Shown here: positions 1 through 50,126 of the stretch, one piece after another
Layout of the letters: the number at the start of each line of letters is the position of its first letter
Numbering within the stretch: the stretch's first letter is position 1
Source of the DNA: a phage
Sequence record: PZ445405.1
Direction: 5' to 3' (one strand)
DNA: 50,126 nucleotides
Translations under genes and position numbers: made by a program
Notes under the pieces: generated by a model
Told to the model about the DNA's origin: nothing
The model's database searches: none
Seen by the model: the letters and a program-made list of their open reading frames with translations, nothing else

Positions 1-63
1 GCACTTTATGCAAAGAATAAAGCTCACGGATGAGCTAACATAATCAAAACAAGAGTGGGTGTT
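1..63 (+). promoter_or_regulatory. Regulatory cassette upstream of HNH-1; T-rich-centre box truncated by window edge (gcactttatgcaaag), hairpin 21-36, CATAAT 39-44
   Basis: Matches the internal cassettes at 10574 and 36960 except that the first 3 nt (ata) lie outside the window. Confidence 0.4.
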
Positions 64-540
64 ATGAATTGGGCTGAATTTTTTAGATACGAAGATGGAA
101 ATCTGGTAAGGGTTACCACAACCTCAAGTAGAGCTATTGAGGGCATGGTTGCTGGAAGCTTGTCTGGCAATGGCTATCTGCACATAAGAATAGGCGACAG
201 GCGTGTAAAAAACCATCTCATAATTTGGGAGATGCACAATGGAAGGATACCAGAAGGGATGGAGATAGATCATATCAATCACATAAAGACAGATAACAGG
301 ATCGAGAATTTAAGGCTCGTAAGTCACAAACAGAACCTATCAAACGCATCTCTTAGGTCAGACTCGTCAACTGGTGCGAGTGGCGTTAGTTGGAACAGAA
401 ACAGGCAGAAGTGGCACGCTTATATAAAGTCTAACTACAAGAGGATGCACATAGGATTTTTTGATTCCTTTGATGATGCCGTAGCAGCAAGAAAGAAAAA
501 GGAGATTGAATTGGGATTTCATGAGAATCACGGAAAATAG
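64..540 (+). CDS. HNH homing endonuclease (HNH + AP2-like DNA-binding domain), copy 1
   Basis: Motif EIDHINHIKTDNRIENLRLVSHKQN; paralogous to ORFs at 30756-31235 and 37032-37517 (all start MNW..); ATG at 64 preferred over GTG at 55. Confidence 0.8.
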   Translation: MNWAEFFRYEDGNLVRVTTTSSRAIEGMVAGSLSGNGYLHIRIGDRRVKNHLIIWEMHNGRIPEGMEIDHINHIKTDNRIENLRLVSHKQNLSNASLRSDSSTGASGVSWNRNRQKWHAYIKSNYKRMHIGFFDSFDDAVAARKKKEIELGFHENHGK

Positions 541-611
541 CACGAATTGCTAAACGACTAGGCCACGGATGGCGTATAGTTACCTTACCAAAACGAGAGG
601 AGAAAAGATAA
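537..611 (+). promoter_or_regulatory. Conserved promoter cassette: box ATAGCACGAATTGCTAAA, 22-bp spacer with small hairpin, TATAGT (575-580), leader AAACGAGAGGAG
   Basis: Palindrome TAGCA-cgaat-TGCTA overlapping the TAG stop of the upstream gene; same architecture repeated about 20 times. Confidence 0.6.
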
Positions 612-992
612 ATGACAAAAAAATCAAAGGCTGTATATCTTGGCAACACCGAAGGAGAGTATTATGGTTTCACTGTAGGGAATGAATATGATGTTCACAA
701 TTATGAAACTGAAGATAACTTCATTGGTACTTTTGGTGATGATGGTGGTTATCGTCACATCAAGAACGGAGCATTCCACAAGTTCGAACTCCTCGAGGAT
801 TATGATTTCGTAACTGAAAGCGAATGCGCAGTCATGCCCCTTAGTTCCGATAAACAACCAGAGCTTAGATATTTCATAAACGGTCATGAGTTTAATAAGA
901 TTGAGTTCGAAAATGTGCGCTATACTGTAAATCAACTTGATGAGGGCGGCGTAAAATGCGACACAATCAAGTTCGAAGTAAAATTCGAGTAA
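612..992 (+). CDS. Hypothetical small acidic Tyr/Gly-rich protein (cassette-driven)
   Basis: ORF directly behind the cassette with SD GAGAGGAG; motif GEYYGFTVGNEYDV resembles the ORFs at 15739 and 34351. Confidence 0.5.
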   Translation: MTKKSKAVYLGNTEGEYYGFTVGNEYDVHNYETEDNFIGTFGDDGGYRHIKNGAFHKFELLEDYDFVTESECAVMPLSSDKQPELRYFINGHEFNKIEFENVRYTVNQLDEGGVKCDTIKFEVKFE

Positions 993-1013
993 CCACAAAA
1001 GCTATGATAAACT

Positions 1014-1038
1014 AGCCCCCACATGGGGCTTTTTTATT
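1014..1038 (+). terminator. Rho-independent terminator
   Basis: AGCCCC-cacat-GGGGCT followed by TTTTTTATT, then conserved TTATTGGAGAAA RBS junction. Confidence 0.6.
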
Positions 1039-1049
1039 GGAGAAACACA

Positions 1050-2312
1050 ATGGTAAAAACAGACAGCTACGCCAATATCTTTCTCGGCGGCAGTGATGGC
1101 AGTGAGATTTACGGGAGCTTACAGAATCAGGAACCTACTATTCTGGCTTCGCTTTATGCGGATAATGCCCTGGTGCGTCGAATTATTGACACAATCCCGG
1201 AAACAGCATTAGCGGCAGGATTCAACATTGATGGTGTTGATGATGAATCTGCATTCTGGTCGCGCTGGGATGATTTGGAGATGACGCAGAATATTAACGA
1301 CGCTTGGTCATGGGCAAGGTTATTCGGTGGAGCAGCAATTGTCGCTATCGTTAAGGACAATAGAGCGCTAACAAGTCCGGTCAGAGAAGGCGCCGAGCTT
1401 GAAACGGTTCGCGTTTACGACCGCACACAGGTAAAAGTACAAACCCGCGAGGAAAATCCAAGAAACTCGCGATTTGGTAAGCCCCTAACCTATCGCATCA
1501 CCACTAATGAGAGCGATATGTTCTTCGATGTGCACTACAGCCGTATTCACGTCATTGACGGAGAGCGAGTCCCTAACGTAATGCGCAGGCAGAATGATGG
1601 CTGGGGCCGCAGCGTTCTATCTAGTGACATTCTTGACTCGATTAAGGATTACACCAACTGTGAACGACTTGCCACGCAATTACTGAAGCGTAAGCAGCAA
1701 GCGGTGTGGAAAGCAAAAGGTCTGGCTGAGTTATGTGATGATAGCGAAGGATTCGGCGCGGCAAGATTAAGGCTTGCACAGGTAGATAATAACAGTGGCG
1801 TTGGTCAGGCGATTGGCATTGACGCGGAATCGGAAGAGTACAGCGTACTCAACTCTGATATTGGCGGGATTGATGCATTCCTGGATAAGAAGTTCGACAG
1901 AATCGTTGCGCTGAGCGGCATCCATGAAATCATCCTGAAGAACAAGAACGTTGGCGGCGTGTCATCAAGCCAGAATACGGCACTGGAGACATTCCATAAG
2001 CTAGTTGACCGCAAGCGTAATGCTGAGCTACTTCCTATTCTTGAGTTCTTAATCCCGTTCATCGTTAACGTATCGGAATGGTCAGTTGAGTTTAACGCCC
2101 TCGCTCAGGAGTCCAGCAAGGATAAAGCCGAGATTCTTGAGAAGAACGTAAACAGTATCGCAGCACTAATTGCAGCTGGAGCTATGGATACTAACGAAGC
2201 CCGTGATACACTACGAACTATCGCGCCAGAGATTAAGATTGGTGAAGGTGATATTGAGGTTGAAGAACCAACTCAGGAAGTAATCGCGCAGACAGAGGAA
2301 CCTAATGAATGA
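1050..2312 (+). CDS. Portal protein (putative)
   Basis: 420-aa ORF following terminase (wrap-around) and preceding protease/scaffold; acidic C-terminus; start at ATG 1050 with GGAG SD rather than the ATG inside the terminator hairpin. Confidence 0.6.
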   Translation: MVKTDSYANIFLGGSDGSEIYGSLQNQEPTILASLYADNALVRRIIDTIPETALAAGFNIDGVDDESAFWSRWDDLEMTQNINDAWSWARLFGGAAIVAIVKDNRALTSPVREGAELETVRVYDRTQVKVQTREENPRNSRFGKPLTYRITTNESDMFFDVHYSRIHVIDGERVPNVMRRQNDGWGRSVLSSDILDSIKDYTNCERLATQLLKRKQQAVWKAKGLAELCDDSEGFGAARLRLAQVDNNSGVGQAIGIDAESEEYSVLNSDIGGIDAFLDKKFDRIVALSGIHEIILKNKNVGGVSSSQNTALETFHKLVDRKRNAELLPILEFLIPFIVNVSEWSVEFNALAQESSKDKAEILEKNVNSIAALIAAGAMDTNEARDTLRTIAPEIKIGEGDIEVEEPTQEVIAQTEEPNE

Positions 2313-2345
2313 TGAATTTGATGGCTTTTAGTGAGGAGAATTGGG

Positions 2346-3437
2346 ATGTCTAAAATCCGCTATGACAGCGCAAAGGTGAAAGCCCGATTTGATGAAAACG
2401 GTTTTCTGGTTGATACCCCGATTGTTGCTCGCGTCGGGGTGCAAACATACTACCTTCCGGACGGTACAGAACGCAGAGAATTTAGACCAGCCTCAGAGGT
2501 CTTTAAATCTGATTCTCTGGCTAGTTATCAGGGTAAGCCAATTACCTTAGGTCATGTGTTTGTTAACGCAGACAATGCTAAAGAGGTTGTTGTGGGTGCA
2601 GTATCTGGCTCAGCAATGCGCGAAGATTCAAGCGTGATTGTTCCGCTAACCATTTACGATAAGGAGTCAATCGAGAAGGCCAGAAATGGGATCGCTGGTG
2701 AGTTGTCGGTTGGGTACCACACTGTTGATGTTGAGTCCAAAGGCTGGGGTAGCAACGAAACCGGTGAATATAAGCTGGATGGAGAGTATGGCTCACAAGA
2801 TGAGATTCCTTCTGACTGGGTTAGATTTGATGCTCTACAAACCGAAATCAAGGTAAACCACGTCGCTCTTGTTTATAAAGGTCGCGCCGGTGTGGCCAAA
2901 CTTAACTTTGACGCTCATCAGGAAAACCCGTATACTACTGACGTTGATATCAATAAAGAGGATAAACAGGAAATGACAGTTAAAATTAAACTCGACGGCG
3001 CGCAGGAATTTGAAGTCGCACCGGAAATCGCTTCTCACATCGAAGCACTGAACGCAAAGGCTGACACCGCAATCGCTGAACGCGACGCACTGAAAGCTAA
3101 AGTAGATGCAATTCCATCTGAAATCGAAGCTGCCGTTGCCAAAGCGAAAGCTGATGCTGATGCCCTGGCCGCTCTGGTTGCTGTTGCTGCTGAAGCTGGT
3201 GTTAAGGCTGACGGTCTGGATGCTAAAGGCATTAAAGTGGCTTACGTTAAAGAAGTCTCCGGACTTGATGTTTCCGAGAAATCCGACGCGTACATCGACG
3301 CGGCGTTCGACATTGCCAAAGAATCTGATAAAATGGCTGAAGTACGTAAAGCGACTACCGCTTCCGACAAATCTGACAGCGCCGATGAGCCTAAGAAATT
3401 AGACCCGCGTGCTCGTTTAGCTAAAATTAAGAAATAA
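2346..3437 (+). CDS. Prohead protease / scaffold-like protein with Ala-rich coiled-coil C-terminal region
   Basis: Position after portal; C-terminal half AERDALKAKVDAIPSEIEAAVAKAKADADALAAL typical of scaffold domains; SD GAGGAG upstream of ATG 2346. Confidence 0.5.
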   Translation: MSKIRYDSAKVKARFDENGFLVDTPIVARVGVQTYYLPDGTERREFRPASEVFKSDSLASYQGKPITLGHVFVNADNAKEVVVGAVSGSAMREDSSVIVPLTIYDKESIEKARNGIAGELSVGYHTVDVESKGWGSNETGEYKLDGEYGSQDEIPSDWVRFDALQTEIKVNHVALVYKGRAGVAKLNFDAHQENPYTTDVDINKEDKQEMTVKIKLDGAQEFEVAPEIASHIEALNAKADTAIAERDALKAKVDAIPSEIEAAVAKAKADADALAALVAVAAEAGVKADGLDAKGIKVAYVKEVSGLDVSEKSDAYIDAAFDIAKESDKMAEVRKATTASDKSDSADEPKKLDPRARLAKIKK

Positions 3438-3449
3438 GGAGTTATAAAC

Positions 3450-3956
3450 ATGGCAATTCGTTCCGTAGCACTGGCTGGTATGGTTTCTGATACCTCTCTG
3501 TACAACATCGACGGCGCTTGTGTAGTTGGTGGCATTGCTGCAATTCCAGTTGGCACTGCAGTTCGCGTAACAACAGCTCAGCCTATTGATGGGCACAAGG
3601 TTGTAGTTAACACTGGCATCTCAGCAGATGAAACACCGTATGGTGTTGTAATTCGCTCCCATTATGAAACTCCTGATGGAACCGCTAAGGCACAGGAAGC
3701 AGTTAACGTAATGACTCATGGCCGAGTGTGGATGCGCGCAGCGAGCAACGTAACCGCTGAGTCTGTAAAGGTTGGTGCGGCTGTTAGTATTAGCGCATCT
3801 GGTCTCGTTGATACTGGCGGCGTTGGCAAGCCTAACTGGACTTACGCAGGTGGTTTTATTTCTAATGCCGTAACCAACCCTCAAGCCAATGACTTCGATC
3901 AGCAGGATACTAGCGTTGATGGCGCCCTGGTTGAAGTGCAGATTCGTCAGGCATAA
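3450..3956 (+). CDS. Head decoration / accessory structural protein (putative)
   Basis: 168-aa Gly/Val/Ala-rich ORF between scaffold and capsid genes, followed by a strong terminator. Confidence 0.4.
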   Translation: MAIRSVALAGMVSDTSLYNIDGACVVGGIAAIPVGTAVRVTTAQPIDGHKVVVNTGISADETPYGVVIRSHYETPDGTAKAQEAVNVMTHGRVWMRAASNVTAESVKVGAAVSISASGLVDTGGVGKPNWTYAGGFISNAVTNPQANDFDQQDTSVDGALVEVQIRQA

Positions 3957-3989
3957 TCAACTGTTGCAGCTTAATAATTAAGATACATA

Positions 3990-4013
3990 AAGCCTCCTTC
4001 GGGAGGTTTTTTT
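3990..4013 (+). terminator. Rho-independent terminator
   Basis: GCCTCC-ttcg-GGAGG followed by TTTTTTT. Confidence 0.65.
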
Positions 4014-4067
4014 ACGCCTATAATCTGTTAACATGGGGTTCCATAAACGCATAAAGGAAACTTAATA

Positions 4068-5357
4068 ATGAACTTTTTAGATTTAGTCAGAAAGCAATAC
4101 GATAGCGGAAAGGTTAGTCTTTCAGGAGTAAAGGTTAGCACTGACTTCACAACCACTTCATTAATTCAAGCAGCAACGACAATAGCTAACCCAGTCACTC
4201 ACACCCGCAAGGATGAAACTAAATTTAAGTTTACCACTTACGGGCTGGCTGATGTTTCCGGCGGCTCCTATACTGGGCAGTCGCCAAATGGCGTGCAAAT
4301 GAAAATTGAGTTCATGACTGACGCGCTTGTCTTTGAGTTCAAGACTATCGGCTCTATCGGTACGTACTCTGTATTTGTTGATGGAGAGCTAACCAATATT
4401 GATGCAATCTCAACTCCTAACGGTCAAGCCGTTACTTACGTAAGAACCGAAGCCTCAGATGGCGTAATTAAGAGAATGAGACACGTCGAGATTTATGGGG
4501 TGAACACTTCATTCGGCGGGTTGTTTACCGACGCTGCGGATACGGTAACCAGCGAAATCACCATCGATCCAAAACCTTTTATCTACCAGATGGGTGACAG
4601 TTACACGTACGGCACTGGCGCAGGCTACGTAACTCAGGCATACGGCTCATCCCCAGCGATTAACGATTTCTACGTGTTCAGAAATGCGCTAGGCATGGAC
4701 GGCATCGCGGAAGGTATCGGTGGTAGCGGATGGAACAGCACGGGCGGGCAAGTTCCGGCCTCAAGGTTGCAAAACAGACTGCTTAAGATGAATCGCAAGC
4801 CAGATGTTGTTAGTTTCGCTCTCGCATACAATGACGCTGCGGCTATTAACACTGGAACTAACGCAAGCAAACTAGTTACCTCGATGGGTGACGCGCTAAA
4901 GGTTGTCCGAGATGCAATGCCTGGCGTTCCTGTTATTCATGTTAGCTGTGCCACGCCAAAAGGAATCACCACGCAAATTCAGAGAGTCATAGACCTTACT
5001 CATGATTTTTGCGCAAGAAATGACATTCCCGTGATTGGGATTAGTAACTACGTGACTGCGGCGAACAGCATTTCATACACTGGAACGGATAACGTCCACC
5101 CAAACCCTCTGGGGCACGAATTCCGCGGTTTAGCTATGGCAAGGGAGTCATTAATGGCGGCGCTGGAAGGTCGTAGCCTGGTGCCAGAAATCAAACCCAG
5201 CGGTTTCACTGTAACTTACATTGAGCGACTCCGCTTCGCGGTTGATGTTAAGCGTGAGGTTGTTCAAGCTAAAACCGCAGATGAGGCATACTGGATGGTT
5301 AAATCTCGGGAGTACAGCAATCCAGACTTGAGAATCGAAATCATTTCTGTAGCATAA
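4068..5357 (+). CDS. SGNH/GDSL-family hydrolase domain protein (putative esterase) with N-terminal beta-rich domain
   Basis: Catalytic blocks readable in the C-terminal half: GDSYTYG (Ser), GGSGWNS (Gly), AYNDAA (Asn), DNVHPN (Asp-His). Confidence 0.6.
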
Positions 5358-5363
5358 CAACAA

Positions 5364-5386
5364 GCCTCCTTCGGGAGGTTTTTTAT
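5364..5386 (+). terminator. Rho-independent terminator
   Basis: CCTCC-ttcg-GGAGG followed by TTTTTTATT. Confidence 0.65.
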
Positions 5387-5439
5387 TAACCTTAACTCTG
5401 TTAGACTTATTAGGTCTATTAACCAATCAGGAGATTAAG

Positions 5440-6873
5440 ATGGCTAGCGAATTAAGAGCAGTAACCGCTGGGACTGCCCACGCCCTAAAGCAAAAAATCA
5501 TGGAATACATTGCTGATGGTTGGCAGCCTTATGGAAGAATCCTTAACGCTGGAGCGACTAGCGTTGGTATCATCATGGCGAAAGGTACTACAGCAAGCAT
5601 TAATGATGTTGATGTTATTACCGCAGATTCAAGGGCTTCTTTAGTTTCTAAGATTAACTCATCCATCGAAAATGGGTTTGAGATGTTCGGAGAGCAGGAA
5701 GTGAACGCAAGTAGATTTATCGCCTTCATGACTAAGGGTTCTCAAGGTTCATCTGGTGGCGGTGGAGAACCTGGACCAATTGGGCCTAAGGGTGAGAAGG
5801 GTGACAAGGGCGACAAGGGAGATGTTGGTGAGCGCGGACCCGCTGGCCTAGCTGGTGCGGCTGGCGCTACTGGTCCATCTGGCCCTCAAGGTTTAACTGG
5901 CCCCGCCGGCGCTAAAGGTGATACTGGTGAGCAGGGACCAATGGGTCCAACTGGCGCTACTGGACCTAAAGGTGATACTGGCGAAACTGGTCCCGCCGGA
6001 CCGCAGGGCCCAAGAGGATTGCAAGGTGAGCAGGGGGTTCCGGGCGAGGTTGGTCCTGCTGGATTGACATTCCAGGGCGCATGGGATTCTGCTGCGACAT
6101 ATGTGAAGGATGACACTGTAGTTTATGATGGGTCTACTTGGTTTGCTCCAGATGCTGTAGCTGCTGGATTAGTCCCTGGAGTTGCTACTGAGTGGATTCT
6201 TTTAGCTGCGCAAGGCGCAAGGGGCGAGGATGGTCCGCAGGGTCCGGTTGGCCCTCAGGGTTTACAGGGTGCCACTGGCCCAGCGGGTCCTACTGGTGCT
6301 ACTGGTGCTACAGGCCCGCAAGGCCCTAGAGGTATACAAGGTCAAACTGGCCCGGCAGGCCCAGCAGGTCCTCAGGGTGAGGCTGGTCCTCAGGGTATTC
6401 AGGGTCCGCAGGGTGTCGCTGGGCCTCAGGGATTAACTGGTCCTCAGGGTCCAAAAGGTGATAAAGGCGATGCTCCTTACACATTATTTAACTCGCAGAA
6501 CGTTACATCAACATACATTGAAATCCCTATTCCGCAAGTAACCAACACTGTACTTAGGGTTAGGCTTTCAGGTGCCAACTTTGAATATAGCGTTTTAAGC
6601 AAAGGCGGCGCCAATAGATATGTTGACTTTTACACATTCATCCCGTCATTAACTAGCTCAACGGGTAACATCTATACCGGAGGAACTACCTTGACACCAA
6701 CTGGTAGCCTCTTTTTGGGTAACTCCCCCGTGGCTCTTGGATTGAGGGAGTTGACAATAACACTCAAGGAATGGGGCGACAGAACGCTAACTACAATAAA
6801 GGCGATACATCACGGCAGATCAGGTGACACAACAAGACCTTTGCAGATAACTATGTTTAGTAATAAGTATTAA
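5440..6873 (+). CDS. Collagen-like (Gly-X-Y repeat) protein, probable virion fibre
   Basis: Two long uninterrupted G-X-Y tracts ([20 protein letters not shown].. and [22 protein letters not shown]..) flanked by globular N- and C-terminal domains. Confidence 0.8.
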
Positions 6874-6953
6874 CAAAAAGCCCACCATTGCGTGGGCTAA
6901 AAACTCGTGTATAATGAACCCGTAGACACCTAACTGAAAAGGAACAATAAAGA

Positions 6954-7898
6954 ATGGCCATTAAATTTGATGCAGAACAAGCTAAAATCACCGCTCACCT
7001 TGAGCAAATGGGCGTAGAAAAGGCCGATGCCGCTGGTATCTGGACTGTTAAGCAGCTGACCGCTACTCTGAATCGCGCTTACGAAAAAGAATATGCAGAC
7101 AACTCTGTTGTTAACATCTTCCCTGTAACCAATGAAATCCCTGGTCATGCGAAGTATTTCGAATATCCAGAGTTTGATGGTGTTGGCATTGCTCAGATTA
7201 TCGCTGATTACTCTGACGACCTTCCGTTGGTTGACGCCTTCATGACTGAGAAGCAAGGTAAAGTGTTCCGTTTCGGTAACGCATTCCTAATTTCTACTGA
7301 TGAAATCAAAGCAGGCGCCGCAACTGGTCAGTCACTGTCAACTCGCAAACAAGCACTGGCATTCGAAGCGCACGACAATCTGCTTGATAAACTGGTTTGG
7401 TCTGGCTCCGCTCCGCATGGTATCGTAAGCGTATTCGACCAGCCGAACATCAACAACGTTGTCGCAACTCCAGACTGGAGTGAGCCGCTGAACGCAATTA
7501 ATGACGTCACCGCGATGATTGATGCAGTTGAGACTTCAACTCAGGGTTTCCATCACGTGACTGATATTCTGCTTCCGGCATCTGCTCGCCGAGTAATGCA
7601 GCAACTGGTTCCGAATACTACCCTGAGTTACGGTGAACTGTTCACTCGTAACAACCCGGGTCTGACTATTCGCTTTATGCAGTTCCTGGACAACTACGAT
7701 GGCGCAGGTGGCAAGGCTGCTCTGGCGTTTGAGAAGAATCCATTGAATATGTCTATCGAGATTCCGGAAGCTACTAACGTTCTTCCGGCTCAACCTAGAG
7801 ATCTGCATTTCCGCTACCCTGTAACATCAAAAGCGACAGGTTTGATTGTTTATCGTCCTCTGACGATGGCTGTAATCAAAGGCATTACCTTCGCTTAA
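6954..7898 (+). CDS. Major capsid protein (putative)
   Basis: 314-aa ORF at the expected position in the head module with a good SD, followed by a strong terminator; no sequence motif recognised. Confidence 0.55.
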   Translation: MAIKFDAEQAKITAHLEQMGVEKADAAGIWTVKQLTATLNRAYEKEYADNSVVNIFPVTNEIPGHAKYFEYPEFDGVGIAQIIADYSDDLPLVDAFMTEKQGKVFRFGNAFLISTDEIKAGAATGQSLSTRKQALAFEAHDNLLDKLVWSGSAPHGIVSVFDQPNINNVVATPDWSEPLNAINDVTAMIDAVETSTQGFHHVTDILLPASARRVMQQLVPNTTLSYGELFTRNNPGLTIRFMQFLDNYDGAGGKAALAFEKNPLNMSIEIPEATNVLPAQPRDLHFRYPVTSKATGLIVYRPLTMAVIKGITFA

Positions 7899-7904
7899 TA
7901 AATC

Positions 7905-7927
7905 GCCCTCTTCGGAGGGCTTTTTTA
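7905..7927 (+). terminator. Rho-independent terminator
   Basis: GCCCTC-ttcg-GAGGGC followed by TTTTTTA. Confidence 0.7.
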
Positions 7928-7990
7928 CGTCTGTACCAAATGGATTTGTTCGGTTATAATCACTCAATCAGATAAACAAAGGAGAAAAAA

Positions 7991-8236
7991 ATGATTCGTT
8001 TAGAACACACTGGCGCCTGCCTTATCGTTTACAAGGGTGAGAAATATCTGCCTGGTGATGCTTTCGAGGTTGATGTAATTTGCGACGGACTTAAGCGTTT
8101 AATCGCAGAGGGTAAACTCACCATCGAGGGTGATGCCAAAGCAACCAAACAAATCTCGCAGGAAATTGTTAGCAAGAAAAAGCGCAAAGAACCTAAAACC
8201 ATCTCCGAAGCTGAGACTGGTAACGAGTACAAATAA
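7991..8236 (+). CDS. Hypothetical protein (head-tail joining region)
   Basis: 81-aa ORF with SD GGAGAAA. Confidence 0.4.
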   Translation: MIRLEHTGACLIVYKGEKYLPGDAFEVDVICDGLKRLIAEGKLTIEGDAKATKQISQEIVSKKKRKEPKTISEAETGNEYK

Positions 8237-8277
8237 CAAACAGGGCGCTTCGGCGTCCTTTATTGTATGGAGCTAAT

Positions 8278-8679
8278 ATGAATGATGCAATTCTGGCGTT
8301 TATGCGATCGCTTGTTCCTGCGCTCAAAGCAGTGGATGACGAATCAATTAATGTATGGATCGATTTGGCGCGTCTCTACGTATGTGAGAGTAAGTTTGGT
8401 AATGATGCAGATCGCGCTGTGGGCCTATATGCGTTACACCTGATGCTTTCTGATGGCGCATTCAAGGGTGAGAGTGAAGGGCTGGAAACATACAGTCGAA
8501 GAATGGCAAGCTACGCACTGAGCGGTGAGTTCTCTATCACTTATGATAACCAATCAGCAATCCAGGGTGATTTGTCATCTTCCTCTTGGGGTCGTATGTA
8601 CAAAGCACTTCTCCGCAAGAAAGGTGGTGGTTTTGGATTGATTACTTCCGCTCGTGGCGGTGGGTGCGGTTGCCGATGA
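8278..8679 (+). CDS. Head-tail adaptor / connector-like protein (putative)
   Basis: Position between capsid and tail genes; SD GGAG before ATG 8278. Confidence 0.4.
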   Translation: MNDAILAFMRSLVPALKAVDDESINVWIDLARLYVCESKFGNDADRAVGLYALHLMLSDGAFKGESEGLETYSRRMASYALSGEFSITYDNQSAIQGDLSSSSWGRMYKALLRKKGGGFGLITSARGGGCGCR

Positions 8680-9047
8680 ACTACAACGAAATAGAATCAA
8701 TCACTCGCGCTGGAATTAACTTCTTTAGTGATGTCAATGGCGTTTATGAGATGAGCACTGGCGCTGGATATGTTGAAATCGTTAACGGCGTTGAGGTTGA
8801 GGTTCCTTCGCAGACATTCCAGCTAAAAGGCTTGGTGCGAGAAATAAAGACGCGCGATATCGATGGTGAGTTTATCCAGTTTGGCGATAAGCGCGGAATA
8901 TTCACGGCTCAGGTGGAAATTAAGCAGGGCTATCAGATTAAAGTAGATGGTGAGACTTTCGTTGTTGTTGACCCGCGCCCCGTCAAACCAACTGGTACAG
9001 TTGTTGGCTACAGGCCTATTCTTCGTAGGGTGGCTACTTATGGCTAG
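8676..9047 (+). CDS. Head closure / neck protein (putative)
   Basis: ATGA overlap with the upstream gene; position. Confidence 0.4.
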   Translation: MNYNEIESITRAGINFFSDVNGVYEMSTGAGYVEIVNGVEVEVPSQTFQLKGLVREIKTRDIDGEFIQFGDKRGIFTAQVEIKQGYQIKVDGETFVVVDPRPVKPTGTVVGYRPILRRVATYG

Positions 9048-9477
9048 AAATATTGGAAGCGTGGCCACTTTTGAGAAATCTATTGCTGACTGGGCTGATA
9101 GAGCAGATAAGGGGTTTGAGATTGTAGTAGCTAATACGGTTACCAAGACAGCTAACGCTATTGTAGACCTTTCCCCTGTCGACACTGGTAGATTCAAAGC
9201 TAACTGGCAAATAACCGCAAACTCACCAGCCCAACAGTCGCTAAATGAATACGATCAGACGGGTGGGCAAACAAAAACATATCTCGCAAGACAGGCTCGG
9301 GCAGTTGCCAATTCAAAGGCTACTAGTGTTATTTATATAACCAACCGACTTGATTACGCGGCCGATCTTGAATATGGAGCGTCAAACCAAGCTCCGGCTG
9401 GTGTTTTAGGCGTGGTGCAAGCGAGGCTTGGTAGGTATTTTCAGGAAGCAGTAGAGGAGGCTCGTCGTGCAATATGA
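9040..9477 (+). CDS. Tail completion protein (HK97 gp10-like, putative)
   Basis: Start overlaps the upstream stop (ATGGCTAG); position before the tail terminator and major tail genes. Confidence 0.4.
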   Translation: MARNIGSVATFEKSIADWADRADKGFEIVVANTVTKTANAIVDLSPVDTGRFKANWQITANSPAQQSLNEYDQTGGQTKTYLARQARAVANSKATSVIYITNRLDYAADLEYGASNQAPAGVLGVVQARLGRYFQEAVEEARRAI

Positions 9478-9868
9478 ATTATCATTAGCCGCAAGGAAAT
9501 TCGTCGACGATTTGTTGGTAAATGAATTTCCGGTCAGATATCCAGTTGCTTGGGAGAACTGTAAGTTTACTCCTCCTGCCGACGGCTCAATCTGGCTTAA
9601 GTACGACTACACAGAAGTTGATACCGTAACCTACGGATTAAGCAGGAAGTGCAAATACTACGTAGGCATGGTGCAGATTTCAGTATTCTTAAGTCCTGGT
9701 ACTGGAATTGATAAGCCGAGACAGATTGCTAATCAATTGGCAGAATCTATCGTTGATGGTACAATGCTTGACAGCGGGACCATTTATGAGTCTGGAGTTG
9801 TTAACCCGGTTATCAAATCCAAGTCTGGGTGGTTTATCCCGGTTCGTTTTTATGTTCGTCTAGACTAA
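9467..9868 (+). CDS. Tail terminator-like protein (putative)
   Basis: GTG start with SD GAGGAGG; position immediately upstream of the major tail gene. Confidence 0.4.
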   Translation: MQYELSLAARKFVDDLLVNEFPVRYPVAWENCKFTPPADGSIWLKYDYTEVDTVTYGLSRKCKYYVGMVQISVFLSPGTGIDKPRQIANQLAESIVDGTMLDSGTIYESGVVNPVIKSKSGWFIPVRFYVRLD

Positions 9869-9883
9869 CAAAAGGAAAAATAC

Positions 9884-10540
9884 ATGGCCCATCTCAGCAA
9901 TGGCACTCAGGTCTTCGTAGAAGGCTCTAGGGGAGCTACAATTGACGTAACTGCAATTTCCAACGCAGTTACCCCTGTTTTAACTGTATCTGACGCCTCT
10001 GGCTTGGTTGTTGGTGATTACCTGCTTTTCACCTCTTCTGCTTCCACGCTTCTGGCTGACAAGCAAGTTCGAGTTACCGAAATCTCTGGCACGTCAGTAA
10101 CTGTTGAAGGTATTGATACCTCTAGCACTACAAAGTTCCCAGCCGGTTTAACTGGTGAAGTTGTTAAGATTACTTCTTGGTTCGAAGTTCCGTGCGTTCA
10201 GGATGTATCTACTGATGGCGGCGAACAGCAGTTCGTTAACTTCCAGTGCCTGTCAGATGACCGTGAACAGCAGATTCCGACTTATAAATCTGCGGTAACT
10301 AACACCTTTACCTTTGCTCATGAGTACACTAACCCGGTTTATCCGGTTCTGCGTAACTATGATGAGTCTGGTCAGGTTGTTGCGATTCGTCTGTTCGTAC
10401 CTAGAGCCAGCGAAATGCGTTTGCAGTCCGGCACTATCGCTTTCAACGACACCCCGACCATTGGCGTTAACGAAATCGAAACGGTATCCATCGCAGTATC
10501 CATTCGTGGCCGCCTGTCCTCTGTGGCAGCAGAAGTTTAA
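9884..10540 (+). CDS. Major tail protein (putative)
   Basis: 218-aa Ser/Thr/Val-rich ORF upstream of the chaperone and tape measure genes, followed by a strong terminator. Confidence 0.55.
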   Translation: MAHLSNGTQVFVEGSRGATIDVTAISNAVTPVLTVSDASGLVVGDYLLFTSSASTLLADKQVRVTEISGTSVTVEGIDTSSTTKFPAGLTGEVVKITSWFEVPCVQDVSTDGGEQQFVNFQCLSDDREQQIPTYKSAVTNTFTFAHEYTNPVYPVLRNYDESGQVVAIRLFVPRASEMRLQSGTIAFNDTPTIGVNEIETVSIAVSIRGRLSSVAAEV

Positions 10541-10547
10541 AACACCA

Positions 10548-10569
10548 ACCCTCTTCGGAGGGTTTTTTA
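10548..10569 (+). terminator. Rho-independent terminator
   Basis: ACCCTC-ttcg-GAGGGT followed by TTTTTTATT. Confidence 0.7.
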
Positions 10570-10573
10570 TTGC

Positions 10574-10650
10574 ATAGCACTTTTTGCCAAAGATCTTATT
10601 CAACTTTGCTGTATAGTTACCTCATCGAAACGAAATGAGAGATTAAAGAA
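10574..10650 (+). promoter_or_regulatory. Promoter cassette, T-rich-centre variant (ATAGCACTTTTTGCCAAA, 22 bp, TATAGT 10612-10617, leader CATCGAAACG)
   Basis: Same geometry as the canonical cassette; drives the lipoprotein ORF. Confidence 0.55.
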
Positions 10651-11037
10651 ATGAAAGCAATCATCGCAATTATGGCAACCTTGTTACTCGCTGGCTGTAA
10701 CTCAGATAAGGTAAAGACACTTAACGTTGATCTGGCATCAAACGAATGCAAGAACATCGTATACAACGCGACGGTTAACAATGAATCATTTACTCAGCTT
10801 TCATTCAAACACCCAGAGCTCAAAGATGCCGTTATGTACGTGGCGCACATTGAATGCACGAAATCTGTTAACAATTTTACCCGCGGCGTTGTAGTTGAGC
10901 ACAACACAACATTGGCAAAAGTATCAAAGCCTAGTGACGCTTCAATCGCGATGGTTTATACTAATATCTACAATTTAGAAGGTTTCGCTAAGGAAGTTGG
11001 CGAGAAGCTGGCTTACTCACGCGTTGTTATGAAATAA
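10651..11037 (+). CDS. Lipoprotein (moron inside the tail operon)
   Basis: Signal peptide with lipobox LLAGC (MKAIIAIMATLLLAGCNSD); own promoter cassette and flanking terminator. Confidence 0.6.
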   Translation: MKAIIAIMATLLLAGCNSDKVKTLNVDLASNECKNIVYNATVNNESFTQLSFKHPELKDAVMYVAHIECTKSVNNFTRGVVVEHNTTLAKVSKPSDASIAMVYTNIYNLEGFAKEVGEKLAYSRVVMK

Positions 11038-11054
11038 ATAGAGGATAAAACGAG

Positions 11055-11369
11055 ATGGCAAAGTTCAAACTTTCACTGGCGGCACTGCCAGACTTCAAGC
11101 TCCCAGTAAAATTTAAGCTGGCTAACGACCAGGATGTAGAGGTTATCTTTACAGTTAAGCATAAGAAGACTTCTGAGCTTCAGGAATTGCTTAACAAGGA
11201 AGGCTTGAGCACCAAAGAACTCATTATGGCAATTGCTTCTGATTGGGATCTGGAAGAGGAATACAACGAGGATAACGTTAATGAGTTCTCCGACCTGTTC
11301 CCGGCTTCAACTGTTGCGCTGACCACCGCTTATATGCAAGCACTTGCTGGGCAGCGAGTAAAAAACTAA
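11055..11369 (+). CDS. Tail assembly chaperone (lambda gpG-like)
   Basis: Acidic 104-aa ORF immediately upstream of the tape measure gene, ending at a slippery heptamer. Confidence 0.7.
   Translation: MAKFKLSLAALPDFKLPVKFKLANDQDVEVIFTVKHKKTSELQELLNKEGLSTKELIMAIASDWDLEEEYNEDNVNEFSDLFPASTVALTTAYMQALAGQRVKN
11360..11366 (+). other. Programmed -1 ribosomal frameshift slippery site A_AAA_AAC
   Basis: Heptamer sits 1 codon before the G stop (TAA 11367-11369); the -1 frame continues open to 11689. Confidence 0.6.
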
Positions 11370-11377
11370 AACGAGCG

Positions 11378-11689
11378 GTGTATCTACAGTACCAGTCAGA
11401 CCCAACCGATGCCGAACTGGAAGCTATTGGGATGCGCCGCTCTGATTACGAAGATGAAGAGCCTGAGGTTTTACACTTCGACGACAACATGATGAAGGCG
11501 TGGGACATTTATTGTTCAATGGCTACACAATGGAGAGTCGGAGCTAACGGAGCTACAGGCTTAGATTACAACGTGCTAAATTTCCTCTTTAGAGTGTATA
11601 ATGTTTCTGAAGAAGAATTGGTGCTCAGCGATTTACGCATCCTTGAAGCTAAGGCTCTAGAGATGATGGACAACCTGAGAAAAAAATAA
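11378..11689 (+). CDS. Tail assembly chaperone frameshift extension (gpT-like segment, expressed as G-T fusion)
   Basis: -1 frame ORF contiguous with the G gene; conserved G/GT arrangement upstream of tape measure. Confidence 0.6.
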   Translation: MYLQYQSDPTDAELEAIGMRRSDYEDEEPEVLHFDDNMMKAWDIYCSMATQWRVGANGATGLDYNVLNFLFRVYNVSEEELVLSDLRILEAKALEMMDNLRKK

Positions 11690-11712
11690 CCCGCTTCGGC
11701 GGGTTTTCTATT
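11688..11712 (+). terminator. Weak terminator / attenuator hairpin
   Basis: ACCCGC-ttcg-GCGGGT followed by TTTCTATT. Confidence 0.4.
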
Positions 11713-11724
11713 ATGGAGGCTTAG

Positions 11725-14487
11725 ATGGCAACAAATGAATTAGCCGGAATCACCCTAGCCGTAGACGTCTCGCAGGTAGACAGGGGTACGCAATCCCTAC
11801 AGAAGTTCAGGCAAGCTAACCAGCAAGCCGCTTCCGGCATTAGTGAATTCGTCAATGCCGAGCAGGTTGCAAAGACTCAAGCTAGAGAAACGGCTCGCGC
11901 ACTGGCTGAACAGCAAGCATCTTTGGCTAAATTGCAAACAGCGATTGATCCAACTGCGGCAAAGTTCCGTAAACTCCAGGAGGCAGCGGTAGGTCTTGAT
12001 AAAGCGTTCGCTGCTGGCGCAGTTCCTGACGAGGAGTTTTTCCGATTAGGTGAAGCACTTGAAACGCAGAACGCAAAACTTGCTCGTTCACGTGCGGCGC
12101 TAACTGAAGAGGGAAGAGCGGCAGCGCAGGCTGCAAAGGATAAGGCAAAAGCAAAGGCTGAAGCGGATAGATTTATTGCGTCACTACAACGACAGGCTCA
12201 AGCGGCAACATTGACGCGTGAAGAGTACTTGAAGTTGCAGGCGGCCCAACTTGGCGTTTCGGCGCAGGCCACCCCATTAATTAACCAGATTGGCACTGCA
12301 ACCCAGAGAACGGTTGAAAATCTTGGCAGGCAAGCAGCAGCATTCCAGAAATCAGGGTTAAGCGCGGGTCAATACAAAAACGCGATTTCTCAGTTACCAG
12401 CACAGATTACAGATATTGGAACATCATTGGCTGGTGGGATTCCGATTTGGCTTATTGCAATTCAGCAGGGCGGGCAGATTAAGGATGCATTTGGCGGCAT
12501 TGCTAATACTGCGAGATTCCTCCTTTCTTATCTCAACCCGCTCACGGTAGCTGCTGGAGTTCTTGGTGCTGGCTTTGCTTACGCTGCTTTAAGTATTTAT
12601 AAGAGCGAGGCGGCAATTAAGGCAGCAAGAAAGGCTGTTGAGGAAACGCTTGGCGTCACAGATGAGGCAGCTCGACAACTAAGCATTAGCATCGCCAAGA
12701 TTTCTGAGGCTTCAGGTAAGACTGCTGAAGACATTGCGAAGTCATTCGTATCAACACGTGACGGAGCGCAAGAAGCAATCCTGAAGCTGATTGATGTTGG
12801 TGTGAGTTATGATGAAGCCAGGGAGCTGGTCGAGCGTTACAAGAATGCATCAAACTTTACCCAAGTTAACGCACAAATCGAGCAGCACAGGCTTGAGGCT
12901 GCAAAGATTCAGGACAGCTGGTTCGAGAACGCGAAGGCTGTAAGCTACTATAATGATGTTGCTGTGCAAGGTCTTGTTAACTCCCCGCTAACAAACGTGG
13001 CGGCAAGAAACAGCGCGGCAATTCAGGAATTTGCGAGCCTTCTAGAAAAGGATGTGAACCAGGCTCTTATCGATGGTAATAGACACGTCGCTGAGCAAGT
13101 TGATTTAATCGGGAAGGAGTACTTAGCCCTTGATCGCGTGGCTGGTGCTGAGAAGTCACTTGCAGACGCCAGGAAGCAAGCAGCAGCAATTGCGAGAAGC
13201 GGTAACGCTGAAGCTATCGCTCAGGCGAACAGAGTAATTCAGTTGCGTCAGCGAGAACTAGATGAAGCCAAGAAGGCTGAGGCAGAGAGAAACAAGCCAG
13301 CAAAAACGAAAGCACCAAAGGAAGCCAGAGACCTTACCATCAATTATGAGTCAGGAGTCCTTGCTCTGGAGGCTCAGTTAAGGCTACTTCAGAACGTTGG
13401 AAGTCAGACGAAGGCAATCAGCACTGAGCGGAGAAAACTACTTGAGGAAGAAGCTAAGTTTGCAATCCTTGAGGAGCGCCAGGCGGCTGGAACAATAGGC
13501 AGGGAGCAAGCAAGGCTTCTTATTGAGAAGGATAAGGTTCTTCAACTAGCTAGACAGAAGGCAGAATTGGGTGACCAGATTGTTTTGCAGGAGCGAGCTA
13601 ATAAGTTAGCTGAAGATAACAGGAAGAAGATTCTTCAGATTAACAATGAGGCAAGTAACATCAGCCTGGGTGCTGGTCTATCCTCTCGGGAGCAGCAAAG
13701 ACTCAAAGAGATTCAGGCTCTTCAATCCAATCAGGAAAATGCTGGTGGTTCTCTTGAAGACGTAGATTTCCAGCAGTTACTGGAAGCAAGAAGGCAATTC
13801 TACAGGGATGAGGATGCGCTACGTGAAAACTGGCTTGCTGGTGTGAATCAATCCTTTGCCAATTGGGCTGAGAGCGCGACGGATGCCTTCTCAATTGCCG
13901 GAAGTTTAACCACAACCGTATTTGAGGGCATTACAGACCAGATTACCAACCTTGTAACCACTGGCGAAACAAACTTCAGAGAGTTTACTGTTAGCATTCT
14001 TAAGCAGATTGCTAAGATTGCGGCCCAGCTTCTTGTTGTCAAGGCAATCGAGTCCAGCTTAAGTAGCTTCGGTGGTACTGGCGGCGCTATTGGTTCAATT
14101 GCATCTGCTATAGGTTTCGCTGGTGGCGGTTACACTGGTGATGGAGGTAAGTATCAGCCGGCTGGCACAGTGCATCGTGGAGAGTTTGTATTCACAAAAG
14201 AAGCGACAAGCCGAATTGGTGTTAAGAACCTTTACGCACTAATGAAGGGTTACGCAAACGGCGGTGTTGTTGGTGGTCCTTCTGGTTATGCTAATGGAGG
14301 TTTGGTTTCTGGTGGCACTGATGTTAATGTTAGTGGTATCACTGTTAACGTAAACTCCGGGGTGGGTAGCGACCCAGAGCAAGCTAAGGCATTGCAAAGT
14401 GGAGTCAAGGCAATCGTAGCGGAAGAGATTGCTCAATCATTCCAGCAGGGTGGCAGGGCTTATCAGTACCTTCGCGGATTCAACTAA
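11725..14487 (+). CDS. Tail tape measure protein
   Basis: 920 aa, Ala/Gln/Glu-rich coiled coil, Gly-rich C-terminus; position after G/GT. Confidence 0.85.
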
Positions 14488-14517
14488 TTAATGGGGCTTC
14501 GGCCCCTAAGGATTTTT

Positions 14518-14868
14518 ATGGCTATTGAGACTTTTAAATGGTGCACGCAGATTCAGGGCGGGTCCGCATCTTTCAGTAACACGAATAATGTGCGAATCGT
14601 TAGCTTTGGCAACGGTTACGAGCAGCGCGGAACAGGAGGATATCGCAGTAACAAGCGAAGCTACCAGATGACTTACACTAACAAGGACTGGCGCGATGTG
14701 ATGGACTTTTGCTTCAATCACATAATTACCCCGTTCTTCTGGACTACACCTCAGGGTGATACTTCTATGTTTGTGATTCAGCAGGATAGCATTAGCGTTA
14801 CACCACTCAGCAAGGAAGTTCATACTGTAAACATGCAATTCGTGGAAGTATTTAGCTCAATGCGTTAA
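14518..14868 (+). CDS. Minor tail protein (lambda gpM-like)
   Basis: Position after tape measure; start at ATG 14518 with SD AAGGA, downstream of the hairpin. Confidence 0.65.
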   Translation: MAIETFKWCTQIQGGSASFSNTNNVRIVSFGNGYEQRGTGGYRSNKRSYQMTYTNKDWRDVMDFCFNHIITPFFWTTPQGDTSMFVIQQDSISVTPLSKEVHTVNMQFVEVFSSMR

Positions 14869-14872
14869 ACTA

Positions 14873-14896
14873 AGCCCCATTAGGGGCTTTTTTTTA
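14873..14896 (+). terminator. Rho-independent terminator
   Basis: AGCCCC-atta-GGGGCT followed by T8 and TTATTGGAGAAA. Confidence 0.65.
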
Positions 14897-14908
14897 TTGG
14901 AGAAATAT

Positions 14909-15664
14909 ATGTTAAGTCCAAAGTTTGAAAATCAGTTGCAAAGCCTTTTCCCTGGCGAAATTGTGACACTAATCCAGGTTGATGGCACCTCCTTTGGCGG
15001 TCTCGTTTATTCGTTCCATAATGAGAACATTTCATACACGCCAGAGGAAATCATGCTGGCCCAGATGAATGGCGATCCACTACCAGAGAAGACAATCACA
15101 TTTCGCGGAGAGGAATATGGACCTCGCCCATTCGGAATCTCTGGTATCAATATGACCTCTGACGGAAAGGCCAACAAAGTGACGCTAACAGTATCAAACG
15201 TAGACCAGCGAATTAGCGCATTGATTCGAACATACAATGGACTGGTTAGGGCTAAGGTTACTATCTGGATTACTACGCGAGACAACATCAACGAAGATGG
15301 AAGCATTGCTGATGGGGACTATCGCAGGTTCGTTTACTTCATTGAGAGACCAAAGCAGGTTGATTACAAAACGGCATCATTTGAGCTTAGCTCACCTATG
15401 GATATGGATGGAATTTACATTCCTGCGAGACTTGTTCAGTCTGTTTGCTATTTTGCCTCCAGGGGATGGTATCGAAGTGGTAATGGGTGTTCATATGCTG
15501 GTAACAGATACTTTAACAAGGATGATGAGCCGGTGGCAGACCCTTCATTAGACTTCTGTGCGGGAACTGTTAACAGCTGCAAGCTTAGATTCGGTGAGAA
15601 TAATCAGTTGGATTTTGGCGGTTGCGCGGCGGCAAGCCTTCAGGCAAAAGCGAATCAAAGCTAA
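14909..15664 (+). CDS. Minor tail protein (lambda gpL-like) with C-terminal Cys cluster
   Basis: C-terminal cysteines (CYFASRGW..GCSYAG..FCAGTVNSC) as in the lambda L iron-sulfur motif; position. Confidence 0.75.
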   Translation: MLSPKFENQLQSLFPGEIVTLIQVDGTSFGGLVYSFHNENISYTPEEIMLAQMNGDPLPEKTITFRGEEYGPRPFGISGINMTSDGKANKVTLTVSNVDQRISALIRTYNGLVRAKVTIWITTRDNINEDGSIADGDYRRFVYFIERPKQVDYKTASFELSSPMDMDGIYIPARLVQSVCYFASRGWYRSGNGCSYAGNRYFNKDDEPVADPSLDFCAGTVNSCKLRFGENNQLDFGGCAAASLQAKANQS

Positions 15665-15738
15665 ATAGCACGAATTGCTAAACACCAACGCGACGGATGG
15701 CGTATAGTTACTTCATCGAAACGAGAGGAGATAAATAA
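15665..15738 (+). promoter_or_regulatory. Canonical promoter cassette (box 15665-15682, TATAGT 15703-15708, leader CATCGAAACGAGAGGAG)
   Basis: Near-identical to the cassette at 537-611; TTGCTA to TATAGT spacing 22 bp. Confidence 0.6.
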
Positions 15739-16056
15739 ATGAAAGCTAAATTTATTGCAAAATCGGAATGGTACACTGGTGAGTACGAATTTACCACTGG
15801 AGAGGATTACGAACTTAGTCACCAAGGCGGCAACTTCTATTCAACAATAGACAATAACGGTCTTTTGGCTTACTTTGAAAATGGTCGATACTATGAATTT
15901 GAGATCCTCAAAAATGAATCAAAAGAGAAGGAGATGACTTACAGAATGAATGGGGATGTGGTTACTGAATCATTCTTTTATGACAGGCTAATGGAGGCTG
16001 AGGCACTTAAGTCCAGAGGGGTTTCTGTATTTATAGATTTTGAGGTTAGTTTTTAA
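15739..16056 (+). CDS. Hypothetical small acidic Tyr/Gly-rich protein (cassette-driven moron)
   Basis: Motif TGEYEFTTGEDYEL similar to ORFs at 612 and 34351. Confidence 0.45.
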   Translation: MKAKFIAKSEWYTGEYEFTTGEDYELSHQGGNFYSTIDNNGLLAYFENGRYYEFEILKNESKEKEMTYRMNGDVVTESFFYDRLMEAEALKSRGVSVFIDFEVSF

Positions 16057-16079
16057 TAATCGAAATTGGTGTTAAACTA

Positions 16080-16106
16080 GGTCAATCGATAGATTGGCCT
16101 TTTTTA
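16080..16106 (+). terminator. Rho-independent terminator
   Basis: GGTCAATC-gata-GATTGGCC followed by TTTTTTATTGGAGAAAA. Confidence 0.55.
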
Positions 16107-16117
16107 TTGGAGAAAAC

Positions 16118-16876
16118 ATGTTAACACCCAAAGTCAAGCTGCAAATCTTCCAGCACGCAAAAGAAGCCTACCCGCATGAGTGCTGTGGAGTTGTTACGCA
16201 GAAGGGCAGGGCGCAGAAGTATCACAGAATCACAAACTCAAGCAAAGACCCTGAAAACGAGTTCATTCTTGATTCAAATGAGTATGCAAATATCACCTTT
16301 AACCTCGCAGATAATGAGTCGATTGTGTACGTAGCTCACTCTCACACAGGCGACGGCGCCACAACAAGACCTAGCCCAGCGGACATTTGCAGCTGCAATG
16401 AATGCGAGATTCCTTATGTTATCGTAAGCATTCCTGAGGGTGACATGAGAATCCTTGAGCCATCAACCATGCCACTGATTGGTCGCCCGTGGGGTCTGGG
16501 TAGCTTTGACTGCTGGGAGTTGGTGATGGCATTTCACAAGAAATACGGCGTAAAACTGAATGACTACCGCGTCAATTACCCGTGGTGGGAGAAACGGTAC
16601 AATGAAAATATCTATGATGACAACTGGATTAAGGAAGGATTTGAGCTAGTAAAAACTTCAGATATTCCTATTGGCTCCATGATTATGATGCAGGTGCAAA
16701 GCGAGGTGACAAACCACGCCGGAATCTACATTGGCAACAACAGATTTATTCATCACCTTTATGGTAAAATGAGTTCCGTTGATATCTACTCCGATTACTG
16801 GCGAGAGCGCACAGTGCGAATTGTTCGCCATAAGGATTTACCAGAGGATGTAATTTATGACCCAGAAACTGATTGA
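16118..16876 (+). CDS. Tail assembly protein (lambda gpK-like; JAMM metalloprotease + NlpC/P60 domains)
   Basis: JAMM motif HSHTGDGATTRPSPAD and NlpC/P60-type Cys (DCWELV) plus His residues. Confidence 0.8.
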   Translation: MLTPKVKLQIFQHAKEAYPHECCGVVTQKGRAQKYHRITNSSKDPENEFILDSNEYANITFNLADNESIVYVAHSHTGDGATTRPSPADICSCNECEIPYVIVSIPEGDMRILEPSTMPLIGRPWGLGSFDCWELVMAFHKKYGVKLNDYRVNYPWWEKRYNENIYDDNWIKEGFELVKTSDIPIGSMIMMQVQSEVTNHAGIYIGNNRFIHHLYGKMSSVDIYSDYWRERTVRIVRHKDLPEDVIYDPETD

Positions 16877-17429
16877 TATTAAGCTAGGCCTGTCTCTAGG
16901 CCGTAAGTTTGGAAAGATTCACCAGATGGCAGTGAATAGTGTTCCCGAGGCGATGAGAGCGCTATGCTCACAGATTCCAGCATTCAAAGAATTCATGAAC
17001 AGTCATGTTGGTCAGAACACAAGGTACGCAGTGTTCGTTGATGGCAAAAATGTGAACGAGCATCGAATCTCTGATTTTAGTGCCGTTCAGGAGATACGCA
17101 TCTTACCAATCCCACAAGGTCGCAAGTCCGGTGGGTTGTTTCAGACAATTTTAGGTGCTGCGCTTATCACGGTTGGTATCTTTACCGGGCAGATTTATCT
17201 TGTTGGCGCTGGTGTGTCTTTAGCGGCGGGTGGTATTGCTCAGTTACTCTCACCTCAAGCGACTGGATTGAAGACCCAGAACAACCAAACAAGCAACCGA
17301 GCATCATACGCATTCGGCTCAGCAGTAAACACAGTAGCTGCTGGATATCCAGTTTGCTTGCCATACGGCTATAGAACGGTTGGCGGCTCGGTATTTTCGG
17401 CCGGTTCATATGCAGAGGACAATGCTTAA
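16857..17429 (+). CDS. Tail assembly protein (lambda gpI-like)
   Basis: Clear similarity to lambda I (RALCSQIPAFKEF.., ILPIPQGRKSGGLFQTILGAALI). Confidence 0.8.
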   Translation: MTQKLIDIKLGLSLGRKFGKIHQMAVNSVPEAMRALCSQIPAFKEFMNSHVGQNTRYAVFVDGKNVNEHRISDFSAVQEIRILPIPQGRKSGGLFQTILGAALITVGIFTGQIYLVGAGVSLAAGGIAQLLSPQATGLKTQNNQTSNRASYAFGSAVNTVAAGYPVCLPYGYRTVGGSVFSAGSYAEDNA

Positions 17430-17437
17430 ATACCATA

Positions 17438-17459
17438 CCCGCCTAGTGCGGGTTTTTTA
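17438..17459 (+). terminator. Rho-independent terminator
   Basis: CCCGC-ctagt-GCGGG followed by TTTTTTATTT. Confidence 0.65.
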
Positions 17460-17509
17460 TTTAGTGTAGAATGGCACAAATGATCAAAACAAACATGAGG
17501 CTTTGTGAT

Positions 17510-20500
17510 ATGGCTGAAGAGATTAAGATTTATGGTGCCAAGGGTGGTAGCCAGAAGCAGCATCAACCAGTAGAGCAGGAAGATAACCTGATTTCGTTAA
17601 ACAAGGTTAAGGTTCTTTTGGCGGTTGCTGACGGAGAGGTGGATCCAAACTTCTCAATGAAGGATTTATACCTTGCTGACGTTCCAGTACAAAATCAGAA
17701 TGGCACCTACAACTATGAAGGAGTTCGAGCTGAGTTCCGCTCTGGTACGCAGTATCAGGATTACATCGCTGGGCTTGACGGTGCTAACTCAGAGATTCAG
17801 GCTTCACGTGAAATCACGAACGACACCCCGTACATTATTGCGGTTAACAATACTCAGCTATCAGCAATTAGAGTTAAGCTATTTTGGCCTCGGCTGGTTA
17901 AGCAAGAAAGCAACGGAGACCTGAACGGAACTACTTGCGAGTACGCAATTGACCTTTCTGTTAATGGTGGCGCTTATCAGGAATACACTCGCGGAGTTGC
18001 AAACGGGAAGACAACTACGGGTTACGACCGCAGTATTCGTGTAAACCTTCCAGCTGAATTTGATAGCGCACTGGTTCGAATTCGCAAGATTACAGCAGAT
18101 TCAACAAGTAGCACGCTGGTTAATGGAATGCAGATTACAACCTATCAGGAAGTAATTGACGCTAAATTCCGCTACCCGCTTACTGCTCTGGTTTATGTTG
18201 AGTTCGGATCTGACCTGTTCCCTAACGGCATCCCGACAATCTCTATAAAGAAGCGCTGGAAGTTGATTCAAGTCCCGACAAACTACGACCCGGAGACCAG
18301 GACTTACAGCGGCACATGGAATGGCCTGTTCAAAATGGCGTGGTCAAACAACCCGGCCTGGGTTCTCTATGACTTAGTGACAAATCGCCGCTACGGCCTT
18401 GACCAGCGAGAGTTGGGTGTAGAGATTGATAAGTGGGGGCTATATGAAGCTGCGCAATTCTGTGACCAGATGGTGCCGGATGGTAAGGGTGGTATGGAGC
18501 CGCGCTACCTGTGCGATATGGTTGTGCAGAATAAAGTTGAGGCCTACACGCTAATTCGTGACATCTGCTCAATCTTCCGTGGACTGACTTTCTATGATGG
18601 CGAAAAGATTGGTATCGTGGTTGATAAGCCTCGAAATACATCTTACATCTTCACGAATGATAACGTTGTAAACGGATTATTCAGCCGAACTTTTGCCAGT
18701 GATAAGAGCCTTTACACTACGGCAAACGTTCAGTTCGATGATGTGGAAAACAACTATCAGCAAGATGTAGAGCCGGTATTCGAGTTGGAGGCTACTCGCA
18801 GATTTGGATTCAATCCAGTCGACCTTACGGCAATCGGATGTACGCGAAGAAGTGAAGCAAACAGGCGCGGCAGATGGCTCCTGAAAACCAACCTGAGAAG
18901 CGAAACTATCAGCTTCACTACCGGGTTGGAAGGCATGATTCCGATGATTGGCGAGGTGATTGCGGTTAATGATGCCGCATGGTCTAGCAACTATCAGCTG
19001 AACCTTTCCGGTCGTATTGAGTCAGTTCAGGGATTGCAGGTTTTTACACCGTTCAAAGTTGACGCTGCGCCGGGCGACAGAATTCTTCTAAACAAGCCTG
19101 ACGGAAGCCCAGAGGCAAGAACTATTGCCAGCGTTTCGGAAGATGGTAGAACAATCAACCTTAACACTGCTTTCAGCTTTGTGGCTCAACCTGATACTGT
19201 TTTTGCAATTGATAAGGACAATCTAGCGCTTCAGCAATATGTTGTGACAGGGATTCAAAAAGCAGACTCTGACGGTTCGGATTCTTTCCAGTATACGATT
19301 ACCGCAGTAGAGTATGACCCGAACAAGTACGACGAGATTGACTACGGCGTTAACATTGCTGACCGTCCAACTTCAATTGTTGAACCTGACAGATTGTCGC
19401 CGCCTGAGAATTTAACAGTATCAAGCTACAGCAAGATTGTTCAGGGCTTATCAGTTGAGACGATGGTTATCGGATGGGATAAGGCGCCATACGCTAAAAC
19501 TTACAACGTTCAATGGAGGAAAGAAAATGGCAACTGGATTAACGTACCCAGAACAGCAAGCACAGAGGTTGATATCGAGGGTATTTACGCAGGAATCTAC
19601 GACGTTAGGATTCGCAGCGTATCAGATACTGAAAACGTGTCCGCCTGGTCTGGCATTGTAACCAAAAGCCTCACCGGAAAGATTGGTAAGCCACCAAAGC
19701 TGCAGGTTATAACGGCGAGTGATGATGAGGTTTTCGGAATTCGAGTTAAATGGGGGTTTGCTGACGGATCTGGTGATACTGCTTACACTGAGCTTCAGCA
19801 AGTGGCTGATAATGGTGATGGTACATACAACCCAGACAGTGCTAGCCTGTTAACTTTGGTCCCATATCCTCAGTATGAATACTGGCACACGCCGATTCAA
19901 CCCGGCAATGTTATATGGTATCGCGCAAGGATTATAGATAGGATTGGTAATACATCTGATTGGACGGACTTCGTCAGAGGGATGAGTACTGATGACGCTC
20001 AGAAGATCGCTGAATATATCAAGGTTGATATCGAGCAGTCTGAAGGATTTAAATACCTACAGCAGAATGCAATTGATAAAAACCAAGACATTCAGAATCA
20101 AGCTGAGGCAATAATCGAGAACGCACTAGCAAATGACTCAGATGTAAGGCGCCAGTCTGTTAAGAATGGGAAATTTACAGCTTCAATAACCGAAAGTCTT
20201 CAGTTGATTGCTGACGAGCAGCAAGCCAGGGTAACTCAGATATCTCAGCTTGAGGCGGATTTTGACGGAAGGGTTAATTCTTTAAACACTGAACTAAGAG
20301 AGGTAATAACAACTGGTGATAGCGCTCTATCAAGATCAATTGATGATTTAAGGGTTGAGATTGACGAGAACATATCATCACAAATAACAAACATAAACAC
20401 GGCTTTAGTAACAGAAGCAGAAGCAAGAGCCACGGCTGACACAGCTTTGTCTGCAAGGCTTGGTCAGAACGAGGCGGCACTAAACCAGAAGCTGGATGCT

Positions 20501-20980
20501 TTCTCTAATGCCACATCAACTGGCGTACAGTACGGAATTAGTCTTGGCCTGAAATACAACGGGCAGACTTATTCATCCGGTATGAGCATGGAGCTCGTTG
20601 GCACTGGTGGCAATGTTCGCAGTCAATTCATTTTTGACGCAAACAGATTCGCAATCAGTAACGGAATTGGTTCTGGTTCCGGTCAGTGGCAACTCCCCTT
20701 TGTTGTTGAGAATGGAAACGTAATCATCCAAAGCGCAGTAATCGGTGATGGATCAATCAGTAACGCGAAGATTGGTAACTTCATTCAGTCCAATAACTAC
20801 GTGGCAGGAAGCAGAGGTTGGAGGATTGATAAGAGTGGTAATGCTGAGATCCGAGGAAAACTTTACGCCAACAGTGGTGAGTTCGCTTTTAACGGAACAA
20901 ACAATACGGTACAGATTAACGGGAACGGAATTACGGTAAACTTACCTGGAGGTGGTAGGGTTGTTGTAGGCACGTTTTAA
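17510..20980 (+). CDS. Central tail fibre / host-specificity protein (lambda gpJ-like)
   Basis: Extensive collinear similarity to lambda J (VPTNYDPETRTYSGTWNG.., GCTRRSEANRRGRWLLKT); start at ATG 17510 with GAGG SD. Confidence 0.9.
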   Translation: MAEEIKIYGAKGGSQKQHQPVEQEDNLISLNKVKVLLAVADGEVDPNFSMKDLYLADVPVQNQNGTYNYEGVRAEFRSGTQYQDYIAGLDGANSEIQASREITNDTPYIIAVNNTQLSAIRVKLFWPRLVKQESNGDLNGTTCEYAIDLSVNGGAYQEYTRGVANGKTTTGYDRSIRVNLPAEFDSALVRIRKITADSTSSTLVNGMQITTYQEVIDAKFRYPLTALVYVEFGSDLFPNGIPTISIKKRWKLIQVPTNYDPETRTYSGTWNGLFKMAWSNNPAWVLYDLVTNRRYGLDQRELGVEIDKWGLYEAAQFCDQMVPDGKGGMEPRYLCDMVVQNKVEAYTLIRDICSIFRGLTFYDGEKIGIVVDKPRNTSYIFTNDNVVNGLFSRTFASDKSLYTTANVQFDDVENNYQQDVEPVFELEATRRFGFNPVDLTAIGCTRRSEANRRGRWLLKTNLRSETISFTTGLEGMIPMIGEVIAVNDAAWSSNYQLNLSGRIESVQGLQVFTPFKVDAAPGDRILLNKPDGSPEARTIASVSEDGRTINLNTAFSFVAQPDTVFAIDKDNLALQQYVVTGIQKADSDGSDSFQYTITAVEYDPNKYDEIDYGVNIADRPTSIVEPDRLSPPENLTVSSYSKIVQGLSVETMVIGWDKAPYAKTYNVQWRKENGNWINVPRTASTEVDIEGIYAGIYDVRIRSVSDTENVSAWSGIVTKSLTGKIGKPPKLQVITASDDEVFGIRVKWGFADGSGDTAYTELQQVADNGDGTYNPDSASLLTLVPYPQYEYWHTPIQPGNVIWYRARIIDRIGNTSDWTDFVRGMSTDDAQKIAEYIKVDIEQSEGFKYLQQNAIDKNQDIQNQAEAIIENALANDSDVRRQSVKNGKFTASITESLQLIADEQQARVTQISQLEADFDGRVNSLNTELREVITTGDSALSRSIDDLRVEIDENISSQITNINTALVTEAEARATADTALSARLGQNEAALNQKLDAFSNATSTGVQYGISLGLKYNGQTYSSGMSMELVGTGGNVRSQFIFDANRFAISNGIGSGSGQWQLPFVVENGNVIIQSAVIGDGSISNAKIGNFIQSNNYVAGSRGWRIDKSGNAEIRGKLYANSGEFAFNGTNNTVQINGNGITVNLPGGGRVVVGTF

Positions 20981-21010
20981 AACAAAAGCCCCGAAAGGGG
21001 CTTTATCTTT
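20977..21010. terminator. Bidirectional terminator between convergent J (+) and the 311-aa gene (-)
   Basis: AGCCCC-gaaa-GGGGCT flanked by an A-run upstream and T-rich sequence downstream. Confidence 0.6.
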
Positions 21011-21944
21011 AATACATATCAGGAAGGTAAGGAAGAGGAATGCCAAGTGTAACGTCTGGCCTATTTCCAATTTCATATCTAACTATCCTTGTGCCCGTGC
21101 CGCTCCTTACATTACCACCAGACATTACCACACCTTTGTTTCTTAGCTCCTTGTATGCAGGTATTGCTCTTGTGTTAAACCCACACCTAAGTATTGGAAA
21201 GTATGAGTTTCCTATACTCTGGTTTGAGCTCGTCAAGGTCCTGAACCCAGAAACAACAAGAGGCCTTGTTAATGTTGAAAAAGTACACTGATTGTTAGAG
21301 TTGAATATGTTTATGCCAGGCCCTGGGGTTGGAGCAACCTGCTGAAATATTATTAGATCAAGAGTTACGCTACCAGGGGTATCTCCAGTATCTTCTGTAT
21401 TTATATTCGTGCAATATAGAGTTCTGTCACCATCAAACTCAACTGAGACACCTGAGTTATTCCACTTCCCAAAAGGTATTCCAGCTATTGGCATTGTATA
21501 GCTGTTTGTGAATGATACGGTTGCTGAAAATTTGCAAGTAAGAAGCCTATCCCTTGTTGTTATAGAGGCGAAATCAGTACTATCAGCAACGTATATACCT
21601 TGCCCAGTTGACGCTCTCAATACTTCCACTACAGTTCCAGAGAACTGCGTAATACGGTCATTATAAGCATTCTCCCCACCAATAGTTATCGTCCCCTGAG
21701 TATTGGTTGCTGAAAATCCATTTATATAATAAATCTCAACCCCCCTATCAAGTTCAAAGCTATAGGCACCATTTCTTGGTAGTAAGAATTTTGATGAGCC
21801 ATCGCTACCAGTTATTGGGAATGTCTTTGTAAATCCTCCGCTAGAAACGTTGAAGTTACCAGCAAAAGACAACCCCCTCATCCCTGAGGTTATCATCATT
21901 GGGTTTCTACCATCATTCAGATCTATATATATACCTTGGGCCAT
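21009..21944 (-). CDS. Hypothetical 311-aa Gly/Ser/Thr/Asn-rich protein; candidate receptor-binding or tail accessory protein
   Basis: ATG overlaps the TAA of the upstream lipoprotein gene (TAATG); SD AAGGAG; location just downstream of J. Confidence 0.5.
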   Translation of the reverse strand: MAQGIYIDLNDGRNPMMITSGMRGLSFAGNFNVSSGGFTKTFPITGSDGSSKFLLPRNGAYSFELDRGVEIYYINGFSATNTQGTITIGGENAYNDRITQFSGTVVEVLRASTGQGIYVADSTDFASITTRDRLLTCKFSATVSFTNSYTMPIAGIPFGKWNNSGVSVEFDGDRTLYCTNINTEDTGDTPGSVTLDLIIFQQVAPTPGPGINIFNSNNQCTFSTLTRPLVVSGFRTLTSSNQSIGNSYFPILRCGFNTRAIPAYKELRNKGVVMSGGNVRSGTGTRIVRYEIGNRPDVTLGIPLPYLPDMY

Positions 21945-22174
21945 TAATTCCACTCCTTAGAGCCATGATCACGAACAGATCCGCTAGAGCCTTTAATTCC
22001 ATCGTAACGAACATCAACCTCGCCAGCCGGAACAACTACACCACCCTTCCATTTAGCTACGCATACGCCGTTAGCTTGAGTTGCACACCAACCATCCGGG
22101 CGAGGACCCGATGAACAACCTACTGTCATGATTACTACTGCGGCGATGATTGCTGATTTGATTAAGTTAGTCAT
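21944..22174 (-). CDS. Small lipoprotein (76 aa); candidate superinfection-exclusion lipoprotein (Llp/Cor-like role)
   Basis: Signal peptide ending in the lipobox-compatible MTVGC; cassette-driven; translationally coupled to the 311-aa ORF. Confidence 0.5.
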
Positions 22175-22258
22175 TTTGTATTCCTTAGTAAGTTCGTTTC
22201 GTTTCGATGGAGTAATAGTATCGCATCCTTGCGATCAGTGTTTAGCAATTCGTGCTAT
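22175..22258 (-). promoter_or_regulatory. Canonical promoter cassette on the minus strand (box at 22241-22258)
   Basis: Reverse complement reads ATAGCACGAATTGCTAAA, 22 bp, TACTAT, CATCGAAACGAAACG; the box also encodes the C-terminus (NSTNC) and stop of the upstream gene. Confidence 0.55.
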
Positions 22259-22931
22259 TCGCCAAGAATACAGCTCTTGCAAATCCACGAGGTGTAAGGC
22301 TGCGAATTACCTTTGTCTTCTTGCTCTTGCCGCCAAGTTTCTTGTATTGGTCAGAGAAACCACCATCAACCTCCACAGGAATCGCCTCAGGCCATCTAAA
22401 CCCATTACCAGACCAAATACATGTCTTTTTAGGGTATGCATCTCTTGGCTTTATTAGGTCTCTAAAAAACGGGTGTAAATCATCTTCCGGCAAATATCCA
22501 CCGTACTCATATGGATGGAAAGTGTTATCAGGTTTTCGCCAAAGTGATGAAAGTACGCTGATTGGGTTTTCAATCATGTATGGCACCTCGTACTTTTCAG
22601 CCAGGTTGAAAGCAAACTTGCAAGTCTCTGCCGCCTCAATTTGAAAATTAGGATTGGCAAGACGCTTACGCTCGAAGTGTCTTGAGCCGCTCACCGCTAA
22701 ATCCGTACAAGGCGGGAATGCTAAAATGAAATCAGGCTTCACATCGAAATCGAAGTCAGCATCTATCCAGGTGTTAACGTAGGTAATATTCTCATGCTCA
22801 ACTTTTGCGTTTAAGTCACCGTAGCTCCCGTGGTCTGACTCATCAAAGTTGAAGCAGTAGCAAGTGTGACCAGCTTCAGCCCAATCTTTTACCGCCAGAC
22901 CAGAACCATCAAATAAAGACCAGATAACCAT
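22242..22931 (-). CDS. Short DNA C5-cytosine methyltransferase-like protein (229 aa)
   Basis: Motif I-like LFDGSG, catalytic motif IV-like FPPC, motif VI-like ENPIS; too short for a canonical C5-methyltransferase. Confidence 0.4.
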   Translation of the reverse strand: MVIWSLFDGSGLAVKDWAEAGHTCYCFNFDESDHGSYGDLNAKVEHENITYVNTWIDADFDFDVKPDFILAFPPCTDLAVSGSRHFERKRLANPNFQIEAAETCKFAFNLAEKYEVPYMIENPISVLSSLWRKPDNTFHPYEYGGYLPEDDLHPFFRDLIKPRDAYPKKTCIWSGNGFRWPEAIPVEVDGGFSDQYKKLGGKSKKTKVIRSLTPRGFARAVFLANSTNC

Positions 22932-23003
22932 ATTAAAACCCCTCTCGTTAAAGTGCGGCGATTATACCGCGCAAAATTTATTGTTCTTTGGCAATTCGTG
23001 CCA
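22932..23003 (-). promoter_or_regulatory. Promoter cassette variant on the minus strand (box TGGCAcgaatTGCCA, 22 bp, TATAAT, leader AACGAGAGGGG)
   Basis: Perfect palindrome variant of the box; -10 TATAAT (rc of 22961-22966); upstream stop codon abuts the box. Confidence 0.55.
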
Positions 23004-23005
23004 TA

Positions 23006-23212
23006 TCAGATTTTAAATTCTTCATAGTTGTTGTTGATAATCAGGCAGTGATAACGGATCAATTCAATGCGTCTCTCTCCGTGATTTAAAGCATTCTCGG
23101 CGCATCTTTCCTGATACTCAGCCCAAGCCTTATCTCGGTCTATTGTTGGCTCCGTGGCGATTCTGAGGCCCTTTGGTGTGGTGATTACTACCTGATAGAG
23201 TAAGTTGCTCAT
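23006..23212 (-). CDS. Hypothetical protein (68 aa)
   Basis: ORF in a minus-strand operon downstream of the Rha-like gene. Confidence 0.4.
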   Translation of the reverse strand: MSNLLYQVVITTPKGLRIATEPTIDRDKAWAEYQERCAENALNHGERRIELIRYHCLIINNNYEEFKI

Positions 23213-23223
23213 TTCATATCTCC

Positions 23224-23493
23224 TTAATGGATATTTTCGCAGCCAGGTAGGGACTTAACATTGTAATGTCGATAAGCGAATATCAAGTTAAGGGCTTGCT
23301 CGCCTGTGCACTTAAGAGCGCCAGAGATAATCAGTGAAGACTCAGCAATGTGATTCATTAACTCATTTCTGACAGGGTCGTCATCTGCCATTAACTCTGC
23401 GTGCTTAACAAAAAGAGCGTTGTTTACCAGGATGGTCACAACCTTTTCATTGAGTTCTTTCTTCGCTTTCGCAATCTCTTTCTCGTAGTTCAT
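23224..23493 (-). CDS. Hypothetical protein (89 aa)
   Basis: ORF in the minus-strand operon; nearly abuts the upstream gene. Confidence 0.4.
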   Translation of the reverse strand: MNYEKEIAKAKKELNEKVVTILVNNALFVKHAELMADDDPVRNELMNHIAESSLIISGALKCTGEQALNLIFAYRHYNVKSLPGCENIH

Positions 23494-23494
23494 C

Positions 23495-24136
23495 TTATAC
23501 CACCTTATTTTCGATTTGCATTACGTTATTAACTGCCAGCATAACATTTCGATTCTGCTGCTGCGTTGTAACTACAAAAGACTCCATCTTAATCCGATCT
23601 AAATCTTTTTCCGCACCCTCTCGGGTTAATTGCATTACCCGGTCATGGTTATATTTTTCCAATTCCGTCAACCCCACCTTATCTTCAAGCTTCCAGCAGT
23701 ACACCTGCATTTCACTATATATTTTAGAGTTTACAGCCATTTGGCCTTGCATGCTATGAATGTGGTTATCTTTCTCTTTAATGATTTTCTCGTAATGTGC
23801 CACGATGTTTAGATTTCCAACAGCTTCGATCTTTGACTCAAGTTCATGAAGCCTTCGGATTACTTTATGGCGAAGTGCGACGCTGTATCCGGTGATTAGC
23901 GTTTCGGTAAGTTCCTTGTTAAGCAAAATCTCTGATGTATAGCCACGAACGTCAGTAAGTACTTGATAATCATCATGACTCAAATCTGAGTCATCGTTAT
24001 AATGTAACAATTCATCGATCATTTCTTGAGCGTCCCTCACGACGTTGCCATGTCGCTTTCCGGTTAATTCGGCAACTTCCTTTGTGCTCATCATTGCTTT
24101 TGGTTGTTCTTTGTACACTTTAATATTCATTTTCAT
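23495..24136 (-). CDS. Rha-family phage regulatory protein (putative)
   Basis: N-terminal motif STKEVAELTGKRHGNVVRD typical of the Rha domain; start ambiguous (24136, 24130 or 24172). Confidence 0.55.
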   Translation of the reverse strand: MKMNIKVYKEQPKAMMSTKEVAELTGKRHGNVVRDAQEMIDELLHYNDDSDLSHDDYQVLTDVRGYTSEILLNKELTETLITGYSVALRHKVIRRLHELESKIEAVGNLNIVAHYEKIIKEKDNHIHSMQGQMAVNSKIYSEMQVYCWKLEDKVGLTELEKYNHDRVMQLTREGAEKDLDRIKMESFVVTTQQQNRNVMLAVNNVMQIENKVV

Positions 24137-24172
24137 CTCTCTTCTGTTTTTCATGACCCAAATCTGGATCAT

Positions 24173-24276
24173 GATTTGATGTTCGGCCTGAAATTCAGGT
24201 TGGATGACGACACCATTGCCGCCATGCGCCTAAATATAACTAAAGATACCCAGTTGTCTTTAGCAATTAGTGCTAT
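24173..24276 (-). promoter_or_regulatory. Promoter cassette on the minus strand (box at 24259-24276, centre CTAAT; -10 TATATT)
   Basis: Reverse complement ATAGCACTAATTGCTAAA followed 22 bp later by TATATT; long leader with a possible 18-codon upstream ORF. Confidence 0.45.
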
Positions 24277-24299
24277 TTATCGCCAATTCCACCATAAAT

Positions 24300-24640
24300 C
24301 ACAGTTACACGTAACCGATGTAACTCGATGTATACAATCTCGTCCGCGGAAAATGGTATACGCCCTGTTACGCCTGGTTACGCTATAGTTACATTAAAAT
24401 ATCTATATATATCAACCTTTTACTCTTATTATTATTATTATATATATTACTATGTATATCATGTAACTACTTCTATGGAGTGTTCCGGTTGTAATTTTAA
24501 TATCATGTGGATTTATACAGTATCTAACAATCAGCATAGCAACGCACCCTCCTTGAAGAATGGTATACACGATATACACGCTGGTTACATTGAGCTATAG
24601 CTGGTCTGGGGTGCCAAAAAGCGTAACTAGTGGCAGTGCC
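24300..24640. repeat. Iteron plus microsatellite control region A (paralog of region B at 42866-43200)
   Basis: CGATGTA x2 at 10-bp spacing (24316, 24326), GTTACGC x2 at 10-bp spacing (24367, 24377), (TA)n 24394-24402, (TTA)5 24426-24440, palindrome AGCTATAGCT 24593-24602; same motif order as region B. Confidence 0.7.
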
Positions 24641-24714
24641 TACACGGAATTACAAGGATTCACGCGTAAACTTAATAAATTGATAGGCACAAACGATATG
24701 ACTTATCACCTCCT

Positions 24715-24763
24715 AGTGCATATAGTTATCTCATCGAAAGCAAACAACCAGAGAGATAAAGAA
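24715..24763 (+). promoter_or_regulatory. Box-less cassette variant (TATAGT 24721-24726 plus conserved leader CATCGAAAGC)
   Basis: -10-like element and leader match the cassette family but no palindromic box lies 22 bp upstream. Confidence 0.4.
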
Positions 24764-24958
24764 ATGACCTACTACATTATCAAAGAGAAAAACAACGCAC
24801 TGTTCGGTGACTGCTACTTTGGTGGCCCTGCCGGATACACAACGGATAAGAACGAGGCTGACAGATTCGAGACTAAAGAAGAAGCCCGAGATGTGCTGAC
24901 TGGTTACTTCACAGTAGAAGATATGAAATCGGTTAAGGTTGTTGAGGTGAAGGAATAA
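24764..24958 (+). CDS. Hypothetical small protein (64 aa)
   Basis: ATG with SD GAGAG downstream of the leader; motif GDCYFGGPAGYTTD. Confidence 0.4.
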   Translation: MTYYIIKEKNNALFGDCYFGGPAGYTTDKNEADRFETKEEARDVLTGYFTVEDMKSVKVVEVKE

Positions 24959-24961
24959 AAT

Positions 24962-25927
24962 ATGAGCTTTAAAGTTTTTACGCGAGAGGAACTAAGCAAC
25001 GAGGCTTATCATAACGAGACTGAGCATATATCAGGCAGTTCAATTGTCGAGATTATCCAGGGCTCTCCGGCTAAGTGGAAGTTTAAACAGCGTAATAATG
25101 ATAGCAAGGCTCTTAAGTTCGGAACGCTGAGTCACACATACATCCTAGAGGGTGACGTGTTTGATAAAGAATACCTGAGAGCAACTGACCTTGACTCAAT
25201 TGAAGGATTGATTACCAGCCAAACCGGTTTGGCTGCGGCACTTAAGAAAGTTGGTGTGGCTGGCACGTCAGGGAAGGGGTATGGCGAGCTTGTAGAGATG
25301 ATGTATCGCTCTGGTGAGGATTGGCCTGTTAAATGGCTAATTGAGCAGAAGGAGAGCGCTCAGGCGCTTGTGGAGGGTAAGGAGTTAGTTAGCGCAGCGG
25401 ACTACGACAAAGTGGTGGCGATGCGTGAGGTTCTTTGCAATATTCCGGCATACGATAAGATTGTTAATAGTGAGACGGCGCAGAAGGAGTTATCAATCTT
25501 CGGTGAGATTCTAGGCGTTGGCGTTAAGATTCGAATCGACCATGTTGACGTTATTGATGGAGTCGTTCGGATCACAGACTATAAAACGACAGCGGACGCA
25601 AGCCCTGAGGGATTTGGCAAATCGGCATTCTCGCACGGGTACCTTGCAAAAATGTCGCTTCAGCGCGATCTGTTTGTGAAGGCATTCAACGAGAAGCGAA
25701 AGGTTGTTGTGGGATTGTTAGCACAGGAGAAGGTAGAGCCATACTTACCAATGCTTTACACCTTGACGGACGAGCAGTTACGAATTGGTAGGTTGCAGTA
25801 TCTTGAGGCGTTGGCCACTTATAAGAAGTGCAAGGAGCTAGATATCTGGCCGGGGTACTCGAATGGGATTACAGAGCAAGAGCTACTAGTTCCTGAGTGG
25901 GCACTGAAACAATACAAAGAAATATAA
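24962..25927 (+). CDS. PD-(D/E)XK-family nuclease, putative recombination exonuclease
   Basis: Motifs IDHVDVIDG and ITDYKT (D..D.K core); genomic context with Erf and SSB. Confidence 0.5.
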   Translation: MSFKVFTREELSNEAYHNETEHISGSSIVEIIQGSPAKWKFKQRNNDSKALKFGTLSHTYILEGDVFDKEYLRATDLDSIEGLITSQTGLAAALKKVGVAGTSGKGYGELVEMMYRSGEDWPVKWLIEQKESAQALVEGKELVSAADYDKVVAMREVLCNIPAYDKIVNSETAQKELSIFGEILGVGVKIRIDHVDVIDGVVRITDYKTTADASPEGFGKSAFSHGYLAKMSLQRDLFVKAFNEKRKVVVGLLAQEKVEPYLPMLYTLTDEQLRIGRLQYLEALATYKKCKELDIWPGYSNGITEQELLVPEWALKQYKEI

Positions 25928-26002
25928 ATAGCACGAATTGCTAAAGACAAAATTAACGAGTGGGGTATGATTGCCCCATCAACAACGAACGAGGTTAAAA
26001 TT
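25928..26002 (+). promoter_or_regulatory. Canonical promoter cassette (box 25928-25945, TATGAT 25966-25971, leader CATCAACAACGAACGAGG)
   Basis: Box overlaps the stop of the upstream gene; 22-bp spacing conserved. Confidence 0.55.
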
Positions 26003-26077
26003 ATGAATCTTCACCCATTTACATATATCCACATTACTGCTTGGATCGGTTTGTTCATTTACTTATTCAATCGATAA
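26003..26077 (+). CDS. Possible 24-codon hydrophobic leader peptide (MNLHPFTYIHITAWIGLFIYLFNR)
   Basis: Short ORF between the cassette and the Erf gene; its stop overlaps the Erf SD. Confidence 0.2.
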   Translation: MNLHPFTYIHITAWIGLFIYLFNR

Positions 26078-26088
26078 GGATTTTAAAG

Positions 26089-26739
26089 ATGCAAATTTCA
26101 GAATCATTTAAGTCAATTTTAAGCGCTCTTCACACTGCTAAGTCGATGTTTGCTAAAGCAGAGAGGTCACAGCAAAACACACACCTTAAGAACAGGTACG
26201 CTAAATTAGAAGATGTTTTAGCTGCTGTTGAGCCAGGACTTGATGAGTGCGGATTAGTTATGTTCCAAAGCGTAATTGACGATGAGTCAACTAACAGATT
26301 AAAGGTTGAGACAAAAATATTCCATGCCGAATCTGGAGAGTGGGTTAGCTTCTTAATGATCGTCCCAATCAGTAAGAATGATGCGCAGGGTTACGGCTCA
26401 GCTTTAACATACGCTCGACGTTACGGAATAACGGCAGCTTTAGGCCTTAGCCAGGCAGATGATGATGGTAATCTCGCAGCGAAAGGCGTTAAAGACTTTA
26501 AGCGTGAACTTGAGAAGTGCAATACTCTTGATGAACTACGTAACGTCTGGAAAGAAGCAAAGCAGTCACTTGACGCGGCAGGTTGGAAGGTTTTCGAACC
26601 TCACATTATCGAACGCAAGGCAGAGATTGAGGCAAACGCGATGACTGGCTTCAACCCAGCAACACCAAAGAAAGTCGCAGAAAAAAGTAGTCATGAAGAA
26701 AAGATTGAAGTAGAATCACAACAAATCGAAACATTCTAA
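26089..26739 (+). CDS. Erf-family single-strand annealing protein
   Basis: Motifs LKNRYAKLEDVL and GYGSALTYARRYGITAALGL characteristic of the ERF superfamily. Confidence 0.75.
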   Translation: MQISESFKSILSALHTAKSMFAKAERSQQNTHLKNRYAKLEDVLAAVEPGLDECGLVMFQSVIDDESTNRLKVETKIFHAESGEWVSFLMIVPISKNDAQGYGSALTYARRYGITAALGLSQADDDGNLAAKGVKDFKRELEKCNTLDELRNVWKEAKQSLDAAGWKVFEPHIIERKAEIEANAMTGFNPATPKKVAEKSSHEEKIEVESQQIETF

Positions 26740-26780
26740 TTTAAGAGGGGCTTCGGCCCCAGACAACAGAGGAATAAGGT

Positions 26781-27188
26781 ATGCACGTAATTACTGGTAA
26801 GATTAGTCGCGCTCCGTTCACTAAAGAAGGCGCTAACGCTAACGGTAACTGGAAAATGTTCGCAGTTGATTTGAGTGAGCGATACAAGGATAAAGATGGG
26901 AAAACTCAGTACACCAACTACCGCGCTGTGCTTTTCGCTAAAGAGTCGATGCTAGATTGGTACAATGAGGCATTTCAAGAGGGTAAAGTTGTTAGCATTA
27001 GCGCAGAAAGCCTGGCTGTTGATGTTCGGGATAAAGATGGCAAGACTTACGTTACTGTCAATATGAATAATCCTAGGCTTGAGTTTAGTCAGCGTGGCGA
27101 TTCACAACCACAGAAAAATAATAGACAGCAGCAACAGCAGCATCCTCAGCAACAGCAGCAACAGTTCAATGACGACATTCCATTCTGA
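26781..27188 (+). CDS. ssb: Single-stranded DNA-binding protein
   Basis: OB-fold-like N-terminal domain, Gln-rich linker and canonical acidic C-terminal tail DDIPF. Confidence 0.85.
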   Translation: MHVITGKISRAPFTKEGANANGNWKMFAVDLSERYKDKDGKTQYTNYRAVLFAKESMLDWYNEAFQEGKVVSISAESLAVDVRDKDGKTYVTVNMNNPRLEFSQRGDSQPQKNNRQQQQQHPQQQQQQFNDDIPF

Positions 27189-27191
27189 TAA

Positions 27192-27222
27192 TAAAAAACC
27201 CCGCTTCGGCGGGGTTAGTTTT
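27192..27222. terminator. Bidirectional terminator between SSB (+) and the tail fibre gene (-)
   Basis: ACCCCGC-ttcg-GCGGGGT flanked by A- and T-rich runs. Confidence 0.6.
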
Positions 27223-27228
27223 AGATGA

Positions 27229-29748
27229 TTACCCAGTTGCTCCAGTAACTATATTTTTCCATCCAGTCCCTGTCGCAAAAGCAATTAATCCAGTACCCGT
27301 ACCAAACGATGCATTATTGTTAGTGCATGATTGATTTCCGGTGCGCTGGAGATTTGCAGCATCTACAGTTAAACCAAATCCATAGGCACGATAGTTGAAG
27401 CCACTTTTTGCATTTGATGGGATGAGCGAGTTACCATAGTTTATTGCACCGTAGATATCAACAATCCCTGCTGCGGTCGTTTCAATTGGATTTCCCGAAG
27501 TGGAAATAAGCGTTACGTTACTTGCCGTTACCATTCCTCCAGAATAAAACAGGGCAAGTTTTCCACTGTTCGCACCTGTAACATTACTCAGTATCACTCT
27601 TGGTGATGAGGCGTCTGCATTGGCAGCGAATTGCCTGAACAGATGGCCGTTAGAATAAACCATATCAGAAATGTTTATATTTTTTAACGTTCCTCCACGA
27701 ATTTGGCAGAGTGTTGCCTCTGTTTTATGATCTACCGACCCTTTTATAGTTACGTTGTCAACAACACCTCTCGTAACCAGGCACAATGAACTGTACTGGT
27801 CACCACTTAACAAAGTATTTTTTGACTTGATATTAACGTTAAGGATTCTTGACTTATCATTTCCAGATCCTTCACCACATGCGAATCCAAACTTAGAATT
27901 TCTTGGCGCATCCATGTCTAAGTTATAGACTGTGACACCAACAGACCCCCTAACGTCAACAACAGGAGTTGATATATTAGTTAAGTTAGTGGATACGCCT
28001 TCCACTACCACTTGATCAGCAAACACCTCGCCCAGGCCACGGTCGTAAATTTCACACAGTGCATGGCCCGCTCCAGGAATAGCGGATATATCATCAAATA
28101 TTGCATATTTAACCGTTGTTTTTGTTAGGTTATGATCAGCCCAAATTCTTACCGGAGCATGTTGGCAGGTGCCATGTATTCCCCGTACAGATACATGCTT
28201 AAACTCAACACCATCGTTACCTGCAAGCTTTACAGCACACAGAGTTGTGTCATTAAATAACCCTTCAACATCGATAAATGTGAAATTTCCTCGAGTCCCT
28301 AAGTCATATGATGCGTAATCTCCACCGGTCATTGCGAATAAGTCGTCTCCGGTATGACCACGTAGATTCCTTACATACGCATGGTAGATGGGTGGTTGCA
28401 AGTGAAGACCATCAGAGTGATTGTCAAACTCAAGACCCTGAGCATCAAGGTAATCAATATTCGCTACAAGATAGGCATACTTGAACGCCCCACCAACTTT
28501 AAGTCCACCACCAAGTTTTAGCCTTTTAACACCAGCTATACAGATGGCATGGGTATTAAGCCCTCCTGGAGCAGTACCGGATTTGTTATAATTTATAATT
28601 CCACCACCACGAATTCCAAGATAATCAGATTTTTTAGTCAGGTCCGAAGGGTTTGATATGGTATCAAACCAATACTCACTAATAAATAAAGGCATGTTTG
28701 TGCCTTCTACGTTTCTAATCTCTGTTCCTGCGTGAATCAATACATCCATATTGTTTTTTAGCAGTAAAGAACCATTTACCAACACAACTCCTTTGCAGTC
28801 AAAAACAAATTGAGAAATGAAAGATTGTCCTCCTAGCGACGAAAATACCGAGTTAATCCTTGCAGTATTCTCTTCTGCCGTAGAAGATGGGGATACACCA
28901 TAATCAGACATAAAATAAGTTTGCCCAACGCGCACATCCAAAGGCATAGGAACCCCAGGGCCATTTGGATTTGTGTATGTGACTAGTGACGAACCAGATC
29001 CAGAAGCTAAGTTAGCTCTTAATGATGTATCACTAGCTCTAACCCATGCACCAGGACCAATACCACCAGATGATTCAGGAGTTGATCCAGCTGGAACAAC
29101 CTTAGGTAACGTTCCTGACCAAAGGAACTGTACGGCATAACCATCAATGAATTGAATTATCACTTGGTTTTTTGACTGAAGAGTTACTCCATCATCAAAG
29201 TTACCAACCAGGGCTCCGGATACTGATTCAGCGGCACTCTGAGCGACGATTGCAGAATTGCTTGCAGATGACGCGGAACTAGAAGCTGAATCCTTGTCTG
29301 CTGATACCTGAGATGCATCAGATGATACCTGAGAAGCAATAGTAACAATTTCTCCAAACTGTGTGTTAACTTGGTTTACATCAGTTGAGAATTTATCATG
29401 ATCAAAATCCTTGAAAACATCAACCGCCTCTGCAATCGCAGTTTCACGCGACTGATAGTGACGAAGTGTTTCCGCAACATCTTGAGCTAAACCCTGAACG
29501 GTAATTCCATCATGCGCAAGGATTGCGTAACCAGTACCAGCAGGAACGGTTTCAGAATTAGGGTTGTAAACATTAATCTGCGTATCGCTGATAATTTCTG
29601 AGATGGTGTAAATTTTTACTGGTTCAGTTTTGAAAACAATGGTAGCACCTACGCGAATCAGTGTAAGCGGTGCTTTCCATGTAGTTCCCACGCCGGTCAC
29701 CTCGCCATTTGCGGATAACGACGCCGTTCCTAAGTCATAAATTGCCAT
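27229..29748 (-). CDS. Side tail fibre / tailspike-like protein (839 aa)
   Basis: Large Gly/Ser/Asn/Thr-rich protein with Ser-rich linker (SSDASQVSADKDSASSSASSASNS); start at ATG 29748 with SD GGAG. Confidence 0.6.
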   Translation of the reverse strand: MAIYDLGTASLSANGEVTGVGTTWKAPLTLIRVGATIVFKTEPVKIYTISEIISDTQINVYNPNSETVPAGTGYAILAHDGITVQGLAQDVAETLRHYQSRETAIAEAVDVFKDFDHDKFSTDVNQVNTQFGEIVTIASQVSSDASQVSADKDSASSSASSASNSAIVAQSAAESVSGALVGNFDDGVTLQSKNQVIIQFIDGYAVQFLWSGTLPKVVPAGSTPESSGGIGPGAWVRASDTSLRANLASGSGSSLVTYTNPNGPGVPMPLDVRVGQTYFMSDYGVSPSSTAEENTARINSVFSSLGGQSFISQFVFDCKGVVLVNGSLLLKNNMDVLIHAGTEIRNVEGTNMPLFISEYWFDTISNPSDLTKKSDYLGIRGGGIINYNKSGTAPGGLNTHAICIAGVKRLKLGGGLKVGGAFKYAYLVANIDYLDAQGLEFDNHSDGLHLQPPIYHAYVRNLRGHTGDDLFAMTGGDYASYDLGTRGNFTFIDVEGLFNDTTLCAVKLAGNDGVEFKHVSVRGIHGTCQHAPVRIWADHNLTKTTVKYAIFDDISAIPGAGHALCEIYDRGLGEVFADQVVVEGVSTNLTNISTPVVDVRGSVGVTVYNLDMDAPRNSKFGFACGEGSGNDKSRILNVNIKSKNTLLSGDQYSSLCLVTRGVVDNVTIKGSVDHKTEATLCQIRGGTLKNINISDMVYSNGHLFRQFAANADASSPRVILSNVTGANSGKLALFYSGGMVTASNVTLISTSGNPIETTAAGIVDIYGAINYGNSLIPSNAKSGFNYRAYGFGLTVDAANLQRTGNQSCTNNNASFGTGTGLIAFATGTGWKNIVTGATG

Positions 29749-29771
29749 AATTTCAACTCCTATTTTTATTG

Positions 29772-29789
29772 ATAGCACGAATTGCTAAA
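29772..29789 (+). promoter_or_regulatory. Orphan palindromic box ATAGCACGAATTGCTAAA without downstream -10 or leader
   Basis: Perfect box lying between two minus-strand genes, 24 nt from the tail-fibre start codon. Confidence 0.4.
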
Positions 29790-29811
29790 GTGGATTGTAT
29801 CATCTTTAGGG

Positions 29812-29842
29812 CATAAAAAAACCTCCCGAAGGAGGTTAGTTT
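29812..29842. terminator. Bidirectional terminator overlapping the primase stop codon
   Basis: CCTCC-cgaa-GGAGG flanked by A7 and TTAGTTT. Confidence 0.55.
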
Positions 29843-30759
29843 AGTAGTTCGCTTGCCTTATAGATTCTCTTTCTTATTCCTGACTTGAAAAAATTATCAT
29901 CATTTGGCATTACCACATCAATATTGCGATCGTCAGCAACGGCGAGTAAATCAAGATCGTGGCGAGTACAAGCGATGCGTAACTTGTATTTTCTAAGCGC
30001 GTAAGCAACCATTTCCATGTTGTAGATGGAGTAGCAAACAAGCACGCAGCGGTTGCCAGTAGCAATGTGAACACGATAGCCGTCAATGAGATTATCGACC
30101 AGATAAGCGTAATCATCATCCTTAAAGGAACCAATAACAGAAACAGATTGGCGAGTATAATCTTTTGCAGCATAACTAACACCTCCATATTCATTGATAA
30201 ACATTACATTACACATTTCTTCTGATATGCCGTCACTATAAGCCATAAAGCACGGCACTGCGTGTATTAGTTCGCCTGATTTTGTTCTGCCAACATCAAA
30301 GCCAAACTCGCTATAGATTCCCTCGTATGTACTGAGCGGAGTTGATTCTACTCTTTCAGTCCTTTCCATTATCTCTAAGCATCTTTCGTGGTCAATCTGA
30401 GCGCCCATTTTGTAGATCTGGGTTCTTGATGCTTGCTTGTTTGCTTTAACTATAACCTCAATTGGTGTTAAGTTCAGCCAGTCACCAAGCAAATTTACTG
30501 AATCGGCGAAGGACGATCCAGTGCACTTCATGACCCATCCTATACCGGAGTCACTCCCGCATTTCGAACAAACTGCCGCGCCATTTCCTTTTTCACTGCC
30601 TATTTCGTCGGTAAATCTGAATCTGTCAGTGCCAAAGCAGTATGGGCATGGTCCGTGCTTCTTACTTAGGTGTCTATCATTCCAACCAAGTTCCTTTGCA
30701 TAAAATGATTTCCACAATCCGGCCATCTTAGGTATAACTTCATTCTTATCGTAATTCAT
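29836..30759 (-). CDS. DNA primase-like protein with zinc-ribbon
   Basis: Cys motifs CPYCFG..CSKCGSD in the N-terminal region; ATGA coupling with the upstream HNH gene; replication gene context. Confidence 0.5.
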   Translation of the reverse strand: MNYDKNEVIPKMAGLWKSFYAKELGWNDRHLSKKHGPCPYCFGTDRFRFTDEIGSEKGNGAAVCSKCGSDSGIGWVMKCTGSSFADSVNLLGDWLNLTPIEVIVKANKQASRTQIYKMGAQIDHERCLEIMERTERVESTPLSTYEGIYSEFGFDVGRTKSGELIHAVPCFMAYSDGISEEMCNVMFINEYGGVSYAAKDYTRQSVSVIGSFKDDDYAYLVDNLIDGYRVHIATGNRCVLVCYSIYNMEMVAYALRKYKLRIACTRHDLDLLAVADDRNIDVVMPNDDNFFKSGIRKRIYKASELLN

Positions 30760-31235
30760 TTGCTTAACCCGTGATTTTCGTGAAAGTTGTATTTTCTCTC
30801 TGCTTCAATTCTTACTTTATACGCCTGCTCTGGAGTATCGAAGTTCCCAAGGTGTAACTGCTTACCGTCAACCTTGATGTGAGCCTTAAATTTTCCGTGA
30901 TTTAGCTTTGCCACTCCACAATAACCAGTTGTTGATAAAACGCTAAGCCTGCAATTTCTTGAGTTACCTTGATTTGTTGTTACTCTTAGGTTTTCTATTC
31001 TGTTATCTAATTTGTTATGGTTTATATGATCAATGTAGTCGCCATTTTGAAGTTCTCCATTAAACATCTCCCACACAACTCTATGTACGTAAGTCCTAAA
31101 GCCATTAACAGACACTTTGTAATAGCCAGATGTAGATAGTGAGTTGCACTCATCGCCAACCTTAACACGTCTTGCAGTGCTAATCTTCCAATGCAATTTG
31201 CCATCTACATAGTAAAAATAATCATGCCAGTTCAT
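30756..31235 (-). CDS. HNH homing endonuclease (HNH + AP2-like), copy 2
   Basis: Motifs DHINHNKLDNRIENLRVTT and paralogy to the other two copies. Confidence 0.8.
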   Translation of the reverse strand: MNWHDYFYYVDGKLHWKISTARRVKVGDECNSLSTSGYYKVSVNGFRTYVHRVVWEMFNGELQNGDYIDHINHNKLDNRIENLRVTTNQGNSRNCRLSVLSTTGYCGVAKLNHGKFKAHIKVDGKQLHLGNFDTPEQAYKVRIEAERKYNFHENHGLSK

Positions 31236-31308
31236 TTTCTTCTCTCCAATAAAAAAGGATGTACCGATTATGGCACATCCAATCCTTTAATCTTTAGCTT
31301 TTCGTGCT
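31236..31308 (-). promoter_or_regulatory. Cassette variant upstream of HNH-2 (box AGCACGAAAAGCTAAAG, terminator hairpin, CATAAT, TTTTTTATTGGAGA RBS junction)
   Basis: Box overlaps the C-terminus and stop of the upstream gene; hairpin GGATGT..ACATCC. Confidence 0.45.
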
Positions 31309-31760
31309 GCTTCGTTAGCTGCCTTAATCTTGCGCCACGATCGACACTCTGGCTTGGTGGCCAGTTCAGCCTCAGTTACCACACGCAGCATGTGACGTTT
31401 TTTGCAGCGTAGAGTTAGTGGTTTTCCGTTACCGTCGAATTGCAGGTCTGGTCTACAGAATGTGGCGCGAAAACCTTCTCCGGTTCGTTTGTAGTAGTTG
31501 TGCGACAGTTGAGCGCCACGTGCAGAAATCATACCACGCTTAAACCACTCTTCTACAGCCTGCGGCGTTACCTTTAACTGCTTTGCGATATTCGCCTTTG
31601 TGCCGAAGAAATCAAGAATCATCTCTAACCTTGCGCGTAACCCAGCCCTTACCTCATCTTTCAAAACGTAGTAACCTGAAGGTCGCTTTCGCTGCTTTTT
31701 ATCTTCAGTGCGGATGGTTCCGTTATTGCCGTTAATGGTTCGCTTGTCAATTGTACTCAT
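31287..31760 (-). CDS. Putative HTH DNA-binding protein (157 aa)
   Basis: HTH-like segment ANIAKQLKVTPQAVEEWFKRGMIS; basic; first gene of an early minus-strand operon. Confidence 0.45.
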   Translation of the reverse strand: MSTIDKRTINGNNGTIRTEDKKQRKRPSGYYVLKDEVRAGLRARLEMILDFFGTKANIAKQLKVTPQAVEEWFKRGMISARGAQLSHNYYKRTGEGFRATFCRPDLQFDGNGKPLTLRCKKRHMLRVVTEAELATKPECRSWRKIKAANEAARKAKD

Positions 31761-31772
31761 TTCATTACCTCG

Positions 31773-31861
31773 ATAGCATTTTTTGTTAAAAGTCATTCTG
31801 ATTTGATGGTAGTATTGTACTCAATTAAACGCTACAAGACAATTTTTATAGGAATTTAGAT
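31773..31861 (+). promoter_or_regulatory. T-rich-centre cassette upstream of the helicase gene (ATAGCATTTTTTGTTAAAAG)
   Basis: Box-like sequence followed at about 21 bp by TAGTAT; ATG at 31862. Confidence 0.4.
31814..31842 (-). promoter_or_regulatory. Sigma70-like promoter on the minus strand (TTGTCT, 17 bp, TACAAT)
   Basis: Canonical 17-bp spacing, divergent from the helicase cassette; would drive the HTH, HNH-2, primase operon. Confidence 0.4.
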
Positions 31862-33856
31862 ATGTTGCCTATCGAGAAACTGGTTGCCAACTTTGATAAA
31901 GAAAGAATTAAACAGATTCAGAAAGACTATCAGTTTGGCGAGATAACCCCTTACGAGTTCCAGTGCGTCACATTTGATGCAATCGGAAAGGCCATTGGAA
32001 AGTACGAGGCACCATTTATCGCGGACCTTTCCGTGTCTGCTGGTAAGACAATCATTCTGGCTATGATTGGTAAGCGCATGGAGCAGCTTGGGCTTCCTTA
32101 TATGGTTCTCTCTCGCCAGTCAGAAATTATCAGTCAGAACTCAGAAGAGCTTCGTAATTTCGGTATCCGTAACAGCGTCTATTGCGCCGGCCTCAACGTT
32201 AAATCGGTTTACTACCCAACCATAGTTGCTAGCGAGGGTACGGCAGCTAACGGCTTGTTTAAGGGTCTTGGTGACTACGTTCCTGCTGTTATAGCTATTG
32301 ATGAGTGTCATATGGTGGACCATATGGATATCGTGGAAGCTGAAGAGAACGAAGAAACATTTGAGCAAATGAGCACAAAGAAAGGCGAGATGGTTTTCAA
32401 GGATGGTGTTAACACTGGATTGATAGGCACAGGGCGAGCGCAGTACACACTAATTATCACTGAGATGAAACGTCGCTGCCGCGAGAAGTACGGTCGTGAG
32501 CTTCGTATATTCGGTCTAACTGGCAGCCCGTATCGTAACAACGATCATATCGTCGTTAGCAACCCAAACATCCGTGGATTTTGGCGCAAGACGGTTATTC
32601 AGGTTCCAACCAATTACCTGGTTGATTTAGGTTTCGTTGTTCCCACAGTTTACGGTGAAGTTGGCGATCTGGGATATGACCTTGCGGAGTTTGCGCCGGA
32701 TGGCAGTGATGGCGTGAAAGACTTTAGCAAGAAAGAAATGGAAGCGATGCAGGAAAAAATTCATCAAAACCAGTCCATGACTCAAAAGATTATGGGTTTT
32801 GTTGTAAAAATACTAGAGACTCGTAACGCCGCATTGGTAACGTGTGCTGGTAAACTTCACTGCGAAGAAGCTGCTGCAGCGCTACCAGATGGATACCCTT
32901 ACGCCATCATCACAGACTCTACTGGTGAGAGGAAGCGCAGAGAGATTCTTGACGATTGCCAGACAGGGAAGTATAAAATAATATTCCAGATTGGTTGTCT
33001 AACTACGGGGGTGTCGGTTCCACCGTGGGATACAAGCGTTATACTTAGAAAGATCGGCAGCCTTACACTACTGATCCAGCTACTTGGTAGGGGTATGCGA
33101 ATACTCAAGAAGAAACATAAAGAACTTGGAATGGTTAAGGACGATCATTTGGTTCTTGATTTCGCTGGTGCGCTTGATGACATGGCGGAGCTTTACTTTG
33201 ACCCAATTATTGAAGAGATTCAGGCTGAGAAGTTTAAATCATCAAGAAAAGGTGGCGATGAGGTTCGCCAGTGTCCGCAATGTGGTTATGAGAACTCTCC
33301 GTTCGCTCGCAGGTGTGGTAACAAGATTGATGGAAAGCGTTGTGAGCACTTTTTCAGCTTTACGGTTTGTGAAGATATTACTGACCCGCAAACAAAGGCT
33401 GTTATAAAGAAAGGCTGCGGTACTCGCAATGACATAGCAGCAAAGGTTTGCAGGGAATGCGGAGAGATGCTTAAAGACCCAAATGCTAACCTGACTGGCA
33501 AGATGTATCGTCGTGGTGATTACCTTCGTGTTTATGATTTTCAAGTTGGGTTAAGTAAGAATCAGACAGGCATTGTAGTTAAGTACAACATCATGGCGCA
33601 TAACGGAGAGAGGTTTAATGCTTGGGAGTTCTTTAATCCAGAATCAGACCATAGAGTTTGCAGTGTGCTTTGGAAGAACTTCTGCCTTGCTCATATTGAG
33701 AATCGAACTGAGGCCGCGCGAATTGGAAGACTGAAGAATGCCAGAATGATTATGACTAACTTGGATAAGTTCCGTGCGCCAGTTCAGGTTACACACCGAA
33801 GGAATGGCAAAGGAAAGGACGTGATCGCTTTTAAGAATTTTGGAGAATTGCTATGA
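31862..33856 (+). CDS. ATP-dependent DNA helicase (SF2-like) with C-terminal zinc-ribbons
   Basis: Walker A-like SAGKT, DECH box (IAIDECHMVD), C-terminal CPQCGYEN..CGNK and CRECGEM Cys clusters. Confidence 0.7.
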   Translation: MLPIEKLVANFDKERIKQIQKDYQFGEITPYEFQCVTFDAIGKAIGKYEAPFIADLSVSAGKTIILAMIGKRMEQLGLPYMVLSRQSEIISQNSEELRNFGIRNSVYCAGLNVKSVYYPTIVASEGTAANGLFKGLGDYVPAVIAIDECHMVDHMDIVEAEENEETFEQMSTKKGEMVFKDGVNTGLIGTGRAQYTLIITEMKRRCREKYGRELRIFGLTGSPYRNNDHIVVSNPNIRGFWRKTVIQVPTNYLVDLGFVVPTVYGEVGDLGYDLAEFAPDGSDGVKDFSKKEMEAMQEKIHQNQSMTQKIMGFVVKILETRNAALVTCAGKLHCEEAAAALPDGYPYAIITDSTGERKRREILDDCQTGKYKIIFQIGCLTTGVSVPPWDTSVILRKIGSLTLLIQLLGRGMRILKKKHKELGMVKDDHLVLDFAGALDDMAELYFDPIIEEIQAEKFKSSRKGGDEVRQCPQCGYENSPFARRCGNKIDGKRCEHFFSFTVCEDITDPQTKAVIKKGCGTRNDIAAKVCRECGEMLKDPNANLTGKMYRRGDYLRVYDFQVGLSKNQTGIVVKYNIMAHNGERFNAWEFFNPESDHRVCSVLWKNFCLAHIENRTEAARIGRLKNARMIMTNLDKFRAPVQVTHRRNGKGKDVIAFKNFGELL

Positions 33857-34272
33857 ACATAACAGATAAAGAAGATTACATTGAGTTTTACCCGGGCCCG
33901 GTTAAGTATTGCCCTAAAGAGGATGACGAGCAAATCTTTTGCTCTGATTGGGTTAAGTATCATTACCCTCAGATTGTTTACTGGCACACGGTTAATGAAT
34001 CGATGAAGACCATTGGACAGGCAAGAAAAGACCAGGCCAAAGGTTTGCTTAAGGGGGTTTCGGACTGCTTATTCCTGATACCTGAATCACTTCGTGGTAA
34101 ATACCCTTTTGGAGCCATAGAGCTAAAAAGGGCCGGGAAGACGCAGGCGAGTCCAGTCAGCGACGAACAGAAGTCCTTCCTTAAGAGCGTCAGAGAATCG
34201 GGCGGCTTCGGGGCTGTAGCTTACGGACGTGAGGGTTTTCTTGCGGCATTCAAAGAAATGATTTCAAAATAG
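33853..34272 (+). CDS. VRR-NUC domain nuclease (putative)
   Basis: Motif GVSDCLFLIPESLRGKYPFGAIELKR (D..E.K core); ATGA coupling to the helicase gene. Confidence 0.55.
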   Translation: MNITDKEDYIEFYPGPVKYCPKEDDEQIFCSDWVKYHYPQIVYWHTVNESMKTIGQARKDQAKGLLKGVSDCLFLIPESLRGKYPFGAIELKRAGKTQASPVSDEQKSFLKSVRESGGFGAVAYGREGFLAAFKEMISK

Positions 34273-34350
34273 CACGAATTGCTAAAGACGTTTCGGTGAG
34301 TTGGTGTATTATCTATTCATCGAAACGAAACGCACAAAGAGAGAAACAAA
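34269..34350 (+). promoter_or_regulatory. Canonical promoter cassette (box 34269-34286, TATTAT 34307-34312, leader CATCGAAACGAAACG)
   Basis: Box contains the TAG stop of the upstream gene; 22-bp spacing. Confidence 0.55.
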
Positions 34351-34641
34351 ATGGCTACTATCTATACTGGTAAATTCTACGAATCACGCAAAACTGGTTA
34401 TGAGTATGAATTAGTAATAACCCCAGAAGGTTATGTACTTGATGATGGTGAAGGGTACGCATTCGAAGTTAGCCCGACTTACAAAGATGATTTAGAAACT
34501 GTTAAAAACGCATTTGGCGAAAAATTTGATGTTATTGATGATGGTGATGGCTACGCATTCGAAGTTAGCCCAACCTACAAAGATGATTTAGAAACTGTTA
34601 AAAACGCATTTGGCGAAAAAATTGATGAGGTATCAGAGTAA
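34351..34641 (+). CDS. Hypothetical acidic protein with internal 32-aa tandem duplication
   Basis: Two 96-bp direct repeats (34441-34536 and 34537-34632) encoding DDGEGYAFEVSPTYKDDLETVKNAFGEK twice. Confidence 0.5.
   Translation: MATIYTGKFYESRKTGYEYELVITPEGYVLDDGEGYAFEVSPTYKDDLETVKNAFGEKFDVIDDGDGYAFEVSPTYKDDLETVKNAFGEKIDEVSE
34441..34632 (+). repeat. Tandem 96-bp in-frame duplication (2 units, about 93% identical)
   Basis: Direct comparison of the two units shows only about 7 substitutions. Confidence 0.8.
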
Positions 34642-34862
34642 TGGCAATTTTTACACTTGAAAAACAATGGGAAGTTTTCCAGTCGATGGTGGATCAGGAG
34701 TTGCATAAAGCTGGGTATAAACATGAAGGCTGGGATATGGCTTGGTGCCTGGATATGAGCTTTGAAGAAGACTACCTGAATACTGATATCGAAACGTGGC
34801 GCGACCGCATGGTTGCAGACATTGAAGAAATGAAGAAAGATTGCCCGGAGGATTTCTTATGA
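34641..34862 (+). CDS. Hypothetical protein (73 aa)
   Basis: TAATG overlap with the upstream gene. Confidence 0.4.
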   Translation: MAIFTLEKQWEVFQSMVDQELHKAGYKHEGWDMAWCLDMSFEEDYLNTDIETWRDRMVADIEEMKKDCPEDFL

Positions 34863-35050
34863 TTGGAATCTGCGTAAAAACAAATGGACGCTTTACACTG
34901 CTCGAGGATTACGAAATCAACTTTGATTCAGGCGGCGCAATAACAGTAAAAGGAGAAGATGAATTACATTGGTTCCTTAGTTATCAAGGTGATGGCTACT
35001 ACGGTTGCACGGATTGCTACGGAAAAGAAGTTAGCTTCTTAGTAGAATAG
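34859..35050 (+). CDS. Hypothetical protein (63 aa)
   Basis: ATGA overlap with the upstream gene; SD GGAG. Confidence 0.35.
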   Translation: MIGICVKTNGRFTLLEDYEINFDSGGAITVKGEDELHWFLSYQGDGYYGCTDCYGKEVSFLVE

Positions 35051-35120
35051 CACTTTTTGTTAAAACTCAAATCCAGGGATGGATTATATTAAGCACATAA
35101 ACAACGAAGAGGGTTAAGAG
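35047..35120 (+). promoter_or_regulatory. T-rich-centre cassette (ATAGCACTTTTTGTTAAAAC, 22 bp, TATATT 35085-35090)
   Basis: Box overlaps the TAG stop of the upstream gene; leader with SD AAGAGGG. Confidence 0.5.
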
Positions 35121-35246
35121 ATGAAAATTGTAGACAAAGAGATGTTCGAGATCGCACAAGCATACGCAAATGACGCAGTTAAAACTGGTTCGGAATACTG
35201 CTGGATGTGCGCTAAAGAATACCTGAAAATGGCTTACGGGTTATGA
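35121..35246 (+). CDS. Hypothetical small protein (41 aa, CWMC motif)
   Basis: First ORF after the cassette; ATGA-coupled to the next ORF. Confidence 0.3.
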   Translation: MKIVDKEMFEIAQAYANDAVKTGSEYCWMCAKEYLKMAYGL

Positions 35247-35491
35247 TAGTTGAAACCGGTCGCGCCGCAGTTTGGGCGCACTGTGGAGAGGCTGGTTTGC
35301 AAGATGACATTAAGCAGATATCCCGCTTCTTTGACATAAAAGATATCAGTGTCGTGTTCAATGGTAAATTCTCTTACATGGATGAGCGCCCAAGAAAATA
35401 CGTAAGAGTTAAGCCAGGTGTCAGGATTGATGTTAATGAGTTCCTTAAATCTGAGGGATTCAAGTTTAAGATAACGAAGCCTAAGGATTGA
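35243..35491 (+). CDS. Hypothetical protein (82 aa)
   Basis: ORF from the six-frame track, coupled to flanking genes. Confidence 0.4.
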   Translation: MIVETGRAAVWAHCGEAGLQDDIKQISRFFDIKDISVVFNGKFSYMDERPRKYVRVKPGVRIDVNEFLKSEGFKFKITKPKD

Positions 35492-35493
35492 GT

Positions 35494-35745
35494 ATGTTGG
35501 GTTTAGATTTCCAGCCAGAGCATTACGATTTAGTGCACGGGAAAAGTGGTGCAAAGTTTAGGTCGATACCTATCTCTGACTGGTTCCCTCCTGATTATGT
35601 GGATGTGAACGCAAAAACTAAAGGCGGGAAGTGGGTGCAGATTTACTACTCCCCAGCATGCGGAAACCTTTGCATGACTGACCTTGACAAAAAATTAGCA
35701 ATTAGTGCGGAAGTGATCGACTACTGGTTGAAAGAAGTTGAATGA
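35494..35745 (+). CDS. Hypothetical protein (83 aa)
   Basis: ATG with SD AAGGA; ORF from the six-frame track. Confidence 0.4.
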   Translation: MLGLDFQPEHYDLVHGKSGAKFRSIPISDWFPPDYVDVNAKTKGGKWVQIYYSPACGNLCMTDLDKKLAISAEVIDYWLKEVE

Positions 35746-35828
35746 CTAGCCTAATACTAGTAGCATCGTTACCACTGTTTAGCTTTACTATCTTATACTT
35801 TATCGTAATGAATTAAGGAACTTATATA

Positions 35829-36959
35829 ATGGCAACTGCAAAAATCACCAACGAACAATTGCGCGAAGAGCTAGCAAATGGCATGACCAACAAGGCAATC
35901 GCAGAGAAGTACGGAATGAACATTCGCAACGTTGAATTGCGTCGCAGTAAATTAGCGAAGAGTGGAGAATTGCACGGAAACCCGGGAATCAAGAAGTTAG
36001 TTCCTGACGGCTATTTGGTCAAAGGGACGTCAACGATGATTGACGCTGAGGGCAACGAAAAGATTCGCTGGGTTAAGACCTCTGTAGATAATGAGCGCCT
36101 TGAGGTTTTGATGGAACAGGCTCGAGAGGCATTCTGCTCTGAGTTGCCAAAGGCAGATTCGGTCACCCACTCAGGCAATGAGGTCAACTCTGAATTAATG
36201 ACTCTTTACCCTATTTTCGATATCCATATCGGCATGATGGCTCATCGACATGAGTCTGGTGAAAATTATGACACCAATACCGCAGAGAAATTAATGGAAT
36301 CATATTTCGATCATGCAATTTCTGTATCGCCATCCTCAGAGAAAGCTGTGATTTTAGTTGGCGGCGACTTCCTTCACTCTGACGGATTGGAAGCTGTAAC
36401 CCCAGCAAGCGGACACTGCCTTGATCAGGATAGTAGGTATGCTAAGTTAGTTTATGTTGCGATTCGCTCAATTCGTGGTGCCGTAGAGAAGATGCTTAAG
36501 AAGCATAAGAATGTCGAGATTCAGATTATAGAGGGAAATCATGACCAGAGTGGTATGATTTGGCTCCGTGCGGCAATGGCTGCATTTTATGAAAACGAGA
36601 GTCGCGTCTTTGTTGATACCAGTCCGGCAATCATGCACAAAACTAGATTTGGCTCAACATTACTTGGTTACACACACGGCCACACAATGAAGAAGGCAGA
36701 AGGCAGGCTTGCAGCTATGGCAACTGATTACAGGAAAGATTTTGGTGAGTGTGAATTTGTTTATTGCCATTCCGGGCATTTTCACCACGCAACTGTTACA
36801 GAGTGCACACTTGGGATTGATGAGGTTCACCCAGCCCTGGCTAGCAAGGATGCATATGCCGCTCGCGGAGGGTGGCGATCATATCGCCAAGCGGCTGCAA
36901 TTGTTTACCACAAGAATTTTGGCGAGGTTGGTCGACACATTTATCGCCCCGGTATGTAA
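35829..36959 (+). CDS. Calcineurin-like metallophosphoesterase with N-terminal HTH-like domain
   Basis: Phosphoesterase motifs DIHIG, GGDFLH, GNHD, GHTH, GHFH in canonical order. Confidence 0.6.
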   Translation: MATAKITNEQLREELANGMTNKAIAEKYGMNIRNVELRRSKLAKSGELHGNPGIKKLVPDGYLVKGTSTMIDAEGNEKIRWVKTSVDNERLEVLMEQAREAFCSELPKADSVTHSGNEVNSELMTLYPIFDIHIGMMAHRHESGENYDTNTAEKLMESYFDHAISVSPSSEKAVILVGGDFLHSDGLEAVTPASGHCLDQDSRYAKLVYVAIRSIRGAVEKMLKKHKNVEIQIIEGNHDQSGMIWLRAAMAAFYENESRVFVDTSPAIMHKTRFGSTLLGYTHGHTMKKAEGRLAAMATDYRKDFGECEFVYCHSGHFHHATVTECTLGIDEVHPALASKDAYAARGGWRSYRQAAAIVYHKNFGEVGRHIYRPGM

Positions 36960-37031
36960 ATAGCACCTTTTGTTAAAACAGTAGCCGCGAAAGCGGCTAT
37001 TATTGTTTTATACAAACGATAGGAGATTGAA
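36960..37031 (+). promoter_or_regulatory. T-rich-centre cassette upstream of HNH-3 (ATAGCACCTTTTGTTAAAAC, hairpin, TATTAT 36998-37003)
   Basis: 22-bp spacing; hairpin AGCCGCG-aaa-GCGGCT in the spacer; SD AGGAG. Confidence 0.5.
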
Positions 37032-37517
37032 ATGAATTGGCATGATATTTTTGAATACAACGATGGCATTCTTTATCATAAAGTTAAGTTATGTATAAGA
37101 AATGATGTTAACGTTGGTGATATTGCTGGGGGGGGCGTTAGGCAAAACGGCTATCACTACGTGAATTACAAAAATAAGTTTTACAAAAGGTCAAGGGTTG
37201 TATGGGAGATGTTTAATGGAGATATACCTGAGGGATTTGTCATTGATCACGTCAACCATGACGCGACAGATGACAGGATAGAAAACCTAGAGTGCAAGGA
37301 GCGCAGGGATAACATGGTTAATGTAAAGCTAAGGATTGATAGCTCCTCTGGTGTAACTGGTGTAGCAAGAAAGAGCGGTAATAAGTGGAGGGCATACATA
37401 ACAATCATGGGTAAGCAGAAGTCCAAGAGCTTTAACACGTTTGAGGATGCTTGCGCACAGAGGATTGAATGGTCGGTAACTCATGATTTTCACCCAAATC
37501 ACGGTGGAAAATACTAA
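37032..37517 (+). CDS. HNH homing endonuclease (HNH + AP2-like), copy 3
   Basis: Motif VIDHVNHDATDDRIENLE and paralogy to copies 1 and 2. Confidence 0.8.
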   Translation: MNWHDIFEYNDGILYHKVKLCIRNDVNVGDIAGGGVRQNGYHYVNYKNKFYKRSRVVWEMFNGDIPEGFVIDHVNHDATDDRIENLECKERRDNMVNVKLRIDSSSGVTGVARKSGNKWRAYITIMGKQKSKSFNTFEDACAQRIEWSVTHDFHPNHGGKY

Positions 37518-37602
37518 ATAGCACTTTTTGCCTAACCCATGCCGTAGAAATGCGGCATAATCACCACATCGAAACGAGATTAACTAAACGAGGAAACGCA
37601 AG
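37518..37602 (+). promoter_or_regulatory. T-rich-centre cassette (ATAGCACTTTTTGCCTAAC, hairpin, CATAAT 37556-37561, leader CATCGAAACGAG)
   Basis: 22-bp spacing; hairpin ATGCCG-tagaa-ATGCGGCAT. Confidence 0.5.
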
Positions 37603-37779
37603 ATGACTAAAATGATTTATTGCACCAAGAACAACTCCAAGACTCTGCCATTTACAGTCAACAATCCGTATAACGCAGAGTACCAGGGTGATGGATATTA
37701 CAAGATTTATGGCGACGATATGACGCACATCTTAGCACCGATTGATGGTTCGCTGGTTGAATTTATTATCGCAGACTAG
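37603..37779 (+). CDS. Hypothetical small Tyr/Gly/Asp-rich protein (58 aa)
   Basis: ORF below the track cutoff found by reading downstream of the cassette; SD GAGG; motif YQGDGYYKIYGDD. Confidence 0.35.
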   Translation: MTKMIYCTKNNSKTLPFTVNNPYNAEYQGDGYYKIYGDDMTHILAPIDGSLVEFIIAD

Positions 37780-37805
37780 CACAGAAAAAACATAGCGTTA
37801 AGCAA

Positions 37806-37831
37806 GGGGGGCCTTTTGGCTCCCCTTTTTT
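37806..37831 (+). terminator. Rho-independent terminator
   Basis: GGGGGGCC-tttt-GGCTCCCC followed by TTTTTTA. Confidence 0.6.
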
Positions 37832-37909
37832 ATGCTTCTTTTCCGAGAGGCGCTAATGTATGATTATTTTACTAACTTAAACATTGACAAATAGATAAAG
37901 GTGGGTCAC

Positions 37910-38125
37910 ATGAGGGAAGTAATTAACGCCGCTACGGCATCAACTGGCGGTGCCGCAGTAACTGGCGCAGCAACTGGTCAGATGACCATAGCAATAATCA
38001 GCCTTATCGCTTTAATTATTTTTGGTGCCTGGGGCGCTTACTGGAAGTTCAAAGATAGCCAGGCGATTCGCAGGGCGCTTGAGTCGGGAGACTTAAAAAC
38101 AGCAATCAAGATAAGGAGCAAGTAA
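37910..38125 (+). CDS. Holin (putative, single-TMD)
   Basis: 71 aa, one hydrophobic helix (MTIAIISLIALIIFGAWGAYW), charged C-terminus; immediately upstream of the lysozyme gene. Confidence 0.55.
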   Translation: MREVINAATASTGGAAVTGAATGQMTIAIISLIALIIFGAWGAYWKFKDSQAIRRALESGDLKTAIKIRSK

Positions 38126-38611
38126 ATGAAGCAGAAGCTGGTAGTTGGTGCCGCGACCGCTGCAGCGATATACATCGCAGCGCCTCTTATTGAGCTTGTG
38201 GAGGGTGTCGAATACAATCCATACATGGATATTGCTGGAATCCCTACAGTCTGTTCTGGCATTACTGGTCCTGACGTTGTTTGGGGTAAAAAATACAGCA
38301 AGAGGGAATGCCGAAACCTGCTTGAGAAACACATTCAGATTCATGGAAAGCATGTTCATGATGCAGTTACCTACCCAATTTCACCGCAGACAAGGGCAGC
38401 GTTAATCAGCTTTAGCTACAACGTTGGTGGTCATGCCATGAAGAACTCAACGGCAATTCGCCTTATCAACCAGGGTAAGATTGAGCAGGGTTGTAAGGCT
38501 CTCGGGATGTGGACGAAGGCCACCGTTAATGGCAAGAAGGTTGTCGTTAAGGGGTTAGTGAATCGCAGGAATGAGGAGATTAAGTTATGCTTAAGTGGAT
38601 TGCAGCGTTAG
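38126..38611 (+). CDS. Endolysin (phage lysozyme / GH24-like)
   Basis: N-terminal anchor-like helix and lysozyme-type motifs (ELVEGVEYNPYMD, GIPTVCSGIT); start overlaps the holin stop. Confidence 0.7.
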   Translation: MKQKLVVGAATAAAIYIAAPLIELVEGVEYNPYMDIAGIPTVCSGITGPDVVWGKKYSKRECRNLLEKHIQIHGKHVHDAVTYPISPQTRAALISFSYNVGGHAMKNSTAIRLINQGKIEQGCKALGMWTKATVNGKKVVVKGLVNRRNEEIKLCLSGLQR

Positions 38612-38985
38612 TGATGTGCGCGGCTTTATCTGGATGTTCAGCAACAGATGCACTGACCGGATTGATTGGCAGTAAGCCAGAGATTAGTGCACAGGCTGGC
38701 GCCGAGAACAACAAGGTTGGGGTTGGGTTAACAAATAAGGTTGATTCCAGTAACTCCAGTGAAGCCACGGTTAAAGACTCTAAGGTTGGGTCACTAGATA
38801 GCTCGAGCGGTAAAAAGACTGCCGACAACTCGATTAGGGCCTCTACAATCACCGCGGAAAGGATTGAGATTACCAATAATGACTCATTCAGCATTTATGA
38901 AATACTGGCATTGATTGGATTTCCTCTGCTCATTATTTTTAATGGCTGCTATGTGCTTTACAGGGCAAACAAAAAAGCCTCCTAA
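38587..38985 (+). CDS. Unimolecular spanin (lipoprotein signal plus C-terminal TMD)
   Basis: Lipobox LSGC at the N-terminus (MLKWIAALVMCAALSGCSA) and C-terminal hydrophobic helix (ILALIGFPLLIIFNGCYVLY); overlaps the endolysin 3' end. Confidence 0.6.
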   Translation: MLKWIAALVMCAALSGCSATDALTGLIGSKPEISAQAGAENNKVGVGLTNKVDSSNSSEATVKDSKVGSLDSSSGKKTADNSIRASTITAERIEITNNDSFSIYEILALIGFPLLIIFNGCYVLYRANKKAS

Positions 38986-39001
38986 TGGAGGCTATATTTT
39001 T
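38970..39001. terminator. Bidirectional terminator between the lysis cassette (+) and the replication operon (-)
   Basis: AGCCTCC-taat-GGAGGCT flanked by A7 and ATATTTTT. Confidence 0.6.
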
Positions 39002-39335
39002 AGCTAAATAACTCGTCGTCAGTCATTCTTCCTATGTTCATCATCTCTTTTATGTATTTGCTTTCATACCCGTTAAGTGCCTCGAAGTTAAACCCAAATG
39101 GCCTCTTCAAGCTACCCTTGCTAACGAACTCTCCGCACTTACCATCAATGTACCCCATGCTAAGCATCTTCGCGCAAAACTCCTTTGAAGCAGCGCTGCA
39201 AAACTCTCTATGCGACAATCCCGCCGCCTTGCTGAATCTCTGAGAGTCCTTATGTTGGTAGATGAATCGCGCCAAATGCTGGCGCGTGAAAAAGCTATAG
39301 GATTCGCAGAACTTAAATATATCGAGCAGGAACAT
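39000..39335 (-). CDS. Hypothetical protein (111 aa)
   Basis: ORF downstream of the primase-helicase gene on the minus strand. Confidence 0.4.
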   Translation of the reverse strand: MFLLDIFKFCESYSFFTRQHLARFIYQHKDSQRFSKAAGLSHREFCSAASKEFCAKMLSMGYIDGKCGEFVSKGSLKRPFGFNFEALNGYESKYIKEMMNIGRMTDDELFS

Positions 39336-39338
39336 TCA

Positions 39339-40922
39339 TCACCCCAGCAGTCGTGGATTAATGTAAACTTTATCACCAATCAGGCATGTATAGTTTTTCT
39401 CATCTAACATCGGCAGCAAGTGGTCTTTAATCTTTGTCATCACTCCAGCCTGAGACTCGAACGGCTTAACCTTGCGCGCAGCCTCATACAATGAACGAAT
39501 GCCAACTACGCCTTTCCCGTTCTTTCCTTGCTTGATAAGGATATCAATCAGCTTATTCATCTCGGCATTGTCGCCAGCGTGACCAGCGGCGTTAGCAGAT
39601 GACAGATAAGTCTTGCTAAGCTCCTGGAACATGATTACAGCCTCTTGCATTGTGTCCAGTCCAATCTCTCTGGACTTCTGCGGGCTTCCGCCATTTGGGT
39701 TAAACCAGTTACGGACAGTGTGAATAACTGCGGCAATCCTGATAGCCTGCTTATCGAACTTGCCCAGCGCGCCGCGCAACATAGTATGTGAATACTTACC
39801 GCCATCAGCAAGATGGGGCTCCATTTCCTGACGTGCACGGTTGAGATATTTCATCGCTGAGTTACTCACTGTCAGCTTTACTTCCTGCTCGCTCATGATT
39901 TCGTGAACCAAGCGGAAGTAGTCAGCCTTCAGTCCGCTGTCAATTGGCTCGTATGTTGACTCTCCATTCTCATCAACGAATACACGTTCGCCCAGGAAGG
40001 ACTTTTCACGCACAAGCAGAAAACGCTCCGACACACCGATACCACGCGCACCAGCATTCATAATGGCGTTGATTGTTTCGTCCTGCGCAATTACCGAGAT
40101 GCAACCCATAGCAACGAAACTCATGTTGTTCTCTGCGTTCGCACGCGCGATAGATACGTTACCAGCATCCCATGCTTTAAGCACGAGTTCACTGTTTGTT
40201 TTCTTTGAGCCATCTCCATAGGTCATGCCCAGAAGTGAGTTCACGCTCGTCGCCTCATCCGAGATTACTGCGAAGTTTCCCTGGCGGTTGTTTATTCGCG
40301 CAAGTCCCTCAGGCGTGGTGTCGGATACGGGGAAAACGATATCGCATAGCTTCTCGAGTTTCTCCTCCAACTCCTCTTTCTCTTCAAAAAGTGAAGCCAT
40401 CTCTGAAGGAGATTTTTCCTGCTTCATCTCTTTGGATAATGCAGATAGTTTGGCCATAATCTTTTTGCGCTCGCGTTTTCGCAATTCATTTAGTCGCTCA
40501 GTCTCGGCAATCATCGGGGCAATAGAAAGTGAGTTAATCGCTGATTTACCGGTCGATGGAGGTTGACTTGTAACTACGTAAAGAGATGTTGGCTGCTGCG
40601 TTCCGTGATACTCAACAGTAAAGCGGCCCAGCATAGCAGCGGAAATGCAACCCAAAAAGTGCATATAAGCTGAAGACTCCGGGAACTGAACAGAACGAGC
40701 AATGTTGGCTGACAGTCTACCAACAACGTCAACATCATTTCCGAGCGAGATTACAGGATACTTGTCATTGGCCGCATCAATCTCGACCGGTGCTTTCCAG
40801 AATGACTGAGACTGGCGATAGCCATTAGCATTGATAGCCACGCGCAGGGGTGGGAGGTTTTCTGCGGCAGCTATTGCCATAACTTGTTCAACAGATAGTT
40901 TATCTTCGTTGAAATCAAACAT
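39339..40922 (-). CDS. Replicative P-loop NTPase (primase-helicase / SF3 helicase-like)
   Basis: Walker A PSTGKS and Walker B-like AVISDEAT; N- and C-terminal regions shared with the paralog at 43766-44293. Confidence 0.6.
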   Translation of the reverse strand: MFDFNEDKLSVEQVMAIAAAENLPPLRVAINANGYRQSQSFWKAPVEIDAANDKYPVISLGNDVDVVGRLSANIARSVQFPESSAYMHFLGCISAAMLGRFTVEYHGTQQPTSLYVVTSQPPSTGKSAINSLSIAPMIAETERLNELRKRERKKIMAKLSALSKEMKQEKSPSEMASLFEEKEELEEKLEKLCDIVFPVSDTTPEGLARINNRQGNFAVISDEATSVNSLLGMTYGDGSKKTNSELVLKAWDAGNVSIARANAENNMSFVAMGCISVIAQDETINAIMNAGARGIGVSERFLLVREKSFLGERVFVDENGESTYEPIDSGLKADYFRLVHEIMSEQEVKLTVSNSAMKYLNRARQEMEPHLADGGKYSHTMLRGALGKFDKQAIRIAAVIHTVRNWFNPNGGSPQKSREIGLDTMQEAVIMFQELSKTYLSSANAAGHAGDNAEMNKLIDILIKQGKNGKGVVGIRSLYEAARKVKPFESQAGVMTKIKDHLLPMLDEKNYTCLIGDKVYINPRLLG

Positions 40923-40996
40923 TATTTCTCTCCGTGCTGATTCTGAGCGGTCATTATATCAACGACCGCTTATAATTCATTATCAATTTTTGCTAT

Positions 40997-41347
40997 TTAC
41001 AGGTATTTCGCTTCAAATAGGTAAGTCTGACACAGGGTGTAAAAACCAACATCTTCACTGCGGTAAAGCTGCCAAGCATTGCCATCCTCATCGTAAATGT
41101 AACCGGCAGATTGACCAAGACCCGCGTGAAGATTTACCTGGTAACGTTTATTTTCTTTAAAGTCTTTTTTAACTCCTGACTTGTGGTTAACCTTTGTGCA
41201 GTAAAGCGTTTTGGTCTTAATGTATTTGCCACGCTCTTCGAGGTTAATCCATTTGCCATCTTTCTTGATTTGCTCTGCACCATCCTTAACGCGAGCTTTG
41301 TACAATACGTTTTCGTTGCTAATCCAGTTTTTAGTTGTTGTTGTCAT
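40997..41347 (-). CDS. Hypothetical protein (116 aa)
   Basis: Cassette-driven ORF on the minus strand. Confidence 0.4.
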   Translation of the reverse strand: MTTTTKNWISNENVLYKARVKDGAEQIKKDGKWINLEERGKYIKTKTLYCTKVNHKSGVKKDFKENKRYQVNLHAGLGQSAGYIYDEDGNAWQLYRSEDVGFYTLCQTYLFEAKYL

Positions 41348-41428
41348 TTTATTTACCTTTCGTTATTTCGTTTCGATGAGATGAATATACAGGAAAAGCC
41401 CCCGAAGGGCTTTATCAATTAGTGCTAT
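41348..41428 (-). promoter_or_regulatory. Promoter cassette on the minus strand (box rc of 41411-41428, terminator-like hairpin in spacer, TATATT, leader CATCGAAACGAAA)
   Basis: Box ATAGCACTAATTGATAAA; spacer 23 bp contains GCCC-ttcg-GGGGC; the box encodes the C-terminal NSTN-stop of the upstream small ORF. Confidence 0.5.
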
Positions 41429-41576
41429 TTCGAGCCTTTTCTATCGCCTTGAGCATAATCTCATGGCTCTCAAGCAAGTCCTCGCGGAACCAGTCCCCAC
41501 AAGGCCAGCCCTTTCCGCTGTAGGCGCTTATTATTTCAAGATCGAAATAATTTATCTCAGATGGTAATAGCATCAT
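41415..41576 (-). CDS. Hypothetical small protein (53 aa)
   Basis: ATGA-coupled to the upstream gene; ends inside the cassette box. Confidence 0.3.
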   Translation of the reverse strand: MMLLPSEINYFDLEIISAYSGKGWPCGDWFREDLLESHEIMLKAIEKARNSTN

Positions 41577-41812
41577 TTCACCTCATCAAAAGTTGCGATA
41601 CCAGGAATAAACATCCCAAACTTCCAGCCAGCAATGGCAATCCATCCAGAATCGTGCTTGTGTGGTCGCTCAGCGCCATTAATTAACCATTCGTTCGGGA
41701 TTGTCTTGCCGTTAATGATTAGCGGCTCAGCGTCGTATACAGAGCCTTTGACGAATGGTGTTAGAATCTTCTTGTCAGTGCTTGTAATGCAGTTAGTGCA
41801 GCGAATTTTCAT
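41573..41812 (-). CDS. Hypothetical protein (79 aa)
   Basis: ORF in a chain of translationally coupled early genes. Confidence 0.4.
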   Translation of the reverse strand: MKIRCTNCITSTDKKILTPFVKGSVYDAEPLIINGKTIPNEWLINGAERPHKHDSGWIAIAGWKFGMFIPGIATFDEVK

Positions 41813-42003
41813 AACTGAATCTCCACCTCATCCTCGAATAAGTTAATTGGTTCCCGTATTGAGTTGATAACGGTAAATGTTCTAATCCCCATCGCAATAT
41901 CTCTGTCAACCACATCGTAGACATTGCCAATGAAAAGGCCATAATCAGTTTCATTTGACCCGTCCATGTCAATATCTTTAAACTTAACTAACTTAATTTT
42001 CAT
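41809..42003 (-). CDS. Hypothetical protein (64 aa)
   Basis: ATGA-coupled ORF. Confidence 0.4.
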   Translation of the reverse strand: MKIKLVKFKDIDMDGSNETDYGLFIGNVYDVVDRDIAMGIRTFTVINSIREPINLFEDEVEIQL

Positions 42004-42013
42004 ATCTCAATCC

Positions 42014-42187
42014 TCACCAGGGTAAACATTCTTCGCAGCCAAGCCCATCGCAGCACAGGAATTCATCTTCTGACTGGAATTGCTTCGCCAGGTCAATATC
42101 GATTCGTCCGCGCAAAACCATGTCTGTATACATCTCATTTAATCCAATCAGTGCAGATTCGTGGCGTAATTCATCTTTCTTATTCAT
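42014..42187 (-). CDS. Hypothetical small Cys-rich protein (57 aa, C-terminal CCDGLGCEEC)
   Basis: ATGA-coupled to the upstream gene; possible zinc-binding tail. Confidence 0.3.
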   Translation of the reverse strand: MNKKDELRHESALIGLNEMYTDMVLRGRIDIDLAKQFQSEDEFLCCDGLGCEECLPW

Positions 42188-42441
42188 ACCTTTTCCATCT
42201 CCGCAATAAAGCAGTTGACAACAATCAACTTATCTTCGGTGTCCAGCTTCGATGCCTTAAGTGCCTCGACAAGGTTTTTAATGTCGATGCCGTCATGGAA
42301 CAACTCGGCGCCAATGTTGCACAACTGAACGCTATTGATCGTCGGCGTGCTAACACTAACTTTAATCGTGTCCGCCTTAGCAAATCCAATACCAGATGCC
42401 AGGACTGCCGCGATGTATCCAATGGTGATTAACTTTTTCAC
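42184..42441 (-). CDS. Putative secreted/periplasmic small protein (85 aa)
   Basis: N-terminal signal peptide-like segment MKKLITIGYIAAVLASGIGFAKA. Confidence 0.45.
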   Translation of the reverse strand: MKKLITIGYIAAVLASGIGFAKADTIKVSVSTPTINSVQLCNIGAELFHDGIDIKNLVEALKASKLDTEDKLIVVNCFIAEMEKV

Positions 42442-42620
42442 AAATCATTACCCTTTAAGCTGTCATATCTGATGGCGTCTCTGTTGCACTTTCTGGTCTT
42501 GCCATGAAGCACCTGCTTAAACTCAATTGTACCTTGCTGCCTTAGCTTTTTATATCTTCCTTGCGACTTACTTATTTCTTCAATCTTTTGTTGCGCTTTC
42601 AATTCCGGTCTCTGCTTCAT
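42438..42620 (-). CDS. Hypothetical basic protein (60 aa)
   Basis: First ORF behind the minus-strand cassette at 42621-42692. Confidence 0.4.
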   Translation of the reverse strand: MKQRPELKAQQKIEEISKSQGRYKKLRQQGTIEFKQVLHGKTRKCNRDAIRYDSLKGNDL

Positions 42621-42692
42621 ATCTATACCCTCGTTGTTGATGAGCTAACTATACCCTCAACAGCCGCGCTTGTCTTTAGCAAAAAGTGCTAT
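42621..42692 (-). promoter_or_regulatory. T-rich-centre cassette on the minus strand (box rc of 42675-42692, TATAGT, leader CATCAACAACGAGGG)
   Basis: Reverse complement ATAGCACTTTTTGCTAAA; spacing 22-23 bp. Confidence 0.5.
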
Positions 42693-42699
42693 TCGTTAG

Positions 42700-42800
42700 A
42701 TTTATGGATTGTTGCGGATATTGCAATGATTCCCATGATTATTGCACATATAGCAATATTGCTTCAGATGCAATGATGTTTTTGATTGTTGCGAAATGAG
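42700..42800. repeat. Cluster of short direct repeats (GATTGTTGCG x2, TGCAATGAT x2, ATTGC motifs) in ORF-free DNA
   Basis: Repeated 9-10-mers read directly; no credible ORF. Confidence 0.5.
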
Positions 42801-42865
42801 CAATAAAGTAGTGAGTGAGTGAATGAAAGATGGATGGACTACCATACAAGTTGATTTTGATTCTG

Positions 42866-43200
42866 CTAATCCATTTTCACGCTTACACGTAACGCCCGTA
42901 GCGCGATGTAAGCCAACGCCTATCGTTACGCGAGTTACGCGCAGCTACGCCTAGACTTACACTATAAGTGCCTAATATATATATATATCTTCTTTCTATT
43001 ATTATTATTATTATTATTATTATTGTATGTAAGTCATGTAACGGGGTTTCCGGCGATATCTATATGTTTTTTCCTATCAGTTATAGCCTTGGCTATAATT
43101 TAAGGTATGGAGTGGGTGTTTTGGGGCCATTTGCCTCGTTACACGCACGACACGCCACTTACATTAAGCTATAGCTGGGCTAGCATACCATTTCGCGTAA
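42866..43200. repeat. Iteron plus microsatellite control region B (paralog of region A)
   Basis: ACGTAAC 42887, CGATGTA 42904, G(T/C)TACGC x3 at 42925/42934/42944, (AT)7 42975-42988, (TAT)9 42997-43023, palindrome AGCTATAGCT 43167-43176. Confidence 0.7.
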
Positions 43201-43229
43201 CGACCCCCAAAAGTTACCAAAAATTACAC

Positions 43230-43258
43230 TTGACTACATGTGTAAGTCGGGATATGAT
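43230..43258 (+). promoter_or_regulatory. Strong sigma70-type promoter (TTGACT, 17 bp, TATGAT) with conserved leader
   Basis: Near-consensus hexamers at canonical spacing; leader AAACGAGAGGAG precedes ATG 43290. Confidence 0.6.
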
Positions 43259-43289
43259 GGACTCAACTTAAACGAGAGGAGTGATAGAG

Positions 43290-43769
43290 ATGAACGAGAA
43301 AGTAACATTGGGCCAAGTGATTCGTGAGATGGTGAAAGCAGCGCTTAAGTCTGAGGACAAGCAGATCAGCGTGACACTCAACAAGATTGAGAGCCTTATC
43401 GGCGCCGAGGAGGGTGGTCTAAATAAGCTTAAGAGCTCATACATCTACAATACAACGGCTCGCATGCCTGAGTTGAGAGATGCCGGACTGAAGGCGACTC
43501 ACCACTATGATGAAGAAAGGGGTGTTAATGAATATACTGGGAGTGAGATACTTGGAGACAAAAAGCTTGTTATTAAACTAATTCCAGGCTCGGCAAACAT
43601 TGGAATCAGGAAGAAGACCAACGACGCGATCAAGGATGAGGCAATCACTGAGTTCAAAGCCAGGATTTCTAAGGTGATGCCAGACCTTTCTGCGTATGAA
43701 GGTGAGGCCCTTGCAGCCGCTATGAAGGCCATTAAGGATTACCGTTTGATTATTGAGGAGATTAAGTGA
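43290..43769 (+). CDS. Hypothetical protein (159 aa), likely immediate-early
   Basis: First gene behind the sigma70 promoter; SD GAGGAG. Confidence 0.45.
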   Translation: MNEKVTLGQVIREMVKAALKSEDKQISVTLNKIESLIGAEEGGLNKLKSSYIYNTTARMPELRDAGLKATHHYDEERGVNEYTGSEILGDKKLVIKLIPGSANIGIRKKTNDAIKDEAITEFKARISKVMPDLSAYEGEALAAAMKAIKDYRLIIEEIK

Positions 43770-44293
43770 TGTTTGACTTTAACGAGGATAAACTGACAGA
43801 AGAGCAGGTAATTGAGATAGCCAAGCAAGATGGGCTGCCGCCGCTGCGAATTGCAATCAATGCTAACGGGTATCGACAGTCAACGGCGTTTTGGGGCTCG
43901 ATTGATACCTCAGGGGTGTATAGTGGTGATGAGCTTGGTGTAATGATTAAAATCATCAGGAAAATGGGAGTTAACGGCAAAGGAGTTGTTGGCGTCAGGT
44001 CTCTATATGAAGGTGCTCGCAAGCTGAAACCATTTGCGGGGCGCGATGGGATGATGCTACTGATTAAGGATAAGCTAATTCCAGAGCTCGACAAGATGAA
44101 TATCACGTGCCTCATTGGCGATAAGATTTACGTCAACCCTGCCTTGACGGATTTAAGCTGGCATCCTAACTTCAAAACTTACGAAGGTGAGCACGCTAGT
44201 AGACTACCATACCACTTGCGGTACACTGAGGAAGAGGTGGAGAAGGCTATTGAGTTCTATCGGAAAGCTAAATCACTAATTATCGCCAAATAG
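43766..44293 (+). CDS. Truncated paralog of the primase-helicase (N- and C-terminal domains only, no ATPase core)
   Basis: N-terminus MFDFNEDKL..LPPLRIAINANGYRQS and segment NGKGVVGVRSLYEGARKLKPF..CLIGDKIYVNP match the two ends of the 527-aa protein. Confidence 0.55.
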   Translation: MMFDFNEDKLTEEQVIEIAKQDGLPPLRIAINANGYRQSTAFWGSIDTSGVYSGDELGVMIKIIRKMGVNGKGVVGVRSLYEGARKLKPFAGRDGMMLLIKDKLIPELDKMNITCLIGDKIYVNPALTDLSWHPNFKTYEGEHASRLPYHLRYTEEEVEKAIEFYRKAKSLIIAK

Positions 44294-44363
44294 CACGAAT
44301 TGCTAAACAATGGATCGGGTAGTCAGCTATGATTACTTCATCGACAACAAAGAGGAAATGAAG
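44290..44363 (+). promoter_or_regulatory. Canonical promoter cassette (box 44290-44307, TATGAT 44328-44333, leader CATCGACAACAAAGAGG)
   Basis: Box contains the TAG stop of the upstream gene; 22-bp spacing. Confidence 0.55.
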
Positions 44364-44570
44364 ATGAAAAACGTTATTATTGAAGATATTCACTTTGACC
44401 AAGCTGAGGTAGGAATCGCAAAAAGCGTTCGCGGAAACGTTGTATATCTGAACTTCGATCCAGATAACTACGGGGACGGCCAGACACTGATGCAGTACAG
44501 TCCTGAGCAAGCACGCAAACTGGCGGCGGCGTTAATCATGGCAGCGGACGAGGCGGAGAAGCAGCGATAG
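44364..44570 (+). CDS. Hypothetical protein (68 aa)
   Basis: ATG 44364 at good distance from SD AAGAGG; start ambiguous with 44358. Confidence 0.4.
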   Translation: MKNVIIEDIHFDQAEVGIAKSVRGNVVYLNFDPDNYGDGQTLMQYSPEQARKLAAALIMAADEAEKQR

Positions 44571-44640
44571 CACGAATTGTTAAAAAGGGATTCATCCTGA
44601 CTGGTATAATCCCCACATCAACAACGAGACACTACTTATC
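44567..44640 (+). promoter_or_regulatory. Promoter cassette (box ATAGCACGAATTGTTAAA, 22 bp, extended -10 TGGTATAAT 44602-44610)
   Basis: Leader CATCAACAACGAGAC but no substantial ORF until 44826. Confidence 0.5.
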
Positions 44641-44825
44641 AGGTATGTGACTATGGCGATAAAGTCCATGCCGGACTAGGTTCGCACGGCGTCGATAATA
44701 AGTGACAATATACGAACATAAATTCAGCAGCAGGGGTATTGATATGCTCCTGCACTATTTAGACGAAAAATACGCAAATCTCATGCTTAAGACGCATGGT
44801 GGCAAAATAACGAGGATTAACATAA

Positions 44826-45440
44826 ATGGCTAAAATCATCATTCTTAATGGACCAGCTGGAGTGGGCAAAGACACTATCGGAAACGCGTTACACTATGAT
44901 TACCGATGTATACAAACAAGCTTTAAGCGTCCAATGTTTGAAATTGCCGAGTCAATCCTGGGGGCCGGGGCGTTCAGTAAGTTCATCACGGCTTATGATG
45001 ACCGAGATCAGAAAGAGATGCCTCAGAGCTTCCTTGGTGGCAAGACGTGCCGCGAGTTCATGATCTGGATTAGCGAGTCGGTAGTCAAGCCGCTATTTGG
45101 CAATCAGCAGTTCGGTAAGCTAATGAGCGAACATATCAAGCTGTGTGACGAAGGATTAACGTTCGTTTGCACTGATGGCGGTTTCGCTGATGAAGTTATC
45201 CAGCTTGTTGAAGATGGTCACGATGTTACGCTGGTGCGACTTTTTATGGAAGGCAAGACCTTCGCAGGCGATAGCCGTAATTACATCCGAATCAAGGAAT
45301 CGCACTTCCCTGATTATAAAAAGTATCAGGAGCATAGCGTTCGCCTGGTTAATGGTGACATTGGTGGCGGCGTATTGGCGGTGGCTGAGGCTTGCGGACT
45401 AACCTCAGATTACGAATGGGTAGACGATATTCCCTGGTAA
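44826..45440 (+). CDS. P-loop nucleotide kinase (dNMP kinase-like, putative)
   Basis: Walker A GPAGVGKDT at the N-terminus; overall architecture reminiscent of phage deoxynucleotide kinases. Confidence 0.5.
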   Translation: MAKIIILNGPAGVGKDTIGNALHYDYRCIQTSFKRPMFEIAESILGAGAFSKFITAYDDRDQKEMPQSFLGGKTCREFMIWISESVVKPLFGNQQFGKLMSEHIKLCDEGLTFVCTDGGFADEVIQLVEDGHDVTLVRLFMEGKTFAGDSRNYIRIKESHFPDYKKYQEHSVRLVNGDIGGGVLAVAEACGLTSDYEWVDDIPW

Positions 45441-45513
45441 ATAGCACGAATTGCTAAACCCGCTCCGGCGGGTTTTGTTATAGTTAGTTCACACCAAACG
45501 AGAGGTAAGAGAA
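45441..45513 (+). promoter_or_regulatory. Canonical cassette with terminator hairpin in the spacer (TATAGT 45479-45484)
   Basis: Box 45441-45458, hairpin ACCCGC-tccg-GCGGGT plus T-run inside the 22-bp spacer, leader CACCAAACGAGAGG. Confidence 0.55.
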
Positions 45514-45732
45514 ATGATTACGATTAACCTGTCAGACAAGCAAGCCGCCGAACTCAAGTCCATGTTGTCAATATTTGAGAAGCCAAATGACCGAGCAATT
45601 GCAAAAGAGGTCATGACTCAAATCAATAATCAGCAGTTCGACGTAAGTGACTTCGAGTCATCACGGCAGTACGAGGCGCTTAGTGTTAATGCGGCATACC
45701 TGACCAACTGGGATAAGGCGACTAAGAAATGA
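45514..45732 (+). CDS. Hypothetical protein (72 aa)
   Basis: ORF from the six-frame track immediately after the cassette. Confidence 0.4.
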   Translation: MITINLSDKQAAELKSMLSIFEKPNDRAIAKEVMTQINNQQFDVSDFESSRQYEALSVNAAYLTNWDKATKK

Positions 45733-45866
45733 TTTACATCCACACGTACTACACTGGCAAGTTTAACAGTGTTAAGCACATTAGTGTTCACGATACGTAC
45801 GATAGCGCAAAGGCTCAGTGGTTGGTTCTTGGCGGCGATATTAATTCATATAGAGTTGCTGAATAG
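45729..45866 (+). CDS. Hypothetical small protein (45 aa)
   Basis: ATGA-coupled; its TAG stop lies in the next cassette box. Confidence 0.25.
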   Translation: MIYIHTYYTGKFNSVKHISVHDTYDSAKAQWLVLGGDINSYRVAE

Positions 45867-45936
45867 CACTAATTGATAAAACAGCATTGGGGTAATTTGC
45901 TATAGTTACCCCATCGAAACGAGCGAGGTCAAAGAG
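45863..45936 (+). promoter_or_regulatory. Promoter cassette (box ATAGCACTAATTGATAAA, 22 bp, TATAGT 45901-45906, leader CATCGAAACGAGCGAGG)
   Basis: Exact 22-bp spacing. Confidence 0.55.
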
Positions 45937-46116
45937 ATGAGATTCACCCAATCAGAGCCAAAGCTACAGGCCAACCACTTCGATGGCTACGCAACATTCA
46001 TCATTGCCCAAGCCTGCGGAATGCGAGACGAGCCTCAGGTTCACACCATTCACTTGACCGAAGAGCAGGCTCGAGAGTTGTCTTACGAAATTCTAGAGCA
46101 ATTGAATAGAATTTAA
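45937..46116 (+). CDS. Hypothetical small protein (59 aa)
   Basis: ORF below the track cutoff found by reading downstream of the cassette. Confidence 0.3.
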   Translation: MRFTQSEPKLQANHFDGYATFIIAQACGMRDEPQVHTIHLTEEQARELSYEILEQLNRI

Positions 46117-46167
46117 CGCGTCTAAAACGCATTCTAACGAACAATAATTTAAGCGAGGTGATTCATC

Positions 46168-46293
46168 ATGGGAGCACAAGAAAGCCCCGTAGAGTGGTGC
46201 AAGCGAATGCAGGACGAAGCTAAAACTGGCGAAGAGGCGATGGCCTACTACGAGCTGGCGCAAATGTGGATGCAACGGGAGAAGAAACAATGA
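46168..46293 (+). CDS. Hypothetical small protein (41 aa)
   Basis: SD GAGGTG; ATGA-coupled to the next ORF. Confidence 0.3.
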   Translation: MGAQESPVEWCKRMQDEAKTGEEAMAYYELAQMWMQREKKQ

Positions 46294-46433
46294 GCTTCAC
46301 TGAATATGTTATAGCATGTGAACGACTGGTCTTTGATATGAAAACTTTCCACTGGTTCATAATTAAAGACTTAATAAAGCCTTACAAGCAGGGCGTTACC
46401 CCAGAGGCGTTTGTTAAGTCATTCTACAAATAG
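46290..46433 (+). CDS. Hypothetical small protein (47 aa)
   Basis: Stop TAG lies inside the next cassette box. Confidence 0.3.
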   Translation: MSFTEYVIACERLVFDMKTFHWFIIKDLIKPYKQGVTPEAFVKSFYK

Positions 46434-46505
46434 CACGAATTGCTAAACGAAGTCGCCACGGATGGCATATAATTACCCTATCAATACAAAGAGAGAGATT
46501 GAGAA
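46430..46505 (+). promoter_or_regulatory. Canonical promoter cassette (box 46430-46447, TATAAT 46468-46473)
   Basis: Hairpin GCCA-cgga-TGGC in the 22-bp spacer, as in the cassette at 537. Confidence 0.55.
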
Positions 46506-46745
46506 ATGTTCGGACTAGAGGATTCATACTTCAACGCAGTAAAGCGACAGGCTGACAAGCTTAACGATGAGTACAGCAAGCTGACACCAAAGCAGCGAAA
46601 AGACAACCATGTTGTTGCCGCACTAATCACGCAAGTCTGGGGTCCTGTATCGACGCTAATTAGTCGAGATAAATTTACCTGGATAGCAGGGTACAGGCGC
46701 GGTCGTGTTGGTCATGACGAGAATGGGAATAGCCTTTATGAGTGA
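46506..46745 (+). CDS. Hypothetical protein (79 aa)
   Basis: ORF from the six-frame track after the cassette. Confidence 0.4.
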   Translation: MFGLEDSYFNAVKRQADKLNDEYSKLTPKQRKDNHVVAALITQVWGPVSTLISRDKFTWIAGYRRGRVGHDENGNSLYE

Positions 46746-46802
46746 GTTAACAATCTGGTTTATCTCAGGTCTGATTACTTGGGCTTACTTTATGGTGGCG
46801 GC

Positions 46803-47039
46803 ATGAGAACATTGAGACAGATTTTACACGGCTGCAAGAAGCATCATTACACCTACTTTCGTGATATTAAATGGTTCGAGGATGCTTGTTGTATAGATGG
46901 TTGCAAAACGAAGCTAGTATGCAAGAAATGCCATCATGTTGAGAATAGCAAGGTAGATATGATGATTTGCCGCAGCGCACTTGATTACATTGCGTATGAA
47001 AAGCTCAAGACGCTCAAAAAACTAACAACTAAACCGTAA
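46803..47039 (+). CDS. Cys/His-rich small protein (putative zinc-binding)
   Basis: Cluster HGCKKHH..CCIDGCKTKLVCKKCHH; start at ATG 46803. Confidence 0.4.
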   Translation: MRTLRQILHGCKKHHYTYFRDIKWFEDACCIDGCKTKLVCKKCHHVENSKVDMMICRSALDYIAYEKLKTLKKLTTKP

Positions 47040-47381
47040 TTGTTAAAAAGAGCTTGCATCACTGACCGGAATTATCTAATATTAACCACGTAGACAAAAG
47101 AGGCCACCGAGTGGCAACGGCGCGCGGAGCGCACTACACGGCAAGTCCGCTGCTCATTAAGTAGCGTATGCGGCGCATCTGGTCCATGAGGATAAGGCGT
47201 AAACCTCAATCAACTTCCCAGTATGGGCTTTATTCCCTTAGGGACTTGTAAGACCTAGCGCAAATAGGCCGACATGGTCCAAGTCGAAAAAACTGACCAG
47301 ACCTGAGCATGTCACTAAACGAGCTTTCTGTAAATCGGTCGTTTCAGGCGACCCCGGAGCCGTAACCGGGACTCATTCTAA

Positions 47382-47459
47382 GCTCTGCTAGCTCAATTGG
47401 ACAGCAGCAACGACCTTCTAAGTCGTAGGTTACTGGTTCGAATCCAGTGCGGAGCGCCA
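47382..47459 (+). tRNA. tRNA-Arg (anticodon TCT)
   Basis: Cloverleaf readable by eye: acceptor GCTCTGC/GCGGAGC (one G-U pair), anticodon stem ACGAC/GTCGT with loop CTTCTAA, T-arm ACTGG-TTCGAAT-CCAGT, encoded CCA; D-stem has one mismatch. Confidence 0.7.
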
Positions 47460-47486
47460 AATTAAACCAATGATCCTGGGGGATTT

Positions 47487-47669
47487 ATGAAAACTGTAAC
47501 ATTCATCGTAAAAGATTGCGGGACTGGCACCGTTCAGAAGTTTAACGCGAAATTAACCTACAACAAAGGCGACAGCAAAGAAGTTAAAGGCTCTCTGGGC
47601 GGAGTAATGGTTGAGGCTCGACTCCCAATTATCTACCCTGATGACGAGCGCCGCAATGTGGGACGTTAA
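47487..47669 (+). CDS. Hypothetical protein (60 aa)
   Basis: ORF immediately downstream of the tRNA. Confidence 0.3.
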   Translation: MKTVTFIVKDCGTGTVQKFNAKLTYNKGDSKEVKGSLGGVMVEARLPIIYPDDERRNVGR

Positions 47670-47838
47670 ACTTTCAATTAGATTAATGGGGCGCAGTTGC
47701 AAGAATTGCACTCAAGATTATATCGCGTCAGTTGCCGCAATCAGCGCTGAGGATGCGGTAGCGAAAGTAAAAGAGTTGTCAGGCGCTGACCCTGATACTC
47801 ACAAATTCCTGGTAGCTTACGTTCGTGAGCGAAAGTAA
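47611..47838 (+). CDS. Hypothetical protein (start ambiguous: 47611, 47656 or 47686)
   Basis: ORF overlapping the previous one in another frame. Confidence 0.3.
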   Translation: MRLDSQLSTLMTSAAMWDVKLSIRLMGRSCKNCTQDYIASVAAISAEDAVAKVKELSGADPDTHKFLVAYVRERK

Positions 47839-47882
47839 AAAGTGTTATACCCTCGTTAAGTTTCGTTTCTCTCGTTGTTTTT

Positions 47883-47907
47883 AGCCCTCGCTTGAGGGCT
47901 TTTTTTC
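47883..47907 (+). terminator. Rho-independent terminator
   Basis: AGCCCTC-gctt-GAGGGCT followed by TTTTTTT. Confidence 0.65.
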
Positions 47908-47917
47908 GTCTGTAATA

Positions 47918-47926
47918 TGGTATAAT
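47918..47926 (+). promoter_or_regulatory. Extended -10 promoter element TGGTATAAT upstream of the small terminase gene
   Basis: TG motif one base upstream of TATAAT; no clear -35. Confidence 0.35.
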
Positions 47927-47950
47927 CTTGCTTCAACAAAGGAGGATAAC

Positions 47951-48457
47951 ATGAGCAAAGCAGCATTAAAGATGGGCGAGGGAAATTTCAAGGCGCTCTA
48001 CAACAAGAAGTATGGCGACATTGCTATGGTGGCAATCAACCGCAAGTACACGCCTGAGGAGGTATTTGACTTTGCCGTTCGATACTTCTCATGGGCCGAG
48101 AGTGAGGCAATAAAAGCAATTGAGACGGCAGCATTTCAAGGCGTGGTTAGTGAAAGCCTGGTACATAAACCTCGAGTGTTCACATTAACCGGGCTGGCGC
48201 TCTTCATGGGTGTTAATATCAATAGATTCGCTCGCTGGCGTACTGAGGCTGGATACTCTGATGTGATGGAATTTATTGATAACGTAATTTACGAGCAGAA
48301 ATACCAACTTGGCGTTGCGGGTATCATCAACTCTACCATTGTCGGTAAAGAGCTAGGCATTGATAAGCCGCAGGAAATCACTATTAGCAACAACTCCACC
48401 GCTAACGACGTTGATAGCATGAAGGAAGCGCTGGAGTCTGTGATTAGTAAGCTGTAA
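47951..48457 (+). CDS. Terminase small subunit (putative)
   Basis: 168-aa ORF immediately upstream of the large terminase gene; SD AGGAGG. Confidence 0.55.
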   Translation: MSKAALKMGEGNFKALYNKKYGDIAMVAINRKYTPEEVFDFAVRYFSWAESEAIKAIETAAFQGVVSESLVHKPRVFTLTGLALFMGVNINRFARWRTEAGYSDVMEFIDNVIYEQKYQLGVAGIINSTIVGKELGIDKPQEITISNNSTANDVDSMKEALESVISKL

Positions 48458-48558
48458 AAATATGAGGGTATAACAATGAAAGGCTTTATTAAATTATTCA
48501 TTTGGTATTATTTATTAACGAGCATATCTCTTTGTGTCTTTATGTTGGTGGTTAAGCT

Positions 48559-50126
48559 ATGGCTAATTTAATCTGGGAAGAAATGACAAGTCAGGAGAAA
48601 TTAGCCGTTAAAGCTATCTCAGAGCATAGTTTTGAGGGCTTTTTAAGGTGTTGGTTTTCAATAACACAAGGCGAGCGATACATACCTAACTGGCATCACA
48701 AGTACCTGTGTAGAATCATTGACGAGATTATCGCAGGGGAACGTAAGGACACCATCATCAACATAGCGCCGGGCAGCGGAAAGACAGAAATCGCTTCAAT
48801 CCACTTCCCTGCCTACTCTATGGTTAAGCTGAAGAAGGTGCGGAACCTTAACATCTCCTTTGCTGACTCACTGGTTAAGCGTAACTCGAAGCGCGTACGT
48901 GACCTTATCAAATCTCAAGAATTTCAATCACTCTGGCCATGCAAGTTTGGAACGTGCAAAGACGATGAACTTCAGGTTCTTGATGAGAATGGCAGGGTTA
49001 GATTTGAGTCAATATCAAAGGCGGCGGGAGGTCAGATTACAGGCGCTCGAGGTGGCTATATAACAGAAACATACAGCGGGGCCGTTCTATTGGATGATTT
49101 CGACAAGCCGGCTGACATGCTTTCTCAGGTTTATCGAACGAATAATCACGTAATGCTCAAGAACACAATTCGCTCACGTCGAGCTAGCTCTGTGAAAGGC
49201 AAGGCAACGCCAATAATTTCTATACAGCAGCGACTCCATGTGAATGATAGCACTTGGTTCATGATGGAAGGTGGTATGGGTATTGACTTCGACTTGATTA
49301 AGATACCGGCATTGGTTACTGAGGATTACATTGATTCACTTCCTGACTGGATTAAAGAGCAGTTTGCTGATGACGTACTAAGTAGCGAATATATTGAGCG
49401 AGATGGCGTAAAATACTACAGTTATTTCCCTAAAAAGGAATCTGTAAACGACCTAGTGGCAATGTGGGATAGTGACCCGTACACATTCCTTAGCCAGTAT
49501 CAGCAGGAACCTGTAGCGCTCGGCGGCAATCTGATTAACGTGGATTGGTTCCAGAGAATCAGCGATACGTTCAGACCTCCAGCTAAATATGACTATCGAT
49601 TCATAACTTGCGACACTGCGATGACTACAAAGAGTTATAGTGACTTCTCTGTACTTCAATTGTGGGGCTATAAAGATGCCAAGATTTACCTGATAGACCA
49701 GCGTAGAGGTAAGTGGGAGGCGCCGGAGTTGGAATCTGAACTACTGGATTTCGAGAGGAAATCAAGAGCAACCAGTCAGACGGATGGTATCCTTAGAAAG
49801 ATTATCATCGAGAAGAAGGCTTCCGGAATTGGCCTAATTCAATCCGCAGGTAGAGTTATGCGAACACCGATAGAGCCATATGTTCCGGATAACGACAAGC
49901 TAACCAGGATAATGAGCGCCCTGCCGCAGATTAAGGCTGGTAACGTCGTTCTTCCAGAATCAGCACCGTGGCTAAATGGATTGCTTACGGAGGTTGCGGC
50001 TTTCACCGCGGATGACTCTCATAAGCACGACGACCAAATTGACTGTCTAACAATGGCGGTAAACCTTGTTCTCAATATAGCAGATGATCCAAAATCAAGA
50101 ATGCTTCGCCTTGCCGGAATAAAATA
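48559..50126 (+). CDS. Terminase large subunit (3' end truncated by window edge, about 522 codons present)
   Basis: Open frame to the window end (absent from the ORF track because no stop is reached); Walker A APGSGKT, Walker B-like LLDDFD, C-terminal nuclease motif DDSHKHDDQIDC. Confidence 0.85.
   Translation, partial: MANLIWEEMTSQEKLAVKAISEHSFEGFLRCWFSITQGERYIPNWHHKYLCRIIDEIIAGERKDTIINIAPGSGKTEIASIHFPAYSMVKLKKVRNLNISFADSLVKRNSKRVRDLIKSQEFQSLWPCKFGTCKDDELQVLDENGRVRFESISKAAGGQITGARGGYITETYSGAVLLDDFDKPADMLSQVYRTNNHVMLKNTIRSRRASSVKGKATPIISIQQRLHVNDSTWFMMEGGMGIDFDLIKIPALVTEDYIDSLPDWIKEQFADDVLSSEYIERDGVKYYSYFPKKESVNDLVAMWDSDPYTFLSQYQQEPVALGGNLINVDWFQRISDTFRPPAKYDYRFITCDTAMTTKSYSDFSVLQLWGYKDAKIYLIDQRRGKWEAPELESELLDFERKSRATSQTDGILRKIIIEKKASGIGLIQSAGRVMRTPIEPYVPDNDKLTRIMSALPQIKAGNVVLPESAPWLNGLLTEVAAFTADDSHKHDDQIDCLTMAVNLVLNIADDPKSRMLRLAGIK

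Follow-up and report, generated by a model that had tools for sequence, protein, structure and literature searches.

Coliphage Rtp (Rtpvirus, Braunvirinae) encodes two proteins, Rtp44 and Rtp45, whose role in receptor binding and superinfection exclusion was proposed in 2006 and in 2021 (PMC8594841), and was structurally shown in 2025 (PMC12685063). Cryo-EM analysis placed the lipoprotein Rtp45 on the periplasmic face of the lipopolysaccharide (LPS) translocon LptDE (PDB ID: 9RPS; Dunbar et al. 2025, PNAS, PMC12685063 / 10.1101/2025.07.07.663478), and phage Oekolampad's receptor-binding protein (RBP) on the extracellular face of the same complex (PDB ID: 9RPT; Dunbar et al. 2025, PMC12685063). 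In the published mechanism, the LptD loop EL4 is sterically displaced from the periplasmic side; the evidence given for exclusion by Rtp45 is the structure of the complex (Dunbar et al. 2025, PMC12685063). Expression of Rtp44 did not succeed in that study, and the RBP structure is therefore that of a 36%-identical homolog (RBP_Oeko), with AlphaFold3 models of Rtp44 and RBP_Oeko agreeing at a root mean square deviation of 1.1 Å (Dunbar et al. 2025, PMC12685063). Dependence on LptD has been demonstrated for phages Bas01 (AugustePiccard), Bas02 (JeanPiccard), and Bas18 (Oekolampad) (Maffei et al. 2021, PMC8594841; 10.64898/2026.04.02.716166). Deletions in LptD loops (ΔY658-Y678 and ΔL394-V396) block Bas01, Bas02, and phage OzMSK.

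The DNA analyzed here (the window) is the whole 50,126-nt stretch of record PZ445405.1, and belongs to an Rtp-like coliphage of the Braunvirinae (Drexlerviridae). The features of the locus are as follows.

17471..20980, plus strand: J-like central tail fiber/tip attachment protein, 1169 aa (PF24801, PF13550, PF09327, phrog_31)
20985..21004, both strands: intrinsic terminator hairpin, bidirectional, in the gap that separates the converging J and RBP genes (stem and T runs)
21009..21944, minus strand: gene for the 311-aa RBP, Rtp44 ortholog and predicted LptD-specific tail-tip RBP (ATG start; DUF6453, PF20051)
21942..21958, minus strand: translational-coupling junction read from the sequence, with Shine-Dalgarno (SD) AAGGAG at 21958-21953 and TAATG at 21946-21942
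21944..22174, minus strand: gene for the predicted superinfection-exclusion lipoprotein, Rtp45 ortholog, 76-aa precursor and 57-aa mature protein (PF24052)
22115..22174, minus strand: signal peptide (19 residues) and lipobox ending at Cys20 (codon 22117-22115), Ser at +2 (lipobox pattern)
22175..22257, minus strand: promoter-like cassette 5' of the lipoprotein gene, one of 16 co-oriented copies

Both open reading frames named by an earlier, sequence-only reading of this DNA were present, and they lay, as it had described, opposite to the tail operon immediately after J, converging on it across 28 nt that separated them from the J stop codon. This gap held the shared terminator hairpin, whose 8-bp stem with five GC pairs and flanking T runs was terminator-like on both strands. 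The order of the superinfection-exclusion (SE) gene followed by the RBP gene, convergent on J, was common to the window, Rtp, JeanPiccard, and Oekolampad. Directly upstream of the pair, the window and Bas02 carried a gene for a Dcm-like methyltransferase, the stop codon of which was overlapped by the cassette, whereas the pair of Rtp adjoined a divergent intergenic region.

The two genes were joined by the minus-strand sequence CTAAGGAGTGGAATTAATGGCC. Consistent with the overlap proposed earlier, the stop codon TAA of the lipoprotein gene (21946-21944) and the ATG of the RBP gene (21944-21942) had one A in common, and the SD sequence of the RBP gene (21958-21953) was located within the 3' end of the lipoprotein gene. 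The TAATG overlap and the SD sequence were invariant in Rtp and JeanPiccard, such that all three phages exhibited a 1-nt overlap, in contrast to the 2-nt gap of Oekolampad. A GTG start at 21953, which would give a protein of 314 aa, was discarded, as the ATG at 21944 has a properly spaced AAGGAG and fits the N-termini of Rtp44, its Bas02 counterpart, and RBP_Oeko.

We then compared the 311-aa protein with characterized RBPs. It matched DUF6453 with 379 bits (cutoff: 25), residues 4-291 aligning with positions 1-290 of the 291-position profile, and also matched phrog_1265. Its end-to-end identity was 96% to Rtp44 (11 substitutions), 80% to JeanPiccard bas02_0024, and 36% to RBP_Oeko. In a phmmer search, the alignment with chain C of 9RPT (RBP_Oeko) covered residues 1-311 on 1-321 (E-value: 3.6e-44). 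Assignment to the LptD class of RBPs has been based on >30% identity over approximately the full length to RBPs of LptD-dependent phages (10.64898/2026.04.02.716166), and the 311-aa protein exceeded 30% identity to such RBPs from end to end. Gly, Ser, Thr, and Asn together made up 39% of its residues, in agreement with the composition noted from the sequence alone. A single-sequence AlphaFold2 model (mean pLDDT: 30.9; pTM: 0.22) was too poor for a fold search.

The 76-aa lipoprotein matched the Pfam family Phage_lipoprotein (PF24052) with 125 bits (cutoff: 27), and chain D of 9RPS (Rtp45) was recovered over residues 1-76 by phmmer against the PDB (E-value: 3.8e-43). Identity to Rtp45 was 89% for the whole protein and 95% for the mature part; five of the eight substitutions fell in the signal peptide, and the other three (S35N, N44G, and Y70H) were distributed over the 57 mature residues. 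The homologs from JeanPiccard (Bas02) and Oekolampad (SE_Oeko) were 82% and 35% identical, respectively. The signal peptide, with Lys6 in its N-region and a hydrophobic core score of 2.42, ended in IMTVGC as previously read and fitted a PROSITE-type lipobox pattern, the 11-residue match spanning residues 10-20; the Ser at +2 is a non-Asp residue, indicative of outer-membrane sorting. The earlier count of four Cys residues in the mature lipoprotein was in error: the protein contains three in total, i.e., the lipid anchor Cys20 and two further residues, Cys30 and Cys38, and it is the 311-aa protein that contains four (residues 137, 178, 220, and 254). Cys30 and Cys38, which have been described as a disulfide pair in the Rtp45-type lipoprotein (Dunbar et al. 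2025, PMC12685063), were retained together with the motif RPDGWC..GVC..G..VPxGExDxRY in the window, Rtp45, Bas02, SE_Oeko, and phiEco32 gp106. Homologs of both families (PF24052 and DUF6453) are also carried by Kuravirus podoviruses.

Codon changes relative to Rtp were predominantly synonymous in both genes (44 synonymous and 11 non-synonymous for the 311-aa protein; 21 and 8, respectively, for the lipoprotein), indicating purifying selection. A Pfam search of both proteins returned no family besides PF24052 and DUF6453, and among all PDB chains phmmer (E-value ≤1) detected only 9RPS and 9RPT, apart from one spurious match. Judged by sequence, the pair is a near-identical counterpart of the characterized Rtp44/Rtp45 of coliphage Rtp, i.e., a system already known. 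The proposal that the locus encodes an RBP with its cognate exclusion factor is thus supported through published orthologs, and it is very likely that the pair constitutes a host-recognition and exclusion module directed against the essential outer-membrane LPS translocon LptDE; binding and exclusion by exactly these two proteins are predicted from their homologs.

Next, we focused on the J protein, on which the RBP presumably docks. Its C-terminal ~190 residues were nearly identical to those of Rtp43 (the J protein of Rtp) and of Bas02 J and diverged from those of the FhuA-dependent phage T1, classifying this domain as the LptD type. Around residues 890-1000, the protein was unlike both Rtp43 and Bas02 J, and contained a 33-aa T1-like coiled-coil insert. 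This difference leaves some room for LptD being one of two obligatory protein receptors, with a second, NupG-like specificity residing in J: Bas01, a close relative, requires both NupG and LptD, and the NupG-related part is located in the distal domain of its GpJ (10.64898/2026.04.02.716166). The insert, however, resembles an extra copy of a coiled-coil repeat, several of which are present in T1, rather than a new globular domain, and we regard a second receptor as unlikely. Such a receptor would refine the main explanation by LptD rather than contradict it.

The sequence-only reading had instead pointed to FhuA or another TonB-dependent transporter, by analogy with Cor and Llp. The small lipoproteins that adjoin the RBP genes of T5 and T1 do block FhuA, and T1 Cor gave a weak BLASTP match to the lipoprotein of the window (45 residues with 13 gaps; E-value: 7e-4) and a PF24052 score of 17.7 bits, below the 27-bit cutoff. 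This match did not extend beyond the signal peptide and lipobox, and T1 Cor lacked the RPDGWC...GVC...VPxGExDxRY motif of Rtp45-type lipoproteins. T1 ST31 showed no significant similarity to the 311-aa protein in direct comparison (best E-value: 1.3), and ST31 and ST32 had no match to DUF6453 or any other Pfam family. The layouts also differed: in the T1 FhuA locus (ST32 and ST31), the recognition genes run in the same direction as J, with cor alone reversed, whereas both genes in the window are opposite to J. Furthermore, the RBP families for FhuA, BtuB, YncD, and LptD have been described as unrelated, each with one receptor (PMC8594841; 10.64898/2026.04.02.716166), and the PDB matches were those to LptDE complexes described above. 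A module aimed at FhuA or another TonB-dependent transporter is accordingly very unlikely, and this reading was rejected. Assays of FhuA- or TonB-dependence would be negative for the wrong reason, because the predicted receptor is LptDE.

The phrog_1265 label ([quoted passage not shown]), the RefSeq name "membrane protein" for rtp44, and the orientation of the genes opposite to the tail operon might suggest a host-directed, non-virion membrane protein of 311 aa beside an unrelated accessory lipoprotein gene. This reading is the least likely of all and was rejected. The 311-aa protein has no signal peptide, and hydrophobic segments were absent, the highest Kyte-Doolittle score of any 19-aa stretch being 0.87. 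Its full-length homolog in 9RPT was purified in soluble form and solved on LptDE from the cell exterior (PMC12685063). Among small siphophages, this locus and the receptor specificity vary together (PMC8594841; 10.64898/2026.04.02.716166), and the label has apparently been passed on by automatic annotation.

To return to the LptDE-directed module, its lipoprotein gene was preceded by the cassette that had been suggested to drive it, comprising a 17-nt motif, a -10-like box, and a conserved leader before the lipoprotein ATG. On the minus strand, the palindromic motif TAGCACGAATTGCTAAA (22257-22241) was followed by a 20-nt spacer and TACTAT (22220-22215), and the 3' part comprised the conserved leader CATCGAAACGAAACG with the SD sequence AAGGA (22186-22182). 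The 17-nt motif occurred in 16 copies in the window, all co-oriented, against an expectation of ~0.1, and Rtp and JeanPiccard retain the cassette in the corresponding position. A scan for the sigma-70 consensus yielded no convincing promoter for the pair, the number of hits equaling the shuffle expectation, and a literature search for the motif sequence or a known Drexlerviridae promoter motif returned nothing relevant. We infer that the cassette upstream of the lipoprotein gene is a promoter.

Based on these data and the published complexes, we propose the following mechanism. A leftward transcript, probably initiated at the cassette (22257-22215), would encode the lipoprotein first and the RBP second, the latter being translated from its own SD sequence via the overlapping stop and start codons (TAATG). 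The 76-aa prolipoprotein would be exported, lipidated at Cys20, and, given the Ser at +2, delivered to the outer membrane's inner leaflet. As expected of an Rtp45 homolog, it would then bind LptDE from the periplasm, between LptE and LptM, where its β-hairpin would be pushed up the LptD lumen and displace EL4 by up to ~20 Å; phages with such RBPs could then not bind LptD, resulting in superinfection exclusion. Cor and Llp have been described as protecting progeny from binding to debris (BASEL 2025 paper), and by this analogy the lipoprotein may also keep progeny from binding to cell debris. The RBP, which lacks a signal peptide, would remain in the cytoplasm and, at the tail tip, is presumed to assemble non-covalently on the J trimer via the C-terminal domain of J. 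At the next infection, it would insert from the outside into the LptD barrel, with the barrel in the open state, presumably triggering irreversible adsorption and DNA ejection. In this scheme, RBP docking on J, promoter activity, and expression timing are inferred.

The same geometry might have a consequence for the host. A hairpin occupying the LptD lumen, with EL4 displaced, could lock LptDE in a closed state and thereby throttle LPS export in the course of infection, a possibility that we consider rather improbable. If true, with this lipoprotein the phage would encode an inhibitor of an essential machine in the outer membrane, its dose being set by the tight translational coupling to the RBP.

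The analysis has little discovery value for the window itself, the pair being a close ortholog of Rtp44/Rtp45. Its use lies in prediction: the terminal receptor of this phage is predictable as LptDE, which is essential and conserved, and this is relevant to phage steering as well as to T1-like laboratory contaminations that escape fhuA strains. In addition, the "membrane protein/moron" label on DUF6453/phrog_1265 should be replaced.

Finally, we compared the pair with named systems, from the most distant to the closest. T5 pb5 (Oad) and Llp follow a like logic, in which a dedicated tip RBP on the central fiber is combined with a small outer-membrane lipoprotein that faces the periplasm and keeps the RBP from binding by acting on the receptor's opposite side; their receptor is the TonB-dependent transporter FhuA, whereas that predicted for the pair is LptDE. 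No sequence relationship of pb5 or Llp to the pair was found by phmmer against the PDB (E-value ≤1) or by Pfam. The FhuA-pb5 and FhuA-Llp complexes (PMC9586334) were presumably among the PDB chains searched. The modes of exclusion also differ, Llp acting on the FhuA loops by long-range allostery and Rtp45 by physical displacement of LptD EL4 (Dunbar et al. 2025, PMC12685063). Cor of T1, phi80, and N15 is likewise a small exclusion lipoprotein beside a J-distal recognition locus, and in Drexlerviridae genomes it is found in the same slot; by sequence, the pair is a member of neither the Cor nor the Llp family.

Oekolampad (Dhillonvirus; PDB IDs: 9RPT, 9RPW, and 9RQI) encodes proteins of the same two families (DUF6453, 405 bits; PF24052, 76 bits), with gene order and orientation relative to J as in the window and an RBP that aligns over its full length. 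It differs in genus, in the spacing of its SE and RBP genes, and in its divergent lipoprotein, and RBP_Oeko has 13 additional residues inserted as well as two minor differences in loops, which have been suggested to cause slightly different LptD contacts (Dunbar et al. 2025, PMC12685063). Closest are Rtp44/Rtp45 and the orthologs in the BASEL phages Bas01 and Bas02, which belong to both Pfam families, as the pair in the window does; for Rtp44/Rtp45, the protein lengths (311 and 76 aa), the TAATG overlap, the slot and orientation downstream of J, and the cassette are all as in the window.

The two minus-strand genes at 21009-22258, beside the J-like tail gene, very probably form a module for recognition of, and exclusion at, LptDE, the outer-membrane LPS translocon. 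The system, a receptor-binding protein (RBP) paired with superinfection exclusion, is already known. The locus is laid out as follows.

17471..20980, + strand: J-like gene, on which the pair is convergent
20258-20356: 33-residue insertion in J (residues ~930-962), relative to Rtp43 and JeanPiccard J
20985-21004, both strands: bidirectional terminator hairpin, in the 28-nt gap between J and the RBP gene
21009..21944, - strand: 311-aa protein, ATG start
21944..22174, - strand: 76-aa lipoprotein
22257-22241, - strand: cassette of the lipoprotein gene, TAGCACGAATTGCTAAA, followed by a TACTAT box, a conserved leader, and ATG

The sequence-only reading had placed the pair opposite to the tail genes just after J and joined by a TAATG overlap, and both points were borne out. 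At the coding-strand junction, CTAAGGAGTGGAATTAATGGCC, the lipoprotein stop codon TAA overlaps the next ATG by one base, and within the 3' end of the lipoprotein gene lies an AAGGAG properly spaced for that ATG; the two genes are translationally coupled. An alternative GTG start nine bases upstream of this ATG would give a protein of 314 aa. Codon changes relative to phage Rtp were mostly synonymous in both the RBP gene (44 synonymous, 11 non-synonymous) and the lipoprotein gene (21 and 8, respectively), which indicates purifying selection on both.

The 311-aa protein is Gly/Ser/Thr/Asn-rich, as had been noted (39% in total), and matched the Pfam family DUF6453 with 379 bits against a cutoff of 25. 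Its identity was 96% to Rtp44, 80% to bas02_0024 of JeanPiccard (Bas02), and 36% to the RBP of Oekolampad (Bas18). The Oekolampad RBP (9RPT chain C) was its only PDB match (E = 3.6e-44), with residues 1-311 aligned on 1-321. A sequence scan for a signal peptide and a hydrophobic segment found neither. The 'membrane protein' label of the DUF6453 family (RefSeq YP_398988.1, rtp44) was therefore rejected, given this lack of a hydrophobic segment and the solved RBP homologue, with which the phrog_1265 label 'moron, auxiliary metabolic gene and host takeover' also clashes. The public label of the family is likely a propagated mis-annotation.

The start of the lipoprotein conforms to the lipobox pattern (Ser at +2), and the protein matched PF24052 with 125 bits against a cutoff of 27. 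Among all PDB chains, its sole match was Rtp45 (9RPS chain D; E = 3.8e-43), to which it is 89% identical; five of the eight differences fall within the signal peptide, leaving only S35N, N44G, and Y70H in the mature protein. No PDB chain other than those of 9RPS and 9RPT matched either protein at E ≤ 1. The four cysteines earlier assigned to the mature lipoprotein belong instead to the 311-aa protein; the lipoprotein has three in total (20, 30, and 38). Cys30 and Cys38, which form a disulfide in the Rtp45 structure (Dunbar et al., 2025; PMC12685063), and the motif RPDGWC..GVC..G..VPxGExDxRY are kept in homologues as distant as those of Oekolampad and phiEco32.

DNA searches grouped the window with the Rtp-like Braunvirinae (Drexlerviridae); its best overall matches were RobRod40 and Rtp (~88% identity over ~70-75% of the sequence), and the locus itself was 90.7% identical to rtp43-rtp45. 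The order J, rtp44 (minus), rtp45 (minus) is identical in Rtp and the BASEL phage JeanPiccard. The C-terminus of J is of the LptD class, its last ~190 residues being near-identical to those of LptD-class J proteins, and the RBP would dock on J. The window J protein has 1169 aa versus 1136 aa for Rtp43 and JeanPiccard J. Its insertion lies in a coiled-coil region and resembles the repeat ELREVI..ALSR.ID.L, present in several copies in T1 J; the ~100 flanking residues are likewise divergent. The insertion may alter fibre length or confer a second specificity; Bas01 (AugustePiccard) also needs NupG, via a GpJ domain (2026 preprint, 10.64898/2026.04.02.716166).

Published work ties such loci to LptD. 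Maffei et al. (2021; PMC8594841) paired locus variants downstream of gpJ with the terminal receptors of small siphoviruses, noted cognate superinfection-exclusion genes there, mapped spontaneous resistance to Bas01 and Bas02 to lptD, and inferred LptD to be the target of Rtp. The 2026 preprint (10.64898/2026.04.02.716166) confirmed that this locus encodes four RBP families, unrelated to one another and tied to FhuA, BtuB, LptD, and YncD, and the same logic predicted LptD use, subsequently confirmed, in the study of OzMSK, an Rtp-like laboratory contaminant. Dunbar et al. (2025, PNAS) determined structures of LptDE with the Oekolampad RBP, which had entered an open state of the barrel from outside, and of LptDE-LptM with Rtp45, which is bound between LptE and LptM at the periplasmic interface and sends a hairpin up the LptD lumen. 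Loop EL4 is thereby shifted by up to 20 Å, a displacement not compatible with RBP binding. Rtp44 itself was neither expressed nor solved in that study, and we found no in vivo exclusion assay for Rtp45 in the accessible texts. The proposal of an RBP with a cognate exclusion factor is thus supported by near-identity to the characterised Rtp44/Rtp45 pair, with the receptor corrected from an FhuA/TonB type to LptDE, which the window pair would be expected to bind and to protect from superinfection.

The cassette said to drive the lipoprotein gene is real, and probably serves as promoter of the pair. The 17-nt motif occurs in 16 copies versus ~0.1 expected, every one pointing toward a downstream gene.

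Motif starts, + strand: 538, 15666, 25929, 29773, 34270, 44291, 44568, 45442, 45864, 46431
Motif starts, - strand: 22257, 23003, 24275, 31309, 41427, 42691

Each comprises an imperfect palindrome (TAGCACGAATTGCTAAA), a variable 19-22-nt spacer (a GC hairpin plus T run in three copies), a TATAGT/TATAAT-like box, the leader (t)CATCGAAACGAGAGGAG, and ATG; the motif frequently abuts or overlaps the upstream stop codon. About 20-22 nt separate the half-site TTGCTA from the -10-like box downstream, a greater distance than a sigma-70 -35 element would allow; the palindrome centre would fall near -42, the position of class II activator sites. Rtp likewise has 16 matches (up to 3 mismatches), and the 16 kb of T1 that were scanned hold at least one; no description of the motif was found in the searchable literature.

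In the window, four leftward genes (22242-24172, - strand), absent there in Rtp, separate the divergent recombination genes from the lipoprotein gene. The methyltransferase and Rha genes have their own cassette copies (23003 and 24275, respectively).

22242..22931, - strand: Dcm-like C5 methyltransferase (phrog_757; JeanPiccard has one too)
23006..23212 and 23224..23493, - strand: two small ORFs, no family match
23495..24172, - strand: Rha/anti-repressor-like protein (PF09669)

Elsewhere in the window (47382-47459, + strand) lies a single tRNA-Arg with anticodon TCT; for the related phage OzMSK, one Arg tRNA has likewise been reported.

Both families also occur in Kuravirus podoviruses, at 1977-3978 of SU10 (KM044272.1) and 2486-2767 of phiEco32 (EU330206.1). 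In SU10, the 343-aa gp19 (SU10_019) belongs to DUF6453 (83.5 bits); its gene immediately follows that of the tail needle, gp18, a protein with the Phage_Tail_Tip domain found at the siphophage J C-terminus. In phiEco32, the lipoprotein gp106 scored strongly against PF24052 (124 bits; ~43-45% identity) and retains both cysteines. No mention of gp19 is made in the SU10 structure paper, and the searchable literature yielded no Kuravirus-LptD link; as a lead from sequence, an RBP of the LptD type may sit at the Kuravirus needle tip and have an exclusion lipoprotein of its own.

In how it works, the module resembles T5 pb5/Llp and the Cor systems of T1 and phi80, yet it belongs to neither family. 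Dunbar et al. (2025) contrasted the steric mechanism of Rtp45 with the allosteric action of T5 Llp on FhuA. The likeness of T1 Cor to the lipoprotein is confined to the signal peptide, and its PF24052 score was below threshold. The T1 FhuA locus is arranged differently; its protein ST31 proved unrelated when compared directly with the 311-aa protein, and neither ST31 nor ST32 matched any Pfam family. Because the module lies outside the FhuA-type families, the tests first proposed, with FhuA- or TonB-dependent phages, would be uninformative; the informative reagents are lptD loop mutants and LptD-class phages.

Follow-up and report, generated by a model that had tools for sequence, protein, structure and literature searches.

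At positions 22241-22258, the minus strand of PZ445405.1 reads ATAGCACGAATTGCTAAA, a short element (the box) fused to the 3′ end of a Dcm-like gene. The stretch analyzed, 50,126 nt in length and referred to as the window herein, is the complete, permuted genome of an Rtp-like coliphage (Drexlerviridae). It matches Rtp, RobRod40, the BEK phages, and JeanPiccard best, with 85-88% identity, and the taxonomy in the records is Drexlerviridae; Braunvirinae. The gene that ends in the box gives a weak Pfam DNA_methylase match, and its orthologue in JeanPiccard is annotated as a Dcm-like C5 cytosine methyltransferase. Among the matches listed, homologues from outside the T1-like phages align only to residue ∼221-226. 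Its translation ends ...FLANSTNC-stop and that of gene 41415-41576(-) ends ...EKARNSTN-stop, which agrees with the first-pass annotation, where two minus-strand genes were said to have C termini encoded by the box (ANSTNC-stop and ARNSTN-stop).

The box is part of a repeat family of this genome, AAATAGCACnnnTTGCTAAA, with 21-22 copies (Table 1). When the genome was searched with ATAGCACNAATTG, we found 15 copies at ≤1 mismatch and 25 copies at ≤2 mismatches, compared to 6.4 ± 2.1 in shuffled sequence, and 25 was reached in 0/100 shuffles. A 20-nt weight matrix returned 22 sites of at least 8 bits (0-3 in shuffles), 21 of them at 11 bits or more. Nineteen of 21 copies are oriented toward a downstream gene, and relatives carry 15-22 copies per genome. 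The box at 22241 belongs to the 20/21-nt direct repeats, aaATAGCACnnnTTGnTAAAA, that T1-like phages carry. According to the searched text of the TLS paper, 21-nt direct repeats of this kind were described in phage TLS and are also found in T1, Rtp, and Rogue1 (PMC11447400). The same text places ∼20 of them per genome, intergenic and along transcription, ∼76 nt from the start codon, sorts them into GAA, TTT, and AAA subgroups, and raises a stoperator, an enhancer site, or an UP element while leaving the function open (PMC11447400). In that re-annotation, as searched, TLS has three sigma70-like promoters only and the 21-nt repeats are left unexplained (PMC11447400). The copies in the window are alike in sequence, copy number, orientation, ∼76-nt distance from box to ATG, and subgroups. 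Absent from the searched text, and added here, are the fusion to stop codons, repeat-linked recombination, and a phased −10 hexamer (PMC11447400). The repeat itself is known already; the phased hexamer, the closure of three reading frames, and the box-to-box indels are new. Exact box strings had no match in the literature searched (the Rtp and T1 genome papers lie outside that search), the TLS paper was the sole find for ATAGCAC in T1-like phage literature, and two T1-like genome papers offered generic promoter prediction only.

Table 1 Box copies, the genes fused to them, and related features of the window.
Feature	Coordinates	Strand	Remarks
Box	535..554	+	Holds TAG of HNH gene 64-540; predicted promoter of 612-992
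Box, TTT subtype	10572..10591	+	Sole unfused copy
Moron-like unit	15663..16109	+	Between two tail genes; box 15663-15682, TATAGT, leader, gene 15739-16056 (phrog_14592), hairpin and T-run
Box GAATAGCACGAATTGCTAAA	22241..22260	-	Encodes NSTNC and TAA stop of gene 22242-22931; TACTAT (22215-22220) resembles a −10; gene 21944-22174(-) lies downstream
Dcm-like C5-methyltransferase gene, 229 aa	22242..22931	-	Between boxes 22987 and 22241; C-terminal tail box-encoded
Box ATATGGCACGAATTGCCAAA	22987..23006	-	Both arms altered symmetrically; TATAAT (22961-22966); predicted promoter of Dcm-like gene
Gene upstream of box 22987	23006..23212		TGA stop 1 nt ahead of box
Box	24259..24278	-	Edge of divergent intergenic region; predicted promoter of Rha-like gene 23495-24172
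Recombination module: RecE-like exonuclease, Erf-type annealing protein, SSB	24962..27188	+	Homology to Rtp47-49
Box	25926..25945	+	Overlapped by TAA of RecE-like exonuclease gene 24962-25927; inserts here in relatives
Orphan box	29770..29789	+	Between two minus-strand genes; no plus-strand gene downstream
Cro/cI-type HTH regulator	31287..31760	-	Homologue of T1 gp23 and Rtp52
Degenerate box AAGCAGCACGAAAAGCTAAA	31293..31312	-	Within 3′ end of regulator gene; predicted promoter of HNH gene 30756-31235
T-type box-like copy ATAGCATTTTTTGTTAAA	31771..31790	+	Divergent regulator/helicase region; 71 nt before helicase ATG
Box	34267..34286	+	TAG of 33853-34272 inside
Box, TTT subtype	35045..35064	+	TAG inside
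Box 36958-36977, HNH endonuclease gene 37032-37517, box 37516-37535	36958..37535	+	
Box, AAA subtype	40979..40998	-	Overlapped by TAA of gene 40997-41347; 340-353-nt insert at 5′ edge in relatives
Box AAATAGCACTAATTGATAAA	41411..41430	-	Encodes NSTN and TGA stop of gene 41415-41576; terminator-like hairpin between box and −10
53-aa gene (phrog_4548)	41415..41576	-	Box-encoded C terminus ARNSTN-stop
Box, TTT subtype	42675..42694	-	Edge of second divergent region; predicted promoter of 42438-42620
Box	44288..44307	+	TAG inside; left boundary of module swapped versus RobRod40
Box CGATAGCAC...	44565..44584	+	TAG inside
Box	45439..45458	+	Overlapped by TAA; terminator-like hairpin between box and −10; right boundary of swapped module
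Box, TAA subtype	45861..45880	+	TAG inside; −10 enclosed in hairpin
Box	46428..46447	+	TAG inside; relatives' inserts at SD/ATG end of cassette (46505-46508)

Eighteen copies have a co-directional upstream gene, and in 16 of them its stop codon lies inside or abuts the box. The stop is the TAG within ATAGCAC in seven boxes (535, 34267, 35045, 44288, 44565, 45861, and 46428), a TAA built on the two A's just 5′ of ATAGCAC in six (15663, 25926, 36958, 37516, 40979, and 45439), a TGA one base 5′ of the box in one (22987), and a stop within TTGCTAA/TTGATAA in two (22241 and 41411). The earlier statement that most copies use either the internal TAG or the 5′ TAA therefore holds for 13/18. At box 31293, the upstream gene passes through the entire box in the only frame without a stop inside it, encodes ...AARKAK, and stops 4 nt beyond; at box 10572, 33 nt that include a terminator separate the upstream stop from the box. 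Across 11 genomes including T1, the stop overlaps the box in 133 of the 161 copies with a co-directional upstream gene, or 9-16 of 11-18 per genome. Stop frames within the boxes of the window are distributed 7:7:4, which fits no frame preference.

The extended box closes all three frames, with TAG in one, TAA/TGA in the second, and a leading AA that completes TAA in the third, so any ORF joined to it ends within a few codons. Box-encoded tails such as NSTNC result from this closure. At most box-less co-directional junctions, stops likewise abut or overlap the SD/ATG that comes next, with gaps of ≤17 nt in 27 of 48. While the first-pass annotation took the fixed junction as a sign of recombination, that reading is not needed, since stops also abut at most box-less junctions and the box closes frames. 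Genome compaction together with a frame-closing box explains the stop-box fusion itself.

Beyond the box, 71.6% of the 204 copies in 11 genomes have a TAnnnT hexamer at box positions 41-46, exactly 22 nt past TTGCTA, compared to ≤8.3% for any other offset. The ATG follows 54-67 nt past the box in 17/19 copies here, which is 74-87 nt from box start to ATG, and the median over 182 copies is 57 nt. Together, these features make up a cassette of ∼75 nt that runs from the box (a dyad, TAGCA-N5-TGCTA) through 22 nt, the TAnnnT hexamer, and a conserved leader CATCGAAACGAGAGG that includes the SD to the ATG. Stem-loops in the cassettes have a mean z of −2.1 and reach z < −2 in 10/21, some with T-runs; where present, in about half of the cassettes, they either precede the −10, downstream of the box, or enclose it. 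Individual copies vary. For instance, box 31293 has CATAAT at the canonical spacing inside a terminator-like hairpin, the 31771 copy has an opposing sigma70-like site nearby (31842-31814(-)), and the orphan at 29770 has a box match at the equivalent place in 10/10 relatives, T1 included. Canonical sigma70 sites are not enriched in the genome (45 versus 41 ± 7 in shuffles), an Rfam search of the cassettes matched no RNA family, and no transcription starts or promoter activity for T1-like box copies were found in the literature searched.

Several familiar elements do not fit this layout. TTGCTA is not an ordinary −35, as it is 22 nt from the hexamer in every inspected copy and the sequence 17 nt downstream of TTGCTA shows no conservation; in a few copies only, a weak AAGACA is present 16-17 nt from the −10. 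Promoters for sigma54 have GG-N10-GC spacing (TGGCAC-N5-TTGC) and no −10 hexamer, whereas (A/G)GCAC-N3-TTGC of the box gives N8, 2 bp short, AG takes the place of GG in most copies, and the phased TAnnnT is present. Mycobacteriophage L5 stoperators are found within transcription units without a fixed relation to promoters and are bound by the prophage repressor; the box is in fixed phase to the −10 and ATG. Lastly, UP elements are A/T-rich at about −57 to −38 (nnAAAWWTWTTTTnnnAAAnnn), whereas the box would span ∼−52 to −33 with a GC-containing core (GCAC...TTGC) and, by inspection, resembles them only in its flanking A-runs. By inspection, the arms also match the Lrp consensus YAGHAWATTWTDCTR at 11 (GAA type) to 13 (TTT type) of 15 positions, but the center of the box is not A/T-rich in most copies. 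The YAGHAWATTWTDCTR string occurs in the literature, including a study of Lrp in Vibrio vulnificus.

If transcription starts ∼7 nt after the hexamer, the center of the dyad would fall near −42, and TTGCTA would sit 5 bp too far upstream for a sigma70 −35. Most likely, then, host RNA polymerase would read the cassette as a non-canonical promoter, for example one of the activator type. The box could be bound by a host protein, by the conserved Cro/cI-like regulator of the phage, or directly by RNA polymerase. Within the phage, we infer the Cro/cI-type regulator at 31287-31760 to be a candidate box-binding protein. A sequence search against solved structures gave it only a marginal match to the P22 Cro HTH (E = 0.97), and its alignment with T1 gp23 revealed a moderately conserved HTH and no tie to the box.

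We compared the junctions with those of relatives, and several genes are present or absent exactly between boxes. BEK3 has the Dcm-like gene with a box on either side, and in 2004V a single hybrid box joins the same flanks with a 19-nt overlap. Similarly, at the site of HNH gene 37032-37517, six relatives have one hybrid box with the crossover within TAAATAGCAC and a 14-16 nt overlap. Gene 34859-35050 and cassette 35045 are missing as a unit in four relatives. At the 34267 site, Msk carries an extra small gene flanked by two near-identical full 75-nt cassettes. In RobRod40, the module between boxes 44288 and 45439 is swapped, and box 24259 is the right-hand boundary of a 2-kb block missing in Rtp and T145P1. 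Among T145P1 isolates that are 98-99% identical, 2 of 4 recent indels touch a cassette, and a box-edge indel turns ...EKAKNINGEHK-stop into box-encoded ...EKARNSTNC-stop. Isolates L011/L013 have the unfused ...EKAKNINGEHK-stop form of the 41415-41576 gene, followed by an extra gene ending ...AINSTNR-stop in the box. Additionally, the 2004V orthologue of the gene that ends at box 44565 has no box and stops one codon earlier.

Of 434 HSP ends, 13.6% fall within a box ±5, which makes up 1.26% of the window. Event endpoints occur at 19/21 box junctions and 30/52 box-less junctions (Fisher p = 0.007); within accessory-gene regions only, where box junctions cluster, the excess is weaker (16/16 versus 16/22, p = 0.03). 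Events with both ends assigned comprise 9 box-box, 9 mixed, and 4 box-less. Box-box events thus make up 9/22, whereas ∼8% would be predicted from how often junctions have a box (only 29%). Cassettes 535, 15663, and 46428 have 13-15 of 20 spacer bases in common (P for at least 13 = 2.5e-4 per pair, 231 pairs), which means that whole cassettes were copied.

Other indels bypass the box. Among 44 clean indel families, 20 (45%) have no contact with a cassette, in 11 the breakpoint is at the SD/ATG end and not at the box, and many indels at box-less gene boundaries use 6-30 nt of microhomology, including SD/ATG. Several box-started units face a box-less site in relatives and were therefore not placed by box-box exchange; at the site of the 15663-16109 moron, for instance, three relatives have only TAA and then GGAGAAATAAATG, and Rtp has a box and an HNH gene. 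For the proposal of the first-pass annotation that gene-plus-cassette units are exchanged by recombination at the box, the box-bounded cases and the endpoint excess (19/21 versus 30/52) speak in favor, and the 45% of clean indels free of a cassette speak against it in its original form. Breakpoints away from boxes, named there as grounds for refutation, do occur in 20 of 44 families, with 11 at SD/ATG, and several others run exactly box to box. Taken together, this partly supports recombination at boxes as one contributor among several.

From these data, we consider it probable that the repeat is the 5′ block of a promoter(-stem-loop) cassette, with upstream stops fused to it by compaction, and that the cassettes also serve as junctions for gene exchange. 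In such a packed genome, every gene would end at the first functional base of the following unit. The cassettes make up the main dispersed homology of the genome, and the phage encodes a RecE/Erf/SSB module that could plausibly catalyze short-homology exchange; on these grounds, the cassettes would act as junctions for the loss, gain, and swap of promoter-plus-gene units. Cassette exchange would be one route of several, as SD/ATG microhomology at box-less boundaries and homing-endonuclease insertion account for many other events. Against this explanation, the −42 position depends on the assumed start site, HNH homing endonucleases, which have their own means of moving, are present in two of the cleanest cases, genome counts overstate the number of events as the relatives are phylogenetically non-independent, a 20-nt box is short for homologous recombination, and selection for intact transcription units after random illegitimate recombination leaves the same endpoints.

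This last point is at the heart of an alternative that we regard as somewhat unlikely, in which compaction and selection act alone. The box would be a promoter element with no recombinational role, spare intergenic DNA would be deleted under headful-packaging constraints, and breakpoints would gather at boxes as only products with whole transcription units survive illegitimate recombination. The short gaps at box-less junctions, the 7:7:4 stop frames, the cassette-free indels with ATG/SD microhomology, and the insertion of box-started units where the partner genome has no box are all consistent with it. However, the hybrid boxes with within-box crossovers and overlaps of 14-19 nt (Dcm and HNH cases), the extra Msk gene between near-identical cassettes, the unconstrained spacer shared by three distant cassettes, and the excess of box-box events, while compatible with selection, are the specific products expected of repeat-mediated exchange.

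A more far-reaching reading, which we find doubtful, is that the box is a selected, family-wide junction adaptor that combines frame closure, an activator-dependent promoter half, and homology for exchange. If so, an ORF captured beside a box would be terminated and insulated whatever its frame, and the NSTNC and NSTN tails as well as the AARKAK tail of the regulator would be by-products of capture that have since been tolerated or domesticated.

Homing-endonuclease traffic, in which free-standing HNH genes with their own box promoter home into intergenic sites and double-strand-break repair co-converts the flanks to give local mosaicism, appears improbable as the main cause. Three HNH_3 genes (64-540, 30756-31235, and 37032-37517) each adjoin boxes, and HNH genes occupy other junctions in Rtp, JeanPiccard, RobRod40, and ZL19, some directly after a box. 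However, there is no endonuclease gene in the Dcm-like case, the 44288-45439 module, the small Msk gene, or the T145P1 indel, and some HNH inserts have no box (e.g., RobRod40 10611-11096). Least probable is a stoperator-like roadblock or an RNA/DNA hairpin that ends or insulates upstream messages without a promoter role: stoperators, enhancer sites, and UP elements were raised in the searched text of the TLS paper (PMC11447400), the UAGCA/UGCUA arms are able to pair, and orphan 29770 lacks a downstream gene and lies just past a TACAAT hexamer on the other strand, yet the fixed 22-nt phase to TAnnnT and the fixed SD/ATG distance in ∼72% of 204 copies are promoter features, the 5-bp stem is weak and broken without compensation in several copies (TTGATA, TTGTTA), and Rfam offered no family.

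A promoter cassette that doubles as an exchange junction would have several implications. T1-like phages are common laboratory and fermentation contaminants as well as phage-therapy candidates, and the fixed layout from box to −10 offers a specific model, open to testing, of the promoters behind most of the family's transcription units and points to a candidate regulator. Box-encoded ends explain the odd conserved C-terminal tails of annotated proteins and should help the annotation of gene ends. In practice, boxes could offer safe insertion points for phage engineering. Lastly, the junction data carry the idea of regulatory cassettes as hinges for gene gain and loss, developed for PeSL elements, to a siphovirus family that is unrelated to the T4-like myoviruses.

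PeSL (promoter-early stem-loop) cassettes of the T4-like phages RB49/phi1, PST, and nt-1 extend from an upstream stop codon through promoter elements and a stable stem-loop, placed among those elements or across the −10 and acting as terminator or attenuator, to the SD and ATG of the next gene (PMC2839356, PMC4122927). Modular shuffling by inter-cassette recombination was proposed for them, and promoter activity, terminator activity, and mini-circles were demonstrated experimentally (PMC2839356, PMC4122927). The box cassettes are alike in their stop-to-ATG extent (16/18 stops overlap the box, with the ATG 54-67 nt on), in their dispersal in plastic regions, and in that a gene bracketed by two cassettes in one phage is replaced by one chimeric cassette in a relative (Dcm-like and HNH). 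In contrast, PeSLs have a consensus sigma70 −35/−10 pair at 16-18 nt and an AT-rich upstream region, whereas the cassettes here have a specific dyad box 22 nt from the −10, no consensus −35 at 16-18 nt, and a strong predicted stem-loop in only about half of the copies. The host genome also differs, being that of a ∼50-kb Drexlerviridae siphovirus rather than the hyperplastic regions of a T4-like myovirus, and for this reason the box cassette is an analogue of PeSL and not a member.

Two further systems invite comparison. Class II activator-dependent promoters, such as PRM with lambda cI, CRP/FNR sites at −41.5, and Mu Mor/C at −43.5, have a dyad centered about −42 over the −35 region with a good −10 and no −35, a geometry that the cassette would share if transcription starts ∼7 nt after the hexamer. 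Lambdoid morons, as reportedly described by Juhala et al. in 2000 and by Hendrix et al., are promoter-gene-terminator units between genes that are adjacent in relatives. Unit 15663-16109 follows this plan: its promoter cassette and terminator enclose a single gene, and three relatives have the two flanking tail genes side by side. However, most box-led genes here have no terminator of their own and lie in operon-like runs, and, in contrast to classical morons, all units use one common promoter box.

On the minus strand, positions 22241-22258 read ATAGCACGAATTGCTAAA, part of a 20-nt dyad repeat (the box, each copy named by its start coordinate) at the end of a Dcm-like C5-methyltransferase gene. 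The motif ATAGCACNAATTG occurs 15 times in the window at no more than one mismatch and 25 times at no more than two, against 6.4 ± 2.1 in shuffles, and a 20-nt matrix (AAATAGCACGAATTGCTAAA) found 22 sites of at least 8 bits (21 of them at 11 bits or more) versus 0-3 in shuffles. Using gene calls from a simple coding-potential and Shine-Dalgarno (SD) model, we found a co-directional upstream gene for 18 boxes. Its stop codon was the TAG of ATAGCAC in seven cases, a TAA formed with the two A's immediately 5' of ATAGCAC in six, a TGA one base 5' of the box in one, and lay inside TTGCTAA/TTGATAA in two, so the first-pass annotation was right that most upstream genes end inside or just 5' of the box. 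The regulator gene at 31287-31760 reads through a degenerate box in its open frame and stops 4 nt further on, and box 10572 is the only detached copy, with a terminator between it and a stop 33 nt upstream. Translation of the two minus-strand genes said to have box-encoded C-termini gave ...FLANSTNC-stop and ...EKARNSTN-stop, exactly as claimed. Across 11 genomes including T1, the stop overlapped the box in 133 of the 161 boxes that have a co-directional upstream gene. Box-stop fusion is a family trait.

The box carries TAG in one frame, TAA (or the TGA in TTGATAA) in the second and no internal stop in the third. Third-frame genes have a T placed ahead of the leading AA, giving TAA; since this T is seen only in third-frame copies, it is part of the gene, not of the box. 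Termination of any gene joined to a box is guaranteed by the box, and the stops within boxes use the three frames without preference (7:7:4). At box-less junctions, most stops also abut the next SD or ATG, and co-directional gaps are 17 nt or shorter in 27 of 48. Stop fusion is therefore what tight genome packing yields where the next unit begins, in functional terms, with the box. The fixed stop-box junction had been taken as a sign of recombination; packing accounts for it without recombination.

The repeat itself is already known. A 2024 re-annotation of phage TLS lists 21 copies of aaATAGCACnnnTTGnTAAAA, oriented with transcription about 76 nt 5' of start codons and falling into AAA, TTT and GAA subgroups; its authors also place the repeat in T1, Rtp and Rogue1, report only three sigma70-like promoters and propose a stoperator, enhancer site or UP element as its function (PMC11447400). 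By text search of that paper, the term "stop codon" is absent and the repeats are not linked to recombination (PMC11447400). By exact scan, the box is present in at least 120 IMG/VR stretches, mostly contigs of 42-53 kb, the T1-like genome range. The window boxes are members of this published T1-like family. Relative to the literature compared, what appears to be new is the hexamer in fixed phase, the fusion with stop codons and the role at junctions.

Megablast searches with the region and with each half of the window matched only T1-like siphoviruses (Rtp, RobRod40, BEK phages, JeanPiccard, ZL19 and Veterinaerplatzvirus isolates) at ∼85-88% identity with patchy coverage. Because the large-terminase gene of RobRod40 is split across the window ends, its last base aligning to position 1 and the remainder to 48566-50126, the window is the whole circularly permuted genome, ∼50 kb, of a new Braunvirinae-type phage. 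Two matching records, MG065688.1 ("Campylobacter phage A110b") and PP134917.1 ("Pseudomonas phage PsgS01F"), hold genomes of ordinary Rtp-like coliphages, with ∼86% identity across most of the window length, and their host labels look doubtful. Among other features, gene 5440-6873 (477 aa, annotated as tail fibre protein in RobRod40) has collagen-like Gly-X-Y repeats at 5850-6450, of the GGT CCT CAG type with many 9/18-nt periods; the genes at 4068-6873 are missing in most relatives. The small gene 34351-34641 contains a 96-nt perfect-phase tandem duplication (34433-34624, 93% identical). An ATT/TAT-rich block is common to the two long divergent intergenic regions, 24398-24627 and 42974-43201, as is a 62-nt block with 73% identity. 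Portions of these regions match the ends of the Rtp and RobRod40 genomes as well, and both may serve as early-promoter or origin regions. Another type of conserved junction consists of a terminator tail with an SD (GGGGCTTTTTTATTGGAGAAA) and stands, in three copies, directly 5' of start codons in the structural region.

The boxes head a promoter-like cassette. In every copy inspected, a -10-like hexamer follows TTGCTA at a distance of exactly 22 nt, with a conserved leader (CATCGAAACGAGAGG) and the ATG further on; over 204 boxes in 11 genomes, positions 41-46 of the box read TAnnnT in 71.6%, and other offsets (26 to 60) reach at most 8.3%. The median box-to-ATG distance is 57 nt, and 19 of 21 boxes face a downstream gene. 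Canonical sigma70 sites showed no enrichment in the window (45 versus 41 ± 7 in shuffles). The box is a dyad, TAGCA-N5-TGCTA, whose centre is free (GAA, TAA, TTT or AAA). Were transcription to start ∼7 nt past the hexamer, as we assume, the box would span about -52 to -33 with its dyad centre near -42, which would be a class II activator position; class II activators are placed near -42. With the same assumed start, TTGCTA lies 5 bp too far upstream to serve as a -35 element. A stable stem-loop forms between box and -10 or around the -10 in about half of the cassettes, some with T-runs (mean folding z = -2.1; below -2 in 10 of 21), and Rfam gave no family match for the cassettes. The leader CATCGAAACGAGAGGAG, ∼8-25 nt past each phased hexamer (e.g. 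15706-15725), is conserved in most cassettes beyond SD needs, a possible initial-transcribed or translation-enhancing element. One orphan box, 29770-29789(+), lies between the minus-strand tail fibre and primase genes, faces no gene and has a bidirectional terminator downstream; it has equivalents at 33760 and 28464 in two relatives (L001, L002), at 34900 in T1 and at the same site in all others. Viewed on the minus strand, it comes right after a TACAAT hexamer, ∼20 nt ahead of the tail-fibre ATG, and it could be an operator on this late gene rather than a promoter element.

Two candidate box-binding factors emerge from the sequence. One is the conserved Cro/cI-type helix-turn-helix regulator at 31287-31760(-) (phrog_2856; Pfam P22_Cro below threshold), with 52% identity to T1 gp23, itself compared to P22 C2 in the T1 record. 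Upstream of the regulator gene lies a sigma70-like site without a box, TTGTCT-17-TACAAT, opposite box-like copy 31771. In this divergent regulator/helicase region (31761-31861), the box-like copy overlaps the sigma70-like site (31842-31814) face to face, a geometry that resembles lambda PR/PRM and suggests autoregulation. The C-terminus ...EAARKAKD-stop, which T1 gp23 does not have, is encoded at 31287-31312(-) by the degenerate box in the sole frame without a box-internal stop; that box doubles as the promoter box of the next gene. The other candidate is Lrp, as the box arms fit the ends of its consensus YAGHAWATTWTDCTR at 11-13 of 15 positions. This consensus string occurs in three of the papers searched, one of which deals with Lrp.

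The first-pass annotation further proposed that genes are exchanged with their cassettes by recombination at the box. At the Dcm-like locus, phage BEK3 has ...GGAAAAG-box-[promoter, gene ...TTTTTGGCG]-box-ACTGATCGCAAGG..., versus ...GGAAAAG-one box-ACTGATCGCAAGG... in phage 2004V with an HSP overlap of 19 nt, and here presence or absence of a gene is indeed bounded exactly by boxes. Among the tblastn matches listed, alignments of homologues outside T1-like phages reach no further than residue ∼221-226 of 229, which makes the STNC tail look box-derived. Boxes 36958 and 37516 flank the HNH gene 37032-37517; in six relatives this locus has a single hybrid box whose crossover is inside TAAATAGCAC. 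Homology to RobRod40 ends at box 44288 and restarts at box 45439 with unrelated genes between, and at a site with one cassette in the window, Msk carries an extra small gene between a near-identical pair of 75-nt cassettes. Among four T145P1 isolates (98-99% identical), L011 and L013 read geneA (...EKAKNINGEHK-stop), geneB (...AINSTNR-stop), box, versus geneA (...EKARNSTNC-stop), box in L005, an arrangement also seen at 41415-41576; a box-edge indel thus created the box-encoded tail. Cassettes 535, 15663 and 46428 have 13-15 of 20 bases in common in an otherwise variable spacer (∼0.06 expected of 231 pairs), so whole cassettes were copied to distant sites. At 15663, the box, gene and terminator form a unit inserted as a classical moron, not by box-box exchange: three relatives have only TAA-GGAGAAATAAATG there, and in Rtp the equivalent site holds a box and an HNH gene. 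Microhomology of 6-30 nt accompanies many small-gene indels, which fall at ATGA-type boundaries that have no box. The T145P1 isolates have four recent indels, one each at a box edge, at a cassette SD/ATG end, at a box-less boundary and inside the tail-fibre gene.

We compared the window, nine relatives, T1 and three more T145P1 isolates by blastn. Against the nine relatives, 13.6% of 434 internal HSP ends fell within 5 nt of a box, a zone covering 1.26% of the window. Indel or replacement events of at least 100 nt gave 143 endpoint clusters, of which 19 were at boxes, 17 elsewhere in a cassette, 59 at gene boundaries without a box and 48 within genes. Boxed junctions served as endpoints in 19 of 21 cases versus 30 of 52 for box-less ones (Fisher p = 0.007), and in 16 of 16 versus 16 of 22 within accessory regions alone (p = 0.03). 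De-duplicated events with two ends at different gene boundaries were box-box in nine cases, mixed in nine and box-less in four, although only 29% of all junctions carry a box. Genome counts overstate event counts because relatives share ancestry. Selection for intact transcription units would likewise leave endpoints at conserved islands. HNH homing endonucleases adjoining boxes can also move by themselves: the three free-standing HNH_3 genes (64-540, 30756-31235 and 37032-37517) each adjoin a box, and relatives carry HNH genes at other junctions. All-against-all comparison of the 14 genomes yielded 44 families of clean inserts, of which 13 end at a box, 11 at a cassette SD/ATG end and 20 at neither, so indel breakpoints coincide with boxes for a part of the families. 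Taken together, these data partly support the proposed exchange at the box. Boxes are real and preferred cassette boundaries, and the Dcm-like gene is itself a box-to-box cassette; boxes are one of several junction types.

Coordinates of additional features in the window and in T145P1
Feature	Position	Strand	Remark
T-type box copy	31771-31790	+	additional copy
Box-less microhomology indel	41820/41995		example
Box-less microhomology indel	42199/42615		example
Box-less microhomology indel			ATGATT junction in T145P1
GGGGCTTTTTTATTGGAGAAA copy	1023-1045		
GGGGCTTTTTTATTGGAGAAA copy	14883-14905		
GGGGCTTTTTTATTGGAGAAA copy	16093-16115		
tRNA-Arg	47382-47459	+	anticodon TCT; sole tRNA; likewise in related T1-like phages

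These results are of value mainly for the testable promoter model they offer for T1-like phages and for extending the PeSL idea to a second family. As far as described in the sources, PeSL cassettes of RB49 and phi1 begin with the upstream gene's stop codon, finish with SD and ATG, and contain promoter elements with a stem-loop between them or over the -10; PeSL-flanked genes are present or absent between relatives, the other phage having a single chimeric cassette, and small circles were detected experimentally (PMC2839356, PMC4122927). The T1-like cassette, predicted from sequence, shares this layout and leaves the same comparative footprints. It comes from another virus family, and where PeSL has a consensus -35, it carries a specific dyad box at 22 nt from the -10. 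By this analogy, the T1-like cassette appears to work like a PeSL without being one, and belongs to the published T1-like repeat family.

Follow-up and report, generated by a model that had tools for sequence, protein, structure and literature searches.

Experimental support for a compact phage Dcm comes from phages K42 and KarlJaspers (Bas06), whose genomes are 95.4% identical and whose dcm genes are both 711 bp long (bioRxiv 10.1101/2023.08.16.553469). All four K42 mutants that escaped retron Ec86 were altered within dcm or immediately upstream of it, and expression of K42 Dcm was toxic only when Ec86 was present in the cell. The 5mC content of the msDNA, as determined by LC-MS against a 5mC standard, was high in the presence of K42 Dcm, but not in that of C82A/E128A/K175A/K176A or of the empty vector, and defence was lost when the CCTGG of the msDNA stem-loop was altered. 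Furthermore, such a Dcm was encoded by 34 of 35 Ec86-sensitive phages (bioRxiv 10.1101/2023.08.16.553469). These data, obtained by others and on homologs of the protein described here, demonstrate residue-dependent 5mC formation and the triggering of retron Ec86. More indirect evidence concerns gp52 of Pantoea phage AAS23, for which HHpred returned 3ME5, a cytosine methyltransferase of S. flexneri, with 99.7% probability; in restriction digests, AAS23 DNA behaved as if Dcm-methylated, the Dcm status of the host itself not being stated (PMC8004638). More generally, the Drexlerviridae abundantly encode C5-cytosine methyltransferases, and possession of methyltransferase genes could not be related in a simple way to resistance against restriction in this family (BASEL, PMC8594841).

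The window analysed here, a stretch of 50,126 nucleotides (sequence record PZ445405.1), corresponds to an Rtp-like coliphage of the Drexlerviridae (Braunvirinae). An earlier note on this DNA had described an open reading frame for a C5-cytosine methyltransferase-like protein and had left its strand unstated; the gene was confirmed and is located on the minus strand (Table 1). Its product shares 60% full-length identity with KarlJaspers Dcm (bas06_0055, 236 aa), from which it differs by the lack of three N-terminal residues and of a 6-residue insertion before motif IV, and 57% identity with AAS23 gp52 (tblastn). KarlJaspers is likewise a Drexlerviridae coliphage but belongs to the Tempevirinae, and its Dcm is also a member of PHROG 757. 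Residues C82, E128, K175 and K176 of the K42 and KarlJaspers enzymes correspond to C75, E121, K168 and K169 in the protein encoded by the window.

Table 1. Positions of the methyltransferase gene, its conserved segments, its neighbours and the repeated upstream module in the window
Feature	Position	Strand	Remarks
Ant/Roi-like DNA-binding protein, 225 aa	23495..24172		leftward operon, first in transcription order
Small ORF, 89 aa, without PHROG match	23224..23493		leftward operon, second
Small ORF, 68 aa, without PHROG match	23006..23212		leftward operon, third; directly before the methyltransferase gene
21-nt direct repeat copy, slightly degenerate, atATGGCACGAATTGCCAAAG	22986..23006	minus	about 55-75 nt upstream of the dcm ATG
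TATAAT hexamer	22961..22966	minus	22 nt after TTGCCA of the repeat, 29 nt before the ATG
Shine-Dalgarno-like GAGAGGGG	22939-22946	minus	between TATAAT and the ATG
Methyltransferase gene (compact Dcm-like, PHROG 757)	22242..22931	minus	229 aa; start ATG 22931
Motif I LFDGSG, AdoMet-binding loop	22899..22916	minus	residues 6-11, after strand 1
Motif IV FPPC with catalytic Cys75	22707..22718	minus	residues 72-75
Motif VI IENPIS (ENV-like) with Glu121	22557..22574	minus	residues 120-125
Family-specific conserved segment HPYEYGGYLPEDDLHPFFRDLIKPRDA	22437..22517	minus	residues 139-165, between strands 6 and 7
Motif VIII-like strand YPKKTCIW with K168/K169	22413..22436	minus	residues 166-173
Short variable segment, candidate minimal target-recognition region	22323..22406	minus	residues 176-203
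C-terminal conserved block IRSLTPRGFARAVF, motif IX/X-like	22266..22307	minus	residues 209-222
Second 21-nt repeat copy aaATAGCACGAATTGCTAAAC	22240..22260	minus	precedes the Rtp45-like lipoprotein gene
Rtp45-like lipoprotein	21944..22174	minus	next gene after the methyltransferase gene
Rtp44-like membrane protein	21009..21953		leftward operon, last
Module copies (examples)	540-550, 15668-15678, 25931-25941, 29775-29785, 34272-34282, 44293-44303, 44570-44580, 45444-45454, 46433-46443	plus	
Module copies (examples)	22245-22255, 22991-23001, 24263-24273	minus	

Family membership, catalytic motifs and predicted fold

A profile search assigned the protein over its full length to PHROG 757 "DNA methyltransferase" (E 4.9e-85), residues 1-227 being aligned with positions 15-220 of the 247 in the profile. 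The window protein has the length typical of this family and contains its blocks FPPCTDLAVSG, IENP, LWRKPD, YxKxTCxW and IRSxTPRGFAxAV. Homologs were identified by tblastn in 1577 phage records, the best being bas02_0026 of JeanPiccard (Bas02), annotated as 'Dcm-like C5 cytosine methyltransferase', which is likewise 229 aa long and is 93% identical. The phages carrying homologs have hosts such as Escherichia, Klebsiella, Salmonella, Shigella, Vibrio, Flavobacterium and Campylobacter, among others, and protein libraries were found to contain 4682 homologs at 90% clustering and 1293 representatives at 50% identity. The gene product is thus a member of a known, large and already annotated phage family, and its identification is an ordinary finding. 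Since a 60%-identical member makes 5mC and triggers retron Ec86, the finding is real but known already, and the idea that the enzyme might be unusual or repurposed found no support.

Nearly all homologs have 208-260 aa, and the 64 diverse members that were aligned all fall within this range (median 236); shortness is thus a stable feature of the family and does not result from truncation. To our knowledge, this compact family is among the smallest active C5-methyltransferases. Longer members (313-453 aa) were scanned for fused domains, and one HNH_2 domain and one weak match were the only ones detected. The former is found in P0244 (348 aa), in which a compact methyltransferase is fused to a C-terminal HNH_2 nuclease domain. 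The same compact fold also occurs in the BFVD entry A0A6J5SE15 (1397 aa), a protein of an uncultured phage annotated as 'Helicase/UvrB, N-terminal' (Foldseek E 7.6e-13).

Links to the canonical enzymes are much fainter at the sequence level. The match to PF00145 covered residues 3-90 only and, at 15.9 bits, was below the gathering threshold of 22; as only 5 of the 64 family members reached E<=0.01 against this model, the low score reflects the reach of the model and does not weigh against the fold. A search of NCBIfam with the window protein gave zero matches, and a search of the PDB sequences by phmmer and with the family profile yielded none that was significant, the hits to M.HaeIII (E 0.49) and DNMT2 (E 0.85) being in register but weak. 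Comparison of the family profile with the single sequence of E. coli Dcm (hhalign) gave an E of 0.13 over 62 columns that comprise motifs IV-VI only.

The three motifs read from the sequence in the earlier note, LFDGSG, FPPC and IENPIS, were all found at the corresponding places. The FxGxG AdoMet loop of motif I is represented by LFDGSG in the window protein, while the family version LFDxTG (consensus SLFDxTG) is divergent and has a variable first Gly, with conservation of L6 at 94%, D8 at 86% and G11 at 83%; the motif aligns with LISLFSGAGG of M.HaeIII. In FPPC, Cys75 is shared by all 64 sequences and is preceded by F72 (91%) and P73 (94%); the aligned counterparts of this motif are PPCQ in M.HaeIII, FPCQ in E. 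coli Dcm and the PC motif in DNMT2. The ENP of motif VI, in which N122 is 97% conserved between an invariant E121 and an invariant P123, is aligned to ENV in E. coli Dcm. The complete set of invariant residues comprises C75, G82, E121, P123, P140, Y166, W173 and P181, and at least 90% conservation was seen for F72, P73, T76, K89, N122, R132, D164, K168, T170, R210, S211, P214, G216 and A220. Such conservation among 64 diverse homologs argues that the three motifs did not arise by chance.

Modelling with AlphaFold2 from the alignment of 64 sequences gave a very confident structure, with a mean pLDDT of 95.6 and a pTM of 0.92. The predicted fold is that of a C5-cytosine methyltransferase catalytic domain, which, together with the invariant C75 and E121, bears out the class assigned to the protein by the earlier note. 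The best structural match was DNMT3, and other matches included DNMT1, DNMT5 and DNMT2. However, the catalytic domains of DNMT3A and DNMT3B, which are de novo CpG methyltransferases of eukaryotes, share only 12-15% identity with the window protein, and the DNMT3 domain is larger (about 280 aa), forms oligomers with DNMT3L and is accompanied by regulatory domains.

Two readings in which the protein would not be a DNA cytosine methylase were considered. A degenerate, catalytically dead remnant devoid of a target-recognition domain might be suspected from a length some 100 aa below canonical and from the score under the Pfam cut-off, but more than 1000 diverged clusters retain the length and all catalytic residues, the protein was modelled as a compact structure with high confidence, and a homolog of similar length is active; this reading is extremely improbable and was rejected. 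Almost as remote is a repurposed fold that transfers another group, for instance carboxymethyl from Cx-SAM, or that acts on RNA or tRNA as DNMT2 does. It was rejected because the 60%-identical K42 Dcm gave LC-MS-detected 5mC in msDNA that was dependent on its catalytic residues, and because DNMT3B, DNMT3A and M.HhaI scored equal to or above the carboxymethyl (Cx-SAM) and RNA/DNMT2 classes in the structure comparison.

The best explanation as a whole, which takes in the fold, the conserved catalytic residues, the family membership and the homology to an experimentally supported enzyme, is that the gene very probably encodes an active AdoMet-dependent compact Dcm-like C5-methyltransferase. In such an enzyme, AdoMet would be held by the N-terminal Rossmann half (LFDGSG and the acidic residue after strand 2), Cys75 of FPPC would attack C6 of the flipped-out cytosine, and Glu121 of ENP would protonate and hold the base. 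The weak similarity to curated C5-methyltransferase models, the BASEL result, the data on MG1655 msDNA and a CCWGG density like that of Rtp, the last two of which are described below, count against this explanation.

A shortened C-terminal half and the question of specificity

The canonical bacterial C5-methyltransferases M.HhaI and M.HaeIII, with 327-330 aa, are about 100 residues longer than the window protein. In the published numbering of M.HhaI (327 aa), the catalytic residues are C81 and E119, so that 208 residues follow the motif VI Glu as compared to 108 in the window protein, whereas the spacings between motifs I and IV and between motifs IV and VI are close to those of M.HhaI. Therefore, the whole deficit is in the part that comprises motifs VII-X and the target-recognition domain (TRD). 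The apparent lack of a normal TRD that had been proposed earlier is accordingly supported: the missing residues are all located after motif VI, and the TRD-like segment that is left has only about 28 aa.

Three conserved pieces and one variable stretch can be distinguished after motif VI. The segment of residues 139-165 is the phage protein's own when compared to DNMT3; P140 is invariant, D164, Y146 and G145 are conserved in 92%, 86% and 81% of the 64 homologs, and the model shows mostly coil and one helix at high pLDDT. This segment may contact DNA. The motif VIII-like piece that follows is invariant at Y166 and W173 and 98% conserved at K168 and T170, and residues 170-175 were modelled as a strand. 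Residues 176-203 are located at the TRD position, between motif VIII and motifs IX/X, and form the sole variable, indel-prone stretch among these pieces. With an entropy of 2.6-2.7 bits and insertions in homologs, they are, apart from residues 31-66, the least conserved and most indel-prone part of the protein; position and variability suggest that they form a minimal target-recognition region. The C-terminal block, conserved at R210 (95%), S211 (91%), P214 (92%), G216 (97%), F217 (88%) and A220 (94%), is part of a region modelled as helices 204-211 and 215-226, and it may resemble motif X of DNMT3, 'GRSWSVPV' in the DNMT3A sequence.

The canonical QxRxR and GNAV signatures are absent from the window protein, and YPKKTCIW and TPRGFARAV were found at the corresponding positions. 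K175/K176 were assigned as substrate-binding residues by the authors of the K42 study via superposition on DNMT3A (bioRxiv 10.1101/2023.08.16.553469); from this superposition and our own comparison we infer that YPKKTCIW and TPRGFARAV match RxR and GRSW of DNMT3. DNA would then be read by a very small region, residues ~176-203, probably aided by the conserved residues 139-173.

A CCWGG specificity has been assumed in the literature for the compact phage Dcm family, having been taken over from E. coli Dcm. The latter and M.EcoRII (CCWGG, 472-477 aa) are twice as long, and possess an N-terminal extension and a large TRD; in the phage, no vsr gene is adjacent. At 472 aa as opposed to 229 aa, E. 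coli Dcm shows no significant similarity to the window protein, which does not group with Dcm/EcoRII-type sequences. The frequency of CCWGG was of no help as a proxy for specificity: with 1.52 sites per kb (observed/Markov 0.73), the window is no different from Rtp, which lacks the gene (1.62; 0.78), while KarlJaspers, which has it, contains 2.50 (1.03).

It is possible, though not the reading that we favour, that the protein is an active C5 DNA methyltransferase with a target unlike that of host Dcm, such as a shorter or degenerate motif or hairpin or single-stranded DNA like msDNA, in which case its real role would be a broader protection or something besides EcoRII evasion. This is suggested by the TRD-like variable segment of only ~28 aa, by a best structural match to DNMT3, a short-motif enzyme, and by a sequence relation to E. 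coli Dcm that is undetectable beyond motifs IV-VI. It is also suggested by data on MG1655, which carries its own dcm gene: the msDNA of this strain, including its CCTGG, had little 5mC and Ec86 remained silent until phage Dcm was made (bioRxiv 10.1101/2023.08.16.553469), so the host and phage enzymes may not be equivalent. The msDNA site mutants of the same study, AATGG, ACTGG and CATGG, remove cytosines and therefore define no methylation motif. On the other hand, AAS23 DNA behaves as Dcm-methylated in digests, the strong conservation of the flanks of the variable region throughout the family speaks for a single common specificity, and the contrast with host Dcm on msDNA may simply be one of expression level; dosage or a real substrate preference could each account for it. 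The wider proposal that the compact PHROG 757 enzymes are no true Dcm equivalents, and instead have a shorter or relaxed motif or a hairpin or single-stranded DNA substrate, appears rather unlikely, but such an activity would explain why the phage enzyme, and not host Dcm, methylates Ec86 msDNA and fires the retron.

For the favoured compact Dcm-like methylase, phage and host DNA would be methylated, with CCWGG sites of the Dcm type as the most probable targets. Protection from 5mC-sensitive restriction, such as that by EcoRII-type enzymes, would be the expected benefit, and the expected cost would be methylation of the msDNA stem-loop of retron Ec86/Eco1, causing the activation of this abortive-infection system. 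The phage is therefore predicted to carry 5mC in its DNA and to be sensitive to hosts with retron Ec86/Eco1, such as E. coli BL21. This work adds little that is new, as it provides one more member of a very common annotated family whose role as Ec86 trigger has been published; the true sequence specificity of the family is a modest question for enzymology and for the way in which the retron discriminates phage from host methylation.

Upstream module and genomic neighbourhood

For phage TLS, a 21-nt direct repeat, aaATAGCACnnnTTGnTAAAA, has been described that occurs at 21 sites, each some 76 nt before a start codon, and a function as stoperator, enhancer site or UP-like element was considered possible (PMC11447400). 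Judged by its sequence, the repeat found upstream of the methyltransferase gene is this already described TLS repeat. Its 11-mer GCACGAATTGC had 19 matches with up to one mismatch in the window, as compared to 1.4 expected, and 18-19 copies each were found in the window, Rtp and KarlJaspers. Around a dozen copies in the window follow a common layout, namely, aaATAGCACGAATTGCTAAAc, about 22 nt (in hand-counted copies), TATAGT, TATAAT or TATGAT, a conserved leader, a GAGG-type ribosome-binding site and ATG, and these modules align in register and are always oriented with the downstream gene. The copy upstream of the methyltransferase gene begins at the stop codon of the 68-aa ORF, whereas the copy preceding the lipoprotein gene itself encodes the last five residues and the stop of dcm (AAT AGC ACG AAT TGC TAA, NSTNC*).

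The gene had been credited in the earlier note with its own cassette and a consensus TATAAT. The hexamer is indeed present and forms part of the repeated module, but a sigma-70 scan called no promoter upstream of the methyltransferase gene, because a TTGACA-like -35 hexamer is missing at 16-18 nt. The repeat's TTGCTA cannot serve as a classical -35 either, since the 22-nt spacing is too long. A terminator-like hairpin at 22953-22972 (+) was within chance (2 found, 2.2 expected). Expression of the enzyme would occur from the gene's own repeat-plus-TATAAT module, within the leftward accessory operon.

This operon converges on a lambda-J-like tail tip gene (17471..20980). The 4-kb region shares 90% identity with Rtp over about half its length and about 82% with BEK3 and JeanPiccard. 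In the latter two phages, the methyltransferase gene is present at the equivalent location, whereas no homolog was found in the Rtp genome, either by tblastn against the whole genome or in its annotation; therefore, the gene is an accessory cassette in this phage group. JeanPiccard shares the neighbours of the window gene, namely, the J-like tail tip, a 314-aa membrane protein and a 76-aa lipoprotein, and keeps the upstream GCACGAAT.GC box and a TATA(A/G)T hexamer, which at the equivalent place reads TATAGT. However, its upstream accessory genes differ from the 68-aa, 89-aa and Ant/Roi-like 225-aa ORFs of the window. In KarlJaspers, dcm belongs to an early leftward cluster near 40 kb, whereas the window gene is located beside the J gene and the lipoprotein gene.

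A variable cassette region (window 22175-24172) separates the Rtp45-like lipoprotein gene from the divergent recE-side operon. It is empty in Rtp, where a 342-bp intergenic sequence is found (Rtp 27917-28260), and contains dcm only in JeanPiccard, dcm and a Roi-like gene in BEK3, and dcm, the two small ORFs and the Ant/Roi-like gene in the window. Two paralogous free-standing HNH endonuclease genes, at 30756-31235(-) and 37032-37517(+), are inserted between core genes of the window (PHROG 99; E 9e-58 and 5e-50), whereas in Rtp, the annotated HNH genes (rtp20 and rtp40) belong to the terminase and tail regions.

A Dam-like N6-adenine methyltransferase was detected neither at the KarlJaspers-equivalent position (34272-35829) nor in ten other mid-sized ORFs, so that, within this scope, the phage may have no methyltransferase besides the Dcm-like enzyme. 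The 34272-35829 stretch, downstream of the helicase and VRR-NUC genes, holds only small ORFs of 69-96 aa. One of these, a 96-aa ORF at 34351..34641 (+), contains a 96-bp tandem duplication (34439-34627; 2.0 copies, 94% identity), as a result of which a peptide of about 32 residues per copy, containing GYAFEVSPTYKDDLETVKNAFGEK, is repeated twice.

Follow-up and report, generated by a model that had tools for sequence, protein, structure and literature searches.

Twin repeat and AT-tract modules, candidate replication origins, in the genome of a T1-like siphovirus

Phage T1 belongs to the original set of seven T phages. Here we describe two paralogous, non-coding modules of about 350 bp each, A and B, in the genome of a T1-like coliphage, a siphovirus (Drexlerviridae: Braunvirinae; accession number PZ445405.1), whose 50,126 nt were analysed in full and are referred to below as the window. 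The closest records are BEK2/BEK3, UALMA_PCEc3 and JeanPiccard, with approximately 85-86% identity over 60-70% of a 25-kb query, and the gene order matches that of T1. The structural genes extend to about 21 kb and are followed by a short leftward block and then by module A. To the right of A lie the rightward genes of exonuclease VIII, Erf and SSB, followed by a leftward block with the genes of the tail fibre, the primase, an HNH protein and an HTH protein, a rightward block that runs from the SNF2 helicase through to the lysis genes, and a leftward block with the gene of a 527-aa helicase, which lies left of module B. To the right of B, small early genes are oriented rightward. The features of both modules are listed in Table 1.

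Results

A preliminary description of this DNA had reported two regions with common ordered motifs, and this was borne out by alignment: positions 24280-24680 and 42860-43260 share 77% column identity, and the order of the motifs is kept. From left to right, each module consists of a pair of CGATGTA(A/T)AC-type repeats (L1), a conserved linker of 21 bp, four direct (A/T)TACGC repeats at 9-12-bp steps that are inverted with respect to L1 (L2), and an AT tract. The tract is followed by TGTATAT and TGTAAC, which have the opposite orientation to L2, so that the repeats closest to the tract point towards one another from its two sides. Further to the right are a conserved block of approximately 60-75 bp that differs between A and B, a hypervariable spacer, three direct repeats (R), a palindrome, inverted copies, and a rightward promoter. 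The left edge of both modules is marked by a known 21-nt repeat of T1-like phages, here in leftward orientation, which is associated with promoters and has been described for TLS (PMC11447400).

Table 1. Positions in the window of the parts of modules A and B and of the genes discussed in the text
Feature	Position	Strand	Remarks
Module A	24299-24680		
21-nt promoter-associated repeat copy	24254..24277	-	aaATAGCACnnnTTGnTAAAA; left boundary of A; repeat family D10
Leftward promoter-like site	24260-24233	-	left of A
A-L1	24304..24335		GTTAC (24304), GTAAC (24311), CGATGTAAC (24316-24324), CGATGTATAC (24326-24335)
A conserved linker	24336..24356		AATCTCGTCCGCGGAAAATGG; between the inverted arrays L1 and L2; aligns with TLS AACCGAATCCGGCGTAAAATTG
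A-L2	24357..24393	+	ATACGC, TTACGC, TTACGC, TTACAT; starts 24358, 24368, 24378, 24389 (steps 10, 10, 11 bp); adjoins AT tract
A AT tract	24394..24452		(TA)4, IHF-consensus match TATCAACCTTTTA (24410-24422), (TAT)5, (TA)4
A TGTATAT, TGTAAC	24453..24467	-	facing L2 across the AT tract; invariant among relatives
A-specific conserved block	24468..24527		differs from B counterpart; 92.9% mean pairwise identity
A hypervariable spacer	24528..24561		fixed length (34 bp); 68% identity, no indels in nine sequences
A-R	24562..24602	+	ATACAC, ATACAC, TTACAT (24565, 24574, 24586), then AGCTATAGCT (24593-24602); 89% identity
A distal repeats	24621..24671		GCGTAAC (24621-24627, inverted), CTACACG, ATTACAA, ACGCGTAAAC
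Rightward promoter-like site	24698..24726	+	ATGACT-17-TATAGT; for the 64-aa gene (24764-24958) and the exonuclease-Erf-SSB operon
307-aa primase	29836..30759	-	P4 alpha-like Zn-ribbon; BLASTP against P4 alpha, E 1e-11
HNH endonuclease	30756-31235		adjoins primase gene
169-aa Cro-like HTH protein	31287..31796	-	between the HNH endonuclease and SNF2 helicase genes
527-aa MCM-like (DUF3987, SF6) helicase	39339..40922	-	N-terminal three-helix domain, C-terminal winged helix
21-nt promoter-associated repeat copy	42670..42693	-	serves the operon with the helicase gene
B-only TTGC/GCAAT repeat block	42694..42870		177 bp; GATTGTTGC, TGCAATGAT and similar, then GTGAGTGAGTGAATGAAAGATGGATGG
Module B	42877-43260		
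B-L1	42883..42913		CTTAC, GTAAC, degenerate CCGTAGC, CGATGTAAG
B-L2	42925..42962	+	GTTACGC, GTTACGC, GCTACGC, CTTACAC; starts 42926, 42935, 42945, 42957 (steps 9, 10, 12 bp)
B AT tract	42974..43027		(AT)n run, then about nine TAT repeats; no indels among six relatives
B opposite-orientation repeats	43025..43042	-	TGTATGTAAG..CATGTAAC; right of AT tract
B-specific conserved block	43043-43080		
B hypervariable spacer	43081-43131		contains local palindrome TTATAGCC-TT-GGCTATAA
B-R	43139..43201		TTACACG, GACACG, TTACAT (direct repeats), AGCTATAGCT (43167-43176), inverted GCGTAAC (43195-43201)
Rightward promoter-like site	43230..43258	+	TTGACT-17-TATGAT; for the DUF7174 gene (Pfam match) and the 175-aa gene
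175-aa helicase paralog	43766..44290	+	no ATPase core; second gene right of B

The motifs on which the preliminary description relied were counted in the window, P-values for their enrichment being post hoc. The palindrome AGCTATAGCT, claimed as a common element, is present exactly twice in 50 kb, once in each module (chance expectation 0.06), and the iteron GTTACGC has 16 copies against 4.2 expected (3.8-fold), six of the 16 inside the modules. The spacing of the iterons by about one helical turn was confirmed for both L2 arrays, and tandem NTACRC pairs 9-12 bp apart number seven in the window (0.75 expected), with six of the seven in A or B, all on the plus strand. The (AT)n and (TAT)n tracts were likewise found as claimed, at 24404-24448 and 42975-43025. 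CGATGTA does occur at 24316 and 24326 (a 10-bp step) and at 42904, but is not enriched across the window (8 copies, 4.2 expected). In module A, CGATGTAAC and CGATGTATAC form a 10-bp direct repeat that is inverted with respect to L2. TGTATRTCATGTAAC, given as a further common motif, is exact only in A, its place in B being taken by TGTATGTAAGTCATGTAAC, and GGKGTTCCGG has an exact copy in neither module, the approximate counterparts being GAGTGTTCCGG in A and GGGGTTTCCGG in B.

Both regions had also been called free of open reading frames. Mechanically predicted frames do overlap them (24328-24600, 24560-24958 and 42968-43174), but these are not genes, as judged from single-base indels in relatives, from the position of the rightward promoter inside the long frame, and from the 64-aa product of 24764-24958, which covers the 67-position PHROG profile phrog_5247 from end to end. 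The placement of A between divergent genes is correct for the window but does not extend to TLS and AAS23. The proposed link of the modules with the 527-aa helicase and its 175-aa paralog is real, but the adjacency is loose: the helicase gene lies 2 kb to the left of B, and the gene of the paralog is the second to the right.

At each of the sizes tried (30-120 bp), no other duplex stretch of the window is as unstable as the AT tracts of A and B (z 4.3-5.6, next best 3.4-3.7); the tract of A has a z of 5.3, and that of B, the least stable 50-bp stretch of the window, a z of 5.6. The same scan was made in six genomes (window, BEK3, T1, TLS, Webervirus K50_evo37 and Sauletekiovirus AAS23), and in all six the AT tracts of A and B take the first two places when 80-bp stretches are ranked by low duplex stability (z 4.7-6.2, against 3.3-3.7 for the next separate locus). 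The AT tract of A is the candidate DNA unwinding element.

Conservation of region A was expressed as mean pairwise identity among eight Braunvirinae. The AT tract has an identity of 98.4%, compared with 91% for codon positions 1 and 2 of the exonuclease gene, and the repeat blocks have 88-89% (87.6% for the iteron block 24299-24395). The 34-bp spacer drifts about neutrally with its length kept, as its identity is close to the 64% of exonuclease codon position 3. A-L1 hardly varies among nine Braunvirinae, and Opt-719 and JK06, which are Rogunavirinae, have nearly the same sequence. The number of repeats in (TAT)5(TA)4 is unchanged in eight of nine sequences, which argues for selection on the exact length or phase of this microsatellite. 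The rightward promoter-like site to the right of A is also conserved among relatives. The TGTATAT and TGTAAC sites of A have counterparts in T1 (GTGTAACAG TTGTATATC GTGTAACAG) and in TLS (TGTTCT..TGTATAG..TGTTCC).

Other signals were sparse. GC skew follows only gene orientation and transcription in the window and is uninformative on an origin. DnaA boxes (TTWTNCACA) number four in the window against 5.4 expected, with none in A or B; judged by sequence, the modules would not be DnaA-dependent. The IHF consensus has five matches in the window and is not enriched; two are in region A, in the AT tract and beside the rightward promoter, and none is in B.

Both modules are present in every subfamily examined, namely in Rogunavirinae (Opt-719, JK06), T1, TLS, Webervirus K50_evo37 and Sauletekiovirus AAS23, and an A-type module was also found in DanielBernoulli, a second Tlsvirus. 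The repeats themselves differ between lineages: GTTACGC, TACACG and ATGTAAC in the window; TGTAACA in T1, with all six genome copies inside the modules, and a further repeat, GATTAACA, confined to the B region of T1; GTGAACA in TLS; and TGCGGTA in AAS23, including a 24-nt stretch that is identical between A and B. In a cross-test of four lineages, each repeat core was enriched in both modules of its own lineage and absent from the modules of the others. Such variation by lineage, combined with identity between A and B of one phage, suggests a co-evolving phage protein. The A modules of different phages are more alike than A and B within one phage, so the duplication should be old, and the shared repeat cores would then reflect a common binding protein, not recent copying.

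The position of module A is less constant. In TLS and DanielBernoulli it lies between two rightward genes, and in AAS23 the exonuclease-Erf-SSB block is inverted and located beside the primase gene, module A having moved along with it. In the Jersey-like phage Vi II-E1, which is of a different lineage and has a comparable set of replication genes, the exonuclease gene lacks a large upstream region. Its single module precedes the operon with the 'DNA helicase' gene, and in this module GTGGGGCAACCnACnTGCCCCACGA repeats flank the least stable tract, which here too includes TTATTATTATT. No match to the modules was found in complete E. coli genomes or among PLSDB plasmids, and hence nothing suggests that satellites or plasmids have captured them. 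A protein-based locus search in IMG/VR gave 10 loci only.

Three proteins encoded in the window are candidates for binding the repeats. The leading candidate for a repeat-binding, self-loading protein is the 527-aa helicase, which matches Pfam DUF3987 (E 3e-41). Its AF2 model (pLDDT 88.6, pTM 0.86) retrieved MCM-complex chains as all of the 50 PDB matches listed by Foldseek (down to E 2e-6, probability 1.00), and residues 451-521 are modelled as a winged helix (helix-strand-helix-helix-hairpin) whose putative recognition helix is not basic. DUF3987 proteins are among the SF6 helicases, which are distantly related to MCM, and are replicative with a C-terminal wHTH (Kazlauskas et al. 2016, PMC4889955); helicase activity has been demonstrated for a PriCT-DUF3987 protein (PMC11724360). 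The 175-aa paralog retains 42 aa at the N-terminus of the helicase (74% identical) and its C-terminal winged helix of 90 aa (54% identical), and could act as a regulator or a competitor at the sites proposed for the helicase. It is found in Braunvirinae and Rogunavirinae only, and its model (pLDDT 82.4) gives weak top Foldseek matches (E > 0.03), mostly to winged-helix proteins. An alternative candidate for repeat binding is the 169-aa HTH protein, which occurs throughout the family with a putative recognition helix that differs between lineages. A sequence search of solved structures gave no match for the helicase or its profile and none for the HTH protein. Across the six lineages, the only ones compared, repeat type was set against the divergence of the helicase and of the HTH protein, and no neat match was found for the helicase: the TLS helicase is 73% identical to that of the window and the repeats differ; the T1 helicase is 57% identical and the core is similar.

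Discussion

We favour the reading that A and B are sites of helicase loading at which the phage starts replication, either both as origins or one as an origin and the other as its auxiliary copy, and give it about an even chance. The preliminary description had seen in the two regions the architecture of an origin, and it was right in so far as phased repeats beside an AT-rich unwinding tract occur twice, are non-random and conserved in the family, and match the designs of SaPI, P4 and SPP1. The reading is favoured by the statistics and phasing of the repeats, the melting potential of the AT tracts, the pattern of conservation, and the lineage-specific repeats common to A and B. It is further favoured by the persistence of module A in TLS, where it does not lie between divergent genes, and its movement with the recombination genes in AAS23, by the module upstream of the helicase operon in Vi II-E1, by an MCM-like helicase with a winged helix, by the parallels with SaPI and SPP1, and by the fact that no competing origin is known for T1-like phages. 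It is weakened by the distance of the modules from the helicase gene (2 kb for B and 15 kb for A, compared with SaPI origins directly downstream of rep), by a conservation of the AT tract and its repeat number that exceeds what a simple unwinding element needs and would fit promoter spacing or a protein site within the tract, by the non-basic putative recognition helix and the weak Foldseek support for the 175-aa model, and by the imperfect correspondence between helicase divergence and repeat type.

If A and B are origins, a sequence-specific phage protein, for which the MCM-like DUF3987 helicase is the lead candidate, would sit on the repeats, contacting them through its C-terminal winged helix, its N-terminal three-helix domain, or both. 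The AT/(TAT)n tract would then melt, the helicase would load itself, and the phage primase and a host polymerase would take over. More speculatively, the motor-less 175-aa paralog may compete at, or modulate, the same sites, and the copy upstream of exonuclease-Erf-SSB may, by analogy with oriL and oriR of SPP1, serve the switch to recombination-dependent synthesis of concatemers. The fully specified version of this scheme is unlikely: T1 and its family, a lineage of virulent coliphages, would have two origins of the SaPI/MCM type, at which the helicase reads the repeats of its lineage and loads itself at the exactly conserved (TA)n(TAT)n tract, with B acting early, A, joined to the exonuclease-Erf-SSB operon, acting as a fork barrier or as a start of recombination-dependent replication, and the paralog regulating origin occupancy in Braunvirinae and Rogunavirinae.

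The modules might instead be hubs of transcription control, an alternative that the preliminary description had also named, with operator arrays for a phage regulator such as the 169-aa Cro-like HTH protein and with AT tracts that hold promoters or UP, IHF or bending elements. These would time the expression of the early operons in the case of B and of the recombination operon in the case of A. This we consider rather unlikely. In most genomes both modules do lie between outward-facing promoter-like sites, but the mapped outward promoters are 170-290 bp from the AT tract, and the modules A of TLS and DanielBernoulli, which have no leftward gene, nevertheless retain the full left half. A constraint on the spacing between -35 and -10 would produce an invariant (TAT)n count, and weak promoter-like hexamers are present in or beside the tracts (TTTACT-18-TATATT on the plus strand of A, GTTACA-18-AATAAT on the minus strand of both A and B); however, the internal promoters match at only 9 of 12 positions, and the -35 hexamer is not conserved across lineages. 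The lineage-specific recognition helix of the HTH protein, the IHF-consensus match in A and the joint movement of module A and the exonuclease operon in AAS23 would all suit a regulatory role, but HTH operators are typically palindromes and seldom take the form of three or four direct repeats 10 bp apart, and the same design is found in no other intergenic promoter region of the genome.

A packaging role of module B, and by the same token of A, is very unlikely; the module would then be a pac site whose repeats bind the terminase small subunit and flank an AT-rich site of cleavage. In GenBank, the records of relatives have a start or an end at about 42750-42880 of the window, just left of module B; the end of SU57 was placed by PhageTerm and a step in read depth (PMC7718038), and position 1 of T1 begins the annotated terminal repeat approximately 120 bp left of T1's own module. 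These ends cluster outside the twin module, with none near A, and lie in or at the edge of the separate TTGC/GCAAT block, which is located between the leftward promoter and module B, is absent from A and is kept in Opt-719, JK06 and Braunvirinae. T1 position 1 falls in the counterpart of this block, the Rtp record starts inside it, the Rao1 record starts at about 42834, and the records of SU57, EC3a and ZL19 end at about 42859-42880, at its right edge or just past it. The starting positions of records are partly a matter of convention. Moreover, headful packaging of the T1 type is expected to use a single pac site, yet module A is equally conserved. Because the record ends and T1 position 1 lie in or at the edge of the TTGC-repeat block, this adjacent block is the better candidate and is probably the pac site.

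That promoters in the AT tracts give rise to small non-coding RNAs, or to long leaders with a structure, encoded by the blocks to the right of the tracts is extremely improbable, since, for all that the blocks are 93% conserved and yet differ between A and B and that a promoter-like site in A points into its block, a tRNA-Arg is the sole match in the whole window at the Rfam gathering threshold, eight module segments folded on both strands gave z-values of +1.25 to -1.75 (none significant), no terminator was found, and variation is too low for a covariation test.

The modules are the best candidates so far for the replication origins of T1-type phages. Our literature search found no report of a replication origin for T1 or its relatives and nothing usable on origin mapping or transcription start sites in T1, and the re-annotation of TLS states that there are no iterons anywhere in that genome (PMC11447400). 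The twin modules therefore appear not to have been described before at the level of the family. With two precise candidates of 350 bp and named candidate binders, the long-standing question of where T1 starts replication can be put to direct tests. Should the modules be confirmed as origins, self-loading MCM-like helicases would serve origins not only in staphylococcal satellites but also in a large family of virulent phages of enterobacteria. The modules would also provide cis elements for the engineering of T1-like phages and would help to understand outbreaks of T1 in fermenters.

Comparison with known systems

The origin of phage lambda also has four tandem repeats beside an AT-rich region, but these are palindromic, about 19 bp long and located inside the initiator gene O, and the phage studied here has no initiator or loader of the O/P type. 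The authors of the TLS study searched for lambda-type repeats and reported none (PMC11447400).

SPP1 is closer in overall plan. Its oriL and oriR are approximately 13 kb apart, consist of direct repeats with an AT-rich unwinding element, and are both bound by one phage protein; one copy has been proposed to stall forks and to trigger recombination-dependent concatemer synthesis via an exonuclease, an annealing protein and SSB (PMC6316719). SPP1 is likewise a virulent pac-type siphovirus with two similarly organised repeat and AT-rich regions per genome. It differs in having the origin binder gp38, the loader gp39 and a DnaB-type helicase, none of which is among the replication-region proteins of the window, and in the position of oriL within gene 38, both modules here lying between genes.

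The ori and crr of P4 are two cis sites with an 8-bp repeat, GGTGAACA, at 10-11-bp steps beside AT-rich DNA. The TLS core GTGAACA is identical to the P4 core, which may be a coincidence, and the T1-like primase carries the Zn-ribbon of P4 alpha. The P4 type I repeat TGTTCACC was not found in the modules of the window, from which GTGAACA is absent, this core being present only in TLS. A kinship with P4 alpha was considered and rejected: its helicase part (D5_N, DUF5906, Pox_D5) and its origin-binding C-terminus have no T1-like homologue, and the Zn-ribbon is the only part in common.

Among the Reps of the SaPIs, two are SF3 helicases and one is an MCM-like SF6 helicase; they read repeats of 5-6 bp on both sides of an AT-rich centre by means of a winged helix, and load themselves (PMC9371898). 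The SaPI origin is single and lies directly downstream of rep, whereas here there are two modules, of which B lies upstream of the helicase operon at a distance of approximately 2 kb and A is 15 kb distant. Both are larger and include additional outer arrays of repeats, a spacer of fixed length and a palindrome. The helicase of the window has no detected sequence similarity to the solved Rep structures, and its binding to the repeats is putative. The likeness lies in the short repeats of 5-7 bp, of which two sets in opposite orientation face each other across an AT-rich centre: in A, four GTTACGC-type repeats are on the left and TGTATAT and TGTAAC on the right, and the same arrangement is seen in B, T1 and TLS. 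It extends to the presumed initiator, which in SaPIs is a hexameric AAA+ helicase with a C-terminal winged helix and here, according to the model, an MCM-like helicase with the same domain. The modules would thus work in the manner of SaPI or P4 origins, but are members of neither family.

An element of 21-24 nt, ATAGCACGAATTGCTAAA, occurs in at least 16 copies in the window and contains the inverted repeat TAGCA-N5-TGCTA. The copies lie directly 5' of the promoter -35 regions, and in every case their orientation follows the direction of transcription. The element agrees with the repeat published for phage TLS, aaATAGCACnnnTTGnTAAAA (PMC11447400), and repeats of this type may represent an UP element or a factor site.

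Features recorded in the window and in the comparison sequences.
Feature	Sequence	Positions	Remarks
ATAGCACGAATTGCTAAA copies, forward	window	532-555, 15660-15683, 25923-25946, 29767-29790, 34264-34287, 44285-44308, 45436-45459, 46425-46448	further copies exist beyond those listed
ATAGCACGAATTGCTAAA copies, reversed	window	22236-22259, 22982-23005, 24254-24277, 41406-41429, 42670-42693	
ORF reaching into module A (gene of ~140 aa in the annotation of several relatives)	window	24560-24958	
	L001 (GenBank relative)	3317-3748	
	L002 (GenBank relative)	23562-23978	
GTGAACA repeats	L021 (TLS)	413-440, 28769-29004	
	L023 (P4)	9310-9413	P4 counterpart

In several GenBank relatives, the annotated gene of ~140 aa reaches upstream into module A, one of the two non-coding repeat and AT-tract modules. 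Single-base indels among the relatives and a promoter located inside the longer reading frame indicate that the real gene is instead the 64-aa ORF at 24764-24958.

Module B shows more mosaicism than module A, as seen at the record starts of Rtp (L024, 1-560) and SU57 (L025, 1-480). In both phages, the sequences on either side of the AT tract in module B resemble the A type, a similarity that suggests exchange between the A and B copies or between phages. A block of TTGC/GCAAT repeats followed by GTGAGTGAGTGAATGAAAGATGGATGG (42694-42870) is present beside B only and has been kept in Rogunavirinae. Position 1 of the T1 record falls at the equivalent of this block, the record ends of several relatives adjoin it, and it is probably the region recognised as pac or by the terminase.

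The 175-aa gene to the right of module B (43766-44290) corresponds to the gene of the MCM-like helicase (39339-40922) with the ATPase core removed; what remains in its product is the three-helix domain at the N-terminus and the winged helix at the C-terminus. This paralog is limited to Braunvirinae and Rogunavirinae.

Elsewhere in the window, a 477-aa ORF in the head-gene region (5440-6873) contains two long collagen-like Gly-X-Y tracts (approximately residues 105-200 and 262-345), and its product is possibly a collagen-like protein that decorates the capsid or forms a fibre. An HNH endonuclease gene (30756-31235) is inserted between the genes of the primase and an HTH protein, and is absent from this position in T1 and UALMA_PCEc3. 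A 96-nt tandem duplication (34433-34624; copies 93% identical) gives the product of the small ORF 34351-34641 an internal 32-aa repeat, and a tRNA-Arg gene (47382-47459; anticodon TCT, reading AGA) is located among small early genes.

The DNA-binding domain of P4 alpha has no homologue in T1-like phages. The core of the TLS repeat, GTGAACA, is also that of GGTGAACA, the type I repeat found at ori and crr in P4, and the repeats are similarly spaced in TLS and P4 (9-11 bp).

Follow-up and report, generated by a model that had tools for sequence, protein, structure and literature searches.

The T4 proteins SegF, SegG, and MobE are free-standing homing endonucleases that cause localised marker exclusion, and both their cleavage and the exclusion have been shown experimentally. 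Genes of the Seg and Mob families are intronless, lie beside or between essential genes, are optional among relatives, and co-convert adjacent sequence; the Seg enzymes are of the GIY-YIG type, while the Mob enzymes are of another HNH type than the one considered here. I-HmuI of Bacillus phage SPO1 (structure 1U3E) is a site-specific nickase encoded in a group I intron, with a helical C-terminal DNA-binding part. The combination of HNH and AP2 domains is treated as a recognised homing-endonuclease family (PMC10448857, citing Magnani 2004), and the IPA-HNH genes of ICP1, which also join an N-terminal HNH to a C-terminal AP2 domain, are found beside essential genes and at recombination-tract boundaries (PMC10448857), as are the genes described below. 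Among Drexlerviridae, HNH genes occur sporadically beside the lysis cassette, in 25 of 522 phages, and a "repositioning of HNH nucleases" has already been reported (PMC13164509). Additionally, 21-nt ATAGCAC direct repeats are known in TLS, T1, and Rtp (PMC11447400).

The window analyzed here, a stretch of 50,126 nt (PZ445405.1), is the circularly permuted genome of an Rtp/T1-like Drexlerviridae coliphage, and its closest relative is RobRod40, which is ~86% identical genome-wide. Three HNH genes (HNH-1, HNH-2, and HNH-3) were located where the first-pass annotation had placed them (Table 1), and a tblastn search with seven family members as queries returned exactly these three copies and no fourth in the window. 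Judged by their sequences, all three are HNH homing endonuclease genes of an ordinary kind, already known from T1-like phages. The same genes occupy the same sites in other Drexlerviridae (RobRod40 WWD13296/WWD13261, DTL ORF60, CEB_EC3a gp38, IME542 gp02, and T1 gp15), and their novelty is low since near-identical genes are already annotated in GenBank. The presence/absence alleles and identity islands described below suggest that the three are probably free-standing HNH_3 + AP2 homing endonuclease genes of separate lineages, acquired independently rather than by recent duplication within the genome.

Table 1. Features at the three HNH loci of the window
Feature	Position	Strand	Evidence
Last ~100 nt of terL, upstream arm of HNH-1 island	50026..50126	+	0-2 mismatches/50 nt vs RobRod40
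HNH-1 T-group ATAGCAC cassette, hairpin AGCTCAcggaTGAGCT	1..63, head ATA 50124-50126	+	missing from empty alleles
HNH-1 ORF, 158 aa, HNH_3 + weak AP2 match	64..540	+	ORF call, Pfam
Resident G-group ATAGCAC cassette of 126-aa structural gene, right end of insert	534..611	+	empty alleles
DNA primase gene, 307 aa, host gene of HNH-2 locus	29836..30759	-	ORF call, relatives' annotation
Primase codons 1-107 (zinc-binding domain), co-travelling with HNH-2	30436..30755	-	identity island
HNH-2 ORF, 159 aa, HNH_3 + AP2-like C-terminal domain	30756..31235	-	ORF call, Pfam
RBS leader GGAGAGAAGAAA, 12 nt, imported with HNH-2	31236..31247	-	filled vs empty allele alignment
Resident intrinsic-terminator-like hairpin GGATGTGCCATAATCGGTACATCC + T6ATT, 3' of regulator gene	31248..31280	-	empty alleles, terminator scan
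Resident transcriptional regulator gene, 169 aa, 5' of HNH-2, shared by all relatives	31287..31796	-	ORF call, annotation
DNA-repair exonuclease gene, left neighbour of HNH-3 site	35829..36959	+	RobRod40, T1 annotation
HNH-3 T-group cassette TAAATAGCACCTTTTGTTAAAAC, hairpin GTAGCCGCgaaaGCGGCTA(T), T-rich tail, TATTAT, AAACGATAGGAG RBS	36957..37031	+	missing from empty alleles
HNH-3 ORF, 161 aa, HNH_3 + AP2-like domain, positional orthologue of T1 gp15 (ST15)	37032..37517	+	ORF call, Pfam
Resident T-group cassette of 58-aa SH3-like gene, bounds HNH-3 insert	37515..37602	+	empty alleles
58-aa gene, right neighbour of HNH-3 site	37603..37779	+	ORF call; PMC13164509

Each ORF matched the Pfam family HNH_3 (PF13392), with E-values of 2.7e-21 for HNH-1, 3.3e-18 for HNH-2, and 5.2e-18 for HNH-3, and with scores of 65-75 bits against a gathering cut-off of 24.8. 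The three are therefore canonical members of this family, whereas the ICP1 genes have diverged too far for its profile to detect them (PMC10448857). An N-terminus MNW..(F) and a core IDH(I/V)NH...D.RIENL are invariant among the copies, much as the first-pass annotation had described, while the DNRIENL ending it gave to all of them does not extend to HNH-3, which reads DDRIENL. Residues D69, H70, N82, and N91 are identical in the three copies and align with the I-HmuI motif, so that each of the tested residues (the D-H pair, the structural Asn of ENL, and the distal Asn) is present throughout. The I-HmuI structure was the better of only two matches in a search of solved structures (E = 0.046); the alignment covers the N-terminal DNA-binding region and the HNH motif, with the D-H, N, and N positions kept, whereas the window genes are free-standing and AP2-like at the C-terminus. 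Both HNH-3 and T1 gp15 carry an N to D change in the DNR motif, which makes their activity uncertain.

The assignment of an AP2 domain held at the profile level. A profile built from seven C-terminal domains matched only plant AP2/ERF structures (WRI1, E = 9.7e-6; ERF096, 0.0075; AtERF1, 0.03; and also TEM1), while the Pfam AP2 model matched four of the seven members weakly, below its gathering score, and gave no match to HNH-2 by itself. In an AF2 model of HNH-2, strands at residues 105-110, 116-122, and 125-132 and a helix at 135-148 (pLDDT 71-78) were predicted, which agrees with the three-stranded sheet and single helix of the AP2 topology. This model was built from a 3-sequence alignment and has a low overall pLDDT of 52, with values below 50 across the HNH core (residues 31-103), and only its C-terminal topology was used.

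HNH-1 lies between the terL stop codon, which straddles the window ends (50125-50126/1), and a 126-aa structural gene that itself stands ahead of the portal gene, in agreement with the terminase/portal location proposed earlier. It is preceded by (ATA)GCACTTTATGCAAAG, and its stop codon TAG is the TAG of the following ATAGCAC repeat. The direct repeat AAAATAGCAC flanks the gene, with an upstream copy at 50121-50126/1-4 and a downstream copy at 534-543, and alignments to the empty alleles of JulesPiccard and Rtp start exactly at the resident cassette. Among 91 related records, the site was filled solely in RobRod40, and the gene was absent from about 89. HNH-1 and the adjoining end of terL were 96-100% identical to RobRod40 (96-98% over window positions 1-500, comprising HNH-1 and its leader, and 98% over the last 100 nt of terL), compared to 76% for the whole of terL, which has 5-17 mismatches per 50 nt farther upstream. 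The protein shares 96% of its amino acids with the RobRod40 gene at the same site, followed by a Webervirus gene at another site with 58%, and a scan of IMG/VR found nothing nearer than Webervirus-type genes (57%).

At the HNH-3 locus, the product of the right-hand neighbour has been reported to be a standalone SH3 domain that belongs to the lysis module of Drexlerviridae (PMC13164509). The site was empty in BEK2, RobRod40, JeanPiccard, and others. In BEK1-1 and DTL it is occupied by a different HNH lineage, and in a further group that includes SU57 by a PNK+ATPase pair. In the empty alleles of BEK2 and JeanPiccard, a copy of the cassette that precedes the SH3-like gene stands alone, and in the window its head, TAAATAGCAC (37515-37524), recurs as a direct repeat at 36957-36966. 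HNH-3 and T1 gp15 occupy one site across subfamilies and share 79% nucleotide and 78% amino acid identity, compared to nucleotide identities of 65% for the exonuclease, 57% for the SH3-like gene, and 57% for the endolysin. No copy above 78% identity to HNH-3 was found in the phage collection or IMG/VR, the nearest being T1/JMPW2 at that value. HNH-3 is preceded by ATAGCACCTTTTGTTAAAAC, and its cassette includes a hairpin at 36980-37001, with a folding energy of -23.2 kcal/mol (z = -5.2). This hairpin also occurs in the T1 leader, where it carries a terminator annotation and a stem pair has changed from G:C to C:G in a compensatory manner. Neither the HNH-3 leader nor the cassette downstream of the gene showed a standard promoter in a scan for the sigma-70 consensus. 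TTGCTA stands 22 nt from a -10-like box, a spacing too long for a -35 element.

The first-pass annotation had given every HNH gene a T-rich-centre cassette of its own. For HNH-1 and HNH-3 this was borne out, as both cassettes lie within the insert and are absent from the empty alleles. Each of the two genes thus imports the published ATAGCAC-N3-TTG-TAAA repeat, the head of which flanks it as a direct repeat. The window contains 19 copies of this repeat (~2 expected for the core), and those inspected, at the HNH-1 and HNH-3 loci, were in the sense direction ~75 nt upstream of a start codon. The consensus and the A, T, and G groups match exactly the description for TLS in the accessible part of PMC11447400, a part in which a link between the repeats and HNH insert junctions is not mentioned. 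Indels bounded by repeat copies were found at the HNH-1, HNH-3, and PNK+ATPase junctions, a pattern that HNH-2 does not fit. The Drexlerviridae repeats are hereby tied to mosaic junctions. They resemble the PeSLs of T4-type phages (PMC2839356, PMC4122927) in being a repeated, transcription-oriented intergenic composite, often with a hairpin, that bounds indels, while their sequence is unrelated.

These junctions may also be explained with HNH-1 and HNH-3 as passive cargo, where recombination between ATAGCAC copies would insert, delete, or swap ORFs without need of a nuclease. The cassette-head repeats on both sides of the two genes are consistent with this, as is the precedent of the PeSL promoter/terminator cassettes. 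One junction has accepted three cargoes, each bounded by AATAGCAC: the HNH-3 lineage, the lineage of BEK1-1 and DTL, and the PNK+ATPase pair, which is nuclease-free and has the same flanking repeats. The leader and 3' end reach 88-97% conservation, compared to an identity of only ~60% in the ORF bodies. Moreover, 12 of 48 alignment break points against RobRod40 fell in cassette spans compared to 1.6 expected, although this expectation derives from genome coverage, not intergenic space, and two of the 12 are the window ends. The identity islands, too, could come from ordinary homologous recombination at conserved linkers with no role of an endonuclease. However, such recombination leaves unexplained HNH-2 and the HNH gene beside the major tail protein gene of RobRod40, neither of which has a flanking repeat, the recurrence of HNH genes rather than other ORFs at many sites, and the persistence of one lineage at one site across subfamilies. 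It is also compatible with homing, in that the repeats could serve the first insertion and the nuclease the later spread. As a full account, passive carriage is considered unlikely.

HNH-2 differs from the other two in its surroundings. No ATAGCAC element was found upstream of it, and the alignment of filled and empty alleles placed the left insertion junction between 31248 and 31247, so that only the 12-nt RBS leader was imported. The hairpin upstream (31257-31280 with its T-run; -16.8 kcal/mol, z = -3.7) belongs to the regulator gene and is unchanged in the empty alleles of JeanPiccard and EcG8, which rules it out as a piece of a mobile cassette and leaves HNH-2 without the cassette claimed for it. 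The reported ATGA coupling was verified: the stop codon TGA overlaps the primase start ATG at 30756-30759, and the annotations of the six filled relatives all show an identical 4-nt overlap. The insert has displaced the primase RBS and altered primase codons 2-3, from MHHDK to MNYDK.

Of 116 records, the HNH-2 site was filled in nine, representing six phages (RobRod40, DTL, CEB_EC3a, IME542, TR1, and phiA2-1), and empty in about 100. The carriers span Guelphvirus, Loudonvirus, Christensenvirus, and unclassified Braunvirinae, and their annotated genes at this site share 98.1-98.7% amino acid identity with HNH-2, while the next relative falls below 49%. Across HNH-2 and the adjoining ~320 nt at the 5' end of the primase gene, identity is 98.5-100% among the six phages (98.5-99.2% for HNH-2 itself), compared to flanks of 68-93%, with 79-89% in the regulator gene and 68-93% in the primase 3' half. 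Over primase codons 1-107, each of the six filled genomes shows 0-2 mismatches per 50 nt, and the island ends sharply at ~30436. The same stretch in empty alleles has 12-21 mismatches per 50 nt or is not alignable; the protein identities are 98-100% to filled and 47-67% to empty alleles. This island matches the co-conversion pattern of T4 Seg and Mob genes, which are known from experiment while the HNH genes of the window are known from sequence. The edge common to all carriers is equally compatible with repeated homing, with one ancestral recombinant module, and with a crossover forced to the first conserved stretch (KANKQASRT).

Retention for a phage function would offer another account of HNH-1 and HNH-2, the former as an aid to terminase packaging in the manner of HK97 gp74 and the latter as a servant of replication or primase expression. 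HNH-1 adjoins terL, and Rtp and RobRod40 have another HNH gene between terS and terL. In addition, HNH-2 has replaced the primase RBS, is coupled to the gene, and is intact in all six carriers, as expected if it were retained because primase translation now depends on it. Yet neither gene can be required, since both are absent from most related records, and the terS/terL copy of RobRod40 is a pseudogene. Packaging HNH proteins of the HK97 gp74 type belong to family PF01844, not to HNH_3 with an AP2-like domain as in the window. Packaging in T1-like phages is of the pac-site type (PMC11447400). A packaging role of HNH-1 was ruled out by the presence of the gene at the terL site in one of 91 related records, and domestication as a whole is very improbable. 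Recent duplication of one HNH gene to two further loci of this genome, for which the common N-terminus, core, and length might speak, was likewise ruled out, with next to no likelihood left to it, as the copies are only 40-43% identical in amino acids while far closer same-site relatives exist in other phages (98-99% for HNH-2 in six phages, 96% for HNH-1 in RobRod40, and 78% for HNH-3 in T1 gp15); the term paralogous, used in the first-pass annotation, is thus apt for one family with shared motifs but not for copies that arose within the window.

Homing by three independently acquired genes remains the preferred explanation. At each locus, a precise presence/absence polymorphism at a defined site was observed, together with a gene and short adjacent tracts that are more similar than the backbone. 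The comparison of empty sites proposed earlier found HNH-less alleles to be common at all three loci; carriage of the same genes at the same sites by all relatives, which would have spoken against mobility, is therefore not the case, and the alleles and islands support the earlier view of mobile free-standing genes.

The cleavage, target position, and repair pathway that we infer would operate in a cell infected by both the window phage and an HNH-less relative. There, a specific sequence close to the empty site would be bound by the AP2-like C-terminal domain and an N-terminal beta region, and the beta-beta-alpha-metal HNH centre (D69-H70, N82, N91) would nick or cut it. Phage recombination genes, of which exonuclease VIII and an Erf-like annealing protein are annotated in RobRod40, may then repair the break with the HNH-carrying genome as the template, and thereby carry over the endonuclease gene plus adjacent DNA. 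HNH-1 and HNH-3 are self-contained units of a putative regulatory ATAGCAC repeat and an ORF, set in register with a stop codon on one side and the resident repeat of the following gene on the other, and the repeats provide short homology at the junctions. HNH-2 instead is embedded in a regulator-primase unit, behind the resident terminator and with its stop overlapping the primase start. It is always accompanied by a variant primase zinc-binding domain, which is probably a cleavage-immune allele of its target.

A broader and rather doubtful proposal joins two ideas, that HNH-2 and the primase zinc-binding domain form a co-adapted selfish module, and that the ATAGCAC repeats are activator-dependent promoters doubling as PeSL-like landing pads. 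HNH-2 would cut the region of the zinc-binding domain in a rival primase gene and install the linked immune variant. Through the ATGA overlap and the lost RBS, translation of the primase would come to depend on the HNH-2 frame, and if so the module could not be cleanly lost. The palindrome TAGCA-N5-TGCTA, centred at about -42 from the -10-like box, might then be read as the site of a class-II activator, and HNH and other accessory genes would enter new sites via the repeats.

While the consequence for genome annotation is small, as the genes are ordinary and were annotated before, the three loci offer ready experimental systems in which filled and empty alleles are both defined, in coliphages that can be cultivated and some of which belong to the BASEL collection. 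Of these systems, the island of HNH-2 and the primase zinc-binding domain, with its sharp edge common to six carriers, is the most useful. The comparison also speaks against basing Drexlerviridae phylogeny on terL or primase 5' sequences.

Two further sites, both empty in the window, are occupied in RobRod40, one by an HNH gene and the other by an HNH pseudogene. For HNH-1 and HNH-2, the substitutions were too few to reveal purifying selection. The DTL copy is shortened to 142 aa, and the HNH-1 of RobRod40 has a D to Y change in the DH motif; these copies and the RobRod40 pseudogene appear decayed, as would be expected from a homing cycle.

All three HNH open reading frames (HNH-1, HNH-2, and HNH-3) were confirmed at the positions claimed by the first-pass annotation, and all matched the Pfam family HNH_3 (E = 1e-18 to 1e-21). 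Of the shared N-terminus and core described there, MNW was invariant, as were the D-H pair, the ENL-Asn, and the distal Asn, while DNRIENL holds for HNH-1 and HNH-2 but reads DDRIENL in HNH-3, as in T1 gp15. A C-terminal profile (~65 residues from seven family members) searched against the PDB matched plant AP2/ERF structures only (WRI1, E = 9.7e-6), an AlphaFold model, poor overall, placed three strands and a helix at residues 105-148 (pLDDT 71-78), and the top solved-structure match of HNH-2 was the homing endonuclease I-HmuI, though weak (E = 0.046). Together these results justify the label HNH-AP2. With the same seven family members as tblastn queries, no fourth copy was found in the window. 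Recent intragenomic duplication was excluded: pairwise identities among the three are only 40-43%, and each has a closer relative at its own site in another phage, in the case of HNH-3 T1 gp15 (78% aa).

The window comprises a complete coliphage genome of the Rtp/T1-like type (Drexlerviridae, Braunvirinae-like) in circularly permuted form. The terL gene runs off its end, and the stop codon TAG, split across the ends within an ATAGCAC repeat, is completed at base 1. The nearest record was Escherichia phage RobRod40, with 86% identity over 78% of the window.

Features of the phage genome (window positions) and corresponding positions in compared sequences
Feature	Window position	Strand	Compared sequence
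HNH-1	64-540	+	RobRod40 HNH-1, L010/L013 1636-2112
HNH-1 island	50026, across the window join, to ~550
Tail terminator/major tail protein site (empty)	9867-9884		RobRod40 HNH_3 gene, L013 10611-11096
849-aa ORF	27229-29778
Primase gene	29836-30759	-
Primase zinc-binding domain (aa 1-107)	30436-30759	-
HNH-2/primase island	~30436 to ~31250
HNH-2	30756-31235	-
Regulator gene	31287-31796	-
Insertion hot spot at HNH-3 site	36957-37602		DTL HNH, L008 1671-2099; SU57 junction, L007 960-2130
HNH-3 leader hairpin	36980-37001
HNH-3	37032-37517	+
terS/terL gap (empty)	48457-48566		RobRod40 HNH_3 pseudogene, L013 47070-47573
Small reading frame in terS/terL gap	from ~48476
terL stop codon	50125-50126 and base 1
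Segments without nucleotide match in RobRod40	3737-5362, 20838-22158, 27209-29180, 43039-43749
ATAGCAC repeat, 15 copies	537, 10574, 15665, 25928, 29772, 34269, 35047, 36960, 37518, 44290, 44567, 45441, 45863, 46430, 50124
ATAGCAC repeat, 4 copies	22258, 24276, 41428, 42692	-

At the HNH-2 site, a 98-99% identical gene was found in nine records, which stand for six phages from several genera (RobRod40, DTL, CEB_EC3a, IME542, TR1, and phiA2-1), and was missing from about a hundred relatives. Alignment of filled and empty alleles defined the junctions. The insert begins with a 12-nt RBS leader GGAGAGAAGAAA, replaces the native primase RBS and codons 2-3, and ends with a stop codon overlapping the primase start, as the proposed ATGA coupling had it. 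The cassette of its own attributed to HNH-2 was not upheld, because the upstream hairpin GGATGTGCCATAATCGGTACATCC and T-run also occur in HNH-less phages and are the regulator gene's resident terminator.

Counting mismatches in 50-nt steps revealed a near-identical island of HNH-2 and primase codons 1-107 in all six carriers, outside which the remaining primase was 68-93% and the regulator gene 79-89% identical to the window. In protein sequence, carriers share 98-100% identity in the primase zinc-binding domain, whereas identity to the HNH-less alleles drops to 47-67% there, although the rest of the HNH-less primases was 84-92% identical to the window. HNH-2 thus spreads jointly with a variant form of the primase N-terminal domain. 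Such an island would be the expected pattern of target-region co-conversion, in which the HNH-2 target would lie within the zinc-binding-domain region of sensitive primase alleles and repair would co-convert that region. A single recombinant module that crosses over only at KANKQASRT, the first conserved stretch, would be equally compatible. Close relatives carried at least three strongly diverged forms of this domain, where the form in the window was strictly linked to HNH-2 and switched at the KANKQASRT stretch. Also at the primase locus, the records "Campylobacter phage A110b" and "Pseudomonas phage PsgS01F" were 86-92% identical to this coliphage, and their host labels seem doubtful.

At the terL site of HNH-1, RobRod40 was the sole other carrier among 91 matching records. 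The terL stop directly abuts AAATAGCACGAATTGC in the empty alleles of JulesPiccard and Rtp, while the window and RobRod40 both have an insert, an ATAGCAC cassette plus the ORF, bracketed by two copies of AAAATAGCAC. The island differed from RobRod40 by 0-3 mismatches per 50 nt, compared with 5-17 in the upstream terL (76% identity overall) and 8-16 in the downstream structural gene. The next relatives of HNH-1 (58%) were in Klebsiella Weberviruses, at a different site and coupled to the helicase start. In the RobRod40 HNH-1, the catalytic D-H pair has Tyr instead of Asp.

Occupancy of the HNH-3 site, the junction between a DNA-repair exonuclease gene and a 58-aa SH3-like gene, varied among relatives. 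It was empty in BEK2, RobRod40, JeanPiccard, and others, was occupied by another HNH lineage in BEK1-1 and DTL, and by a polynucleotide kinase (PNK) and ATPase pair in SU57 and others. Every insert was bounded by a common TAAATAGCAC head, and the site forms an insertion hot spot with inserts flanked by AATAGCAC heads. The DTL gene is truncated (142 aa), and one DTL record carries no annotation for it. The nearest relative of HNH-3, T1 gp15, occupies the same site in another subfamily, and no closer copy was found in the phage collection or IMG/VR. Identity to T1 was 79% for the gene (nt) and 88% for the whole leader, near-identical in the cassette core, and lower in the flanks (exonuclease 65%, SH3-like 57%, endolysin 57%). 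The leader hairpin, GTAGCCGC-GAAA-GCGGCTA, has a counterpart annotated as a terminator in T1, where a compensatory G:C to C:G change speaks for selection on the stem itself.

The cassette motif noticed earlier had already been published, in the reannotation of TLS, as a 21-nt direct repeat aaATAGCACnnnTTGnTAAAA with A, T, and G groups that lies ~76 nt ahead of start codons and is also present in T1 and Rtp; no function is assigned to it there (PMC11447400). The window contains 19 intergenic copies with the consensus aAATAGCAC-N3-TTGcTAAA, followed by a 20-nt variable spacer (frequently with a hairpin, sometimes with a T-run), a TATAaT-like box, CATCGAAACGA, an RBS, and ATG. The palindrome TAGCA-N5-TGCTA is centered at about -42 relative to the presumed start site, a geometry by which the repeats might be class II activator-dependent promoters. 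A T-group copy accompanies HNH-1, HNH-3, and a RobRod40 pseudogene between terS and terL. Of 48 break points relative to RobRod40, 12 (two of them the window ends) fell in cassette spans, against 1.6 expected under a crude null. In this enrichment the cassettes resemble the PeSL cassettes of T4-type phages (PMC2839356, PMC4122927).

The proposal of free-standing mobile endonuclease genes at three loci was mostly correct, and the reading best supported by the sequence comparisons is intronless homing of the classical kind, by three HNH_3-AP2 genes independent of one another. It is favored by family membership and clean empty alleles at every site, by identity islands with short flanking tracts, by a lineage that keeps to its site across subfamilies, and by decayed copies (the shortened DTL gene, the altered DH motif of the RobRod40 HNH-1, and the RobRod40 pseudogene). 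We infer cleavage, target position, and biased inheritance for all three genes. The main rival, passive repeat-mediated shuffling of cassette-plus-ORF units, accounts for the HNH-1 and HNH-3 junctions and the nuclease-free PNK cargo, but leaves unexplained HNH-2 and the RobRod40 HNH gene beside the major tail protein gene, both of which lack flanking repeats. It may well be that homing and shuffling act one after the other. A domesticated packaging or replication role is unlikely, as most relatives lack these genes.

The finding of three HNH genes is real, yet its kind and most of its detail were known before. GenBank lists near-identical genes under the annotation HNH endonuclease, the annotation of T1 gp15 goes back to the T1 genome record, HNH-AP2 is a recognized homing-endonuclease architecture (PMC10448857), and there is a report of sporadic HNH genes adjoining the lysis cassette in Drexlerviridae (PMC13164509). 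The exact junctions, the common HNH-2/primase-domain island, and the association of ATAGCAC repeats with two of three inserts are added here.

RobRod40 includes two further HNH_3 sites, both empty in the window: the gene between tail terminator and major tail protein, and the terS/terL pseudogene. Rtp encodes an intact HNH gene, rtp20, between terS and terL, where the window holds an ATG-initiated small reading frame instead. Additionally, the segments unmatched in RobRod40 make up much of the 2.5 kb excess of the window genome, and one of them (27209-29180) falls inside the 849-aa ORF; the equivalent ORFs of relatives bear the annotation (lateral) tail fibre protein.
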